Under the pieces are notes generated by a model. That model did not search any database. It was not told where the DNA came from and worked only from the letters and a program-made list of their open reading frames with translations. This document shows, one piece after another, positions 1-64,000 of a stretch of DNA of 64,000 nucleotides. Source of the stretch: Histomonas meleagridis 2922-C6/04-290x (lineage: Eukaryota > Protista > Parabasalia); assembly GCA_020184695.1 (NCBI GenBank), contig JAANOX010000261.1, forward strand, positions 156,178-220,177, written 5' to 3'. Numbering within the stretch: the stretch's first letter is position 1; each line of letters begins with the position of its first letter. The translations under genes and the position numbers were made by a program.

Positions 1-1877
1 TTTGTATATAACTTTGATGTATATATAAGATTATAGATGTAACATAATGATTTTTGTATTGATATAAAAGGAATCGTTGATAATAACTTTAACATGGGAA
101 GAAAATCATTAAAAAAGTCTAAATAAAATTGTGATAACATTAAATTTTGATTTGATTTAGGGAAATTTCTTAACATTGCACTGATTATATTTAGATAATA
201 TTCAATCATCTCGATTGATTGATTTTGTAAGTTTTGGAAACTTTGTATAATAACATTTTTAATTATTATACCAATTTGAATATTTATTGATTCATTACTT
301 AAGTTCCCAATTAAATATAAAAAACCAGGAATGAGATAAATGAAATCTGTTTCTTTTGGCGCTTTTAATATTTCTAAAAATATATTAATGTTATCGATTT
401 TGCTCACATAATTATAATATTTTGAAGACAAAAAATAAAACGTTTTTGATGTTTTTTCTGGATTTTCATTATAACTTTTTAAAATTAACATTAAATAATT
501 CGGAATGAAATTAATTTCAATTTTTCCATATTTACATGAATTATATATAAATAAAAGTATAAAATTTGTTGGAAGTTCTGTTTGAAATAAAAATTGATTT
601 AATTGATGAATGAATTCATCATCTAAAATCTTTAATGAATATGTTGCTAGTATAAAATATGCAAATGAAAATTCATTTGTTACACTTCTTAATAACATAA
701 TCATTTTGTTCGGGATTTCTCGATTTATTTCTTCGATTGGTCCTTCAAAGATTGAAATAGGAAAACTAGAGTTTATACCCGTTACAAATAATTGGATTAT
801 CATTGGAAATATTTCGTTAATTGGATGATTTTCGTATGAAAAAAATGGCAAAATAAAATGAACAAGTGATGAATATATTAACTTCCAATTCTCATAATCA
901 CCTGAAAAAATAAAACAACAACTAAAAAACTCTTGCATTGTAGCCATTATTTGTCCTTGAAATTGAATTTCATATAAATTTAAATCATCAAGTTGAAGAA
1001 ATGAGATCCATAATGGTAAAAGTAAAGTATCAGCTACTTCACTTGAACTAATATTTTGACGAATTACCGAAGAATAATCGGTCATAAATCCAATAAATTC
1101 AAGTAAAAATGAAAAATCATATTTCGAAATGGATAAAACCGTAATAAAAACATCAATAACCGCTTCCGCATATTCAAAATTATGTATCGTCATTTGAATT
1201 TGTGCATAAAAAAATCTGATGTTTTGGTAATAGTTTTGATCTCTAACTAATGCATGAAGCAAACGAATCCAATCAATAGATATCTGATTTTGTTGGAGAA
1301 GAGAAAAACCAAAGTCAATCATATGATCTTGGATTAATTCTGGAATTCTTGATTTTTTGACAAAAAATTCTTGTTTTTCTTCAAAAAAAAGAGCAAAAAA
1401 TCGAATTTTATATGGAAGAGATAGTTGATCAATAAAATCAAAATAAAATTCTCCTGTTAAAGTAAAAATATCAGCAATTAAAATCATTGTGTACAAAACA
1501 TTAACAAGCTCTAGATTTTGAGGTAGCTGTTGTAATAGGTATTGAAGAGTAACAAATAATGATTGAATTTGTCCAGAAGAAAATGATTCAATATTATTTC
1601 TTACTTGGTGTTGAATTGCTTTTAATGCAACGAACAATACCTTTTGATATAGTTCATTTTCCTTTACGTAATTAACAAAAATAAAAATGCAATCATCAAT
1701 TGTATTTTCATTATTTTGCCAAGCAAACAGATCATCTGTTGCTGCTTGTATATTTTTATTTTCCTGTGTACCATCAAACATTATTGATACTATTGAAATA
1801 ATATGTTGAACTCTTTCTCTTGTTTCATCATCCCCCATTATAGGCGGACGTTTAGTTGAAGAATCGTCACTTTTCAT
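1..1877 (-). CDS. Helical-repeat (ARM/HEAT, possibly karyopherin-beta-like) protein, 3' end runs off the window
   Basis: Not in the ORF track. ATG at 1877 gives MKSDDSSTKRPPIMGDDETRERVQHII...; I read the frame by hand and found it open down to base 3 (...LDFFNDFLPMLKLLSTIPFISIQKSLCYIYNLIYTSKLYT). Composition is I/L/F-rich and helical. The product call is inference. Confidence 0.6.
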   Translation of the reverse strand, partial: MKSDDSSTKRPPIMGDDETRERVQHIISIVSIMFDGTQENKNIQAATDDLFAWQNNENTIDDCIFIFVNYVKENELYQKVLFVALKAIQHQVRNNIESFSSGQIQSLFVTLQYLLQQLPQNLELVNVLYTMILIADIFTLTGEFYFDFIDQLSLPYKIRFFALFFEEKQEFFVKKSRIPELIQDHMIDFGFSLLQQNQISIDWIRLLHALVRDQNYYQNIRFFYAQIQMTIHNFEYAEAVIDVFITVLSISKYDFSFLLEFIGFMTDYSSVIRQNISSSEVADTLLLPLWISFLQLDDLNLYEIQFQGQIMATMQEFFSCCFIFSGDYENWKLIYSSLVHFILPFFSYENHPINEIFPMIIQLFVTGINSSFPISIFEGPIEEINREIPNKMIMLLRSVTNEFSFAYFILATYSLKILDDEFIHQLNQFLFQTELPTNFILLFIYNSCKYGKIEINFIPNYLMLILKSYNENPEKTSKTFYFLSSKYYNYVSKIDNINIFLEILKAPKETDFIYLIPGFLYLIGNLSNESINIQIGIIIKNVIIQSFQNLQNQSIEMIEYYLNIISAMLRNFPKSNQNLMLSQFYLDFFNDFLPMLKLLSTIPFISIQKSLCYIYNLIYTSKLYT

Positions 1878-2736
1878 AAACATTACATATTCATTCTATT
1901 GTCTTTTTGCTAATTTCTCTATTTCTCCGAATATTAGTCAAAACCACAGTTTCAAGCTAGCTTTATTCTGAAATTGTTTTTGAGAACGATATTGGCTGAT
2001 TTTCATTCGTCCACTCATTCAAATTTGACTTCGAATCGCTTGAGCATGTGAAATGATTTCAACTTATTGAGGAAAAAATTATCTATTTTTCACCTAGGAT
2101 TTATTTTTCGCCGAATGCAAAAAATAAATCCAAACTTTGATAAATATTAGTTATGCTTTTATATCTTTATTAATTTTTAAATTCTTCTCAATAATATTCT
2201 GGATTTTGTTAAATTTTGTAAATTCTCATTATTCTAAAAAACAATATCATTTTATTTAGAAATTTGAAATTGAAGAAATATAAAATAAGTTGTAAAAACT
2301 ATTATAATATTATAATGTCATATTTATACTAAATTTTTTATGAATAACTTTAGAAAATATTATATGGAAATTATTTATTATCCTTTATGTGATGTAAAAT
2401 GAAATAATACTTTTGACATTGAGTTCGATTATTCTTTCTGCAAGAAGTAATTTGGCTAAAACTGTATGACCTTTTTTAGAAGTTATCATATGTTATAAAT
2501 TATTGTAAGAATTTCCAAATATTATTTATATATATATTAAATTTTAAAAACTAATTTAAGTACTATTGTACTTCGTGAATATATGTATGAAACTAAAAAA
2601 TAGAAGGGTTTTTTGACATTACCCGCTTTACAAATTTTTTGGAAATCCCTATTTTGAGCGTAAAAAATTTTATGGGCTTAAAAAGATGCTATACTTGGAA
2701 CATTATAAATGGTTCCAAAATCTATAATAAGTTAAG

Positions 2737-3495
2737 TTGGTTGACTCTGTCAATTCAAGGCAAATAGTAGCACTTTTGTGTGTACAAAATCATTCGACAT
2801 TTGAAAAAGCATATGAAACAGCAATTAAATTTCATCGAAATGATATCTTTAAATATATTTATGAAAATGAAAATATATCAAATGCTGATGAAAAAATCAA
2901 TGATTTAGCATGCATTAATGAGGATAATTATGAAATTTTAACATTTTTAGAAGAAAAAGGAATTAATGTTAATGCTGATAATATAAGCGAATCAGCAAGA
3001 AATGGAAATTTATATCTCTTGGAGTATTTTCTTCAAAATAATCAAATTCCGAAAGATATTTTATTATTTGCTTCAGAATCAGGAAATATTGAACTTGTGA
3101 AATATGTTTTAGAGCAAAAAGGAATTGATGTTAATGCGACAAATATTCATTTTGACAATTTGATATATGTTTTAATAATTTGAAACAGCACTTCATAAAA
3201 TGCAAAAGATATTTATTTTAATAATTTGGAATATGTTTTAATAATTTTATATATGTTTTAATAATATTTGACAGCAATTCAAATTGCACATCAAAATGGT
3301 TATACCATCATAGAAAATCTACTTCTTGAAAAAGGTGCAAAAGAAAATTCTATTTCAGAATCTACTTCTCTGAATGCTACTTCTTGTCTTTCGATAAGTA
3401 ATGAGAATAGTTTTACAGATAAACAAAGCCAACTCGAATTCAAGTGTATAAAGAATACAATAAAAAGGAAAATATCAAAACAAAAGTTAATATAA
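2737..3495 (+). pseudogene. DUF3447-type ankyrin-repeat gene, interrupted
   Basis: AYETAIKFHRNDIFKYIYEN (parabasalid DUF3447-like), ankyrin motifs SARNGNLYLLEY, ASESGNIELVKYVLEQKGIDVNA, ETALH and TAIQIAHQNGYTIIENLLLEKGA, broken by AT-rich inserts and stops. Confidence 0.7.
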
Positions 3496-3872
3496 GCACT
3501 CAAACTTATGAAAATCAACAAAGTCACAAAATATATTGTATAAATATACTCATGGAAGTACATATAAAAATAATGTTATAAAATGACTTGTAAAAAATGT
3601 CAATAACATCAAATCATCAATTTCAACAAGAAATAGAAATGAAGTGTATATTGCTAACAATCAAAATCAACAAATGTTCGCATAAAACAATCGAAAGAAA
3701 AGTATCAAAACAAAAGTTGATATAACATACAACATATGAAAATCGTCAAAATCACAATATGCATTATAACAAACATACTCACAAAGCAAAATGTAAATAC
3801 ATAAACAAAGAATAATAAAAATGTGTACTCATAAACAAATAACTTTCCTACAGCGACATGCTTAAGCATACA

Positions 3873-4121
3873 TTAAATAGATATATTAGAATTTACCAAA
3901 GTAAATATCATTTCGATGAAATTCAGTGATGGTTTTATTTTTTGATTAAAATCGATATTTGTTTGTGATGATATTTCTTGAAGTTTTTCTATATCATCAT
4001 TCCGAATTATTGTTGCTATTTCATTTTGATTAACTCCTTCTTTTGTATTATTTCTGATGAAGTGCAAAATCATTTTGTATAAAAGAATCAATATCATCTC
4101 TTTTAAAAAAATAAAATCCAA
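3873..4121 (-). pseudogene. Fragment of a DUF3447/ankyrin family gene
   Basis: KEGVNQNEIATIIRNDDIEKLQEISSQTNIDFNQKIKPS resembles the linker preceding DUF3447 in parabasalid ankyrin proteins; only a fragment is present. Confidence 0.5.
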
Positions 4122-4144
4122 GATTTACATAATAATTTAATGAT

Positions 4145-5457
4145 ATGTTAAAAAAAACTATTTTATTTTTCCTTGAAGATGATACAATTCAAATTCTTGA
4201 GCCACAACAAAAGAATTCTGGCATCCCGCAAGGCACATTTCTCCGACGACATCGCGCTTGTAAGGATGATGATTCCTATGTCACCATTGCTGATTTTACT
4301 GTTGGTGGTGAATTCACATTATATGGCCGTATATTTTTTATTTCAAGTTGTGATGACATAACACGTGAATTCATGGAAAAGCTCAATCGTCCAATGGGAG
4401 ATCTTTCCACAGTTCCTGATGATCCATACATTCAAAAACGTACGTTAAATGAATATGCCGAAACACATCGCCAACGCGGAGTTGTCAAACCCGAAATGTT
4501 AAAGCTTCGACAGTTCTTAGCTAATGATGGTCATGTCTTACGATTTTATGCATATTGGTATTACCATTAAGTGAAAATGATCCACGTTTTTTGTCTGCTG
4601 ATCATTACTATCGTCCATTAGATCTTAAGATTGGGTACACGATAAACATATTAAATCGTCCTATGTTTATCTATGACTGTGATCCATATACACGTAATTG
4701 GTATAAACAAAACTATGGATTCACTGATAAAGAGATGGAAAAGATTGAGACTCCTCAAACGAAAACTAAAGCGACAGTTAAAATGGAAATTCCACCACCA
4801 TCATTAATTGGTAATGATGAAGATACAATACGTAATGTAATGTCATTACATCCGAAGCCTGCACCTAAAGATCAAGTTAAACTTGTTACGAAAATGGGAC
4901 AAGTTTTACGTTTCACTGCTAAAATGATCACGCGAAATACAGTTGATGCATCATGACGATTTATTATTACGTTCTATTTAAGTGATGATACATTACAAAT
5001 ATTCGAACCACAACAAAGAAATAGCGGAATCATTGGCGGTAAGTTCTTACAAAGAGCGAAAATGAAGAACATTGATACAAATGAATACTTCAAGGCACAA
5101 GACTTCGAAGTAGGGAAAGTGATAACTGTTAATAACATTAAGTTCCAATTGCTCGAAGCAACTGAATACGCGTTGTCGTACATGGAGGCGGACCCTGATA
5201 ACTTCCCTCAGGCGGATTTGTTCGAAATCGTGAACAAGTTAAGGGCTGCGATTAGAGAGTCAGGGAAAATGCCTAAGAATTTGTTTAATAGATATAGCGC
5301 TGGAGGAAGAATGGACGTCGAAGGACTCCTCGATTTGGCAAAGGATGTAAGTTGTACAATGTCGTATCATGAGGCAGTAACAATAATGAGAAGATATCAA
5401 AATGATAATGATACCAAAACTTTCACATTACGTGAATTCCTTTTGTTCGCACAATAA
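4145..5457 (+). pseudogene. EFHC1/EFHC2 (Rib72)-like DM10-domain axonemal protein, 5'-truncated and disrupted
   Basis: Three DM10-like segments (FLEDDTIQILEPQQKNSGIPQGTFLRRH; VLRFYAYW...DLKIGYTINILNRPMFIYDCDPYTRNWY; VLRFTAKM...FYLSDDTLQIFEPQQRNSGIIGGKFL) and a C-terminal EF-hand-like region. The first DM10 lacks its start, there is a deletion plus frameshift near 4560, and an in-frame TGA at 4954-4956 (DAS*RFII). Confidence 0.8.
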
Positions 5458-5634
5458 ATTTTTTCTGCAAGCGTTCTAAAGACGTTTCTTATTTTAATAA
5501 TAACTTAATAATTTACATCATCTGCGAGAAAAAGAAATCAATGAGATCCATCACAAATAAATTTAATAACATCTGACTCATTTAATGCTTTAGAAAACGA
5601 TGTACAATTTCTATTGTAAAGTTTTCCTTTGTGG

Positions 5635-5656
5635 AAAAAAAAAAAAAAAAAAAAAA
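5635..5656 (+). repeat. Poly(A) tract (22 nt)
   Basis: A-run read directly; TAAA at 5617-5620 lies just upstream. Confidence 0.9.
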
Positions 5657-5835
5657 TTATAAATATCAATTTTATTGTAATTTTCTTGTTATTCTCTTTG
5701 TATTGATTTTTTCTTGTATATTATGAGATTTATTCAACGATGTTAAGCATAACTCCTTTAATTTTTTTTAGTATATTACTTCAGCTTACGTAAAAAATAA
5801 ATGATTAAAATATAAACACATTTTATACAAACAAA

Positions 5836-8800
5836 CTAAGTTGGTCTAATTAATTCATTTTTCAGTCTGTTTTCTTCTTTATCTTTATGCTCGATTTCCA
5901 TTAGCACCTTTTGTACTTCATGTGAATCCTTTCTTTCGACGATGTCTTTGATTTTCCCGTCATCCAACTGTTCCTTATTTGCCTTTCCGATTAATTCCAA
6001 TTTTTTAGTGTACGGCATCACTTGTTTTCTTTTATTATCATCATTCAGATTATCGAATTCTTCCAAATCTTCTTCTTCGCCATTAAAAGATATTTTATTA
6101 ATTCTCTTTACGAAGTCCATTGCATTTACTCTTGAAGATTTAAAAGGCGAATTCTTTGGCAAATTATTTATAATTTTATCATAGTTCGAATCAGACAATA
6201 ATGACATTGAACTTAATACTGCCATTAAATTTTTCTTTTCGATTTCGGACCACATTTTCCTTTGTTCCTCAAGTTTCTTTATCGACAATTGTTGATTCCT
6301 TAATATCAAGTTCAAGTGTGACTTTAATTCTTCATTCTCTGTTTCCTTTAATGCGTTTTCAGTCATTTTCGTTATGTTTAATCTTTGTAACTTTTCCTTT
6401 TTAATTCGTTCTTTTTCTTTGTTAACATTATTTATATTATTTATCGATTTCGTTACTGGTAATGTATAATTCTTTAACAAAAGAATTTGGCGTTTAAGTT
6501 GCTTAATTTCTTCATCACGTGATATTAATTCTTTAAAACATATATCTAAACGTGACTTTAAGTTCTCGCAATGGATTTCCGACCGCTTTAAATCATCGAT
6601 ATGTTTTATATTATCGACTTTTAATCGATGATTATTTATCATTAAATCATTGACTTTCTCGCGTAACTCAATGATATTCGAATCCTTTTTCTCATTAATT
6701 TCTTGTAACTTATGAATTTGATCTTTTAACTTAGTAATGGCTTTAAGTGCTTCATTCGATGTTGAATTAATAATTTGTTGTTGTCGTAATATTGTTCCTG
6801 AAACTGATTGAATCGGTTTCGTCGTTGTTTGTGCTTCGTTAGGTGGAATTACAATTGGCTTCTTTTCCTTAACAACTTGGTTCTGATGTACAACAAGTGT
6901 AATACGTAATGGCGCTGGTGGATTCGCTTCGAGTGAGCCGGGAACAAGCGGAGGAACGTCGACATTTTTACTATTTGTTGTTACATGTGCAGGTGACGAA
7001 GCATTTGCATTAGTTGTTGTATGTGCAGGTGACAAAGCATTTGCATTAGTTGTTGCATGTACAGGTGACGAAGTTCTTTCATTATTATTATTATTAATGT
7101 TAATGTTTTGCGTATAACTACTTAATATGTCGGGAAGATTTTCGATGTTTTGTTTTGTTGCTTCTGTTTGATTTTCATAATTTATAAGTTGCATCGATGT
7201 ACGAAGTGGTTTAATGTTACCATGAACACCTCTGATTTGTCGTTGACCTTGTTTGGCGCCACCGATAGTTAATGATTGATCAATATTTTCATTATCTTTA
7301 TTATTATTTGTATTGTTATGTAATGAAGGTGGATGCTTTAAACGTAATTGAGTTTTAGGCGTTTTACTTTGCGGATTTTTATTATCACTAATTGTTGGGA
7401 TTCGTAACTTCTTCTTTTTGCTCCATTGAAGTGGCTGATGTACAGTATGAGGAACAATTTCGAAGTTTTGCGGTGTGAGATCATTCATAATCTTTTCGAT
7501 GTTTGTCGAAAAAGTTTCAAAACTTTGATCAAAGTCATCGATTTCTTCTGAGTTATTTATATTATTTAAATTTATTTGTGAGTTTTGTTGTTGAATATCA
7601 TTTTGTTCTTCTTGTTTTATATTTATATCTGATGTTATTTCAGTGGATTTATCATTTTGTAATAAATTATTTTCTTCGTTTTGAATTGGTTCAATAATTT
7701 CATCGATTTTTTGATTTTTGTTTTCATTTTCTTCTAATTTATCATTTATTAATTCTTCTTCTTTATCATTTTGTATATTTTGTTGTTTAATTATTTCTTT
7801 TTCGAAATTGTTTTGATTTTTTGTTGATGAATTTTTAGTTTTTCGTGGAGAATTTTCTTTTTGATTTTTTGTTATTGTTTGAACTTCATTAATTTCTTCT
7901 TTATCTTTCACAAAATTACATTGTATACATTTATCAGATGTATCTTTAGAAGGTATTTCATTATCAATTGGATTCTTAAATAACGAATTTTGTATTGACA
8001 TTTCTTCAATTGTATTTAACGCTTTTTGATGTTCGTTTTGTAATTTCGTAATTTCTTTTTCTAATTCCATATTACGTGTAACTAATTGTATATTTTGTGC
8101 AAGTGTTTTTTCCATTTCTTTGTTTTGTTCTTGTCCTTTCTTTAAGTCTTGTTCACGTTCATAACGTAATTTCTTTAATTCAACATCATTAAATATTTGT
8201 TCAATATCTTTTGAGTTATAATTTTTCGAATTAATTTCATCGTTTTGTATTAATTCATTAATTTGATTCTTTAGCACTAAAATCGAATCTTCAGCTTTAG
8301 TTAAAGAGATTTCGTTATCTTCTGCTTGTGCTTTATACATATCTCTTTGTGCTTGAGTAGTTTCAATGATTGTTTTCATGTTCGAAATTTGTTCTTTTAA
8401 TTGTTTGATATCAATTACTTTATTATCATTTGTTATGTTATTAAATATCTCATTCATATTATCAAGTTGTGTCTTAAGTGCAGATTCATCAATTTGTTTT
8501 ATTTCTGTTCGTTCTTTAAGTTTATTCATTAATTGAATATTTCGCGTTGTCAACATTTCATTTTTAATTTTTTCTGATTCGATTTCTTGTTGAAGTTTAT
8601 TTCTTTGTTTTCTAATTCTCTTTAAATCACTAATTAATTTGTTATTATTATTATTATCATTAATTTCTTCTTCTTGAGGAATTTCAATTGTTGGAATTTG
8701 TGTATTGTTTTTAATTCCGGACATAAATTCTTTTGAATTTATAATAATTTTATTTATTTCTTCTTCATTTATGTCTTTGTTTTCAATAAGTTTTGTTTCA

Positions 8801-11784
8801 ACTTGCTTTATGTTATTTAATATTTCATCTTTCATAATTAATGAGTTGGAATCTTTAATTAGTCCAAGATTATCTAATACTTCAAATGATGATTCGATCT
8901 TTTGAAGGTTTTCAAGTTGTGTAATTGATGATGGTATTGTTGGATCATTTCTTTGCGTTGATATTTCATTTATTATTTCTTGTTGGATTTCAATTTCTTG
9001 TTTATTCTTTTCGTTTTGTAATACAATAAATTGATTCTTCAAATTATCATAATTCGATTTCATTTTATTTAAATATTTAATTAACGTATCGTTCGATGTT
9101 AATAAATTTGTAATTTTCGTGTTTTGTTGATCAAGTTCATTTTTGTTTTGTTTAATTCGTTGAATAAATGAATAATGCGTTTCATCTTTAGGATTTAAAT
9201 TTGTTATATATGAATCATATCCAATAATATTCACATTAATATCATTTAATATTTTGTTTGTGTCTTCGTTATATCCATTAATATAATGATTTAATGATTG
9301 TATTAAATGTAATGAACTTGTGTATGGATCGCCAGGAATTTCTTTGTAAATAATTTCGGAATTTTTGATTTGATTTGTTTTATCTTTTTCATTATTTGAA
9401 ACATTTTCACTTTTATTATTATTTTGTCCTTTTGTTTCTATATTTGTTATTTCATTGTTATTTTGTTGCGTCTGTTCTTTATTTGTAATTGAAACATATG
9501 AAACTGTTTCATTGTTATTATTGTTTTGTTTTTCATTAACATTATTTTGTTTCTGTTCTTCACTTGGAAACGTTACATGTAGTGTTGTTTCATTGTTATT
9601 ATTTTGTTCTTCGTTTGGAAACGTAACATGTGGAATAGTTTCATTAACATTATCAATTATTGTTTGCGATGATGTTAAAGATGATTTCGACTGATTTCTT
9701 CTATTACGCATTTCTTGTATTTGTTCTTTATCATATTGTTGATAAATTTTTTGTTGTTTAATTGGTTTAAGTTCTTCAAGTTCAGTATCAACATTTAAAG
9801 AAGCAGTGATTTCTGATATTATATCACTATGATTTTCTTCTTCTTTTTCAACTTTTTCATTTTTTATTTCTGTTTTTTCTTCTTTTAATTTTGGAATTTC
9901 AAGTTGAACTTTTGGCGGCGTATTTACAATTATAATTTTAGGTTCCGAATTTTCGACATTTTCTTCATTATTAACTTCAATAACATTTAAATTGGAATAT
10001 TTCAAAAATATATTTTGATTTTGTATTTTTTGATATATCAATGGTTCACTTAAAGTAATTTTAGTTGAAATTTGTTCTTTAGTTTCAGGCGTTTGTTTTG
10101 TTATAATTATTGTTGGAGGAGGTTCATATTTATCAGTGATAATTCCAATTTCTGAATAAGAAATCGATTGAACGTTTTGATATTCTTTAATTTCTTTTAT
10201 AGGAACGACATTAACTTCATTAAATATAATACTTTTTGTTAATTTTGTTTTTTTAATTTCATTTTCTTTACTTTGCTTTACATTGTTATTAATATTTTTG
10301 TTTTCGTTTTTAAGTGTTTGTATTTCATTGCGTAATTCGATGATTTTATTACGTAATTCTTCAATACGTTCATTCGATTCTTTTATAGGAATTGTCGGCT
10401 CATTTTCATTTAAATCATTTACGACTTCTTCAATAGTATTATTCATTCCTTCGAATGTATTAGAAACGTCGTTAATTAAATCTTCGATTTTATTTTTTGG
10501 GTTTTCATCATTTTTCATTTCTAACATTTTCTCTTGTATTTCCATTAGTTTTTCTCTCATTTGTTTTTGTGCATCTGTTGCTACTTTTTCTATTTTCTTT
10601 TTGTAATATCGTTTTTGATTCTTTAATGCCCAATTACTTTGTTCTTCCATTTCATCTTTCATTATTTTATATTTCATTGCGTAATCTTCGAATTCTTTAA
10701 AATTATCGTTTTTTATAATTTGTTTTTGAATAATATTATTATCATTTTTATCTTCTTCAACTTCATCATTTTCATTAGTTTCAATTCCTAATTGTTTCTT
10801 TAAGTTTTGATTTTCGATTTTTTTGTTTTGAAGATTATTATTAATTTTAGTGATTTGATTTTCATATTCATTAATTATTTTGTTGTTTTCTTCATTTAAC
10901 TTTAATACTTTTTCATTAAACTCATTCTCAATTTGTATCTTTTTGCTCGTGATCTCTGAGTTTATGTCATCTTTCTTCATTATTAAATCCATTTCATGTT
11001 GCGAATTTAACGTTTTAATGCGGTTTTCATATTGTCGTGTTAATAATGTAACTTTACCGGCCCATTCTTCAATGATGTTTTGTCGCTGTGTTTCAAATTC
11101 TTTTTTAAGTTCTTCGATTTGTTTTTCGGCTTCATCGGAAATTGATTTGATTAACGCTTGGGAATTTCCATCGCCTATTTCTTTTAAGATCCGTTCACGT
11201 TCTTGTGATAACTTTTTACGACTTAACTCTTGAACTTGAAAGATTTCTTGCCGATGAATATTATTGATTTCTCGAATTTCATTTTGATGCTTCATTTGTA
11301 ATTCATATAGTTCACTTCGATTGGTCGTTGATTGGTCATTAATGTTTTTGTTCGATGATAACGCTTTGGTCCTTTCATCGACTAAATTTTGTAAATGTTT
11401 TTGAATTGATGTACTTAACTCTTCTTTTTCTTCTTCTGTTTGATTGAGCTTCTTTTGAAGATCTTCACTGATTTCATTCTGCTTTTGGATTTTGTTTTGT
11501 AAATCTTGGATTTTTTTCTTTAAATCTTCAATTGTAGATTCTTGGATTGATGGTTTAGATTCATTTTTTGGAGTGACAACAGGAAGTGATTGGTCACCAC
11601 TTGATTTTTCTATGTCTTCCCAAAATTCATTTTCTTTAGTTTCATTAAAATACCATCCATCAGGAAGTGAAGATTTTGATTTGGCATCTTTCGGATTTGT
11701 ATTTATTGCTAATGGACGATGCCTTGCGAGCCCAACCTTGTTAGCTACTGCTGAATTTTGCAACAGTGCTGCAGAGTCGCTCAT
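5836..11784 (-). CDS. Large coiled-coil, low-complexity protein (1982 aa)
   Basis: Long intact ORF, E/K/N/Q-rich heptads, no recognisable catalytic motif. Confidence 0.85.
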   Translation of the reverse strand: MSDSAALLQNSAVANKVGLARHRPLAINTNPKDAKSKSSLPDGWYFNETKENEFWEDIEKSSGDQSLPVVTPKNESKPSIQESTIEDLKKKIQDLQNKIQKQNEISEDLQKKLNQTEEEKEELSTSIQKHLQNLVDERTKALSSNKNINDQSTTNRSELYELQMKHQNEIREINNIHRQEIFQVQELSRKKLSQERERILKEIGDGNSQALIKSISDEAEKQIEELKKEFETQRQNIIEEWAGKVTLLTRQYENRIKTLNSQHEMDLIMKKDDINSEITSKKIQIENEFNEKVLKLNEENNKIINEYENQITKINNNLQNKKIENQNLKKQLGIETNENDEVEEDKNDNNIIQKQIIKNDNFKEFEDYAMKYKIMKDEMEEQSNWALKNQKRYYKKKIEKVATDAQKQMREKLMEIQEKMLEMKNDENPKNKIEDLINDVSNTFEGMNNTIEEVVNDLNENEPTIPIKESNERIEELRNKIIELRNEIQTLKNENKNINNNVKQSKENEIKKTKLTKSIIFNEVNVVPIKEIKEYQNVQSISYSEIGIITDKYEPPPTIIITKQTPETKEQISTKITLSEPLIYQKIQNQNIFLKYSNLNVIEVNNEENVENSEPKIIIVNTPPKVQLEIPKLKEEKTEIKNEKVEKEEENHSDIISEITASLNVDTELEELKPIKQQKIYQQYDKEQIQEMRNRRNQSKSSLTSSQTIIDNVNETIPHVTFPNEEQNNNNETTLHVTFPSEEQKQNNVNEKQNNNNNETVSYVSITNKEQTQQNNNEITNIETKGQNNNKSENVSNNEKDKTNQIKNSEIIYKEIPGDPYTSSLHLIQSLNHYINGYNEDTNKILNDINVNIIGYDSYITNLNPKDETHYSFIQRIKQNKNELDQQNTKITNLLTSNDTLIKYLNKMKSNYDNLKNQFIVLQNEKNKQEIEIQQEIINEISTQRNDPTIPSSITQLENLQKIESSFEVLDNLGLIKDSNSLIMKDEILNNIKQVETKLIENKDINEEEINKIIINSKEFMSGIKNNTQIPTIEIPQEEEINDNNNNNKLISDLKRIRKQRNKLQQEIESEKIKNEMLTTRNIQLMNKLKERTEIKQIDESALKTQLDNMNEIFNNITNDNKVIDIKQLKEQISNMKTIIETTQAQRDMYKAQAEDNEISLTKAEDSILVLKNQINELIQNDEINSKNYNSKDIEQIFNDVELKKLRYEREQDLKKGQEQNKEMEKTLAQNIQLVTRNMELEKEITKLQNEHQKALNTIEEMSIQNSLFKNPIDNEIPSKDTSDKCIQCNFVKDKEEINEVQTITKNQKENSPRKTKNSSTKNQNNFEKEIIKQQNIQNDKEEELINDKLEENENKNQKIDEIIEPIQNEENNLLQNDKSTEITSDINIKQEEQNDIQQQNSQINLNNINNSEEIDDFDQSFETFSTNIEKIMNDLTPQNFEIVPHTVHQPLQWSKKKKLRIPTISDNKNPQSKTPKTQLRLKHPPSLHNNTNNNKDNENIDQSLTIGGAKQGQRQIRGVHGNIKPLRTSMQLINYENQTEATKQNIENLPDILSSYTQNININNNNNERTSSPVHATTNANALSPAHTTTNANASSPAHVTTNSKNVDVPPLVPGSLEANPPAPLRITLVVHQNQVVKEKKPIVIPPNEAQTTTKPIQSVSGTILRQQQIINSTSNEALKAITKLKDQIHKLQEINEKKDSNIIELREKVNDLMINNHRLKVDNIKHIDDLKRSEIHCENLKSRLDICFKELISRDEEIKQLKRQILLLKNYTLPVTKSINNINNVNKEKERIKKEKLQRLNITKMTENALKETENEELKSHLNLILRNQQLSIKKLEEQRKMWSEIEKKNLMAVLSSMSLLSDSNYDKIINNLPKNSPFKSSRVNAMDFVKRINKISFNGEEEDLEEFDNLNDDNKRKQVMPYTKKLELIGKANKEQLDDGKIKDIVERKDSHEVQKVLMEIEHKDKEENRLKNELIRPT
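6985..7073 (-). repeat. 36-bp in-frame tandem repeat (about 2.5 copies) inside the coiled-coil gene
   Basis: atgtgcaggtgacgaagcatttgcattagttgttgt-like units start at 6985, 7021 and 7057; they encode TTNANA(L/S)SPAH. Confidence 0.85.
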
Positions 11785-11959
11785 CCTTGAAAAAAACGAT
11801 TTTTTTTACATCATTATGTAAACAACTGAAATAATTTTTAAAAATTTTAAACGTCTTCAATTCTTGTTTTGTGTTGCTTTAATAGTAACCAAAACAGTAT
11901 GTTTAAACATTAAAAACAAAACTCAAAAAAAAATTTCGTTGGCTTTATAATAATTACAT

Positions 11960-12823
11960 TTATTGAAATTCGATTGTAACGCCGATTGAATTGCAAAGGA
12001 AAATCACTCCTTCTCTAATAATGTAAGAAGGCCTGTCCGTATAATGAGTTCCCTTTATTACTGCCATTTGTTTGAATCCGGAATATTTGGAAAATAATTC
12101 TTTGGTATTTTGAAGTGGTATGGTAGTGTCATCATCTGCATGTATAAAAAAAGCTGGAGTAAGGCATTCTTCAATTACATCAATTGGGTTCATTGACGTA
12201 ATATCAAATCCAATTTTTGATATGGACCGATCTTTTAATTTTCCTTCAAAATCCCCACCAACTAAAAAAGAAACGTGATGCTCACGTGCTATAGAATTTA
12301 TGGCATCTGTTAATCTGCTAAATGGGGAATCTAAAACTGCTGCTGCAATGTCTTGTTTTTTTGCCATCGTAAAAATTGCTGTGGCTGCACCCATAGATCG
12401 CCCCCAAAGCATTATTTTGTGTATAGGGAAATTGTTTTGAAGAAATAAAATAAGTTCAATTACATCATTAGATTCATTTTTCCCCATTGTAACATGTTTT
12501 CCTTCGCTATTACCACATGCTGCAAAGTCAAATAAAAATACTGAGATTCCAACTGGAATCATTATTGGAACTAAAAAACGACCTTCTAACTGACAACCGG
12601 AATTTCCATGAAGATATATAACACAGGGCTCTGACTTGATTGGGTGTTCAGATAAATAAAGTGATCCTATAAGATCTTCTCCTCTAGAATTTCGAAATTT
12701 GATGGGTGTTCTATTTATTTTCCCAAAAGGAGATAAATCATATGAAATAGGCATATCTCTTTCATTGTACACGTATTTTTCTGGATTAATAATATAGCTT
12801 AGCGCTATATTTGCAGCAAGCAT
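11960..12823 (-). CDS. Alpha/beta-hydrolase (ABHD13/ABHD17-like serine hydrolase)
   Basis: VIYLHGNS oxyanion motif, nucleophile elbow WGRSMG, DSPFS, candidate acid in IHADDD and His in GTHY. Confidence 0.85.
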   Translation of the reverse strand: MLAANIALSYIINPEKYVYNERDMPISYDLSPFGKINRTPIKFRNSRGEDLIGSLYLSEHPIKSEPCVIYLHGNSGCQLEGRFLVPIMIPVGISVFLFDFAACGNSEGKHVTMGKNESNDVIELILFLQNNFPIHKIMLWGRSMGAATAIFTMAKKQDIAAAVLDSPFSRLTDAINSIAREHHVSFLVGGDFEGKLKDRSISKIGFDITSMNPIDVIEECLTPAFFIHADDDTTIPLQNTKELFSKYSGFKQMAVIKGTHYTDRPSYIIREGVIFLCNSIGVTIEFQ

Positions 12824-13326
12824 TTACCCCACCAAGTCAATGATATAGTAAACTATTCAAAAAGATAACCGTATTCTGGGAACCATAGTCATTATGTCCT
12901 TCGTTACATTTGTTTTATTTGTATCTTCTTTTCTAATTTTATAAACCGATGAATCAAAAATGGCTTTTAAATATATTTCAAAAAAGTCGATTAACATGAA
13001 AAATTTTATTCAACAATTTAATGAAGTATATGAAGACATAAGATTCTAAACCCTAAACAATCATTACACCAAATATGTACAAATATATGAGATCAATATT
13101 TCAATATAATACACATGTAAAAACAAATGTCATCATGATGAAGATGCAACTGAAATAATAAAAGGATATCATGAAAAGCTCCCGATGAGATTGCGTATGC
13201 CAAGAAATACCCCCATCTAAAGGTGGTTACGCCTAGGACAAGACCTCCACTTTCACGAAAGAGTCCTAAAAGGCCACAAGATCCACCAGAAAGTCATTAA
13301 ATAAATAAAAAATGACTTACTCCAAT

Positions 13327-13380
13327 TTTTTTTTTTTTTTTTTTTTTTATTTTTTTTATTTTTTATTTTTTATTTTTTAT
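13327..13380. repeat. T-rich tract at the host/virus boundary
   Basis: Long T run followed by (A)TTTTT(T) units; it reads as an A-rich tail after the minus-strand ORF ending at 13380. Confidence 0.8.
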
Positions 13381-13658
13381 TAATAATTATTTTCATTTTG
13401 AGTGTTTTCTTCTTGAGTTTGTTGAGTTAATGTATTAGCGTATTGTTGCAATACATTTAATTTACCTAAGTAAGCATTATATTTATTTAAATCATTATTA
13501 AATATTTGATTTAACAATTCGGTTTTAGATATTTGATAAGCTTGATCCAATTGTTCAGGCGTTATATTTTGTAAAGGATTCTTTATAGTAGGATGATATT
13601 TTTCATCTATAAATTTATAAATTTGTTTTCTAAGTAAATTATGATATTTATTATACAC
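13380..13658 (-). CDS. Hypothetical protein (element 1)
   Basis: 92-aa ORF with protein-like composition; no motif recognised. Confidence 0.45.
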   Translation of the reverse strand: MYNKYHNLLRKQIYKFIDEKYHPTIKNPLQNITPEQLDQAYQISKTELLNQIFNNDLNKYNAYLGKLNVLQQYANTLTQQTQEENTQNENNY

Positions 13659-13829
13659 AGTTACAGTTACTGTTATTACATTTTTTTATTTTTTACAATA
13701 GAAAAGGAAGGTTTAATATTAATTGCACTAAAATCACAATCTTTAAATTCTTGTGCAAAGCATGTATAAAGAGCTTCCATTAAAAAATAATGAAGTGACA
13801 GAATGCTTTTTATGAAATTATTTTAATTT

Positions 13830-14630
13830 ATGGAAAACGATATTAATATTGATGCCTTAGATAATATGATTGATTATTGTTTATATAAAAATAAACCTAA
13901 ATTAAATGAAGAATTAATAAGTGAAATTCATCCAGAAGTGAATGTACCTTATAATTATTTAAATATAGCAGTAGGTAGACAAAGAAGTGGGAAAACTCAA
14001 TGTATAATCAGAGAAATTATTGAAATTAGTAATATTAGTCCTAGAACTCATTTATTAATTTATATTAATAAAAATGGATTAGAAAATGATCCTACATTTG
14101 AATCATTAAAACCTTTAATAAAGATTCCAATTTTATATGTAGCTGAAAATCAAGCAGAAGATATAGTTAAAGATATATTAAAATGGAAACAATTTTATAA
14201 TGAAATTAAAAATGATCATTGGGATAATAAAATAGTACATAATCAAATATCTGACTTATTTGAAAAATTATCAATTAATAATTTTAATAATTTAACTTTA
14301 CATACTATAATATTTTTTGAAGATTGTGCTAATAGTCCTTTATTTAAAAAACCTACTAATTATTTTAATCAATTATTTACTAAATTAGCTCATATTCAAT
14401 GTTCTGTATTTTTCGCTGTTCAATTTTGGAAATCTTTACCTGCTGAAGTTAAAGCTAATGTAAGTACTATATTTATATTTCCTAATTTCTCTAAACAACA
14501 ATTAAGATATATGATTGAACAAATACCATTGCCTTATACTAAAGATCAAATTTATTCAGTTTATCAAAAATTAACTGGTCATCAAAAAATGATTATTGAT
14601 GTTAATAATCAAAATATAAAAATTGAATAA
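13830..14630 (+). CDS. A32/FtsK-like genome-packaging ATPase
   Basis: Walker A AVGRQRSGKT, Walker B IIFFED, then LAHIQCSVFFAVQFWKSLPAEVKANVSTIFIF (RH...hhhhQ...hP..hR.N pattern of Polinton/virophage ATPases). ORF intact. Confidence 0.85.
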   Translation: MENDINIDALDNMIDYCLYKNKPKLNEELISEIHPEVNVPYNYLNIAVGRQRSGKTQCIIREIIEISNISPRTHLLIYINKNGLENDPTFESLKPLIKIPILYVAENQAEDIVKDILKWKQFYNEIKNDHWDNKIVHNQISDLFEKLSINNFNNLTLHTIIFFEDCANSPLFKKPTNYFNQLFTKLAHIQCSVFFAVQFWKSLPAEVKANVSTIFIFPNFSKQQLRYMIEQIPLPYTKDQIYSVYQKLTGHQKMIIDVNNQNIKIE

Positions 14631-14659
14631 ATTTTTTTTTTTTAAAATCATTTTTTTTA

Positions 14660-15742
14660 ATGCAACAAGATGTGATTTATGGAACACGTAGACCACGAAA
14701 TGAAGATGGTACACGTATATATCCACCAATTATTAAAAAAGAACGTGAAAGATATGTTACAGAGGGTGATGCTAAATATATTTTTGATGATGATTTAAGT
14801 CATCATAAATATCATGGTGCTGATAGTACATTAATTGATGAGAATATGAAAGCTTTAGCACATCTTATTCTTGATTTGAAAAAACATGTTAGAAAAGTTA
14901 GAGATGCACAAACATATAACGGTGCTTTGGAATATGTTAACAAACATAATAAGAATAAAGATGCAAGATATCATTGGTCAGTAAAACAAGAAGATATTAA
15001 TGAAGATGGAATTCCAGATATTATTATAAGAGATCAACATAAAAGAGCTAAATTTGTTAATGGATGGACAGTCAAAAAACAAGATCCTTATCAAGTAGCA
15101 TATATGGATTATTTACAAAAGAATTATGGTAATCCTACAAAAAGAAGACAACATAGAGCAGATGGAAAGAAGATTAAATCTTTCAATGAATGGCTAGATA
15201 GTGAAGTAAGAACAGTAAAATATGATAAACCATTCGATGATCCAACTGTCCAATATAATCCTGAATATAATGAATTTAGGGAAAAAGTGAAAAGGGCTAA
15301 TGATAACTATTATAGAGATACTGGTGTTATTGAATATTTATAAATTACATAGTACTCCAAGAAGAAGGTCAGCAAATGCAGTATTTACAAGTTTACTTGT
15401 TAAAGATGCATATAAAACTTTCGTTGATAAATATGAAGGTAATAGTGAATATCAAGGAAGAATTAGGGGTTATTGTCCAATACTTCAATTATCTGCTGCA
15501 TTATACAAATTAATGGTAATTCCTAAAGTAGAAGAACTATTAAAAAAACGTAATATTCCAAATATTGAAGCAGGTAAAAAAAATATAAATTGGAGACAGG
15601 TGAAAGTTATTATTCAACTGCTTGTAAAAAAGTTGTTACTGATTTGTTAGAAGATCCTAACCATGAACAAATAATGTTAGATGCAGTTAAAAAATATGTA
15701 GTAAGTATAATTGGTACACCTAATGGATTAGCAGATTCGTAA
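14660..15742 (+). CDS. Hypothetical viral protein, split by frameshifts (ORFs 14660-15343 and 15300-15650)
   Basis: Consecutive overlapping ORFs with continuous protein-like character; function unknown. Confidence 0.45.
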
Positions 15743-15779
15743 GTTATTAAACAAAAAATTTTTAAAATCATTATTTTTT

Positions 15780-16301
15780 ATGATTAAAATAAGTGATTTC
15801 TCACCCCATGTAGGGAAGAATAATACTGAACATAATAGTTCTAGTGCTAATTGTAAAGTTATTATTAATAATAACAATAGTGAAACACCAGCACATTATC
15901 CTGAAGTTAATGAAGAAACATCAAAAATAATTACAAGAGAAACTGATCTTAATACTGATAATGCTAGTGCTTTATATAAACATATAGCTTTAACATTTAG
16001 TGCGATTTTAAAGACGAATAATATGAAATTAATAGCAAATTTAATTGATAATAGTGGTAAAATTATAATTAATGCTAATGATTTAATACAAGCTATAAGT
16101 TTAATTTTAGAAATTGATTTTAATCAAGTTAGATTAAGTTATGAAGATCCTGAACCTGGATGTTTAAAACATGTAAATCCAATTAAAAAAGTTAACTCAA
16201 CTAAGATTAATGGGTATGATTTTAATTTTCAATATAATGAAGAATATAACACATTAATGGATGAATTTAATATTTCCTTAGAAAAAGTATTTATTTATTA
16301 A
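15780..16301 (+). CDS. Hypothetical Maverick-associated protein
   Basis: Intact 173-aa ORF, tail-to-tail with the integrase. Confidence 0.55.
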   Translation: MIKISDFSPHVGKNNTEHNSSSANCKVIINNNNSETPAHYPEVNEETSKIITRETDLNTDNASALYKHIALTFSAILKTNNMKLIANLIDNSGKIIINANDLIQAISLILEIDFNQVRLSYEDPEPGCLKHVNPIKKVNSTKINGYDFNFQYNEEYNTLMDEFNISLEKVFIY

Positions 16302-17092
16302 TAAAACATCATTGGATCTTTTTCTTTTGAAGGTATAATAATTGCATTTGGAACTGGATTTAATAAATATCTTGGTACTGACATTTTTATTCCTTTATCA
16401 TTATGAATATTAAATTTACCTTTTTCAAAATTATCTACTATATAAATATCTGGTAATATTTTTGATCTTTTTTTCAATTGATCTGTGTTATAAACTGTTA
16501 CTGTTGTACCAGGAGGTAAATAAAATCCTTTTTGTTTCATAATATTATAATTTAATTTATGTAAAGATAAACCAAAAGATTTTTGTTTTATTTTAGCTTC
16601 ATATAATGATATTTTTTTATGATTTAATTTAGATAATGTTTTATGATAAGTATAATTATAATTATGTATAATTTTATTCATATCATGAAGTTGAATATAT
16701 TCTAAACCCATATTATCAGCCATATCTCTAATAGTTCTACAAATTCTATTAATTATAGCTAAAGATGAATGTATAGGATAAGATTTATTTTTAATTATTA
16801 TTCTTTTAACAGGAATTATTTTAGTACCAATTAAATGATTTGAAATATATTGTAAAGGTTTTGATAAAAATGTTGTTTCTGAATCACAATGAATAATTTT
16901 AGGATTAAATAAACCTGTACCATAAAGTTCAAATAAAGCTTTAGCTACACTTTCGATTGATTTTTTACTATGTTTATCGTTTATTTTAATATTAGTAAAA
17001 GTACCAAATAAATATCTAGTTTGTACTTCTACAGCTAATAAATAACAATAATCATAATTAAATTCATCACTATGTGAAAAAAATAAATCCAT
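16298..17092 (-). CDS. Retroviral-like (rve) integrase, probably degenerate
   Basis: YLLAVEVQTRYLFG, PKIIHCDSETTF (second catalytic D) and HSSLAIINRICRTIRDM at the third catalytic site; more N-terminal coding-like sequence lies upstream to about 17400. Confidence 0.7.
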   Translation of the reverse strand: MDLFFSHSDEFNYDYCYLLAVEVQTRYLFGTFTNIKINDKHSKKSIESVAKALFELYGTGLFNPKIIHCDSETTFLSKPLQYISNHLIGTKIIPVKRIIIKNKSYPIHSSLAIINRICRTIRDMADNMGLEYIQLHDMNKIIHNYNYTYHKTLSKLNHKKISLYEAKIKQKSFGLSLHKLNYNIMKQKGFYLPPGTTVTVYNTDQLKKRSKILPDIYIVDNFEKGKFNIHNDKGIKMSVPRYLLNPVPNAIIIPSKEKDPMMFY

Positions 17093-17409
17093 TTGATATT
17101 CTCCATTACCTCCAATATATTTTAATTGATATTTTTTATTTAATTTGAAAGGAAAATGATTTATATTCGGTTTTATTTTACCTATATTTGTGTAATTGAT
17201 ACTATAAGGTATATTTAATTTTTTAAATAAATATTTATTTTTATTTAAAGTTTTAAAACCTGTATTTATATTTTGGTTATCTTCATAAATATTGTAAGAA
17301 TCATTTGGAGTTACATATCTAAAATGATAAAAATAATATAAAAGATATAATGAATAAGCATAATCTAATGGAATATTTTCTGTTATATTTGAGTTAGTTA
17401 ATTTTGTAA

Positions 17410-18153
17410 TTAAGAAATTAATAAATTCTTGTATAGTTTTAGGTTTCCCATTTCAAAATCATTTTCTACTTCTTTTGCAAATATTTTATGAAGTAATTTT
17501 CTTAAAGGTGTATATTTTAGAATAATAGATTTATAATAGTTATAATATTCATTTAATGGATATAAACCTATATGACCATCAATATAATCTATATTATATT
17601 TTTTAATAATATCATTAATTAATTTCTTAAATTCATCAAAATCTAATTTCGTATTGATTTGGGTTCTTTTTAAAAAATTTATAATAAAACTATTAATAAT
17701 GATTTGATAATATTCTTTCATAGACTTAAATTGAATTCTATATGTGGGTGATATTGGAACACCATTTCTAACGCATTTTGTTGCTTCATCCATTAGTTTT
17801 AAAAAATTATTTAATGATAAATCAAATTTCAGAATACGAAAAATCACTCTCAAATTTTGCATTAAAAATCCGTAAAAAGAAGGCTGTTTTTCAGGTCCTT
17901 TATCATTAAGTAGAGCTAATCGTCGTACTTCATCTAATGGAGATTTATTGATGCTAGGTTCTTCTTTACCAACTATTGAATTTAATATTGTAGTAGTTAT
18001 TACTAAATCATCTGATAATTTATTACCATCAAATAATACTACATCACCAATTTCATAATCTGCGGTATTATTTACTCTAAAATAAAAATCTCCATGTGTT
18101 GCAAAATCAATAGTATCTTGTAAAAATTTCGATTTCTCTTTTAATAACATCAC
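17410..18153 (-). CDS. Chimeric-looking ORF: C-terminus of the fibre-like protein joined to an unrelated helical protein
   Basis: QDTIDFATHGDFYFRVNNTADYEIGDVVLFDG...SIVGK continues the upstream fibre gene across a frameshift, then the sequence character changes abruptly. Confidence 0.4.
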   Translation of the reverse strand: MMLLKEKSKFLQDTIDFATHGDFYFRVNNTADYEIGDVVLFDGNKLSDDLVITTTILNSIVGKEEPSINKSPLDEVRRLALLNDKGPEKQPSFYGFLMQNLRVIFRILKFDLSLNNFLKLMDEATKCVRNGVPISPTYRIQFKSMKEYYQIIINSFIINFLKRTQINTKLDFDEFKKLINDIIKKYNIDYIDGHIGLYPLNEYYNYYKSIILKYTPLRKLLHKIFAKEVENDFEMGNLKLYKNLLIS

Positions 18154-19145
18154 CTATTGAAGCTTTATATCCAGTTCCATGTTTAGCTACACATATCCCT
18201 AAATATTCTTTATAAGTACCTGATGTTTTAACTGATGGAATACAATCAGTTGATGAAGTATTTGTAACATATTTACCTTCATTGGTTAAAGCATAAACAT
18301 TACCTGTTAAAAATACAGGTGAACCAATTTGAAATTGTGTTAAGTCTTCTTCAACAGGTGCATTATGAGTAATAGTTGTATTTATTTGCTCTTGTCCTCC
18401 ATTATCAGTAATATAATATTCATTTCCTTCTTTTGATATAAAAGTTAATTCTGTGGTAGTACATTGTATTCTCCATGCATAATCACCTCCAAGACCATCC
18501 TTACTATGCATATCTATATAAGGCCCTGATTCTAAAATGCCATCACTTTTAATAACCGCTATTGAAGGTACACTAATATCTACATTCGAATATGAAGGAG
18601 ATGAATTTAAAGCAAAACCATTAATTGTTGAACATGTGATATTTTCTGGATTTGATACTGTAGGAATATCTGTTAATTCATTATAACTATGTGTATGATT
18701 TGTAGCAGCATATTTTGTATCATGATTATGATCTTTCAGAGCATACTCCGTATGCATATCAATATATTGACCAACTTCTACAACACCATCTTCTTTTAAT
18801 GTAATAATAGATGGCACATATAATTTTGTATCCCATTTACCACCTTCTGAAGTTGCCAATTGAAAACCATTTAATGAATTAACTTGTACATTCCCATTTA
18901 CTGTTAAATCATTATTTATTGTATTATGAGTATGACTTTTTGTTGAATATTTTTCATCTGATTGTGATTTATTATAATATAATTGAGGTAATGTAATCGA
19001 AGTTATAGTATTAAGTTTTTTTTGTTATTTGATCATTTGTAGGGTCATTTTCTAAAAGTTCTTGTAAGTCATCTTTATCAATAATTTCAGGAGCAGCAAC
19101 AACATTAGTTTTTATACCTTTCGTAGCATTCTCAATACTAAACAT
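18107..19145 (-). CDS. Fibre/spike-like structural protein (frameshifted in an 8-T run at 19016-19023)
   Basis: ATG at 19145 gives MFSIENATKGIKTNVVAAPEII...; after the homopolymer the frame joins ORF 18107-18859. It has HxH repeats (SHTHN, DHNHD, NHTHS) and two YIDMH motifs (YIDMHSKDGLGGDYAWRI), resembling phage tail-fibre motifs. Confidence 0.55.
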
Positions 19146-19256
19146 TGATAAAAAATGATTTTTATTTAATAAATTAATAATAATTCTAACATAAAATATT
19201 CTGGTTCAATTTCTTTACCATTCATTTCTTCAAACGATATTTTAAAATTTGGTTAT

Positions 19257-19508
19257 CTACTTTTTATACTCATATTTCTTATATTTAGTCCTGTTTTCAT
19301 TTGTATAAATACAAAAATAATCTTCATAATGGTCACGTTCAATAAAATCAGCATGCATTGAAACATCAGATACTAAATATTCCTTAAATTTACACTTACA
19401 TTGCTGTACTACAATATATTTATAATTTTGAGAATCGACAAATTCAGGCGGAAAACGGTTTTCTTTTTGTGAAGTACAAAAATACGTTTTAGTCACAGGT
19501 TTAAGCAT
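19257..19508 (-). CDS. Small hypothetical Maverick protein
   Basis: FPPEFVDSQNYKYIVV...MHADFIERDHYEDYF; beta-rich; function unknown. Confidence 0.5.
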   Translation of the reverse strand: MLKPVTKTYFCTSQKENRFPPEFVDSQNYKYIVVQQCKCKFKEYLVSDVSMHADFIERDHYEDYFCIYTNENRTKYKKYEYKK

Positions 19509-19803
19509 TTATAAAAATAAAGTTTGCCATGCGACCAAACAATATAACCGTCGCTTTTTGACTACAAACCTCTGACCAAAGATAAATTGAATAGGATAAA
19601 TGTCCGACCAAACATCACCGGTGACATTTCGTGCTGGTTATACGAGGTTTTTGATAGGTTTATGCTAAAAGTGGTATAAAAAGTGCTATCGTTTCTCTCA
19701 AAAAGTTTCGCGTTCTCTCAAAATTGAATGCGCATTCAAATTTTCAAACGAATTGTATGGCTCACAAAAATCATTTTGATTTTTGTTGCGAGCGGAGCGA
19801 GCA

Positions 19804-19976
19804 CACTCGGGGGATTGAAGGGGTCTGAGACCTCCGGAGGGGTCCGAAGGGCACCTCCGGGGGTCGAAGACCCCGGAAATCCCCCCAGTGAAAAGTAAAG
19901 GTCGGGGATGATCACGAGGTCCCTAGGGGCCCCGCCTCCGGCGGGGCCCCTAGGGACCTCGTGATCATTCCCGACC
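19804..19976. other. GC-rich cloverleaf plus long perfect hairpin
   Basis: Outer stem 19804-19816/19878-19890 (12/13) encloses three hairpins, two with GAA loops. A separate 37-bp stem 19900-19936/19940-19976 (36/37) has a 3-nt loop. Confidence 0.95.
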
Positions 19977-20244
19977 GCATTATATACCTACCTGTGAAAG
20001 TTAAGGATGGATGAGTGTTAGAGTCGAACGTTAAGGAAAAATGAAATGTTATGTGAAATACAAGGAAGAGCAAAAAAAATGTTCAAAAATTAAATTCAAT
20101 GGTGATGGGAATCGAACTTGAGGCGTTGATAAAAAACGCTACGTAAGGGAATTGAACGTAAGGCGTTAATTGAAAAAGTGAAAAACTGACATTGAAATTT
20201 AAAAATTAAAATATCTCGTTATGTGATAGTTATTTTTATATAAT

Positions 20245-20742
20245 TTACATATCAAATGATTTCTTGTCGTTTGTAGTCTTCGCCTGAACGCTCGATGCTC
20301 GCGTGTGCTCGCTATCCGGAAAACTAATTTTTAAACCTTCAAACTCTTTCGAAAACGTGATATTTTCATTTCCAACGTAAGCATCCAATGATATAATTCT
20401 ATTGTCAATTTCTTCTCGTTTCTCGACTAATTCGTCAGTGATTCGTTTTACGATGTCATTTCTGGCTTTCATAAATCTATTATTTAATTCTGCAGGAGCA
20501 ATATTTACAAGTTTCTTTTCATTTGTTTTAGTAAGAATGTTATCGGTAAACTTTAAATTTACTGATTCAAGAAGTTTTAAATTCTTATCATAAAATTTAA
20601 CGCCTACAAGAATATTATTATGAAGTATAGGTTTATTTGTTGGTTTATCTATCTTCACTGTTGTATTATGATTATATTTGAACTCAACGGCGGCGTAATC
20701 AATTTTATATTCTGATATCAAATAATCTTTTAATAATTCCAT
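20245..20742 (-). CDS. Conserved hypothetical protein, head-to-head with the ATPase
   Basis: Intact 165-aa ORF, homologous by eye to 58731-59206 (YL.S...Y.AV..K...ILV..KFY..NLKLL..VN.KF; both end in FDM*). Confidence 0.7.
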   Translation of the reverse strand: MELLKDYLISEYKIDYAAVEFKYNHNTTVKIDKPTNKPILHNNILVGVKFYDKNLKLLESVNLKFTDNILTKTNEKKLVNIAPAELNNRFMKARNDIVKRITDELVEKREEIDNRIISLDAYVGNENITFSKEFEGLKISFPDSEHTRASSVQAKTTNDKKSFDM

Positions 20743-20782
20743 TTATTAACGGTAAAAAATTTATTTTTATAAATAAAAAATA

Positions 20783-21678
20783 ATGCGAAAAAATAATTCG
20801 GAGAATATAGATAAAAAATTTGATGAGATAGAAGAATTGTTTGATAAATTAGAAAAACAAAACAAAGAAATTTTTAGAGAATGCAAAGATAAAACCAATA
20901 CATGAAAAATTCTTATTTGCTCAAAACGGAATAACAGCATTTATAGCGCCGATGGGTTCAGGCAAATCATATCTTTACGTTAAACTCGGAGCGAAACAAG
21001 AAGTATTATTTAACGAACCGTTTTTTGAATTAATAACTATTTGTAGTACATCCTCAAAATTTGATGAAACAGTAAATACTTATAAGGAAGCAATAAAGAA
21101 AACGAAACTTGTTGCGATAAAAGATACTGATTTGTTAGACTGGATTAATAAATATATTCGGAGAATTTTAAAATATAATTCTATCATCAAACATATCAAT
21201 TCTGATTTTAAGAAAACGGATGAAGAAGTAGAAAGATTATTTATGAAATATAATTTGAATAACTCAAAGAAGAAATTAAAATACATTTCTGAAAAAGTTA
21301 GCGAAATATCAATGGAAAACTTATCCGCATAGATGTTTGTTGATATTAGATGATTTTGCTAATCATCCTTTGCTGAGAAGTAAAGAAACGGAGATGTCAA
21401 GATTATTGAAAAAACTCAGACACTTTAATATTAACGTTGTCATTTGTGTGCAAACAACAAAAAGTATACCAAAAGATATAAAAAGAACTTTGTCAGATAT
21501 TGTATTATTTAATGGAATTGGACAAGAAGACTTTTTCGATCTGTTGAAGGAATCACCAGCGAGTGTTTTTGACGCAAAAGTCTTATGGAAAGAATATAGC
21601 AAAATGAAAGACCCACACGGTACGTTTAGTATTCACATTAAAGCACGAAGAGTTATTATAAATCAAAAAATGAAATAA
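20783..21678 (+). pseudogene. Packaging ATPase, frameshifted
   Basis: APMGSGKS Walker A, LILDDFA Walker B, LRHFNINVVICVQ; close paralogue of intact 59267-60163, with frameshifts near 20880 and 21320. Confidence 0.85.
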
Positions 21679-21699
21679 AATAATGAAATAAAAATTATT

Positions 21700-22454
21700 T
21701 TTGATTTTGAATTTCACCAACAAATAAATCTTCATCTGGCATTCCTTGAACAGAAATTGTTATATACATTGGATTCAGTAAATGTACTTCGTGAAGGTTT
21801 GCGTCAACGAGTGTCAACTGTATATGTGACAAATCATTAGAATTTATGTCAATTTCAAAATCAGCGTTTGATACAATAATCGGAAAATTTGCCGAAAAAA
21901 GAGTTATTGATTCTAAGAACGATTTTTTTTTTTTTAATGGTTTCGTTTAAATTTCTATAAGAACTTTTTCCAACATTCGACAAAAGATATAATACTGGAG
22001 TTGATAAAGTATTTCCGACTGATTCAGCGAATATTTCAAATGTATCTGTACCATTAAATGTTGATGGTATAGGAAGAATTTGTGAGTATAACCCTGATAT
22101 TTGAATTATATTATATGAAGCATTATTTATTGTAAAGGCATTTGAAGAAGTAAATACAATTCTTCCGGCTTCGTCGACTTCAGACGTAACGCCTGATTCT
22201 TGAATTAAAGAATTCAACAGTAATATAAACGTTTGTGAGTTTAAGTCAGTGTAATCATTATTGAAATAGTATTTTTTACCGTTAATCTGTATAAAATCAT
22301 CTTTCTCAATAACAACAATAGAACATTTAGTCGTTAACGATGTTACAATCATTTTTGCTTGACGTGTTGGCGGTGACGGTAAGTTTACGTCAATTCTATT
22401 GTAATGTTCAGCGTCGTAGGAAGAAATTGTATAATCAATTACTGCATTATACAT
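21700..22454 (-). pseudogene. Minor capsid (penton)-like protein, frameshifted in a T run
   Basis: Paralogue of 60341-61144 (IDY.ISSYD..HYNRI.VNLP.P.TR.AKMI...). The downstream frame gives QLTLVDANLHEVHLLNPMYITISV, a penton-like C-terminal strand. Confidence 0.55.
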
Positions 22455-22786
22455 TTTATATATTGTAAAAATTTATGAATAACATATATAAAAAATTCAA
22501 GGGTTAGAAAAAGGGTTCATTTTTTTATTTTTTTAACCCTCAAAATTTTAATGGTACTTTTTTAACATACTTTTTTAACATTTTAATTTATGTAAAATGT
22601 TTTTTATTGGTGTTTGGCTGTGTGTTATTGGAACCATTTACGTTTTAAATTCAATCGTAAATACAATGATAAAAATATATGTTGTATTTAACGAAGAGGA
22701 AGGAGATAAAAAAGAAATCCCTGAAGATATTAAAAGGTCACTTTACTCTTAAAGTACAACAGTTTTTCTGTAATTATAAAGAAATA

Positions 22787-23571
22787 CTAATTGAATAATA
22801 AACCTGCAATATTTCGGATAAATATTATTTTTTTACCGTTTGTTGGAAATCTAATGTTAAATGTTGAGCCATCAGTTGGCGCGTTATATAATACAGTAGG
22901 TTTTTCAGAAAAATCACCTTTGATGCCAATGAATCGTCTCTTCGAATCACTAAATGAAGCATGAAATTCTAAATACTCTCTGTTCCAAACATTATTAAAA
23001 GTCATTACTTCCTTTTGAGTTGACAAATAACTTATACTTTCTGACGTTACATCTTGATTTAAGAATTTCAAAAAACTTTCTAAATTAGATGTAGTACTTC
23101 CTGAATCAACAATCGCAAATTTTGCGACAAGATTTTGGGCTTTCATCCGAGCCTACATAAGTACAAGCAAAATCTAAATTGCCTGAGTCTTCGTATTCAT
23201 AAGATAATCTATAACTCGCAAATGAAGTATTAAAACTATTACAAATTGACGTTAAAATTTCAAATAAAGTATTTTGCGCCATAACTTAAATTTTAATGAT
23301 ACGTGGATTAGGTGAAGAACCACTGACGCTTTCAGGTTTAGTTACTTCAAACTGTAATGAGAAAACGTGAGCGGTCGGCGTTATATCTAATCTTCTTATG
23401 CCAATAGCTTTATTCTGTGACGGAGACTCTAACCAACGTTGAGGATAACGGAAAGTATAACCATTTTTGAGGATTTAATACTTCATACTTATCTAAATCA
23501 AGATTTGTATAATTTTCTTCAATCGGTAACTGAGACGCAGTTGTTGTAAATTGATTTTCAGTTTTATACAT
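22787..23571 (-). pseudogene. Beta-rich structural-like protein in pieces (possible second minor capsid protein)
   Basis: Fragments from MYKTENQF (ATG at 23571) to FHASFSDSKRRFIG...FNIRF; interrupted by stops and frameshifts. The structural role is inference. Confidence 0.35.
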
Positions 23572-23971
23572 TTTTATCTTATTAAAAATGTCAAATTCAC
23601 AGTTTGAAAAAATTGAAAATATAGTAAGAGCATTAATGAATAAAAACAGTGTTGTACACACACACACACAGCGCTATTGAAGCTTCGCGTGATACGCTCG
23701 CTTCAAGCCGCGCTACATAAAAGAAAGCATTAACGACGAGAGGATGATTGAAAATTAGGATTAACGGTAGGTTTTAAGGAAACATGTGCGAAAAATAAAA
23801 AAAATATTAAAACCTTACTTACTCTTACCTAACTTACCTATAAAAACTAGAAAATTTAAGAAAGAGGATAAATACATGCGGACAAAAACCAAGGTAAGTA
23901 AGAGTAAGGTAAGTAAGGAAATTAAGCTTAGTTTTGAAGTAGTTTTTTGTTTTTTTATTCTTACTAAAAAG

Positions 23972-25340
23972 ATGTCAGAGGTAAGTATTGATATAAACGA
24001 CAAATTCAATCTAATGGATATTAGAAATAATGCTCCCTATGATTTAAACGGAGATGACGCAATAATCGATTTAAAGAAATGTTTCTTAGCCTGCGATTCA
24101 ACACCTGAAGTATTCATGTTTAAAGATTATGACGCAGTGAATGATTATGTTAAAGTAAGTTACACATCAGAAAACGTTGCAAAACAAAAGCTAAAGAAAA
24201 TAATTATTGGCAAAAGAACTGAAGGAAACAAAAAAAAAAAATGTTTCCGCCTGGGATTTATATTTAGAAAATACAAAAATATTCACGGTGAAGGCATTAA
24301 AATTTTATTCCGAAGACCCTCAAATTTTTTCTTACTTTAGAGGTTATGATTATAAAAAGCTTGATAAAGTAAAAACAGAAATTATACAACCGTTTTTAGA
24401 TCACGTCAGAGAAGTAATAGCAAATGGTAATGAAGAAATTTATAGATATATTCTAATTTGGATCGCGAGCATTCTTCAAAAACCAAATTTTAAAACTGGA
24501 GTTGCTTTAGTTATATTAGGAAATCAAGGAACAGGAAAAAATACATTCTTTACAGATGTAATTTGCAAATTAATGGCAAGATACGCAAATGAAAATGTTA
24601 CGAATATAGAATCAGTAGTCGGTAAATTTAATGCAACATTGGAAAACAAAAAAATTACTGGTTTTAAATGAACTACAAAGTATTGATACTAATAAATTTT
24701 TAAATTCCGATGCATTAAAATCTATTATAACAGATAAAACAATAAATATAAATCAAAAAAATGAACCGATGAGAGAAACAGAAAATGTTGCGAATTTTAT
24801 AATGGTATCGAATAATGATGTTCCAATAAAGATTGAAAGTTATGATAGAAGATATGTTGTAACAAAAACAAGTGATAAGCATTTACAAGATTTTGATTAT
24901 TTCTCAAAAACTTGCTGATTCATTCACGCCGGAATTTTATGAAAATTAATTTACATATTGCATGTTAATGGATATGTCGAAAGCAAATAAAAGAAGAAAT
25001 CCGAACAGTGAAGCAAAAGAAAATATAAAAAGAAGCTTCAATGTCAAGTTATGAAATATTCGCTAGAGACAATTACGAAAAAATCAAAAACATAACAGGT
25101 CCTGATTTATTTAATTTATATTGTGATTTTGTTGAAAAAAATAAATTCAACAGTTGCAGTTCAAGGACTTTTATTGCAAATATGAAAAAATTCACTGGGA
25201 TCGCAACGCCAAAGTGGATTAATGGAAAAACAACAAAAGTGTATAATTTATTACCAGAAGTTTATGATAGGTTTGAAGAATATCACAAAAAATTAGAAGA
25301 ACAAATAGTTGATGATGAAATTGATGATGATGCTTTATGA
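23972..25340 (+). pseudogene. D5-like SF3 helicase (DUF5906-like), frameshifted
   Basis: Walker A ILGNQGTGKNTF, GKFN, Walker B LLVLNE, NFIMVSNN...IKIESYDRRY arginine finger; spread over ORFs 23786, 24207, 24631 and 25041. Confidence 0.85.
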
Positions 25341-25772
25341 AGAATGTTTATTTTTATCAAAAAGTACCTTTTAATTTTCAAAGATGTTTTTTTAACCTAA
25401 AAGTTAACCCTTTTTTTAACCCTTTACGAAACGGAGAAAATGAGCATTTTTTGAATGATTTAACGCAAAAGTTGAATGACAAAAATTAAAATATCTCGTT
25501 ATGTGTTTAATGGATTATTGAAATAAGAATATAAAAATAAATGCTAATATCAGTTTTGCTTTTCAAAAAATTCTTTTTCAATTTCTGACTGTTATTTTTA
25601 TATAATTTACATTTGCCGATGGCAAACTGCGACAAAGTCACATATCAAACGATTTCTTGTCGTTTGTACTTCCCGGGAAAGTTATTTTTAAGCCTTCAAA
25701 CTCTTGATTTTCAAGTGATTTCACATGAACGGATAAACTCACAAAACACTTTCGGATTTCCTTTAGCTGGTT

Positions 25773-26798
25773 TCATTTTTTAGTAGTAGTATTAGTAGTA
25801 GTATTAGTAGTAGTATTTTCAAAAAATTCTCTTTCAATTTCTGACTGTTTATGAGGAGTATTACCGCGGAGAAATGAAGCAGGAATTTCATCTTGATATG
25901 AACGTTGCCCAGGAACGGTAAAAAGTACTTTATACTTATTTGTTTTAGGATTAAATGACAAAATTGACTCAACAGAACCAACCCATTTACCAGGAATAGT
26001 TGACGCCCATTTAATATTATTTGGTTTATTCTTACCAATCGGTATTAGTTTGTATCTTGGTTTAGTAATTACTGTTCCGTCTTGAGCAATTAAAACGTAC
26101 ATATTTCCTTTCCGTTCATCAATTTTATAACATTCACGGCTGATTTGAAATCTTTTTTTAGTTATGCCATTATGACGCGGTAATATATAGCGTACAAAAG
26201 AGCCAACAGGAAGAATTAAATTCTTAATACATTTTTGTTTTTCAGAAGATTCTAAACATTTAAATATATATTCTTTTTCTAAATCTTTATTATCAAACAT
26301 TTCTTTTGGAGAACAACCGATGGCTGAATGGCAAGTATTGTTGTAAGTATTCAGAAACTCTTTCATCCTTTCTGGCGCAACAAATGTGTACTTTTCATCA
26401 TGTGATTGATGTTTAGATTTTTTTCCGTTGGAGTATTCATATCTGCCTAAAGACGAATGGTTTTTGTCTGATATAGTATGAACGGCAACTTTATTTTTAG
26501 AAAGAAGTTTTAAATTATTTTTTTCAATAAATGCTGGTTCTTCATCTGACGTTAATTTTACAGGATGGAATTTGACAATGAATTGTTTTAATGTTTCATG
26601 AACAGCAGACGCTGATTTTGACATTAACGGCAGACAATAAACATATCTATTATTTGTTCCAATAAACACGTGCCAATATCTTGGAGTCTTTCCTTTGGTG
26701 TTATCGTATAAATCATGAAACCAGCAATTTGGAATAGTTGAAAATATTTTTATCATATAAGGTTTTATATCTTTTGTTTTAATAAATTTATCCTTCAA
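25773..26798 (-). CDS. Maverick c-integrase with internal deletion and chromo-like C-terminus
   Basis: WHVFIGTNNRYVY, FHPVKLTSDEEPAF (catalytic D), HSSLG followed directly by unrelated sequence (third catalytic helix missing), YNNTCHSAIGCSP, C-terminal KYKVLF...EIPASFL. Confidence 0.8.
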   Translation of the reverse strand: MKDKFIKTKDIKPYMIKIFSTIPNCWFHDLYDNTKGKTPRYWHVFIGTNNRYVYCLPLMSKSASAVHETLKQFIVKFHPVKLTSDEEPAFIEKNNLKLLSKNKVAVHTISDKNHSSLGRYEYSNGKKSKHQSHDEKYTFVAPERMKEFLNTYNNTCHSAIGCSPKEMFDNKDLEKEYIFKCLESSEKQKCIKNLILPVGSFVRYILPRHNGITKKRFQISRECYKIDERKGNMYVLIAQDGTVITKPRYKLIPIGKNKPNNIKWASTIPGKWVGSVESILSFNPKTNKYKVLFTVPGQRSYQDEIPASFLRGNTPHKQSEIEREFFENTTTNTTTNTTTKK

Positions 26799-27010
26799 TC
26801 TCCTTGATATTACTTTTTTAATTTTCTTTTCACTAACATTTGGAAATTTATTTTTGCACGTGTTTTTTTACGTTACTGTAAGTTTTAAAATGTGTTTTGT
26901 CGATTTCTCTATTAACGTTTAGACTCATTTAAGAGTTATTAAAAACGTTTTTAATTATATTAAATGGGATTAGGTCGTATATTCGGTGGAATAAGAAAAA
27001 TTTATTCAAA

Positions 27011-28077
27011 ATGCAGGACGACTTGTAAGAAAAAGTTATTGATAAAGGAAAGAGAATTTACGGTAAGGTCTCGCCGATAATCAGTCGAGGAATTGAATTT
27101 GGTAAAAAAAGATTCCAGGAATAATTGATACAGTAAGAAAGCGTAAAGGAGATATAACAGATAAAAATAGATAAAATAGTTGATGCAGTTCCTGACGGTA
27201 AGATTAAAAGACAAAAATTAAACGAGCCGTAGATAAAGGCAAAGAAGTAGCCGAACGTGTTTTAGACACAGGTCAAAAGATTTCGGATAAAACTCAACCG
27301 TGGATTCAAGCAGGCGATAAATCTAAACAATGGATCGAACACGAACAAAATTTAGGTAAGCAACAAAGATATCAAATGAAACCTGCGGTAATGAAACCTC
27401 AACCAAGAGTAATGATTCCTGGATTAATGTGATTCATTAAATGATTTTTTGATTTTTTTATATTTAATAAATGGCAGAGAACGAGACTGAACGGCTCTAC
27501 GAGCCTGAGCTCCTTCGGAGCGAAACAGAAATTGTATTAGGAGAAGAAAACGTTGATGAAGAAAAAACTTCGGATGTTAAGATAACAAAGAAAGCAGTAA
27601 AAGATTTAACACAAGAAGAAAATTATAATTGCTAATGCTAAAAAAGGAATTAAAAATGAATTTTTTGACGTCAAATTTTTCAAGAACGGTAACGCTAGAG
27701 TTACAGCAAAGAAATCAAAAACTCCAACGGTTAGTCAAAAAGTAATTAAAAACAACAACGACGGTAAAGTTTATTTATCAAACGATCAATTATTAATGGA
27801 GCATATAATTGAATTAAATTCACGATTAGATAAATTAACAGGTAAGCATAAAAAAAGCTTAAGAAGAAGTATCATCGTTTGAGGGATGATATTTATATTG
27901 ATGCTGAGGAAATTCCTTCGGTCGAACAAACAATTAAATGACGAGCAAGTCTCGCTAGATGCTCGAAACTCACAAGGTTCGGAGCAAAAGGAAGAAATAG
28001 TTTCGTCAGAACGTCAAGAACAAGTTTATAATGTGCCGGTACAACGCGGATGGAGAGCAAGAGTTCAATACTTATAA
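27011..28077 (+). pseudogene. Cluster of short basic/charged viral ORFs, disrupted
   Basis: Coding-like fragments from ATGs at 27011 and 27471 plus ORF 27886-28077, with stops and frameshifts. Confidence 0.35.
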
Positions 28078-28101
28078 ATTAATATTTTTATTTTTAATGA
28101 A

Positions 28102-29224
28102 ATGACAAAGAAAGCAGTCAAACGAAGAATTAGAAAAACAAAGAAAAATGTCAAACGCGGATTAAGGCATCGATTAATTACTCAAGCTCCAACATTTAAT
28201 CCTAACGCATCGGTCAGAGCAAATATTCTTCCCTTACCGAATAATCAAAATTCCAATTCTGCTAGGTCACAAATGATGGCAAATTTACAAAATCCATTTC
28301 TTCCTGTTGCTTTATCACAAACTCCACAAAATATTAATCTTGACGCAATACATAATATGAGAAATCAAAACGATGTTCGTCAACAACAAATTAATGATAC
28401 GCGAAGAGAGAAACAAGATGAATTAGCAAGAAAGAAAAATTTGGATGAACAAGAAAGAAATATGAAAAAAGCAACAAAAGCTGCTGAGGCAAAGTATAAC
28501 GAAGAAAAGCAAAAACGTGAAATGGCAGAAAGAGAGATTGAACGTCAGCATGAATTAGCAAACAAAGCTCAACAAGAAACTGAACGTTACGCAAAAGCTT
28601 TGGCAGAACTTAAAAACTCAGTATAGAGGCGACATTGATTTATTAAAAGATCAAAACGCAACAATTCAAGCTCAATTAGCTGAAGCAAAAATGCTTACTA
28701 TTGAACGCCAACATGAAATAGAAGCTAATGAACAAATGCGAATTAAAAGTAGCTTGCAACGTGAGTTAGAAAAAAAGTAAAGAATGAAAAATGAAACTTT
28801 ACAGAAAGTTTTAAAATCAGAAGATTATAAGAATGCAAATGAAATGCGAGCACAGACACAATATGAATTAGAAAGAGCACGTTATGAAAATGAACTATTA
28901 AAAGCTCAAAATGAAGCTAAAATAAAATTTGAACAAGAAAGAATTAAAAGAATAACAGCATTAACTCCGGAGCAATATCAGGCGTTAGATAATCAATACA
29001 TGGAAAGCATTAATGGTTTATATCAACAACAACTTGCTGAAGAAGAAAAACAACGACCTGGATTAAGAGCAAGAGCAAGATTTGAAAGATTGAAAGAAGC
29101 GGAAATTGAGCAACAACGAAAAACAGTTGATGAAGAAATTAAAGCTCAAGAATTAGGAGCATATCAAACAGCCGTTGGACCAAAAACCAGAAATAAGCAA
29201 GACGCACAAAGAATCGATTGTTAA
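28102..29224 (+). pseudogene. Basic N-terminal, coiled-coil viral protein, split (28102-28626 and 28784-29224)
   Basis: MTKKAVKRRIRKTKKNVKRG basic head, then E/Q/K heptads continuing across frameshifts; truncated at the mariner junction. Confidence 0.5.
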
Positions 29225-29253
29225 GAACGCTAAGAAAAAAGTTCAAACGAAGG

Positions 29254-29468
29254 AACGGATTTTGAAATGCTTGTCGATAAATTAATTGACATATGGAATG
29301 GGATCTCTTTTGAGGAAATTCAAGCGGTCTATAGGGAATGGGAAAAAAGATGTATATGGATTATTGAACACGAAGGGGAGTACTATCCATCTCAATAAAC
29401 AAAAATAATTTTTATTTTTTATTCATCAAAATAGGGGTGGGGGCTCATTACTTTTTGCCCCCCCCCTG
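29254..29468 (+). mobile_element. 3' remnant of mariner transposon with right TIR
   Basis: Near-identical to 34940-35154 (transposase end ...EGEYYPSQ*, TIR ...gctcattactttttgccccccccctg, then TA at 29469-29470). Confidence 0.95.
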
Positions 29469-29559
29469 TATTAAAATAATTAAATGGTTTTTCTTATTCA
29501 TTTATTTTGAAAATTGTTGTAGTTGGAGTATCCCTTCAAAATAGGGATAGAAAGAGTTA

Positions 29560-31122
29560 TTAAAATAGAATTAAAAATAGTAATGAAAAAATACTTACAC
29601 CAAGAGCAAGTGCTATAGTTTTTAAACTCGATCTTGATGGAAATGAATTTGATGAAATATTTGAATTTGTGATTGAATTAGAATATATGATAGAATTTGT
29701 ATATGATATAGAAAATGTGTTTGCTTTTGTAAATGTATTCGATTGTGTGAATGTGTTTGCTTTTGTAAATGTATTCGATTGTGTGAATGTGTTTGATTGT
29801 GTAAATGGATGTGTTGACCATGGATTACAATTTTCAATGGTCGTTCCAATTGATACATTAATTTTACCAAATTTTTTTGATTTATAAGAATCTAATGTCA
29901 TTACATATTTGACAGGAGTATCTTCAAATGCATCATCACTAATATTAGGTTCTGAGTGACCATAATAATAAACGCAAGTTAAAGATTTACATTCAAAAAA
30001 TGCTTTTTTATCAATTGAAACAACATTTTCACCTATAATAACAATTGATAAATTTTCGCAATGTGCAAAAACTTCTTTATTGATAATAGTTAATGAATTT
30101 GGAAGTTCGATTTTTTTAAGAGATCCAAATGCAGCATTTTCAATTGTAGTTATGTTATTTCCAAAAATAATATCTGATAATTTTTTACAATATAAAAATG
30201 CATATTGTTTAATTGTAGAGAGTGAATTTGGTAATATAATTCTCTCAAGTGAGCATTCAGAAAATGATTGCTGACCAATACTAATCAGATTTTCGTTAAA
30301 AATTACTTCTGACAAGTTAGAGCAACGAATAAATGCACCATTTTCTATTATAGACAGTGATTTGGGTAATTTAATACTTTCAAGTAAAATGCATTCGCCA
30401 AATGCGCTTACATTGATTATCGAAATTCCTTCTCCAAAAATAACTTCAGACAATTTTTTACAATTATAAAATGCGTATTCTCCTATTGCAGAAACTGAAT
30501 TCGGTAATGAAATTTTTTTGAGTGAAGTACATTGAAATGAATATTTGCTAATCGCTGTTAGATTTTCTCCAAAAATTACTTCAGACAAATTTTCACAAAA
30601 AGCAAAAGCATATTCTTCAATGGTAGTTACTGAATTTGATAATTTAATGCTTTCAAGTGCTAAACATCCAAAAAATGAATATTGAGAAATTTTAATCAAT
30701 TTTTCATTAAAAATAACTTTTGATAATTTAGTGCATTTATAAAACGCGCTACTACCAACCGTATTAACATTTTGACCAAAAGTAACATTTGATAAGTTTT
30801 TGCAATCATTAAATGCATCATTACCAATTACAGATACTGAATTTCCAATTTTAGCAGATGCTAGATTCATCCACCCACGAAATACATCGGATGGTATTGA
30901 AGTAATATTATCAGCGATAATCAAAAATAATGCTTCATTTTTATAGATTGTTGCATTTGTAAAATCTTCCATGGTTTTTATTGTTAATGTTTTTGTTTGA
31001 TTATCAAATATTCCAAATGCGGGTATCATAAGATAGTATAATATCAGAACAATCATATTTAATAAAATAAAATGATAATGAAAATGACTTATGATTCCAA
31101 AAGACACAAAACTAACTTTCAT
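29560..31122 (-). CDS. BspA-like TpLRR surface protein with FTxSxxF stalk and C-terminal TM helix
   Basis: Repeated L..I.LP.S...I...AF..C..L..V.F TpLRR units, hydrophobic N-terminus, (TQSNTF/TKANTF) stalk, C-terminal TIALALGVSIFSLLFLILF. Confidence 0.9.
   Translation of the reverse strand: MKVSFVSFGIISHFHYHFILLNMIVLILYYLMIPAFGIFDNQTKTLTIKTMEDFTNATIYKNEALFLIIADNITSIPSDVFRGWMNLASAKIGNSVSVIGNDAFNDCKNLSNVTFGQNVNTVGSSAFYKCTKLSKVIFNEKLIKISQYSFFGCLALESIKLSNSVTTIEEYAFAFCENLSEVIFGENLTAISKYSFQCTSLKKISLPNSVSAIGEYAFYNCKKLSEVIFGEGISIINVSAFGECILLESIKLPKSLSIIENGAFIRCSNLSEVIFNENLISIGQQSFSECSLERIILPNSLSTIKQYAFLYCKKLSDIIFGNNITTIENAAFGSLKKIELPNSLTIINKEVFAHCENLSIVIIGENVVSIDKKAFFECKSLTCVYYYGHSEPNISDDAFEDTPVKYVMTLDSYKSKKFGKINVSIGTTIENCNPWSTHPFTQSNTFTQSNTFTKANTFTQSNTFTKANTFSISYTNSIIYSNSITNSNISSNSFPSRSSLKTIALALGVSIFSLLFLILF
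29714..29785 (-). repeat. 36-bp stalk repeat, 2 units (BspA copy 1)
   Basis: aatgtgtttgcttttgtaaatgtattcgattgtgtg starts at 29714 and 29750. Confidence 0.9.
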
Positions 31123-31608
31123 AAATTATTTCACTTTCATAACAAAAAAATGAAATTACTGGTAAAATGAACACGTAATTAGAATAAAGTATTTTATCAT
31201 TTGTTGTACAAAAAACAAAGTATTTGTATTGAATAATTTTCAAATTCTTAATACCAATAGTAATCGAATTATTCATAAAAATTAAGAATATAACTATTTT
31301 ATTTATTATTGAAATACATATCACAGCATCACCACTTTTTGCTGAATTTCACTATATATCTTTTACATTTCCTAATATTAGATTTTTTATAAATTAACTT
31401 ATATGAGAAATTTAGTTCTTTTGATCGTATATATGATATATGTTTACAAACAATGTTTACAACGATTGTAGAATATCATATATAAAATAAAACAAAATTC
31501 ATAACAGCATAATAAATATCATATTTTTATTAATATCTTATTTTTATATGAACAATAATAAACTATCATTTGTGCGATTTAAATATAATTTTTTTATTCT
31601 TGATTTTT

Positions 31609-32760
31609 TTATTTTTGATTCAATAACTGAATCAAATATTCACAATGCATCAAAATTTCATCATCCGCATCACTTAATAAGAAGTCATTTAATTTATCCT
31701 CAATTTCAGCGTATTCCAAAACCTCATTAATTTGTGGAACAAAATTAAACATTTCAATAAATATCAAGAGAACAATGTCAACAGTTTTTTGGTTCAAAGT
31801 ATCGATCATATCTACTATACTTAAACCTCCATAAGCTAAAAACTTTTGTGCCCATTCAAGATTTTTCCTATTTCTTATTACAATTGCATAAATTATATCA
31901 AGACAATTCACTCTAAACGATAGAGTGCCACTTTTCATAATGTTTGCAATTTTTTCGATCATTTGGACTTCGTTAAAAACATCATCGATTTCATCTCTTT
32001 CTAACCTTATTAAGCCAATTATAATTTGGCAACAATAAGAAAAACACTTCTTGGTCATATAGATAATAATATTCTACATCAAAGACAGTTTTTTTCAACT
32101 AAAATTAATTGGATAATCTCCAACATTAAAATAAAGAAAGAACTTCTTCAAGTGTTCCTTGAATGGATATAACAGACAAAAATTCGAAGGGCATACTCAA
32201 CATAATAATCTCGAAATTTATTTGTGTCATTAAAAAGAATTTTATAACAATAATTTATTATTCCGGAATTAAAAAAATTGACGCGTAAAATTGGGTCAGT
32301 TACAACATTTGAGATAAATTTTAAAGAAACTGTAATAGAGATGGCATTGTATGGGACGTCTATATTAAGTTGCTGGATAAATTGTTGGATAATGAAATTT
32401 AACTCTGTTTGGTCAGTAATAAAAAATACGATTTTTTCAATAAAAATACTTGCGTTAGAACGAATTTTAAAGTTTTCATTGGGTATAAAGACATTTTCGA
32501 AGAATGAGATGATTGGTGTTTTGCTTAGAAACAAATACGAATCTGGAAATGATGCAATATCTATTGAAACATCTTGGGCAAGCAAGACAATTGCTAAAAC
32601 TTGACTATTTAATGATTGAAATAATTTTTGCAAAAAGCCTATATTTTGAAATGCTGGATGATATCACCAGCAACCTCCTTTACTAAATAACCAATAATTT
32701 GAAGAAGATATTCTTCTTCAATTAATTCAATTTCATACTTTTGATATATCTCTGAAATAC
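31609..32760 (-). pseudogene. Armadillo-repeat (importin-alpha-like) gene, 5'-truncated and frameshifted
   Basis: Helical ARM-like text (ISVSLKFISNVV, ALRIF, ILMHCEYLIQLL) over ORFs 32148-32633 and 31609-32058; the coding frame continues up to the junction at about 32760 with no start. Confidence 0.55.
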
Positions 32761-32762
32761 GA

Positions 32763-33647
32763 ATGGGAAAAGAAGAAGAAATCGAAACAAAAGAAGAAGA
32801 AATTGAAACAAAAGAAGAAGAAATTGAAACGAAAGAAGAAGAAATCGAAACAAAAGAAGAAGAAATCGAAACGAAAGAAGAAGAAATCGAAACGAAAGAA
32901 GAAGAAATCGAAACGAAAGAAGAAAATGAAGAAGAAAGAGAAACTATAAAACAAAATGAAATTTATTTATATCCAGAAGAAATAGAAAATGAAGAAGAAG
33001 AAATAAAAACCGAAACCACAGAAGAAAATAAAGAAACAAAAGAAGAAAATGAAATTAAAATTGAGATTACAGAAGAAAACGAAATTAAAGTTGAAATTAC
33101 AGAAGGAAATGAAATTACAGGTGAAAATGAAATTAAAACAGAAACCACAGAAGAAAACGAAATTAAAGTTGAAATTACAGAAGAAAACGAAACAAAAACA
33201 GAAAGCACAAATGCAACAAATGAAGATGACAATGAAATCGCAATCGCCGCTCTCAACGATACCTTAAACGAATACAGTCTGGTAATCAACGAAAAACACG
33301 ACAGTGCACATCCAAAAGTACAAGAAGCGCTACGAAAACTCCAAAAAGTCAGAGAGTTACTTAATTATGAGACGAATGACGTAATGACAATCAGAAGAAA
33401 ATGCAAAGAAACATTTGAAGAAGTTAAAGAATTACTATGGGAAGACATCACGCCCGTATATCCAACAGTACCCAAACTAACAGAAGATGAATCAGACGCA
33501 AACGTAGAAGAAGAAAACAAAAAAGAAGAAAAAATAGAAACAAAAGAAAAAAAGCAAATTAAGAACAAAAACGTTAAAATTTTGGTCAGCAGTGCTTCGA
33601 TTATTATGGCTGTTTTAGAAGTTATGATGATACTCTTTTTAGCTTGA
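32763..33647 (+). CDS. Acidic repeat protein with C-terminal hydrophobic anchor
   Basis: (EEEIETK)x7, EENEIK repeats, helical domain, terminal ILVSSASIIMAVLEVMMILFLA. Confidence 0.7.
   Translation: MGKEEEIETKEEEIETKEEEIETKEEEIETKEEEIETKEEEIETKEEEIETKEENEEERETIKQNEIYLYPEEIENEEEEIKTETTEENKETKEENEIKIEITEENEIKVEITEGNEITGENEIKTETTEENEIKVEITEENETKTESTNATNEDDNEIAIAALNDTLNEYSLVINEKHDSAHPKVQEALRKLQKVRELLNYETNDVMTIRRKCKETFEEVKELLWEDITPVYPTVPKLTEDESDANVEEENKKEEKIETKEKKQIKNKNVKILVSSASIIMAVLEVMMILFLA
32772..32918 (+). repeat. 21-bp tandem repeat x7 (EEEIETK)
   Basis: gaagaagaaat(c/t)gaaac(a/g)aaa units counted directly. Confidence 0.95.
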
Positions 33648-33845
33648 AATAAAAATGTTATTTAATTAGTAAAAAACTATGGTTTAAATTTTCTACAATT
33701 TATTTAAAAAATATTTGTCTATGCGCAAATACTATTTACAGTGCTTAACATGAACAGGAATGAGATCATAGATATTAAATTTATGTAAAATCCGGTATAT
33801 AATTAAGAGTTTATGCAAAATTTTTCCCCTTATTTTAGATATATA

Positions 33846-35154
33846 CAGGGGGCAAAAAGTAATGAGCCCCCCACCATAACTCTCTAAATAATAAAATTAT
33901 ATAAATAAAACATATATTTTTTAGAAGATTAGGAAGTGTATAAAATTTTTGTTTATTATGACATTTGAGTATATTTGCTATATAATGAGATTTTTTTGTT
34001 TAAATATGTCAATAGTCAAAAAAACGTTAAAATGTCACATTTCATGAATCCCTTCAAAAAGTGGGAACAGCAAATTATCATCAAATATTGCTTTCTCTTA
34101 GGACAAGGCAATAAAAAAATATATGAAAATTTATTATTGGTATGTGGCAAGAAAGCCTATTTAAAATCCCAGATCAAAAGATGGCTTCAAAGGTTCAAAA
34201 ATGGTAATTTTCCATGTATGGACGAGGAACGTGCCGGAAGACCCCCTTCGGATCTTGCACCTTTAATTTCAAATTACCTTCAAAAGTTTCCATATTTTTC
34301 TGCCAAAAAAATATCACAGTACTTCGACATCTCACATCACACTGTGAAAGAAATTCTTCAAAGGGATCTGCAGATGAGGAAATATTCAAGGTAGTATGTG
34401 CCGTATGAATTGTCAGATGAAAACAAAAAGTGTCGCGTCCAATGTGCGAATGGGATTATAGAAGAACTTAGGAATGATGCACAAAATAATTATGAACATA
34501 TATGTACAGGAGATGGATCGTGGTATATATGGTTAAATCAGTCGGGTTCAATATTTGCACAATCCCGAGGAAAAGTGGATTTAAGGATTCGTCAGACAAT
34601 TTCATCGAAGAAAACTTTGATCACAATTTTTTTCACAGGTACTAATTCAATTGCTATTGATGTCCTACCAAAAGGAAGAATGTTCACTCGAGATTATTTT
34701 ATTAATAATATAGGAGACATGATATCCAATGCAAATAGGAGATTTCTGCGAAAAGAAAAATGTCTGAATTTTAAAATTCATATCGACAATTCAAAATGCC
34801 ACAATGGATCAAAAGTAACTCAATTTCTGGCCGATAAAAAAATTAATCGAATGCCACACCCACCATATAGTCTAGACATGAGTCCTTGTGATTCCTGGTT
34901 TTTTGGAATATCTAAAAAACTCTTAGAGGATGTGGAAATAACGGATTTTGAAATGCTTGTCGATAAATTAATTGACATATGGAATGGGATCTCTTTTGAG
35001 GAAATTCAAGCGGTCTATAGGGAATGGGAAAAAAGATGTATATGGATTATTGAACACGAAGGGGAGTACTATCCATCTCAATAAACAAAAATAATTTTTA
35101 TTTTTTATTCATCAAAATAGGGGTGGGGGCTCATTACTTTTTGCCCCCCCCCTG
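33846..35154 (+). mobile_element. Full-length mariner (Tc1/mariner, DD34D) DNA transposon
   Basis: TIRs caggggg caaaaagtaatgagcccc...cacc (33846) and its inverse ending at 35154, with TA on both sides (33844-33845, 35155-35156). The G/C run length differs between the TIRs (5 vs 9). Confidence 0.95.
34032..35084 (+). pseudogene. Mariner transposase with one in-frame TAG (34392-34394)
   Basis: YVPYEL (WVPHEL), CTGD (D1), IHIDN (D2), HPPYSLDMSPCD (D3), with 34 residues between D2 and D3. Confidence 0.9.
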
Positions 35155-35246
35155 TATTAAAATAATTAAATGGTTTTTCTTATTCATTTATTTTGAAAAT
35201 TGTTGTAGTTGGAGTATCCCCTTCAAAATAGGGATAGAAAGAGTTA

Positions 35247-36972
35247 TTAAAATAGAATTAAAAATAGTAATGAAAAAATACTTACACCAAGAGCAAGTGC
35301 TATAGTTTTTAAACTCGATCTTGATGGAAATGAATTTGATGAAATATTTGAATTTGTGATTGAATTAGAATATATGATAGAATTTGTATATGATATAGAA
35401 AATGTGTTTGCTTTTGTAAATGTATTCGATTGTGTGAATGTGTTTGCTTTTGTAAATGTATTCGATTGTGTGAATGTGTTTGCTTTTGTAAATGTATTCG
35501 ATTGTGTGAATGTGTTTGCTTTTGTAAATGTATTCGATTGTGTGAATGTGTTTGCTTTTGTAAATGTATTCGATTGTGTGAATGTGTTTGCTTTTGTAAA
35601 TGTATTCGATTGTGTGAATGTGTTTGATTGTGTAAATGGATGTGTTGACCATGGATTACAATTTTCAATGGTCGTTCCAATTGATACATTAATTTTACCA
35701 AATTTTTTTGATTTATAAGAATCTAATGTCATTACATATTTGACAGGAGTATCTTCAAATGCATCATCGCTAATATTAGGTTCTGAGTGACCATAATAAT
35801 AAACGCAAGTTAAAGATTTACATTCAAAAAATGCTTTTTTATCAATTGAAACAACATTTTCACCTATAATAACAATTGATAAATTTTCGCAATGTGCAAA
35901 AACTTCTTTATTGATAATAGTTAATGAATTTGGAAGTTCGATTTTTTTAAGAGATCCACAAAAAAAAAAATGCAGCATTTTCAATTGTAGTTATGTTATT
36001 TCCAAAAATAATATCTGATAATTTTTTACAATATAAAAATGCATATTGTTTAATTGTAGAGAGTGAATTTGGTAATATAATTCTCTCAAGTAAGCATTCA
36101 GAAAATGATTGCTGACCAATACTAATCAGATTTTCGTTAAAAATTACTTCTGACAAGTTAAAGCAACGAAAAAATGCACCATTTTCTATTATAGACAGTA
36201 ATTTGGGTAATTTAATACTTTCAAGTAAAATGCATTCGCCAAATGCGCTTACATTGATTATCGAAATTCCTTCTCCAAAAATAACTTCAGACAATTTTTT
36301 ACAATTATAAAATGCGTATTCTCCTATTGCAGAAACTGAATTCGGTAATGAAATTTTTTTGAGTGAAGTACACCGAAATGAATATTTGCTAATCGCTGTT
36401 AGATTTTCTCCAAAAATTACTTCAGACAAATTTTCACAAAAAGCAAAAGCATATTCTTCAATGGTAGTTACTGAATTTGATAATTTAATGCTTTCAAGTG
36501 CTAAACATTCAACAAATGAATATTGAGAAATTTTAATCAATTTTTCATTAAAAATAACTTTTGATAATTTAGTGCATTTATAAAACGCGCTACTACCAAC
36601 CGTATTAACATTTTTGACCAAAAGTAACATTTGATAAGTTTTTGCAATCATTAAATGCATCATTACCAATTAAAGCTACTGAATTTCAAATTTTAGCAGA
36701 TGCTAGATTGATCCACCCCCGAAATACATACGACGGTATTGAAGTAATACTCACAGCGATAATCAAAAAAATAATGCTTCATTTTTTTATAGATTGTTGC
36801 ATTTGTAAAATCTTCCATGGTTTTTTTATTGTTAATGTTTTTTTGTTTGATTATCAAATATTCCAAATGCGGGTATCATAAGATAGTATAATATCAGAAC
36901 AATCATATTTAATAAAATAAAATGATAATGAAAATGACTTATGATTCCAAAAGACACAAAACTAACTTTCAT
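35247..36972 (-). pseudogene. BspA-like gene copy 2 (expanded stalk, homopolymer frameshifts)
   Basis: Duplicate of 29560-31122, split into ORFs 35247-35984 and 35947-36669 by indels in A/T runs; some may be sequencing errors. Confidence 0.85.
35401..35616 (-). repeat. 36-bp stalk repeat, 6 units (BspA copy 2)
   Basis: Units start at 35401, 35437, 35473, 35509, 35545 and 35581. Confidence 0.95.
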
Positions 36973-37435
36973 AAATTATTTCACTTTCATAACAAAAATG
37001 AAATTACTGGTAAAATGAACACGTAATTAGAATAAAGTATTTTATCATTTGTTGTACAAAAAACAAAGTATTTGTATTGAATAATTTTCAAATTCTTAAT
37101 ACCAATAGTAATCGAATTATTCATAAAAATTAAGAATATAACTATTTTATTTATTATTGAAATACATATCACAGCATCACCACTTTTGCTGAATTTCACT
37201 ATATATTTTACATTTCCTAATATTAGATTTTTTATAAATTAACTTATATGAGAAATTTAGTTCTTTTGATCGTATATATGATATATGTTTACAAACAATG
37301 TTTACAACGATTGTAGAATATCATATATAAAATAAAACAAAATTCATAACAGCATAATAAATATCATATTTTTATTAATATCTTATTTTATATGAACAAT
37401 AATAAACTATCATTTGTGCGATTTAAATATAATTT

Positions 37436-38600
37436 TTATTCTTGATTTTTATTTTGATTCAATAACTGAATCAAATATTCACAATGCATCAAAATTTCAT
37501 CATCCGCATCACTTAATAAGAAGTCATTTAATTTATCCTCAATTTCAGCGTATTCCAAAACCTCATTAATTTGTGGAACAAAATTAAACATTTCAATAAA
37601 TATCAAGAGAACAATGTCAACAGTTTTTGGTTTCAAACTATCGCTCATCTCTCCTATACTTAAACCTCCATAAGCTAACAACTTTTGTGCCCATTCAAGA
37701 TTTTTACTATTTCCTATTACAATTGCATAACTTATATCAAGACAATTCACTCTAAACGATAGAGTGCCACTTTTCATAATGTTTGCAATTTTTTCGATCA
37801 TTTGGACTTCGTTAAAAACATCATCGATTTCATCTCTTTCTAACCTTATTAAGCCAATTATAATTTGGCAACAATAAGAAAACACTTCTTGGTCATATAG
37901 ATAATAATATTCTACATCAAAGACAGTTTTTTCAACTAAAATTAATTGGATAATTCAAACATTAAATAAAGAAAGAACTTCTTCAAGTGTTCCTTGAATG
38001 GATATAACAGACAAAAATTCGAAGGGCATACTCAACATAATAATCTCGAAATTTATTTGTGTCATTAAAAAGAATTTTATAACAATAATTTAATATCCCG
38101 GAATTAAAAAATTGACGCGTAAAAATTGGGTCAGTTACAACATTTGAGATAAATTTTTAAAGAAACTGTAATAGAGATGGCATTGTATGGGACGTCTATA
38201 TTAAGTTGCTGGATAAATTGTTGGATAATGAAATTTAACTCTGTTTGGTCAGTAATAAAAAATACGATTTTTTCAATAAAAATACTTGCGTTAGAACGAA
38301 TTTTAAAGTTTTCATTGGGTATAAAGACATTTTCGAAGAATGAGATGATTGGTGTTTTTGCTTAGAAACAAATACGAATCTGGAAATGATGCAATATCTA
38401 TTGAAACATCTTGGGCAAGCAAGACAATTGCTAAAACTTGACTATTTAATGATTGAAATAATTTTTGCAAAAAGCCTATATTTTGAAATGCTGGATGTAA
38501 TACACCAGCAACCTCCTTTACTAAATAACCAATAATTTGAAGAAGATATTCTTCTTCAATTAATTCAATTTCATACTTTTGATATATCTCTGAAATACGA
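37436..38600 (-). pseudogene. ARM-repeat pseudogene, copy 2
   Basis: Duplicate of 31609-32760. Confidence 0.6.
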
Positions 38601-38795
38601 ATGGGAAAAGAAGAAGAAATCGAAACAAAAGAAGAAGAAATTGAAACAAAAGAAGAAGAAATCGAAACGAAAGAAGAAGAAATTGAAACAAGAGAAGAAG
38701 AAATTGAAACAAAAGAAGAAGAAATTGAAACAAAAGAAGAAGAAATCGAAACGAAAGATGATGAAAGATGAATGAATAACAGAAGAAATAGAAAT
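38601..38795 (+). pseudogene. Truncated copy 2 of the EEEIETK protein gene
   Basis: MGK plus 7 repeat units, then a deletion and breakpoint into unrelated sequence. Confidence 0.8.
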
Positions 38796-38899
38796 ATAAT
38801 ACTTATAATTATACCGTTAAATGATAGTATCAATTGCTGTTAATTTTGTTACCGGCTCTGTTACCATCACCATTAACAGTAAATATTAGAAAATATTGA

Positions 38900-39125
38900 T
38901 ACCATCAACTTATATCATAAACTTATACCATAAACTTATATCATCAACTGCAAACAATAAGTATATCATTAAATTCTTTGTCGATTGCAAAAATAAATCA
39001 TATCATCAACTTCTTTGTCGACTGTAAATATAATTATTATCAAAATATCTCATCAACTGCAAACAATAAGTATATCATCAACTTATATCATTAACTGCAA
39101 ACAATAAGTATATCATCAACTTCCT
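38900..39125. repeat. Mosaic minisatellite of ~12-bp units downstream of the primase-helicase
   Basis: Recurrent tatatcatcaact and gcaaacaataag units. Confidence 0.8.
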
Positions 39126-39154
39126 TGTTGATTTTAGCAATTTATCTCTCAACA

Positions 39155-41480
39155 TCAAACATCTCCATTAAATTCTTCATCAATTCTCTTTCTATAAAAT
39201 ACGCGTGTATTCTTTCCGAATATTTTATACTGCATTTTATAAATTTCCTTTTCCATTAACTCTCGCTCAAATGATTTTTTGCTCAATTTAAAACGGTCGT
39301 ATTTTGAATATTGAATATATAAACGATTCATTTTCGATACAGTTATATATTCTATGTCTTCGTCATGATATATTGCATTCTTCCAACATTTTTCTATATC
39401 GTCAAGGAAATCTTCAAGCGGTGATTCTTTAATGGCTCTAATTTGATTTTGAACTATTGACGAATCGTAACGGTCAAATAAATTCCTTTTCACAAAATCA
39501 TCAAGATTTAATGACATTAAATAATTATATAAAGATAATGGAAAATTAATGTCATCAATAACATCTTTATCTTCAAAAAATTCCGATTGAGACATACTTC
39601 TTTCTTTAAATCTAAACATACAAAACCTAGACAGTAACGCTTGGTCTCCTGAATTCAACATGCCGTATAAATCCGCGTGATTTGTATTTAATATATCGAT
39701 TGCGAAATCATTTTCTTGGCGTGTATCACGATTCATTGCTCTTACCGTTTGTGAGTTATTAGTCAATCGCTTTATAATTTATTTGTGGTTTTGTTTGAAT
39801 AATTATCAATTGAAAATTCGTCATATGCTCGGTATAATTTTTTAGCAAATCCACCGTTATGCTTCTCATTTGATTGCTGTTCATTAATTCCGACTAAAGC
39901 AAAATCACCGTAAAGCTTCTTAAATGAATTATCAATATAAGTCTTTCCTGTATTACCAACAAATGAATATTTAATAAAGAATACGGGAGCTTTTTTGTGA
40001 TACTTTAAAGTAAAAGCAGCGATTTTCAGTAAATGATGAAAAGCTTTTATTGCTTCTTCATCGAACAATTGATTTTCAATCAATCGAATCCATTTATTAA
40101 TAAGTTCAGGTTTATCCTCTATCACATCATAACTCGTTGTAATTGACGGCGCTCTAAAGGAAGAGAAAATTTTATTATCATCTCCGACGACATCGTACTT
40201 CACAAAACTTTTGAATCTAACTCTATTCTTAACGTTTCGCAATTCTTCAGAGAGAGATATAGTTTTTGTATCTGAAATCTTTTTATGCCTTTGCCGAATC
40301 ATTTCTTTTTTTTCGGTTGATGTTGGAATCGTGATATCAAAATTTAAATAGTTTTGAAGTGTTTTTTGGTCTAAAACTGAAAAATTGATGTTGTCGTCAT
40401 TGAAAACTTTCATTATATAATCGCCTGAATCAGTGAACGCCAAACATTTTATAAGATTATTAATGTAGTCGTCGACTGTTGAAAAACGAATCATTTCTTT
40501 CAAATAATCGGAGAAACAGTATTTTGAATTTAAAAAATCATCTTTAGAAACATTATTTTTTTTAATTAACGGTAATATGAATTTATTATAATAATCACTA
40601 TTGTGAATTTTTAATATCTTCAATAAAACACCATAATTCTTATATTTTTAATTTTTATTTCTCGCTATTTGTTCAAAGAATTTATTTTTGACATTAACAG
40701 TCAAATCAGCTGTTTCATAAATTTTCATAAACGCATCATTTATTATATCGCGATTGATAAAATCACAATCAAATGAATTGATACCACTAATTACAGGAAG
40801 TAATGAAACCTCAACATCAACAGATTTATTGCAATCATTATGAATTTCAATATTTTTAAAACCACCAACTAAAGCGTTAAATAATTTTAATTTATCCTAT
40901 GAATCTCTCTCTTCTGTTTCTTCTTCATCAAATAATTCTTCATTAAAACTTAATTCTTCACTAATAACAGTAATTTTTTCATTTCGTTTTTCAATCAAAC
41001 TTTCAAAATCAATTTTAATTTCTTCATATAACGTATTTCTAAGTTCATTGGAAGTCATTAATTCATCATTATTGCAATCATTTATTAAAATATATTCGCC
41101 TATTACTCCGTCATGATTTATTGCTTTACTTTCGGGTAAAACCACTATAGAACGTTTATTTGAATCAATCGGCGCAAACAAATCAACATCAAACAATTCA
41201 CAACTGAAGCATTTAATAAATCTATTCTTACTTAAAGGTATTGAACAATCCCATAAACTATAAATATGAGTTCCTCCTGACGCAGTTTTACTTCAAAAGC
41301 TTTAGAAGTAAATGATTTCAAAACTTCTTCTCGTTCACATTTTACGTCTATATCAACAATAGCGTACGGCGATGAATTAGCGAGTAATGCTTCACCAGTC
41401 TTTTTACCAATCTTTACTCCACCGTGTTTTTCATAATTGCGAAGAATAATCTTTCTACCAATGAATGTATCGTTATTCAT
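39155..41480 (-). pseudogene. Bifunctional Prim-Pol (AEP) fused to an SF3-like helicase, frameshifted
   Basis: YAIVDID; after a 1-nt shift in an A run, TASGGTHIY; DVDLF; Walker A VGNTGKTYID; Walker B-like YRAYDEF; ILNTN...SRF. Spans ORFs 41232, 40897, 39772 and 39155. Confidence 0.75.
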
Positions 41481-41570
41481 GTTCTTTTTAATGATGCTAA
41501 AAAAAGTAATTACAACATTAAAACTAAGCTTAATTACAACATATATATTTATAATTTTTACAACTAATGA

Positions 41571-41780
41571 ATGGAATCCATTAATGACATCAATAACTTA
41601 GATGATAACAAAAAACATAGATTGACAAAGAATCAAAAAAGATTGTATATTGATTTTCTAATGCGTGATGATATAAAAGAAATTTTAAAAACAATTCCTA
41701 AAAGGTCACAATTGAATTTTTTAAGACAAGCTTTCGAAAAAGAAACTGGAATTAAAATATCACGTCATATAGCTAATTAA
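41571..41780 (+). CDS. Small basic protein, paralogue of the inverted-repeat protein
   Basis: KHRLTKNQ...AFEKETGIKIS aligns by eye with KGRLRKNQ...LYLNDSGIAVS of 47885-48184. Confidence 0.55.
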   Translation: MESINDINNLDDNKKHRLTKNQKRLYIDFLMRDDIKEILKTIPKRSQLNFLRQAFEKETGIKISRHIAN

Positions 41781-41928
41781 ATAAAACCTGACAAGATTCC
41801 AACAGTCATTTATGGCGGTCAAACTTATATTGTATGTTAAACATTTATTTTTGTCTTTCGATTGTATAGTAATGTGATTCGTCGATCGTTGTATTTGTTG
41901 TTTCATTTGATTATATCACAATGATTTG

Positions 41929-42622
41929 TCGATTTTAAAAAAATTATTGAGTCACAAAGTAACAAGTAACTTTTACATTTCTCTATAACGTCGGAGGATT
42001 CCGCCATCCGCCATTAAAATCAATTTGTTACTCGTTATTCTTTACATTTAACAATAAATATAAGAAGCTCCCATAACATTTAATGAATCGCGAACGGCAA
42101 AAAGTTCCGACATATCATTCGATTATATACATTAATGAAAGCGTTAATTGAAGAAGTCGAGACAAACATTTTTGTTCTTTCATCAACAAAATTATTAACG
42201 TCAAAAGTAGATTTTAATAGTAACTGTTAAATCTTAAGGCGTCATTTTCCTGTCGCCATTAAATTTTTTAAAATTCTCAAGACCGTGCATTTTTGCACAT
42301 CCTTAAATCAAAGTTAATTTTTAAATAACGATTTAAATTTTTATTGATTACAAAAATGAGTAAAATAACAGTTGACCGTAAAGGAAGATTAAGAAAAAAC
42401 CAAGTTATTGATTTTATCCTGTGATACGATACTTTAAAAGATGATTTGAAAAACATGAGCCGGTCGAAGATTCAAGAACTTTATTTAAATGATTCAGGCA
42501 TTGCTGTATCGAACAATTTTATTGCTCAAACTTTGAAAAACGAATATTTAATAAAAGATAATAAGATTTATCGGTTATACGGCGAGTTTGATAACGGCGT
42601 TAATGATAGTTCAACATCAGAC
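41929..42622 (+). repeat. Outer inverted repeat arm A (~694 bp)
   Basis: Reverse complement of 47918-48610, near-identical where compared. Confidence 0.95.
42285..42298 (+). promoter_or_regulatory. Palindromic GTGCA-TTTT-TGCAC upstream motif
   Basis: Also at 42916-42929 and inverted at 48241-48254; each copy lies about 57-60 bp before an ATG (42356, 42989, 48184). Promoter role is inference. Confidence 0.5.
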
Positions 42623-42667
42623 AAAGACGAAGATAAAGATAAAAAAGAAGACAAAGTAAATACATGA
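42356..42667 (+). pseudogene. Arm-A copy of small protein, inactivated by TGG>TGA
   Basis: MSKITVDRKGRL... as in 47885-48184, but with TGA at 42422-42424 where the other copy has TGG. Confidence 0.85.
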
Positions 42668-42988
42668 ATTGAATGATTTTTGATAACAGCTACGGTCGCC
42701 CGTCCCGGGGCGACCATAAGAAACAAGCTTGAAACTCAAAAATACTTCTTCATTTAATTAATTCACAAATGGAAAATACAAACGACTAAACGTAAATTTA
42801 GAAACAAGTCGAAACAAGTTGTGAATGATTCATTTCTTTATATCAATAATTAATCATTACTGTTATTCATTAACGGCAGAAGTCAACACCAACATTTTTT
42901 AAAATTTACAAGACTGTGCATTTTTGCACATCCTCAAAATCAAGTTAATTTTAAAACATACATTTTATAATTTTATTTATATTATAAC

Positions 42989-43366
42989 ATGGAGTTATCA
43001 ATTCCAGAAGAATTTTCAAAATATAATATACCATTTAACATAGAGGAAGAAGAATTTACAAATGCAAATACTATTATAGAAAATATATTTAGAATTTATG
43101 GGAAACAAAATTGCATTGAGTTTTACTTTGACTTTAACGAATCACAAACGTTTGATAATATAGTATATAGAATCAGAATAAACAATATAAAATTTGGTGA
43201 TAATAATATAACGTTTAAAATTCCTGAATACATTCACGTAACAAACACAAAGCATAGAACATTAACTAAGAATAATAATGAAGTCGTTTATCTTACCAAG
43301 AACTCTGAAACGTTCAGAAATAAAGATGGAGTCGTCGTTAAATACTATTATTATCATTTTAATTGA
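42989..43366 (+). CDS. Hypothetical protein between arms A and B
   Basis: Intact 125-aa ORF preceded by the GTGCA palindrome motif. Confidence 0.6.
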   Translation: MELSIPEEFSKYNIPFNIEEEEFTNANTIIENIFRIYGKQNCIEFYFDFNESQTFDNIVYRIRINNIKFGDNNITFKIPEYIHVTNTKHRTLTKNNNEVVYLTKNSETFRNKDGVVVKYYYYHFN

Positions 43367-43393
43367 AAAATCATTGACGGAAGGATAAATTTA

Positions 43394-44048
43394 AAACAAG
43401 TATCTTTGTGTTGAATGACAAGAAAATTGATTTTCAGTAATTATGAACATTAATCAAAAAATCATTGATTCGACGAATGAAACAGAAACGTTTAAAATTG
43501 ATTTCTCAAACAAATACTTTTCATTCTCGATTTCATAAACGGAATCATTAATTTAAAACATGTCAAAACAAGTGTGAATGATTCATATTATTTTTAATGC
43601 TACCTAACAATCTAACTTAACTTAACCTAACAAAAAATTTTGGAGAAAGACTTTTCAGAAATAGCTGTTTCTTCGAACCATCATTTTTGATTGTGTGAAA
43701 TTATCCGAAAAATGCAAGTTAGCAACAGTTGCTGAGTTGTGTGTGCAAGAAAACACACAAAAATACTTTTACAATTAATCCGAATAATTAATGACAAAAA
43801 CATAAATACCTTTCATTTCTTGATTTTTCATAAGCGGCAAAACGTAATTTTAAAACGTGTGTTTTTCAGTGTATTTTCTTCAGAAAGTATCATTAAAATT
43901 TCAAAGGTGATTTTTAACGAAAAAATTCACCCTCAACGAATCGGAGTAAATGAGCGTTTTTTGAATGATTTAACGTAAATATTGCATGTTTGCTTGAGTT
44001 GCTGAAAGGTTAAAATTTTATTTTTTTTTAACCCTCAAATTTTTCATT
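43394..44048 (+). repeat. Inner inverted repeat arm B
   Basis: Reverse complement of 46271-47091; the right arm carries extra internal repeats at about 46560-46735. Confidence 0.95.
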
Positions 44049-45300
44049 GACATATATCACTAACTCAGTCGTAGATTTCACATATTTCTTGTTCTTCAGT
44101 CACATTAACATTAACGTAAGAAGTTGATTTTACATATTTCTTGTTCTTCAGTCACATTAACACTAACGGAGAGAAGTCAATTTAAAACAAGAATTTTTGT
44201 GTATAAATGATTTAAAAATTGATTTTTAGTAATTACAAATAATATATATAAAAAGTTATTGATTCGTCAAATGGACGCATTGGTGAAGACGTTGATTTTG
44301 CATGTTAAGACTTATTCAGTAATTAATTCCACTGTAGATTTTCAGTGTTTACATAAAATATTTATACTACCCGATAACTTGATATACCAGGTAGTTATCA
44401 GGTAAAATTGCGATTAGCTAAAGGGAAATCATAATTGTTCTGTGAGTTATTCTAACTTGATGATATGAGCCGGATATTGCATGTTTGCGGGAGCTACTGA
44501 ATGAAAGCGTCAACGGCAAGACGTATATTTAGAAACAAGTGTTTTTTGTATAAATGATTGAGAAATTAATGATACAGTAAACTATAAAACATTCATTTAT
44601 AGTCATTGATTCGTCAAATGGACGCATTAATGAAAAATTGATAATGATTCAGTATTATAAAATATATCATTGAAATTTCGAAGGTGATTTATTAACCTTA
44701 AAGTTAACCCTAAACGAAACGGAGTAAATGAGCATTTTTTGAATGATTCAACGTAAATATTGCATGTTTGCTTGAGTTGCTGAAAGGTTAAAATTTTATT
44801 TTTTTTTAACCCTCAAATTTTTCAGTAACATATAACATTACCGGAGACGTAAATTCAGAAACAAGAATATTTCAGTTGAATAACAAGAAAATTGATTTCC
44901 AGTAATTATAAGAACATTCATATATACATTAATTAGAAGTTGTTGCATTCGACGAATGATAGCATTAACCGCTCAAAAAATAATTCTTCATTCATTCGAA
45001 TAGTTATTGAAAGTTGACGGAAGGATCCTATAAAAATACTAATACTACTATCAAAAAAGTTATTAGCAACAGTAAATTCAAAATGTTCTGTGAGTTATTC
45101 TAACTTGATGACTTGACGTGAATTTTGCATGTTTACGTGAGCTGTTGATTGATTAACAAACGGTGAATGTTGATTTAAAACAACTATTTTTATGTTGAAT
45201 AACAAGAAAATTGATTTTCAGTAATAATTCACATTCATATGAACATTCATATAAATATTCATTATAAGTTATTGATTCTCTGTAGATTTAAGCGCGAATG
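43834..45300 (+). repeat. Degenerate ~330-bp tandem array
   Basis: aacgg..aaacgtaa.tt.aaaacaag-type module at 43834, 44165, 44512, 44841 and 45169 (spacings 331, 347, 329, 328), mostly followed by aagaaaattgattt.cagtaa and attcg.c.aatg. Confidence 0.8.
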
Positions 45301-45462
45301 CTGTGATTGACATTATAATTTCAATGTTTTGTATTTAGTGTTTTGTATTTGATGTTTTGTATTTAGTGTTTTGTATTTACTTCTTTTGTATTTTATAAAT
45401 ATATCACTATTAAAATTAAGTTGATTTATAATTTTATTTTTCATTTTTTTTATTTATATAAA

Positions 45463-45921
45463 ATGGATATTGAAAAACATATTTCAAACGAAGAAGAAGA
45501 TTGTAAAGTTATTGATATGATTGAAAAGAAATAAGAAATTATAACCAATAACTTAATTCAAAAAATCGAAACTTTAAAACTAAATGACAAATTAGAGGTA
45601 TTAAAGAAAATTAATAATAATCCTGAATTTTATGACAAGAAACAAATTTCAAAGGATGAAGAAGAAGAATATGAGCTCGAAACTTTAGCTGACATTTCGT
45701 TTGAAGCTGTTGATATCAGAGAGTTTAAAAATTCAAAGTTTGAAAATTACTACTTCGATATTCGCGTTCATGGGTTCTATTTCTTCGACGGTATTTTTTA
45801 TCATCGTTTGCGCGTAAATTATGACCGACTCGAAAATGCGTTCGTGTTCTTACGTGATATTTACGATATATTAGTTTCCGTTCGTTTGTCTTATTATTAT
45901 AAATTTGTGGGGTTGTACTAA
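45463..45921 (+). pseudogene. HNH-less paralogue of the HNH protein C-terminal domain, one in-frame TAA
   Basis: Not in the ORF track. ATG at 45463, TAA at 45532-45534, then ...DIREFKNSKFENYYFD...FYFFDG...AFVFLRDI...Y*, matching IEMKEYAGHELEVYYYD...FYFWNG...AFVRVRDI of 47227-47784. Confidence 0.7.
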
Positions 45922-46270
45922 GTAATTTTATTTTTGTTTTTTCATTAAATACAAAACACTAAATACAAAGCATTATATACAAAAAAACACTCGTTCGAAA
46001 ATTACGTTTTACCGTTAGTGTTTCATCAAGAAACGAAACGTATTTATGACGATTGTTTATGTTTTATCATTACGTCTTATCAAGAGTGATTGTATTTATT
46101 TTTAAATTTGAATGAAGATTCAACTATTTTTCAATTAATGGAAATCAATTTTTCTTGTCATTCAACTGAAAAACACTTGTTTGGAAATTACGTTTTGCCG
46201 TTAATTTTATATGTTGATGAATAAGTATAAACATGTAATATATACTTCTCTCCGTTAGTGTTTGTATGCT

Positions 46271-47091
46271 AATGAAAAATTTGAGGGTTAAAAAAAAAAT
46301 AAAATTTTAACCTTTCAGCAACTCAAGCAAACATGCAATATTTACGTTAAATCATTCAAAAAACGCTCATTTACTCCGATTCGTTGAGGGTGAATTTTTT
46401 CGTTAAAAATCACCTTTGAAATTTTAATGATACTTTCTGAAGAAAATACACTGAAAAACACACGTTTTAAAATTACGTTTTGCCGCTTATGAAAAATCAA
46501 GAAATGAAAGGTATTTATGTTTTTGTCATTAATTATTCGGATTAATTGTAAAAGTATTTTTGTGTGTTTTCTGTTTAGTTTCAACACATTCATTAACGTA
46601 TTCAGATGAATGAAGAAGTATTTTTTGTGTGTTTTCTGTTTAGTTTCAACACATTCATTAATTATTCGGATTAATTGAAAAAGTATTTTTGTGTGTTTTC
46701 TGTTTAGTTTCGCTTGAATCATAAGGTCCGGTGTTTTTGCACACACAACTCAGCAACTGTTGCTAACTTGCATTTTTCGGATAATTTCACACAATCAAAA
46801 ATGATGGTTCGAAGAAACAGCTATTTCTGAAAAGTCTTTCTCCAAAATTTTTTGTTAGGTTAAGTTAAGTTAGATTGTTAGGTAGCATTAAAAATAATAT
46901 GAATCATTCACACTTGTTTTGACATGTTTTAAATTAATGATTCCGTTTATGAAATCGAGAATGAAAAGTATTTGTTTGAGAAATCAATTTTAAACGTTTC
47001 TGTTTCATTCGTCGAATCAATGATTTTTTGATTAATGTTCATAATTACTGAAAATCAATTTTCTTGTCATTCAACACAAAGATACTTGTTT
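46271..47091 (-). repeat. Inner inverted repeat arm B'
   Basis: Partner of 43394-44048. Confidence 0.95.
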
Positions 47092-47226
47092 CCAAATTTA
47101 CGTTTTGCCGTTAAATATAATCATTAATTCCTCCGTAAAACTCTTGATTTTCAGCTGATTTTAACGAATTATAAAAAATTAAGTTCATCTTTTAAAAAAT
47201 TTATTTTTTCAATTTCTATAAAAAAT

Positions 47227-47784
47227 ATGAGTTGGATTAGTTGTGTTGTTGATAAAGATTACGAAATATTCTCAGAATTTCCTTATCAAATAAAAAGAAA
47301 ATCGAACAAGAAAATTATTAAAGATACGTTAAATAAAAATGACGGTTATATTTGCTGTCGCTTAAATAACAAAACATATCACAAACATAGAATCATAGCG
47401 TTGCAATTTATTCCGAATCCTGAGAATAAAACACAAATAGATCATATGAATTACGACAGAACAGATTTTCGCATTGAAAATCTTCGATGGGTTTCGGCGT
47501 CTGAAAATTCGAATAATGTCGCATCATACAGAAAGGATTCTGAGTATTTTGACGAAATTAACGAGGATTCAATTGAGATGAAAGAATATGCCGGTCATGA
47601 GTTGGAAGTATATTATTATGATGATGAAACAGATGCGTTTTATTTTTGGAACGGTATTAAATTCAGAAACCTTAATATTTGTCATAATAAGCGCGGTTAT
47701 GCTTTTGTTCGTGTTAGAGATATAAATAATAATAAAGTTGAGATATGTTATGCAATATTCAAAATAATTTACGGCTTTGTTTAA
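47227..47784 (+). CDS. HNH (I-HmuI/NUMOD4-like) endonuclease
   Basis: DGY...L...HRIIA..FIPNP...IDHMNYDRTDFRIENLRWVSASENSNN. The Asn expected in the D-N-R position is Phe here. Confidence 0.85.
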   Translation: MSWISCVVDKDYEIFSEFPYQIKRKSNKKIIKDTLNKNDGYICCRLNNKTYHKHRIIALQFIPNPENKTQIDHMNYDRTDFRIENLRWVSASENSNNVASYRKDSEYFDEINEDSIEMKEYAGHELEVYYYDDETDAFYFWNGIKFRNLNICHNKRGYAFVRVRDINNNKVEICYAIFKIIYGFV

Positions 47785-47884
47785 TTTATTTATAACTTAT
47801 ATTTTCCAATTATTGATAATCAATTTTCTTGTCATTCATAACTTGTTTCGACTTGTTTGAATCAATGATTCCGTTCATGATTTT

Positions 47885-48184
47885 TCAATTATCTTCTTCT
47901 TTATCTTTATCTTTTTCGTCTGATGTTGAACTATCATTAACGCCGTTATCAAACTCGCCGTATAACCGATAAATCTTATTATCTTTTATTAAATATTCGT
48001 TTTTCAAAGTTTGAGCAATAAAATTGTTCGATACAGCAATGCCTGAATCATTTAAATAAAGTTCTTGAATCTTCGACCGGCTCATGTTTTTCAAATCATC
48101 TTTTAAAGTATCGTACCACAGGATAAAATCAATAACTTGGTTTTTTCTTAATCTTCCTTTACGGTCAACTGTTATTTTACTCAT
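47885..48184 (-). CDS. Small basic/acidic protein carried in arm A'
   Basis: Intact 99-aa ORF; duplicated in arm A. Confidence 0.7.
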   Translation of the reverse strand: MSKITVDRKGRLRKNQVIDFILWYDTLKDDLKNMSRSKIQELYLNDSGIAVSNNFIAQTLKNEYLIKDNKIYRLYGEFDNGVNDSSTSDEKDKDKEEDN

Positions 48185-48610
48185 TTTGTAATCAATAAAA
48201 ATTTAAATCGTTATTTAAAAATTAACTTTGATTTAAGGATGTGCAAAAATGCACGGTCTTGAGAATTTTAAAAAATTTAATGGCGACAGGAAAATGACGC
48301 CTTAAGATTTAACAGTTACTATTAAAATCTACTTTTGACGTTAATAATTTTGTTGATGAAAGAACAAAAATGTTTGTCTCGACTTCTTCAATTAACGCTT
48401 TCATTAATGTATATAATCGAATGATATGTCGGAACTTTTTGCCGTTCGCGATTCATCAAATGTTATGGGAGCTTCTTATATTTATTGTCAAATGTAAAGA
48501 ATAACGAGTAACAAATTGATTTTAATGGCGGATGGCGGAATCCTCCGACGTTATAGAGAAATGTAAAAGTTACTTGTTACTTTGTGACTCAATAATTTTT
48601 TTAAAATCGA
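47918..48610 (-). repeat. Outer inverted repeat arm A'
   Basis: Partner of 41929-42622. Confidence 0.95.
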
Positions 48611-48631
48611 GGAGTCACTAAATGATATAAC

Positions 48632-48770
48632 AAATGAAACATGAATTTTCAAGCGTTAATACAACAATCAACAAAGAAGTTTATGATATCATTAATTTTG
48701 AAACATGAATTTTTAAGCGTTAATACAACAATCAACAAAGAAGTTTATGATATCATTAATTTTGAAACAA
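48632..48770 (+). repeat. ~65-bp tandem duplicate, with related copies at ~52430-52500 and ~53000-53040
   Basis: gaaacatgaatttt.aagcgttaatacaacaatcaacaaagaagtttatgatatcattaattttg occurs twice; similar modules lie downstream. Confidence 0.8.
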
Positions 48771-48899
48771 TCAAATGAAACATCAAAAAATTAATAATAA
48801 ATTAATTGAAATTTTGATTTGCCCGGATGCTTGGATTGGAAGTATCTGTTCTGAGCTTGCGATATTTTTTTGGTTCATCTGCTCGACTTTTGACAAAAA

Positions 48900-51800
48900 T
48901 AAATACTCTCTACACATCAATAACTTTTAAATTTACTGGCTTTTCTCCTTTCTCTGTTTCCTTGTCATTAAACGATTTTTCATAAGCTTTATATTCAATT
49001 ATCGCGTAAAGGTCAGGTATCTGTTCTTTTGGCTCTAATTTATAAATCCTCACGCGATTCTTGCTGTCATTAATCATTATATAATTTTAGCAATCAGGGT
49101 GAGTATCAATTAGAGCTTCATATTGTTTTCTTGTTATTCTTTGCATTTCGCAAACGCTCAATAATTTTCTAGCTAATCTCGTTTGTTTGTATCCTTCAAT
49201 CTTGATGTTATCAATAACTAAACCGTGACTTTTATATTATCAACAATGAATCTATCAACAGCGTTTAAATCTAAATACTGACGTTCAAGCTGTTCATCAA
49301 ATAAAACATTACTCTTATCGTTTATTTTTCTAATTAACGCCTCAGGATTAAATTCAGTAACATCAACTTGTGTTTTCATGTAATGTTAAAATAATTCCAT
49401 GTACTCTTTCACGTAATCGCCTTGTTTGATTGGCTGGAATTCCTTATACAAATTATTGAAATATCCTTCATCTCCACATTTAGAATTATTAACTTCAAAA
49501 TAAATTAATCGTCTATCTTTTTTTTCTTCTTGTATCGGATTAGGATTATTAGAAGTTAAGATATAGTTCGCCCAAGATTCAATTTCTATTGAGTCTATTT
49601 ATTTTGTTCCTTTAATAGTATTTTTTTGCGTAAGCTTTGATTTCATTTTTCCTAAATATTTAAATTTCTCTGTCGCTTCTGGCGGTTCATTTATGACTAT
49701 CACTACTAAGTTGCGATCAATCAAACCGTTAAACTTACCAAATACTTTGTTTAGGTCATCACAAATTCTTAATACATATTTACCTAGAATCTCACAAAAT
49801 AATTCAATTGGTGAACTCGAGAGTCTGAGTAGCATACCCAAAACATACCCACTTTTGGACGGTTATTCCCACAATTTTCGACTTTTTGAATTCGATGTAA
49901 AATAACCGTCTCATTTCTTCAAAATTTCGGATAAAAAAAATTTCGAAAAAATAAAGCTCAACAAAATAAAATAATTTCAACAATAGTAATAACTATATCA
50001 ATATAATTATTCATGAATAGTATAGAATTAAATAATAATGAGTATTCGTGTAAAAAACGATATTGAAAATAATCATAAAATATTTTAAAATAAATAATAT
50101 AATCGAATTCTCCATATGTTAAAACATATTACTGTATTATTTATTTGCCAAAATACAAAATGTATATCGTGTTATTAGCAAATGTTTTTGATGTCCATTA
50201 TGCATTATTGAATTCATGTTCAAAAAGTGGGAATTGTGAAGAAATTTCATTCAATTTTAATTTCAATACTTTACATTTTTGCCACAATAAATTCTGAACA
50301 AATAAAAAATGACATTGTAAAACAAAATAATTTAAATGAATAATCAATAAATAAGAATAATTATATACATTAAGCATTGACAAACAATGAGCTACAAAAT
50401 ATATTCTTCAATAAGCATTAAATGACAATAATTTATGAAAAACATTATTTACAATCATTGATAAATAATGAATTATAATGATTTTTTTTATTAAACAATA
50501 ATAAACAAAGAATATTAATGATTTGTTTTTTTAAACATCAATAAAATATGAATAATAATGATTTACTCTATAAAGCAATAACAAACAATGAAGTTTAATG
50601 ATTTGTTTTATTAATCATCAATAGACAATGAATAATAATGATTTCTTTATTCAACAATAATAAACAATGAATAATAATGATTATCATTAATTAAACATTA
50701 ATATACAATGATTTATAATTATATGTTTGAGTAAACATTAATAAACAATGATTATCATTCAAATATCACATCATCATATGAGAAATAGTCTGAGTATTTT
50801 GATACAATCTCTAAAATAGTGATTTTTGTATTATTCTTAAACGGCTTATAAAGCATGAATTCAAAATGAATTTCTGGCATTAACGTCTTTATTATAAATT
50901 TCTGTTTGTTGTTGATTTATTTAATATATACCCTTCTATTACAAAATCCAAATACTCCGTGTAAGTCTGACAGTAATTTGCAAATTCATTTTTTGAGTGA
51001 CGTTTTTTTGTGAAATTCTCAAACGTATAAGTTGATGTATTTACATTTACTGGATCATCAATGACATCATAAATTTTGTATTTATCTCTAATACCTTCTA
51101 AGAGTTTGTTTATTATACTAAAATACCATCTATTAGTATCTTCCTTTTTATAATATCTGCCAAGAACTGATTGTATCGTATGTTCTACGGCATGCTGGTG
51201 TTCATTATCTGAATACCATTTAACCAAAACATTCTTCAAACGAGTTTTTGTATAAGGTGAATGATAAAGTGGCGCAAGGTCATTTAAGAGAACATTAAAT
51301 TCAGCGTCAAAATTATTCAACAACTCCAACAGTAAAGTTCTGAATAATTTTGAGTTCATCATCAAATTCTAACTCATCAACGTCGAAATTATTTTGTTTC
51401 CTTTCTTGCATCATTCTCTCTGTTTGTTCTTTCTTTGTTTCCTTCGGCTTGAATATTTTGCTTCATTCTCTTTTAGTTATTAACTATTTGTTTCCTCTTA
51501 CTTGAATTATTTGAGTTACCGGTTTTTTGTCTTCACATATAAATCCATGATTTAATTTATTGTTTGAGTCATTTTGTTTAAATATTTTATCTGATAGAAC
51601 GTGACGAAATAATTGACTCGTCGTTTTATTTTCTCTTTTTGACACAAGCTTATAAACGTTAATATCGCAAAATTTATTTATTCCATTCCTATAAAATCCT
51701 TTCTTTTATGTGTGTTTCATTATTTCTGTCAAATTTTTTGTAAAAATTCTTTTTTCATAGAAGACAGCGTGAATTGATAAATAATAATTATCATTCTCTA

Positions 51801-52013
51801 AATACCTAAAACCATAATTATCTGTCATTTCTTTATTATTTGTATATCCTCCGTTAAGGAAATCACCAAATTTTTTTTTAATGATTCAAGCCAACCGTAC
51901 ACATCAATAAAATCTACTTCTGATTTGAGCGAGTCAAAATCAAAATATAAATGTACTGACCCTTCAGAAATTAAGAATATAATAAAACCATTACTGAAAT
52001 CATAATTGTTCAC
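48900..52013 (-). pseudogene. Second type of D5-like primase-helicase, heavily decayed
   Basis: N-terminal VHLYFDFDS (AEP motif-like) at 51825-52013; helicase part PIELFCEILG...VFGKFNG...VVIVINEP...WANY..TSNNPNPIQEEKKDRRL at about 49450-49850. Walker A appears deleted. Joining the pieces into one gene is inference. Confidence 0.55.
50380..50760. repeat. AT-rich degenerate minisatellite
   Basis: Recurrent aacaatgaataataatgattt-like units. Confidence 0.75.
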
Positions 52014-52529
52014 TTCGTCATAGCTTATAGTTTTTGGTTTAAAATTATTTGGTCTAATTATTAATAATTACGTAACACTTTATCTTATTTTTTGATTTTT
52101 TTATTTCATTATATAAGGAGTCGATCAAAACATCAGAGACTTCAATCGAACTATTAAGCATTATTTATATACTGATTAAAAAATCAGAATTGCAGTTTAG
52201 AGATGAGCTTTATTTTTGAACATTAGGTTTTTTGTTGTTCGGATTGGGAGTTGATATTTCAGTTCATGTGAGTCGTCAATTTGAAACTTGTGGGAATAAA
52301 TTATAAATTAATTCAAAAATCAACTGTGCACGGTTTGAAGCCTCTGTTCTGAGCTCGCGATATTTCTTTGGTTCATCTGCTCAGCTTAAAAACATTCAAA
52401 TTTACAAAATCATTAGTGACTTCATACGAATGAAACATGAATTTTCGAACGTTAAATACAAAAATCGACGAAGAAGTTAATGATATCATCGATTTGAAAC
52501 AAGAATTTTTGCAAATTACAAACGAGCAA

Positions 52530-53600
52530 AATTCTGCGGTTCATTTGTACGTTATATATTACCACGTCATGACGGAATAACTAAGAAAAATATCAAATCA
52601 GCCGTGAATGTTATAAAATTGATAAAAGAAAAAAAAACATGTACGTTTTAATTGCTCAAGACGGAGCAGTAATAACAAAACCAAGATCTAAATTAATATC
52701 GATTGGCGATTTGCAAAACAAAGTTCGCTTCGCGAATAAATAACCTGATAATATTAAATGGGCATTAACATTTCCTGGTAAATGAAACGGTACCGTTGAG
52801 TCAATTCTATCATTTAATCCTAAAACAAATAAGTATAAAATACTTTTTACCGTTCCTGGGATTCGACGTATAGAGATGAAATTCCTGCTTCATTTCTCCG
52901 CGGCAATACTCTTCATAAACAGTCAGAAATTAAAAAAGCCTCTTCGAAGCATCAAAGTCTTAAAGACCGAAGAATGTTTTAAAAATTAGCATTAGTTATG
53001 ATATCATCGATTTGAAACATGAATTTTCAAGCATTGAATAGAGCAGAATTTTGCGATTCATTCGATATTGTGAGTCGGCAATTGATTTATTTTTAATTTC
53101 AGACTTAAATCCTTCGAAAAATGCTCATTTTCTCCGATTCGTTGAGGGTTCACTTTTGAGTTAAAAAATCATTTTTGATTTTCAAATGGTACTTTTTTGA
53201 TAAAAATTAACATTCTTCATAAAGTATCTTCATCAACTTCGTCATCAACTATATGTTCTTTTATTTTTCTGTAATATTTTTCGAACCTATCATAAACTTC
53301 TGGCAATAAATTATATACATTAAATACTTTTCCATCAATTCTTTTTGCAATAGCATTTCCCGTAAATTTTTTCATATTTGCAATAAATGTTCTTGAGCTG
53401 CAACTGTTGAATTTGTTTTTTTCAACAAAATCACAATAAAGATTAAATTAATCAGGACCAGTAATATTTTTGATTTTATCATAATTGTCTCTAGCGTAAA
53501 TTTTATAACTTGACATTGGAGCTTCTTTAATATTTTCTTTTGCTTCAGTATTTGGTATTACTCTTAAATTTGTTTTTGACACATCACACACACACAGCAC
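52530..53600. mobile_element. Inverted, diverged remnant of the integrase/helicase junction of element 2
   Basis: Integrase C-terminus on + (52530-52940, matches the reverse complement of ~25830-26200), shared spacer motif, helicase C-terminus on - (53216-53590, matches 24970-25340). Confidence 0.8.
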
Positions 53601-53984
53601 AACTCCACTTCGTTTCATTGTGCACTTCGCTTCGCTCGGTGTGTGTTCTCAGCTCACTCGCGTTCGCTTCGAAAATAAAGTTTACTTCCAAATAACAACA
53701 ATTTCAGATAAATAATTTGTTAGAAATGTAGCCGCTACAAAATATATACACGCTACGCGTAATATTCAATAGTAGTAGTAATAACCTCTAAAATACCTGT
53801 ATTTTGTATATGTTACTTTTGTAGCGTATGTTATTTCTAAATATATTACATAATAAAGTTTACATAATAATGATATATATGAATTTTGCGAGAGTGACAG
53901 GTAACGTAACGCTACACGCTACACGTTAATGATAATAATAATAATAAAATTTTCTCAAAATGAATTTTTTTATTTATATAAGAC

Positions 53985-54137
53985 ATGAAATCTAATGGAG
54001 AATGGCAAACAACTAAGGTTGATTATGATTATGAAATTAACACTAATTATTCATATCAGATAAGAGATAAACATACTAAAAGAATTATTAAAGAAAGTTA
54101 TAATAGATGTGAAATATTCTGTGAAATATATTTCTAA
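53985..54137 (+). pseudogene. Truncated N-terminus of an HNH/NUMOD4-like protein
   Basis: WQTTKVDYDYEINTNYSYQIRDKHTKRIIKESYN aligns with WISCVVDKDYEIFSEFPYQIKRKSNKKIIKDTLN of 47227. Confidence 0.6.
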
Positions 54138-54267
54138 TCTTTAATATATTACATAAGCTACAAGTTACGAGTTACAAAAAAAATCTCAAAATAATTAATC
54201 ATAAATGTATTTCTAAAAAGTATATGTTTATAAAATTTTAACATTATTTTTATTTGTAGCAGAAGAT

Positions 54268-55713
54268 ATGACAACCGTTACAGATTAAAAGTTAACATTT
54301 GATGACGTTTAAAATACTACAATTGATATCAATGATAAATTTAATTTAATGGATATTCGTAAAAAATGTCCATATGATTTAAATAAATTAGATGTATTGG
54401 TTGATATCAAAAAGTGTTTTATTGTATGTGATTCAACACCCGAAATATTAATGTTTAAATATTATGACGGTTTAAATAATTGTGTTAAAGTTAGTTATAC
54501 TAATGAGAAAATTGCTATGAGTAAATTAAAAAAGATTATTGTTGCCAATAGAATTGAAGGCAAAAAAACATAATCAATAAATGCTTCGGATTTATACTTA
54601 AAAAATACATTATTATTTATCGTTAAAGCATTAAAATTTTATAGTGAAGACCCAGAAATATTCAGTTATTTTAGAGGTTATGATTATAATAATTTAGATG
54701 AAGTTAAACAAGAAATTATACAACCGTTTTTAGATCATGATGTATTAGAAGTAATATGTGATAATAACCGAGAAATTTATAAATATATATTAATATGGAT
54801 AGCATCAATATTACAAAAACCCAATTTTAAAACAGGTATAGCTATTGTTATACTCGGTAATCAAGGGGTTGGAAAAAATACATTTTTCACAGATATTATT
54901 TGTAAATTAATGGCCAGATATGCTAATAAAAATGTTACTAATATTGAAAATATTGTTGGTAAGTTTAATGCTACATTAGGAAATAAGAAATTATTAGTAT
55001 CAAATGAATTACAAAATATATATACTAATTAGTTTTTAAACTCTGATGCTTTAAAATCAATTATAACTGATGATACTATTAATATCAATCAAAAAAATGA
55101 ACCTATAAGAACAGTTGAAAATGTGGCTAATTTCTTTATGGTTTCTAATAACGATATTCCAATTAAAATTGATAATGATGATAGAAGATATTTAGTAATC
55201 ACAGCTTCAAATAAAGATAAACGAGACTTTGATTATTTCAGCAATTTATATAATACATTTACTCCTGAGTTCTATGAAAACTTATTTACATTCTTTATGA
55301 TAATGAGTACAACTAAAGTTAATCTCAGAAATATACCTAATACTGAAGCTAAAGACAATATTAAAGAAGCCTCTATGTCATCATATGAAATATTTGTTAG
55401 AGATAATTATGATAAAATTAATAATATCACAGGACCTAATTTATTTAAATTATATTGTGAATTTGTAGATCAAAATAGATTTAATAGTTGTTCATCTAAA
55501 ACATTTATAGCTAATATTAAAAAATATACAGGTCCTGCTAAAAATAAACGTATAAACGGTAAAGTTGAAAAAGTATATTGTTTAAAGGATGAATATTATA
55601 ATGAATATAAAGCTTATCATGATAAATTAGTTGAATCTTGCACAGAAGAAATTAATGATGATTGGTATATTGCAAATAAACAATTGAAAGAATTAATGAA
55701 TACTGAACTATAA
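54268..55713 (+). pseudogene. D5-like SF3 helicase, frameshifted (paralogue of 23972-25340)
   Basis: GNQGVGKNTF, GKFN, NFFMVSNNDIPIKIDNDDRRY; several stops and frameshifts. Confidence 0.85.
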
Positions 55714-55754
55714 AAGCGATATGATTTGATTTAAAGTTATTAATATTGTTATAA

Positions 55755-56060
55755 TTAATATTTTTTTTCGCCTGTACATACAGTAACGTCATTTTTGTTA
55801 GAATCAAACATTAAAATATAACGTCCTTTATATATATTATTAACAGGAGCTTTTATTTTTATATTGACATTATAATGTGTAATATAAGGTTTTAAACCTA
55901 ATTTTTTAGACTTTTTTAAAGTATTACTGTTAGCAATTATTACATATTTATATATTACTAAGTCATCTATATAAAAATTGATTAAATCGATGTAAGGCAT
56001 TTGTTTTATAGTAAATACTTTTTTAAGTTTTAATTTATTAATATAGTCAAATATATCCAT
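55755..56060 (-). CDS. Small hypothetical protein
   Basis: Intact 101-aa ORF from ATG; no motif recognised. Confidence 0.45.
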   Translation of the reverse strand: MDIFDYINKLKLKKVFTIKQMPYIDLINFYIDDLVIYKYVIIANSNTLKKSKKLGLKPYITHYNVNIKIKAPVNNIYKGRYILMFDSNKNDVTVCTGEKKY

Positions 56061-56092
56061 TATAATAGTATATTTTTACATATATTAAAAAT

Positions 56093-56475
56093 ATGTCAGT
56101 ACCTCATTCTCGAGTATTATCTTGTTCAAAAGGATTTTTAGCATAAGTTGATACTAATATCAACAGCCCACAACAAACCAAAATGTGAATGCCGTAGTAA
56201 ATGATTATTCAATTAAATATCTTGATCCAAATATTGACAACAACAACATTGATAATAATAAACTTACTGTTAACAGATCTGTCGAAACAGCTAATGATTT
56301 AAATAATAATATACAAAACATTATTCATGACAAAGATTTATTAATACAAGCATTAATATTATGTTTAGATATTATAGAGAATAATCCGTTAATAGTTAAT
56401 AAATATATAATTGCTGATGAAGATGAGTTAATTAAATTAATACAATTGTTATGTGATAAGTTTAAAGTTTGTTAA
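56093..56475 (+). pseudogene. Hypothetical Maverick protein, disrupted
   Basis: ATG at 56093 with an early stop, then ORF 56185-56475. Confidence 0.4.
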
Positions 56476-56596
56476 ATCAGTTTCAGGATTAACATATGAA
56501 CATTGAGCTTCATATAATGATTATTCATAAAATTTATTTCTTATTTTTATATATAATATAATACCCAAAAAACTAACAACAAAACAAGTAATAGAA

Positions 56597-58703
56597 TTGT
56601 TTAATAATTACGGTTATACTTTACCAGATAATTTTGAACACACAAATACTAAAACCAGATATAAGGTTTATGATGAAATGAATAATAGATATGATAGTTT
56701 GTCATATAATCAATTACAATATAAAATTAAACATAATAAACGCAGTGAATATGATTATTTTGATGATTACTATAATATGGCATTATCTGAAGATGAACCT
56801 ATTGATGAACCTGTAATACATAATAAATCTGTTAACAATATAACTAAAGATTTAATTAGAAAGTTATTATTACAAAAAGATATTACTTACAATAATAATG
56901 ACAAAAAAGATATATTATATGCATTAATGTATGCTATTAAATCATCTGGACCAAAAATTAATAAAGATATTAGGATGACAATTATTGACGATAATAATAA
57001 TATATCTTATTATCACGGAAATATGAATACAGTTAATTTCTTATATGATATTATTAATGAAAAAGATGATATTAGTGACAGTAATACTTTAGCATTAAAA
57101 ACTTTCAAAAATATTAAATCTATAAAGTTTGAGTTTAGAGATTTGAAAAACGGAAAAAGAGTTAATCCGGGATTCTTCCCATATATTAATACTACTGATA
57201 TAGATATTACAAAATACGGTATATTTAATAACATCAACAATGAACATATAAATGAATCTTGTTTGATACAATCATTTATTGCAAGTAATTTATTTAGTGA
57301 TAATGATATTAATATGTTAAAATCTTTTATAAATACCAGAACAGTCCCATTAGAACAATTAAATGATATATCAGATTTATTAAAAGTACATATCAATGTA
57401 AGATATATGGCTAATAAAGGTTTTACTCACAGAGATTACGGTAAACAATATAATAAACTTATAAAATCAATCATTATAGATAATCATTAAATGATACTGT
57501 TAATATATCAATTGACAGTATTAGAAATTATGACAAATATAATACTGCAGTGTACATCGATAAACCTATATCTATATATTATTTAATTAATACTATGAAA
57601 AAATATAATTTATTAAAACCTATGGATATTAATACTTATAATAAATTGTGTTGGAGTTATAAAACTATTAATAAACCTTATAACAGTTATAGATTAATAC
57701 ATATTCCTGATAAGAAGTATATACCTGATTTTGTTAAAAGAATGAAACACGGCAAAAAGTTATTTGGTTATAATATTGCTGATAATGAAGTTAACTACAG
57801 GTTAAATGAATTACAAAATATTATTAATAATTTAGGTTTAAACATTAATGTAAAATCTTATTACAGATACAGTGATTTAATGTTAAAAATAATGTATGAA
57901 TACGGTTGTTTTGATAATATATATGAGTCATCAGATGATATTGCTAATAAAATACGTAATTAATGTATATTTCCTGAGACTGTATGGCAACAAATACATT
58001 TAACAGGTAAGTATGATGACATAGAATAAAACGGAGCATATATGTCATCTGTAATATCAATACCTATAGGTAAACCTGATAATAACTGTAATTTTAAAGG
58101 TCAAAATACTAAAATAAAAGAATTTATTGAAATATTATATAATTTAAGGATTAATGCCAAAAATAATAACAATAATAAATTATCTACAACATTGAAATTT
58201 ATGATGAACAGCTGTTGGGGTTCATCTATTAGAAAACCTCCTAATTTTAATAAAAAGTTAAAGACTAATGTTGATAAATATATTGAAGAATTTGCTCCTT
58301 ACGTTATTAAATATGATGTCGGATCAATAATTATGTATATACAGTAAAACCTTATAGAGAACACTTTACATACCCGCAGTTTGCAAAGTCTGTATTAAAT
58401 AATTTTAATGATAAAATGAATCATATTAAAAGTTTAATATCTAAAGTATATTATTCAAAAGTTGATTCTTTATTAATATCTGAAGAAGATTATAACAAAT
58501 TATTGGATTTAGGATATATAGGTGATAAATTAGGACAATTCAAAATTGAACATATATTTAAAGAAATATATATCAAATCAGCTGATAATTGGATCGGTAA
58601 AAATATCGGTAACGAGTATATATATCATGTTAATAACAAATATAAAAATATATGTTCTAATAGTGAAGATCCTATAAAAATATTGATTGAATTAAATCAT
58701 TAA
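56597..58703 (+). pseudogene. Protein-primed family B DNA polymerase-like gene, fragmented
   Basis: Motif A-like YDDIE*NGAYMS (58012-58047), motif B KFMMNSCWG, motif C-like YYSKVDSLLI, terminal LGQFKIEH; N-terminal GFFPY and ESCLIQS...DNH. Confidence 0.65.
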
Positions 58704-58730
58704 AAATAAAATTATTCTCACATATTAGAT

Positions 58731-59206
58731 TTACATATCAAATTTCTTCTTAGATTTAGTAGGTTTAATAATATCATCATTTTCGAGGTCATTATTAGAT
58801 GTTTTATTAGATGTGATATTAGATGTTTGACAATAATTATTAATAGAATTTATTTTTGATGTTAAATGATCAATTTTATTTTGTATATCATTACATATTT
58901 CACTTACAATATGTTGTTTAGCGTCAATAAATTTATTATTAAATTAAGCTCATCTGGGGATATGTTTTTTAATTTTTTAGCACTTACAGGAGCTAATTTA
59001 TCATTAATAAATTTAATATTAACAGCACTTAATAATTTGAGGTTTTGATTATAAAACTTCATATTTACTAATATACTGTGACGAATATAAGGTTCTTTAG
59101 TTTTTTTATCAAAGCCCGGTTTCTCAGAGTGTTTAAATTTAATATCTACGGCTTTGTAATTAAGATTTTCAAAATCACTTAACAAATAACTATTAAATGA
59201 TTCCAT
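58731..59206 (-). pseudogene. Conserved hypothetical protein (homologue of 20245-20742), one frameshift
   Basis: MESFNSYLLSDF... from ATG at 59206; the frame shifts near 58930 and ends KKKFDM*. Confidence 0.7.
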
Positions 59207-59266
59207 ATTTATATGAGGAAAAATATTAAAACAATTTAAAAACAATATGCTATTATTTTTAATAAA

Positions 59267-60163
59267 ATGATGCGTAAATATGAATCTATTGACAAAAAGT
59301 TTAAAGAAATAGATAACAATTTTAATAAGATTAGTAATAAAAATAAAGTATTATTAGATAATGCTTTGATAAAACTCATACATGAAAAATATCCATTTGC
59401 ACAAAACGGTATTTGCGCATTCATTGCACCTATGGGAAGCGGTAAAAGTTATACTTATTTAAAATTAGTAGCTCAACAAGAAGTATTATTTAATGAACCT
59501 TTTTATGAGTTAATATGTATATGTTCTACAAGTAACAAGTTTGATGAAACAGTAAATTCTTTTAAAATATTAATTAAAAATAGTAAACTTATAGCTATAT
59601 CTGATAACGATTTATTAGATTTCTTAAATAAATATATGAGGCGTATTTTAAAATATAACTCAATAATGAAATATATTAACAGTAATTTTAAAGACATTAA
59701 TGAGGAATTAGAAAGAGTCTATTTCAAACACAAATTAAATTCAAAAGAAAAGATATTGAAATATATATCATTAAAATTAGCTTATTACAATTGGAAAACA
59801 TATCCTCACAGAATGTTATTAATATTAGATGATTTTGCAAATCACGTGTTATTAAAGAATAAAGAAACTGATTTAATGAAATTATTAAAAAAGTTAAGAC
59901 ATTTCAATATTAATGTTATTGTATGTGTACAAACAGTAAAATCAATACCAAAAGATTTAAAAAGAACATTATCTGATATAGTATTATTTCCGGGTATATC
60001 TAAAGAAGATTTTTATTATTTGATTAAAGAGTCCCCTGCAAGTTGTTTTGATGTGGATAAGTTATGGAATGAGTATTTTAAAATTAGAGATCAACATACA
60101 AGATTTAATATATATATAAAAGCCAAAAAAAGTACTATTACATTGTCTAATGTTGAAAAATAA
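59267..60163 (+). CDS. A32/FtsK-like genome-packaging ATPase (intact)
   Basis: FIAPMGSGKS Walker A, LLILDDFA Walker B, LRHFNINVIVCVQ, IPKDLKR. Confidence 0.9.
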   Translation: MMRKYESIDKKFKEIDNNFNKISNKNKVLLDNALIKLIHEKYPFAQNGICAFIAPMGSGKSYTYLKLVAQQEVLFNEPFYELICICSTSNKFDETVNSFKILIKNSKLIAISDNDLLDFLNKYMRRILKYNSIMKYINSNFKDINEELERVYFKHKLNSKEKILKYISLKLAYYNWKTYPHRMLLILDDFANHVLLKNKETDLMKLLKKLRHFNINVIVCVQTVKSIPKDLKRTLSDIVLFPGISKEDFYYLIKESPASCFDVDKLWNEYFKIRDQHTRFNIYIKAKKSTITLSNVEK

Positions 60164-60340
60164 ATACTTAACAGTATAATGATATCTTGATATTATCGGG
60201 AATTTCTTCTTCTTCCTCATTATCAATATCAATATTATATATTTTTATAAATGTATTTATTACAGAATTGATTACATAAATAGTTGATATAATACATATA
60301 TATAATTCAAATATCATTATTTTTATAAAAATAAAATACA

Positions 60341-61144
60341 ATGTTTAATGAAATAATTGATTATATAATTTCATCATATGACAGTAATCATTATAACAGA
60401 ATTAATGTTAATTTACCATTACCTTATACAAGATTTGCTAAAATGATAATTACATCATTAACAACTCATTGTAATATAGTAGTCATTGAAAAAGGTGATT
60501 ATATAATAATCAATAATGAAAAATATACTTTTAACACACAGTATACTGATGTAAATTATACAAGTTTTGCAAGTTTATTAACAGATTTAATTATAAAAAG
60601 TAATGTTATTGTTGAAAGTGATTCTACAAGCAGATTAATATTTAGTAGTGCTAAAGAATTTACTGTAAATGATATGAGTTATAATATAAAACAATTAACA
60701 GGTTTATACAATACAAATTTACCTTCAACATCAACATATTTAAATAAAGAAACTAATAAATATGGAATATTATGTGGTTCTGTATAGAATTATTCATCAA
60801 CACCTGTGTTATATATAGTAAGTAATTTAGGAAAAAGTTCTCATAGAAACCTAAATGAAAGCATTAATATATCAAAAATAATACTCAGAATTGATAATTC
60901 TTTTAGTAATAATTATCCTATTATTGTTAATAATGCTGATTTTGAAGTATTAATAAATAGCAGTGATTTGTCACATTTAGAATTAAAATTAGTTGACGCT
61001 AATATGCAAGAAGTTCATTTATTATCACCTATGTATATAACAATATCTATAAGACCAATACCTGATGAAGACATTGATGAAGATATTAAAAACAGTAATT
61101 TACTTATAACAGCATCTGATGAAAATATAGACAAACAAAAATAA
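60341..61144 (+). pseudogene. Minor capsid (penton)-like protein with one in-frame TAG (60785-60787)
   Basis: ORFs 60341 and 60806 share a frame; beta-rich, with C-terminal LELKLVDANMQEVHLLSPMYITISIRP typical of single jelly-roll pentons. Fold is inference. Confidence 0.6.
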
Positions 61145-61240
61145 ATATTTAATAATATATTTTTATAATATATATTTTTAACGTAATCCGTTAATAACTT
61201 GTTCTACAGATGCATTAGTAATTTCAATTTGTGACCTTCC

Positions 61241-62773
61241 TTATGGTTTTACAGAACGTATTTTTAATATAGCATCTTCAAAATATATACTTACAGGCGA
61301 CGCGTTTGCGCTCGTAGCTAAATAATCAGTTGTATTTACACGATTTCCGTGAAGTTCTATTCGTATAGTATATGTTGTTGAAATATCGCCTTGGAAATCT
61401 TCACCTTCAGCATAAGGTAATCCTATGAATAAATTACTATTATCTTTACCGTGCCAAATTCTTGTTGTAGTTTTTACTCCAGAAGCATTATAAGTATTTT
61501 TATAATAATATGGCTGTACAGAAGTTTTTAAATCTTCATTAATACTGCTTAATAAACTTCCGTTTAAATTAACACTGTCAAGTAACATATTAATATTTTT
61601 AGCATCATCTACAGTTGTGTAGTCTTCTCGCGGATACATTTTACCGTCAATATTAAATCTGTAACTAATATGTGGATTTAAGAAACATGTTCTAGAATAT
61701 TGATTTACGCGAAATACAGTAAATAATGTATCACAATGTCTAATTCCGATTGTAGCAGCTGTATCTATTGATGATTTATCACCTATAAATTCTTGTGTAA
61801 AATCTCTTACTTGACATATATGTATCGGAAATAATAACGGTACTTGTATATATTTAGCAGCTAATGCGTTAAATACATCCATTTTTAATAAATATTCCGC
61901 TAATTTGATTTTGATGTCTTTAGTTGTTTGTGTATTACATATAAATTGTTGTTGTTGTTCAGTATATGTATATGATTCAGATGAATTAGGTTTTTTGATA
62001 TCATTACATACAGTTTCGTTTATATTACGAAATCCTAAGTCTACGGCACCGTTATTAATAATATCTCGAATATCAATATAATATCCTCTCATATCATTAT
62101 TATCATCATCATTTTTTAGCAATATATTATCATAATTAGGTATAGGTGCTATAACTAAATTTTGATAAGAAGGCATTAATTCTATAGATAATTTACCCGC
62201 CCAATTAGGATAATATCTCATATTAAATAATAATAAAAAGTATGATAAAGGTATACGTAAAGGTATTTCAACAATAATTTCCTTGGCAGCATTTATTGCT
62301 GATAAATCAACATAAACACCCGGTACCATTGGATCATGATTTCTAATTTTATCAATTGTTGCAAAACAATCATTACCGGACTTAGCTTCATCAGATAAAC
62401 TGTTATAAAACATAAACCATTCGTACCTTGCATTATGAATATCTTGTATTTTATCAGTATTACTATAAATTCTGTATTGATCAATAGCATCACATGAACA
62501 CTTATAACCAATATAATATTCTTTAAATAATAAATTTGTTTGATCAGGAACTGTTATTTTAACAGTTTGTTTAAAAGTAATATATGAATTGTCTAAACTA
62601 ATAATTTTAAATCTATCAGTAGCTATATCAACGTAGGTAGTGTCGCCTTCTTGAATATCACCTACATTGCCGTAAGAGGTTGCTGTAGTGTATTCATAAT
62701 TACCGGGTATAATTTCTGATAATTTTAAACAATCATCTACTGCGTTATACCAATCTTCTAAATTTCCTGACAT
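61241..62773 (-). CDS. Putative double jelly-roll major capsid protein (510 aa, intact)
   Basis: Size, beta-strand-rich composition (YYIGYK...IDQYRIYSN; VEIPLRIPLS; YRFNIDGKMYP) and position next to ATPase and penton. Needs profile or structure confirmation. Confidence 0.65.
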   Translation of the reverse strand: MSGNLEDWYNAVDDCLKLSEIIPGNYEYTTATSYGNVGDIQEGDTTYVDIATDRFKIISLDNSYITFKQTVKITVPDQTNLLFKEYYIGYKCSCDAIDQYRIYSNTDKIQDIHNARYEWFMFYNSLSDEAKSGNDCFATIDKIRNHDPMVPGVYVDLSAINAAKEIIVEIPLRIPLSYFLLLFNMRYYPNWAGKLSIELMPSYQNLVIAPIPNYDNILLKNDDDNNDMRGYYIDIRDIINNGAVDLGFRNINETVCNDIKKPNSSESYTYTEQQQQFICNTQTTKDIKIKLAEYLLKMDVFNALAAKYIQVPLLFPIHICQVRDFTQEFIGDKSSIDTAATIGIRHCDTLFTVFRVNQYSRTCFLNPHISYRFNIDGKMYPREDYTTVDDAKNINMLLDSVNLNGSLLSSINEDLKTSVQPYYYKNTYNASGVKTTTRIWHGKDNSNLFIGLPYAEGEDFQGDISTTYTIRIELHGNRVNTTDYLATSANASPVSIYFEDAILKIRSVKP

Positions 62774-62898
62774 AGCATCTATAACATTAGGTTGTTTGAT
62801 TATTTACTGAGAAATAACTTACATTAATATTAATGAAATTACAATTTATATCATCATTATTTGCATTGAAACTGATATTACCATCGTTATTATTAAGC

Positions 62899-64000
62899 TT
62901 ACCTCAACCTCATATTCTCTCTGAATGGTTCTGGACTGGTGTACGTTGTTTCTGTGTTGCTTGTTGTGTCCTCCGTTGAACTTTCTTCTGCATCTGATCG
63001 ATCAGGATGGCCGGACTCAAAAAATGGTCTTTGTACTTTAAAAAAGGTATCACTGTGTTCTATTCTGGGTCTTGAGTCTCCTGATGTTTCTTGTTTTGAG
63101 TTTTGTTGCATATTTCGGAGAGATAATCTGATATGTTCCGAGATTCTCCGAAAATCATCGGAACTTATATGGTTCTGCTTCTTTCCGGGAGCTCTATCCA
63201 TTGGTGCACTTTTTCCCTCTCTAAGTTGCTCAGGTGAAAAAATAAAAAATCCATCCGCGCTGCTGGAATTTGGTGTTTATTTACGTATGTTAGCGCTCAT
63301 TGGGATGAGTATGTATTGTATAATGACGCGTCCGTCTTAAATTATGGTAGGTTGATCCCACTATTATGATCCATATTATGATTGACCTCTGAGGTGGTCG
63401 AAACCGTTTTAACAGTTTGTGTCACTTTTCCGATCTTCTTATTCTGTCTAATAGTAGAATCTTCAATAATTTCTGCTTTCTTCTTCTTATCAATCGCGTA
63501 TTGTAACAGTCTAGACGGGTGTTCAACTCTCATACGTTTACGTAATTCATCAATACTTTTTCCTCTATATATTGAGTTCATCTTCATCCAGTTATCTTCA
63601 TTCTTCCTTGCTTTGTTTTTATCTATTATGATACAGATTTTTTCTTCTATTATAGATTTTTGTTTGTTCCCTTTTTTACGGGTTTGTTATACTTATTTTC
63701 TGCTTTTTTTGATGTAAATATAACAAATCCTTCACTTTCTTCTTCGTTCATATCTAAAGGTTCTGAATTAGAGAAAAAATCTGAGAATAGTACTTCTTCT
63801 GATTTTTCTTCATCTTCTTCTTCAGGATTATGATTATCTTCATCTATAACATTAAAATCTTCTTCTTCTCTCTCTAAATTAATGTTTAAATTATTGTTAG
63901 TATTCTTATTTTTATTTTTGTCTTTCTCGTATATCTTATAGAATATCAACATTGATTCTTACAGTGCTGCAATAACACATTTTTTAAAAACTAAATGTAT
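62899..64000 (-). pseudogene. Acidic/basic low-complexity viral protein in several frameshifted pieces, 5' end beyond the window
   Basis: ORFs 63650-63952, 63342-63587 and 62899-63201 follow each other on the minus strand; charged and disordered composition. Confidence 0.4.

What the first reader, a model, noticed from the sequence alone, without database searches (positions are those of the whole stretch)
41929..48610. 6.7-kb nested inverted-repeat unit with swappable gene slots
Seen: two pairs of long inverted arms, A (41929-42622/47918-48610, ~693 bp) and B (43394-44048/46271-47091), share roughly one symmetry centre. The slots between arms hold different genes (125-aa ORF on the left, HNH nuclease on the right), and the centre holds an HNH-related pseudogene. 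Arm A carries its own small gene pointing inward. Established: Maverick TIRs are several hundred bp long. Inference: this is a compact non-autonomous element with composite TIRs, or a tail-to-tail fusion of two viral genome ends. It could also be an invertible cassette system. I know of no described parabasalid element with this layout.
Basis: partly seen in the sequence, partly recalled or inferred. Interest (0 to 1): 0.8.

Follow-up and report, generated by a model that had tools for sequence, protein, structure and literature searches.

The report
Mosaic palindrome of viral-element gene cassettes
The nested inverted repeat is real, but it is not a transposon with terminal repeats: it is a recently homogenised palindrome in a graveyard of virus-like elements in Histomonas meleagridis, and its two mirror-image slots were filled by different small mobile genes, one of them a homing endonuclease.

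Summary
Arms A (41922-42630 / 47910-48617, 709 nt, 98.7%) and B (43387-44044 / 46276-47098, 99.5% plus a tandem-repeat expansion) are nested around a 2.2-kb centre. The slots hold ORF125 (left) and an intact I-HmuI-like HNH endonuclease (right).

The window is Histomonas meleagridis contig JAANOX010000261.1. It carries at least three decayed Maverick/polinton-like elements (rve integrase, D5-like primase-helicase, A32 ATPase).

Uncultured relatives (about 80% nt) keep the order arm-A gene, non-coding repeat array, central gene, in direct orientation and with no slot gene. The HNH cassette (about 47173-47808) and the ORF125 family sit in quite different contexts in related elements. The slots are therefore real cassette sites.

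There is no target-site duplication. Identity falls from 99% to 75-80% at every arm edge rather than ending. The arm-A gene is under purifying selection (dN/dS 0.13-0.18). That fits an inverted duplication kept uniform by gene conversion, with cassettes inserted afterwards. It does not fit a TIR element or two fused genome ends.

Whether the unit inverts cannot be tested here. I rate it a new variant of known kinds, of moderate interest.

The parts
41922..42630 (+). Arm A, left copy. It is a 434-nt upstream part followed by the first 275 nt of the 99-aa gene. The upstream part includes motif M1 (42263-42348, with the palindromic core GTGCA-N4-TGCAC).
   Evidence: M1
42356..42652 (+). armA99, left copy (one part, first base to last). 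It is broken by one in-frame stop and has no frameshift.
   Evidence: tblastn 95% over 99 aa in one frame; stop count
42631..43386 (+). Slot L. In order it holds the tail of the arm-A gene, a GC-rich hairpin, an M3-like motif (42795-42842), M1 (42894-42980) and ORF125.
42989..43366 (+). ORF125, an intact gene of unknown function. It belongs to a small family of 122-125-aa proteins. One member lies between the integrase and the primase-helicase of a related element.
43387..44044 (+). Arm B, left copy. It is non-coding. It starts with motif M2 (43386-43454), contains M3 (43533-43596) and ends in an AT hairpin (about 44007-44032).
   Evidence: the gene caller found no ORF in the homologous parts of L008
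44045..45322 (+). Degenerate tandem array of B-like and M2-bearing units. It is present only on the left of the centre.
   Evidence: (D1, D2, D4, D8, D9)
45325..45393 (+). Innermost inverted-repeat arm: 4.9 copies of the 14-nt unit TGTTTTGTATTTAG.
   Evidence: (I14); also inverted around the gene in relatives
45463..45921 (+). Central gene (one part). It encodes a 152-codon nuclease-less homologue of the HNH protein's C-terminal domain and has one in-frame stop. Relatives carry it as an intact 151-aa ORF.
45946..45984 (-). Innermost inverted-repeat arm: 2.8 copies of the 14-nt unit, reverse orientation.
46276..47098 (-). Arm B, right copy. It carries 2.9 copies of a 65-nt tandem unit (46526-46711) where the left arm has one.
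47099..47909 (+). Slot R. It holds the HNH cassette, bounded by M2 copies at 47031-47100 and 47808-47838 and an M3-like motif at 47832-47880.
47173..47808 (+). The HNH cassette as delimited by homology to relatives (73-74% nt). It comprises a short upstream region, the gene and about 24 nt downstream.
   Evidence: L026, L027, L033, L034
47227..47784 (+). HNH185, an intact I-HmuI-like HNH_3 endonuclease. It has an N-terminal nuclease half and a beta-rich C-terminal domain, and it is antisense to the adjacent arm-A gene.
   Evidence: Pfam, PHROGs, PDB 1U3E by sequence and by fold, invariant H54, D72, H73, N85, N94, N97
47885..48184 (-). armA99, right copy. It is intact at 99 aa, under purifying selection, and related to the C-terminal domain of a 195-aa HNH protein of a metagenomic element.
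47910..48617 (-). Arm A, right copy.
39518..40872 (-). Left neighbour: a D5-like primase-helicase gene of a Maverick/polinton-like element, split into two ORFs (one part).
   Evidence: 25-39% to the DUF5906 protein of L001; ORFs
49218..49983 (-). Right neighbour: a decayed remnant of a second primase-helicase gene with several stops (one part).

Best explanation
The 6.7-kb unit is a recombination-built, imperfect palindrome. It lies in the accessory-gene region of decayed Maverick/polinton-like endogenous viral elements in the Histomonas meleagridis genome.

Its ancestral core is a direct-order module: promoter motif M1 with the armA99 gene, then a non-coding array of B-type repeats, then a central gene bracketed by short inverted 14-nt arrays.

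In this lineage the A+B part was copied in inverted orientation to the far side of the central gene (inferred). Short motifs already present in both orientations may have served as the crossover or template-switch points.

The junction between A and B, precisely between motif M3 and motif M2, is a cassette site. The left arm holds M1+ORF125. The right arm holds a free-standing I-HmuI-like HNH homing-endonuclease cassette in antisense (shown).

The two cassettes are unrelated, so they block pairing between the arms. The flanking A and B tracts are kept at about 99% identity by arm-to-arm gene conversion or a very recent copy event, possibly helped by repair of HNH-made nicks or breaks (inferred).

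armA99 and the central gene are nuclease-less descendants of C-terminal domains of two HNH subfamilies. By analogy with other homing endonucleases these are probably DNA-binding domains, and the two proteins may bind the repeated motifs of the locus (speculative).

Homologous recombination between the 0.7-kb arms would flip the interior and give up to four isomers. This is a by-product, not a programmed switch.

The locus behaves as selfish or neutral DNA: two of its five genes carry a stop.
For: Structure:
- Arms and nesting.

Host and context:
- Host identity.
- Element genes throughout 13-63 kb of the window: rve, A32 ATPase and DUF5906, and homology to the 12-24-kb metagenomic elements L001-L007 and L016.

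Ancestral direct order:
- L008, L011 and L012 are colinear with the window from 42212 to 45509 at about 80% nt. The arm-A gene runs straight into mid-B (43548) with no slot gene.
- L017 continues through the central cassette, and its flanking short repeats are inverted relative to those of L008.

Cassettes:
- Homology of the closest HNH relatives is confined to 47173-47808. There the gene lies between two unrelated element genes.
- Related elements carry several HNH_3 genes each.
- An ORF125 homologue lies between integrase and helicase in L016.
- Both arms share the framework A - M3 - {cassette} - M2 - M3 - B.

Genes:
- The HNH protein is intact and I-HmuI-like.
- armA99 has dN/dS 0.13-0.18 and is 40% identical over 47 aa to the tail of another HNH protein.
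- The central gene is 37% identical over 54 aa to the HNH185 tail.

Conversion signature:
- Identity is 98.7-99.5% inside the arms and 75-80% in the 70 nt outside each of the four edges.
- The arm mismatches that were binned cluster near one inner edge: 3 of the 4 gene-part mismatches lie in the last 60 nt.
Against: - The inverted right-hand copy could not be looked for in relatives, because their contigs stop before it. The palindrome might be ancestral rather than specific to Histomonas.
- Gene conversion cannot be told apart from a very recent duplication followed by two cassette replacements using one genome.
- No cleavage site or homing event is shown.
- DNA binding by armA99 is unsupported by structure (AlphaFold pLDDT 46.6; no Pfam or PDB hit).
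- The structure rests on one ONT+Illumina assembly.
- The copy number of A and B in the rest of the genome is unknown.
Confidence: 0.55

Rival explanations
1. It is a compact non-autonomous transposable element. Arm A, or A plus B as a composite, is its terminal inverted repeat, and integrases of autonomous Maverick-like elements move it in trans.
For: - The inverted arms are several hundred bp long, as in Mavericks.
- Integrase-bearing elements lie in the same window.
- Four of five related contigs start within about 25 nt of the same point upstream of armA99. A repeat boundary or an element end would produce that.
Against: - No target-site duplication at either candidate boundary.
- Homology continues at 75-80% beyond the arms.
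- The point where the related contigs break is inside arm A, 290 nt from its outer edge.
- Arm A has no similarity to any other element copy in the window.
- Arm A mostly consists of a promoter and a selected gene.
- Relatives carry A and B once, in direct order.
Confidence: 0.12
2. It is the junction of two copies of the same element region, or two genome ends, joined head-to-head by insertion or illegitimate recombination. Each half then comes from a different element copy that carried a different cassette.
For: - The region is a pile-up of fragments of at least four element copies with inverted segments.
- A primase-helicase remnant lies on each side of the unit.
- A 120-nt piece of B, and the ORF125 family, belong to the integrase-helicase intergenic slot of related elements.
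Against: - Mirror homology stops about 70 nt outside the arms.
- The two flanking helicase remnants are on the same strand and belong to different subfamilies.
- Two independent copies would not be 99% identical in A and B when other element copies in the window differ by 20-30%.
- The centre is a single conserved gene cassette, not a junction.
Confidence: 0.12
3. It is an assembly artefact: a fold-back chimera of nanopore reads, or a false join between two dispersed copies of an A-B repeat family.
For: - The genome was assembled from ONT reads polished with Illumina.
- Palindromes are a known product of fold-back reads (own knowledge).
- B-like repeats at 89-90% identity lie near the centre and could mislead an assembler.
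Against: - A fold-back read gives a perfect palindrome with a trivial centre.
- Here the arms are interrupted by two different intact ORFs, the 2.2-kb centre is asymmetric and holds a gene that is conserved in relatives, and the arms differ by 12 substitutions and a repeat-copy difference.
Confidence: 0.08
4. It is a programmed invertible switch, shufflon-like. Nested inverted repeats are recombined on purpose to change which small gene lies next to which promoter.
For: - Nested inverted repeats exist at three levels.
- Promoter-like motifs (M1, M2) are shared between cassettes.
- Another inversion bounded by inverted repeats is visible in element copy 2 (53351-53558 / 55333-55540).
Against: - No serine or tyrosine recombinase was found in or next to the unit among the ORFs of 60 aa or more that were scanned.
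- The nearest integrases are DDE-type, decayed and at least 4 kb away.
- The arms are long homologous tracts, not short crossover sites.
- Inversion would not change the promoter-gene adjacency of any cassette, since each carries its own upstream motif.
- Two of the five genes are broken.
Confidence: 0.05

Closest known systems
Free-standing homing endonuclease genes of phages and large DNA viruses (I-HmuI of phage SPO1; seg/mob genes of T4-like phages; HEGs reported in polinton-like viruses, PMC12220804)
   Same: - The protein is an HNH_3/NUMOD4 protein. Its only significant PDB match, by sequence and by fold, is I-HmuI.
- It is a discrete cassette of about 640 bp with its own upstream region.
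- It is present or absent at otherwise near-identical sites, and the same cassette occurs in unrelated contexts.
- Related elements carry several copies each.
   Different: - The 'alleles' here are the two arms of one palindrome in cis, inside a eukaryotic chromosome.
- The HEG-less arm is not empty but holds another cassette.
- The C-terminal domain is a beta-rich fold with no PDB match, not the helix-turn-helix tail of I-HmuI.
- Homing itself is not shown.
Maverick/Polinton elements and polinton-like endogenous viruses of parabasalids (Bellas et al. 2023, PMC10120064)
   Same: - The host group is the same.
- The neighbouring genes match: rve integrase, primase-helicase, A32-type ATPase and a conserved 510-550-aa protein.
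- HNH genes are annotated in such elements.
   Different: - The unit has none of the core genes and no target-site duplication.
- Its arms are not element termini.
- No protein-primed polymerase was detected in the ORFs of this window that were scanned.
Large gene-converting palindromes and inverted repeats (ampliconic palindromes of the human Y chromosome, plastid IRs, poxvirus ITRs; from own knowledge)
   Same: - The arms are about 99% identical around a unique spacer.
- Identity drops sharply at the arm edges.
- Flip-flop isomers are expected.
   Different: - It is much smaller.
- The arms are interrupted by non-homologous cassettes, which gives two nested conversion tracts.
- Conversion is inferred from one genome only.
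Foldback-type elements and Tlr1 elements of Tetrahymena (long inverted termini built of tandem subrepeats; from own knowledge, Tlr1 mentioned in PMC12220804)
   Same: - The inverted arms are partly made of degenerate tandem units.
- The interior is variable.
- It is associated with integrase and helicase-bearing virus-like elements.
   Different: - There is no duplication of the target.
- The tandem units are mostly on one side only.
- The arms include a selected protein gene.
Site-specific invertible segments and shufflons (Gin/Hin systems, R64 shufflon; from own knowledge)
   Same: It has nested inverted repeats with small genes between them.
   Different: It has no invertase and no short crossover sites, and each cassette brings its own promoter-like motif.

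Membership tests
Non-autonomous Maverick/Polinton-type TIR element | 5-6-bp target-site duplication directly outside the terminal repeats | tested here: not met
   The flanks at 41921/48618, and at the weaker boundary 41899/48641, share no direct repeat.
Non-autonomous Maverick/Polinton-type TIR element | Homology between the two ends stops at the element boundary | tested here: not met
   Mirror homology continues at about 78% for about 70 nt outside arm A.
Non-autonomous Maverick/Polinton-type TIR element | The arms match the termini of autonomous copies | tested here: not met
   Arm A matches nothing else in the window. Only about 120 nt of arm B match an internal integrase-helicase spacer of two copies. 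The termini of intact elements are not available.
Non-autonomous Maverick/Polinton-type TIR element | Dispersed copies of the whole unit in the genome | not testable with these tools
   The rest of the assembly cannot be searched by DNA here.
Free-standing HNH homing endonuclease gene (I-HmuI-like) | HNH catalytic core present and conserved | tested here: met
   - Pfam HNH_3 E 2.5e-13.
- Invariant H54, D72, H73, N85, N94, N97 in 79 homologues.
- PDB 1U3E by sequence (E 0.002) and by fold (E 6e-4, probability 1.00).
Free-standing HNH homing endonuclease gene (I-HmuI-like) | Presence/absence at otherwise homologous sites | tested here: met
   Present in the right arm, absent from the left arm and from relatives L008, L011 and L012 at the same junction.
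Free-standing HNH homing endonuclease gene (I-HmuI-like) | The same cassette is found in unrelated genomic contexts | tested here: met
   L026-L036: homology is limited to 47173-47808 and the flanks are other element genes. There are several HNH genes per element in L001.
Free-standing HNH homing endonuclease gene (I-HmuI-like) | Cleaves the cassette-free site and is copied in by repair | not testable with these tools
   No biochemical or population data are available.
Site-specific invertible segment / shufflon | A dedicated serine or tyrosine invertase encoded in or beside the segment | tested here: not met
   No such domain was found in the ORFs scanned between 40.9 and 51.4 kb.
Site-specific invertible segment / shufflon | Both orientations present in a population of molecules | not testable with these tools
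   Raw reads are not available here.
Gene-converting palindrome | Near-identical arms around a unique spacer, with a sharp fall of identity at the arm edges | tested here: met
   Identity is 98.7% and 99.5% inside the arms and 75-80% in the adjacent 70 nt at all four edges.
Gene-converting palindrome | Arms more alike within a genome than between strains or species | tested here: inconclusive
   The arms differ by about 1% from each other and about 19% from metagenomic relatives. However, it is not known whether the relatives have two arms.
Foldback-type element | Long inverted termini made of tandem subrepeats, plus a target duplication | tested here: not met
   Subrepeats are present but asymmetric, and there is no duplication.

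The most novel reading that the evidence does not exclude
The locus is a self-maintaining 'cassette exchange' palindrome of a virus-like element. The HNH enzyme nicks or cuts the partner arm, and repair keeps A and B identical. Occupancy of the slot by another cassette (ORF125) protects that arm from invasion. The nuclease-less DNA-binding-domain genes (armA99, the central gene and possibly orf69) act as regulators or site-protecting factors on the repeated motifs M1/M2 and the 14-nt arrays. On this reading the unit is a functional module conserved among gut parabasalid elements, not debris, and recombination between its arms produces several isomers.
Probability: 0.1. Interest if true: 0.7.

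Novelty: new variant of a known kind. Interest (0 to 1): 0.4.

Why it matters
It offers a clean natural comparison, within a single DNA molecule, of one site occupied by a homing-endonuclease cassette, occupied by an unrelated cassette, and empty (in relatives).

It shows that the Maverick/polinton-like elements of gut parabasalids carry a large, mobile family of I-HmuI-like HNH genes. It also shows that these genes have spawned small nuclease-less offshoots, at least one of which is under purifying selection. This is how the accessory regions of such elements are reshuffled.

For genome annotation, it warns that long inverted repeats in these genomes need not mark transposon ends.

It does not reveal a new kind of mobile element.

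Tried and rejected
Searches that found nothing:
- Phage DNA collection: no match.
- Rfam and tRNA scans of the unit: nothing, so B is not a known RNA gene.
- armA99 relatives in IMG/VR and JGI metagenomes: none.
- Exact conserved 20-mer and 34-mer scans: no match in IMG/VR, and eight matches in JGI metagenomes, none of them related.
- Literature search for the sample accessions: nothing. The habitat of the relatives is therefore not established. The sample labels reminded me of ruminant-gut studies, but that is memory, not evidence.

Protein analyses that gave no answer:
- AlphaFold model of armA99 from 5 sequences: pLDDT 46.6, so it was not used for a fold search.
- Pfam, PHROGs and PDB give nothing for armA99, ORF125 (only a sub-threshold GEVED hit) or the central gene.
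- The 510-aa conserved protein (61241-62773) has no PDB sequence match. It remains only a candidate capsid protein.

Ideas considered and dropped:
- The flanking helicase fragments as two halves of one gene split by the unit. Both contain the D5 core.
- The short motif arrays at 38.9-39.1 kb and 48.6-48.8 kb as terminal repeats of a larger 9.8-kb element. Only about 25-36 nt match.

For the record: while reading the sequence I saw where the stops in the two broken genes lie. Only their counts are given in this report.

Full report

Yes. The repeat finder and a BLAST self-comparison give two nested inverted pairs.
- A = 41922-42630 / 47910-48617.
- B = 43387-44044 / 46276-47098.

Global alignment gives these counts.
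- A: 9 mismatches and 1 indel in 709 nt.
- B: 3 mismatches, plus 3 gap events covering 167 columns. The gaps are almost entirely two extra copies of a 65-nt tandem unit in the right arm (46526-46711).

The slots hold different intact ORFs.
- ORF125: 42989-43366, + strand.
- A 185-aa HNH_3/NUMOD4 protein: 47227-47784, + strand.

Arm A carries an inward-pointing 99-aa gene. The right copy is intact. The left copy has one in-frame stop and is otherwise identical over the first 88 codons.

- The central gene (45463-45921) is bracketed by inverted arrays of a 14-nt unit (45325-45393 / 45946-45984).
- The 1.3 kb left of the centre is a degenerate tandem array of B-like units.

**2. Where are we?**

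An annotated DM10-domain protein of the window is encoded on GCA_020184695.1, contig JAANOX010000261.1. The accession prefix belongs to the Histomonas meleagridis genome paper (PMC8529796). That paper reports ONT+Illumina assemblies and 28.7% GC.

From 13 to 63 kb the window is a pile of decayed virus-like elements.
- An rve integrase lies at 25773-26798.
- An A32-type ATPase lies at 59267-60163, and DUF5906/D5-like helicase pieces lie at 24.2-24.7 kb.
- There are two diverged copies of the same gene set at about 20.3-27.4 kb and 52.5-63 kb, with several segments inverted relative to each other.

Metagenomic contigs of 12-24 kb (L001-L007, L016) carry the same set: integrase, ATPase, primase-helicase and a 550-aa conserved protein. 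L001 carries several HNH_3 genes, and L016 none among its called genes.

Such Maverick/polinton-like endogenous viruses, with Pri-Hel or pPolB, rve or YR integrases and occasional HNH genes, are already described for parabasalids (PMC10120064).

The unit is flanked by two helicase genes, both on the minus strand.
- Left: a split primase-helicase gene (39518-40872).
- Right: a decayed helicase remnant (about 49218-49983).

**3. What are the pieces?**

*HNH185.* Evidence that it is an I-HmuI-like endonuclease:
- 129 homologues at 35-69% identity, nearly all of the same length.
- Invariant H54, D72, H73, N85, N94 and N97.
- A confident AlphaFold model, pLDDT 91.5.
- The only significant PDB neighbour, by sequence and by fold, is the nicking homing endonuclease I-HmuI (1U3E).

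The match covers the N-terminal half. Residues 110-185 form a beta-rich domain with no PDB match.

*Central gene.* It shares only that C-terminal domain (37% over 54 aa). Relatives have it as an intact 151-aa ORF (P0130). It is therefore a nuclease-less derivative, not a decayed HNH gene. Here it carries one stop.

*armA99.*
- It has four close homologues at 78-86%.
- dN/dS against them is 0.13-0.18 with dS about 0.55-0.63, so it is a real, selected gene.
- Its first half is 40% identical to the C-terminal tail of a different, 195-aa HNH protein of L001.
- Its fold could not be predicted (pLDDT 46.6).

*ORF125.* It has three full-length homologues at 34-42%. In L016 the homologue lies between integrase and primase-helicase.

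*Arm B and the array.* They are non-coding in relatives: the gene caller found no gene in 1.7 kb of L008. They match no RNA family.

**4. Comparative anatomy**

Contigs L008, L011 and L012 (about 81% nt) are colinear with the left half of the unit, from 42212 to 45509. In them the end of armA99 runs directly into mid-B (window 43548). There is neither ORF125 nor HNH.

L017 continues through the central cassette (45389-45942, 79%). Beyond the gene it carries the same short repeat that L008 has upstream of it, in inverted orientation.

So the order armA99, repeat array, central gene with its small inverted brackets is ancestral. The relatives' contigs end before the place where an inverted A'+B' would lie, so the age of the palindrome is open.

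Both arms share one framework: A - M3 - {cassette} - M2 - about 80 nt - M3 - B.
- Left cassette: M1+ORF125, in sense. M1 is the same 87-nt upstream motif that precedes armA99. Its GTGCA-N4-TGCAC core is kept in four of the five related contigs.
- Right cassette: the HNH gene in antisense, between two M2 copies.

The closest HNH relatives (62-67% aa, L026-L036) are homologous to the window only over 47173-47808. There they lie between the 3' end of the 754-aa-family gene and a convergent gene, both of which are found in element copy 2 of the window.

The HNH cassette is thus a discrete unit that almost exactly fills slot R and occurs in unrelated contexts.

The integrase-helicase spacer is likewise variable. 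It holds an ORF125 homologue in L016, and a B-like 120-nt piece in window copies 1 and 2b.

**5. Boundaries**

No direct repeat flanks the unit.

At each of the four arm edges identity drops from about 99% to 75-80% but does not vanish. Outside arm A about 70 nt remain alignable in mirror orientation, after which the flanks are unrelated.

Three of the four mismatches in the coding part of arm A lie in its last 60 nt.

This step pattern is what conversion tracts, or a recent partial copy laid over an older homology, would give. The termini of a transposon would not.

**6. Explanation and rivals**

Best explanation (0.55): a mosaic palindrome. The sequence of events is as follows.
- An ancestral direct-order module existed (shown by comparison with relatives).
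- Its A+B part was duplicated in inverted orientation (inferred).
- Different mobile cassettes came to occupy the same inter-motif site in the two arms. This is shown as an outcome, and the mobility of the HNH cassette is shown by comparison.
- A and B were homogenised by arm-to-arm conversion, or the copy is very recent (inferred). Repair of HNH-made lesions possibly promotes this (speculative).

Flip-flop inversion is an expected by-product. Two of the five genes carry a stop, so the locus as it stands looks like decaying selfish DNA.

Rivals:
- Non-autonomous TIR element (0.12). It fails the duplication, boundary and terminus tests.
- Head-to-head junction of two element copies (0.12). The flanks are not mirrored, and the arms are far more alike than any other copies in the window.
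- Assembly artefact (0.08). The asymmetry, the different intact ORFs and the conserved central gene argue against a fold-back. A false join cannot be excluded without reads.
- Programmed invertible switch (0.05). There is no invertase, and each cassette brings its own upstream motif.

**7. Comparison and novelty**

The HNH cassette passes every membership test for a free-standing homing-endonuclease gene that could be run here. It has the catalytic core, it shows presence/absence variation, and it occurs in varied contexts.

The arms behave like a small gene-converting palindrome. The host elements are of a described kind.

Three things are new.
- The arrangement: two conversion tracts nested around a cassette site, so that the two 'alleles' of a homing site sit in cis with different occupants.
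- The nuclease-less offshoots of two HNH subfamilies, at least one of which is under selection.
- The density of this HNH family in the related elements.

I rate it a new variant of known kinds, with interest 0.4. The most novel reading still open is a functional, self-maintaining cassette-exchange module with site-protecting DNA-binding proteins. I give it about 0.1.

**8. Limits**

- Only one assembly could be read, and the rest of the genome and the raw reads could not be searched.
- The relatives are short contigs of unknown habitat.
- The functions of armA99, ORF125 and the central gene are unknown.

Noticed in passing
window 29254-32923 and 34940-38761; 33975-35084: A 3.7-kb segmental duplication (97-99% identical) carries BspA-type leucine-rich-repeat genes (LRR_5, E 1e-81). 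The two copies are separated by about 2 kb that encodes a Tc1/mariner-like transposase in two ORFs (HTH_48 E 5e-7; weak DDE_3).
   Followed up: partly
window 13.4-19 kb, 20.3-27.4 kb, 52.5-63 kb: At least three decayed copies of Maverick/polinton-like elements lie here, carrying integrase, primase-helicase, an A32 ATPase, a 754-aa-family gene and a 510-aa conserved ORF at 61241-62773. Copies 1 and 2 are 67-82% identical in nucleotides, and several blocks are inverted relative to each other.
   Followed up: partly
window 52538-53591 and 53351-53558 / 55333-55540: A fragment of another copy (integrase 3' part, spacer, inverted helicase 3' part) sits upstream of the helicase of copy 2. This creates a 77%-identical inverted repeat around that helicase. 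An N-terminal HNH remnant lies at 54003-54107.
   Followed up: partly
window 38937-39131 (inverted), 48635-48769, 52426-52510: Arrays share a motif of about 22-36 nt (TCAACAAAGAAGTTnATGATAT). One lies just outside arm A' as two 64-nt tandem units. One lies beyond the left helicase in inverted orientation. One lies next to the truncated integrase at 52.5 kb. Their meaning is unknown.
   Followed up: partly
window 41571-41780: A 69-aa ORF just left of arm A also resembles the C-terminal tail of the 195-aa HNH protein of L001 (tblastx 45% over 38 aa). It may be a third nuclease-less offshoot.
   Followed up: partly
window about 42690-42711: A GC-rich perfect hairpin (GGTCGCC...GGCGACC) lies just after the left armA99 copy in an otherwise 27%-GC region. 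It is absent from the right arm.
   Followed up: no
L001 (ENA ERZ28019012 k141_1389534) and L002-L004: A metagenomic element of about 24 kb carries five HNH_3 ORFs, one of them running off the end of the locus, plus a truncated HNH-like ORF. These are interspersed among its core genes. That is an unusually high load of homing-endonuclease genes.
   Followed up: partly
window 5836-11784: A 1982-aa ORF on the minus strand has no Pfam match and a strong AT skew. The database gene model for this region is 1409 aa.
   Followed up: no
window 32644-33134 and 38482-38822: 21-nt tandem repeats lie inside ORFs (32763-33647 and 38312-38833) at the ends of the duplicated segments.
   Followed up: no
L008, L009, L010, L011 starts: Four independently assembled related contigs begin within about 25 nt of the same point, equivalent to window 42196-42220 and just upstream of motif M1. 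This suggests a repeat or module boundary there in the relatives.
   Followed up: partly
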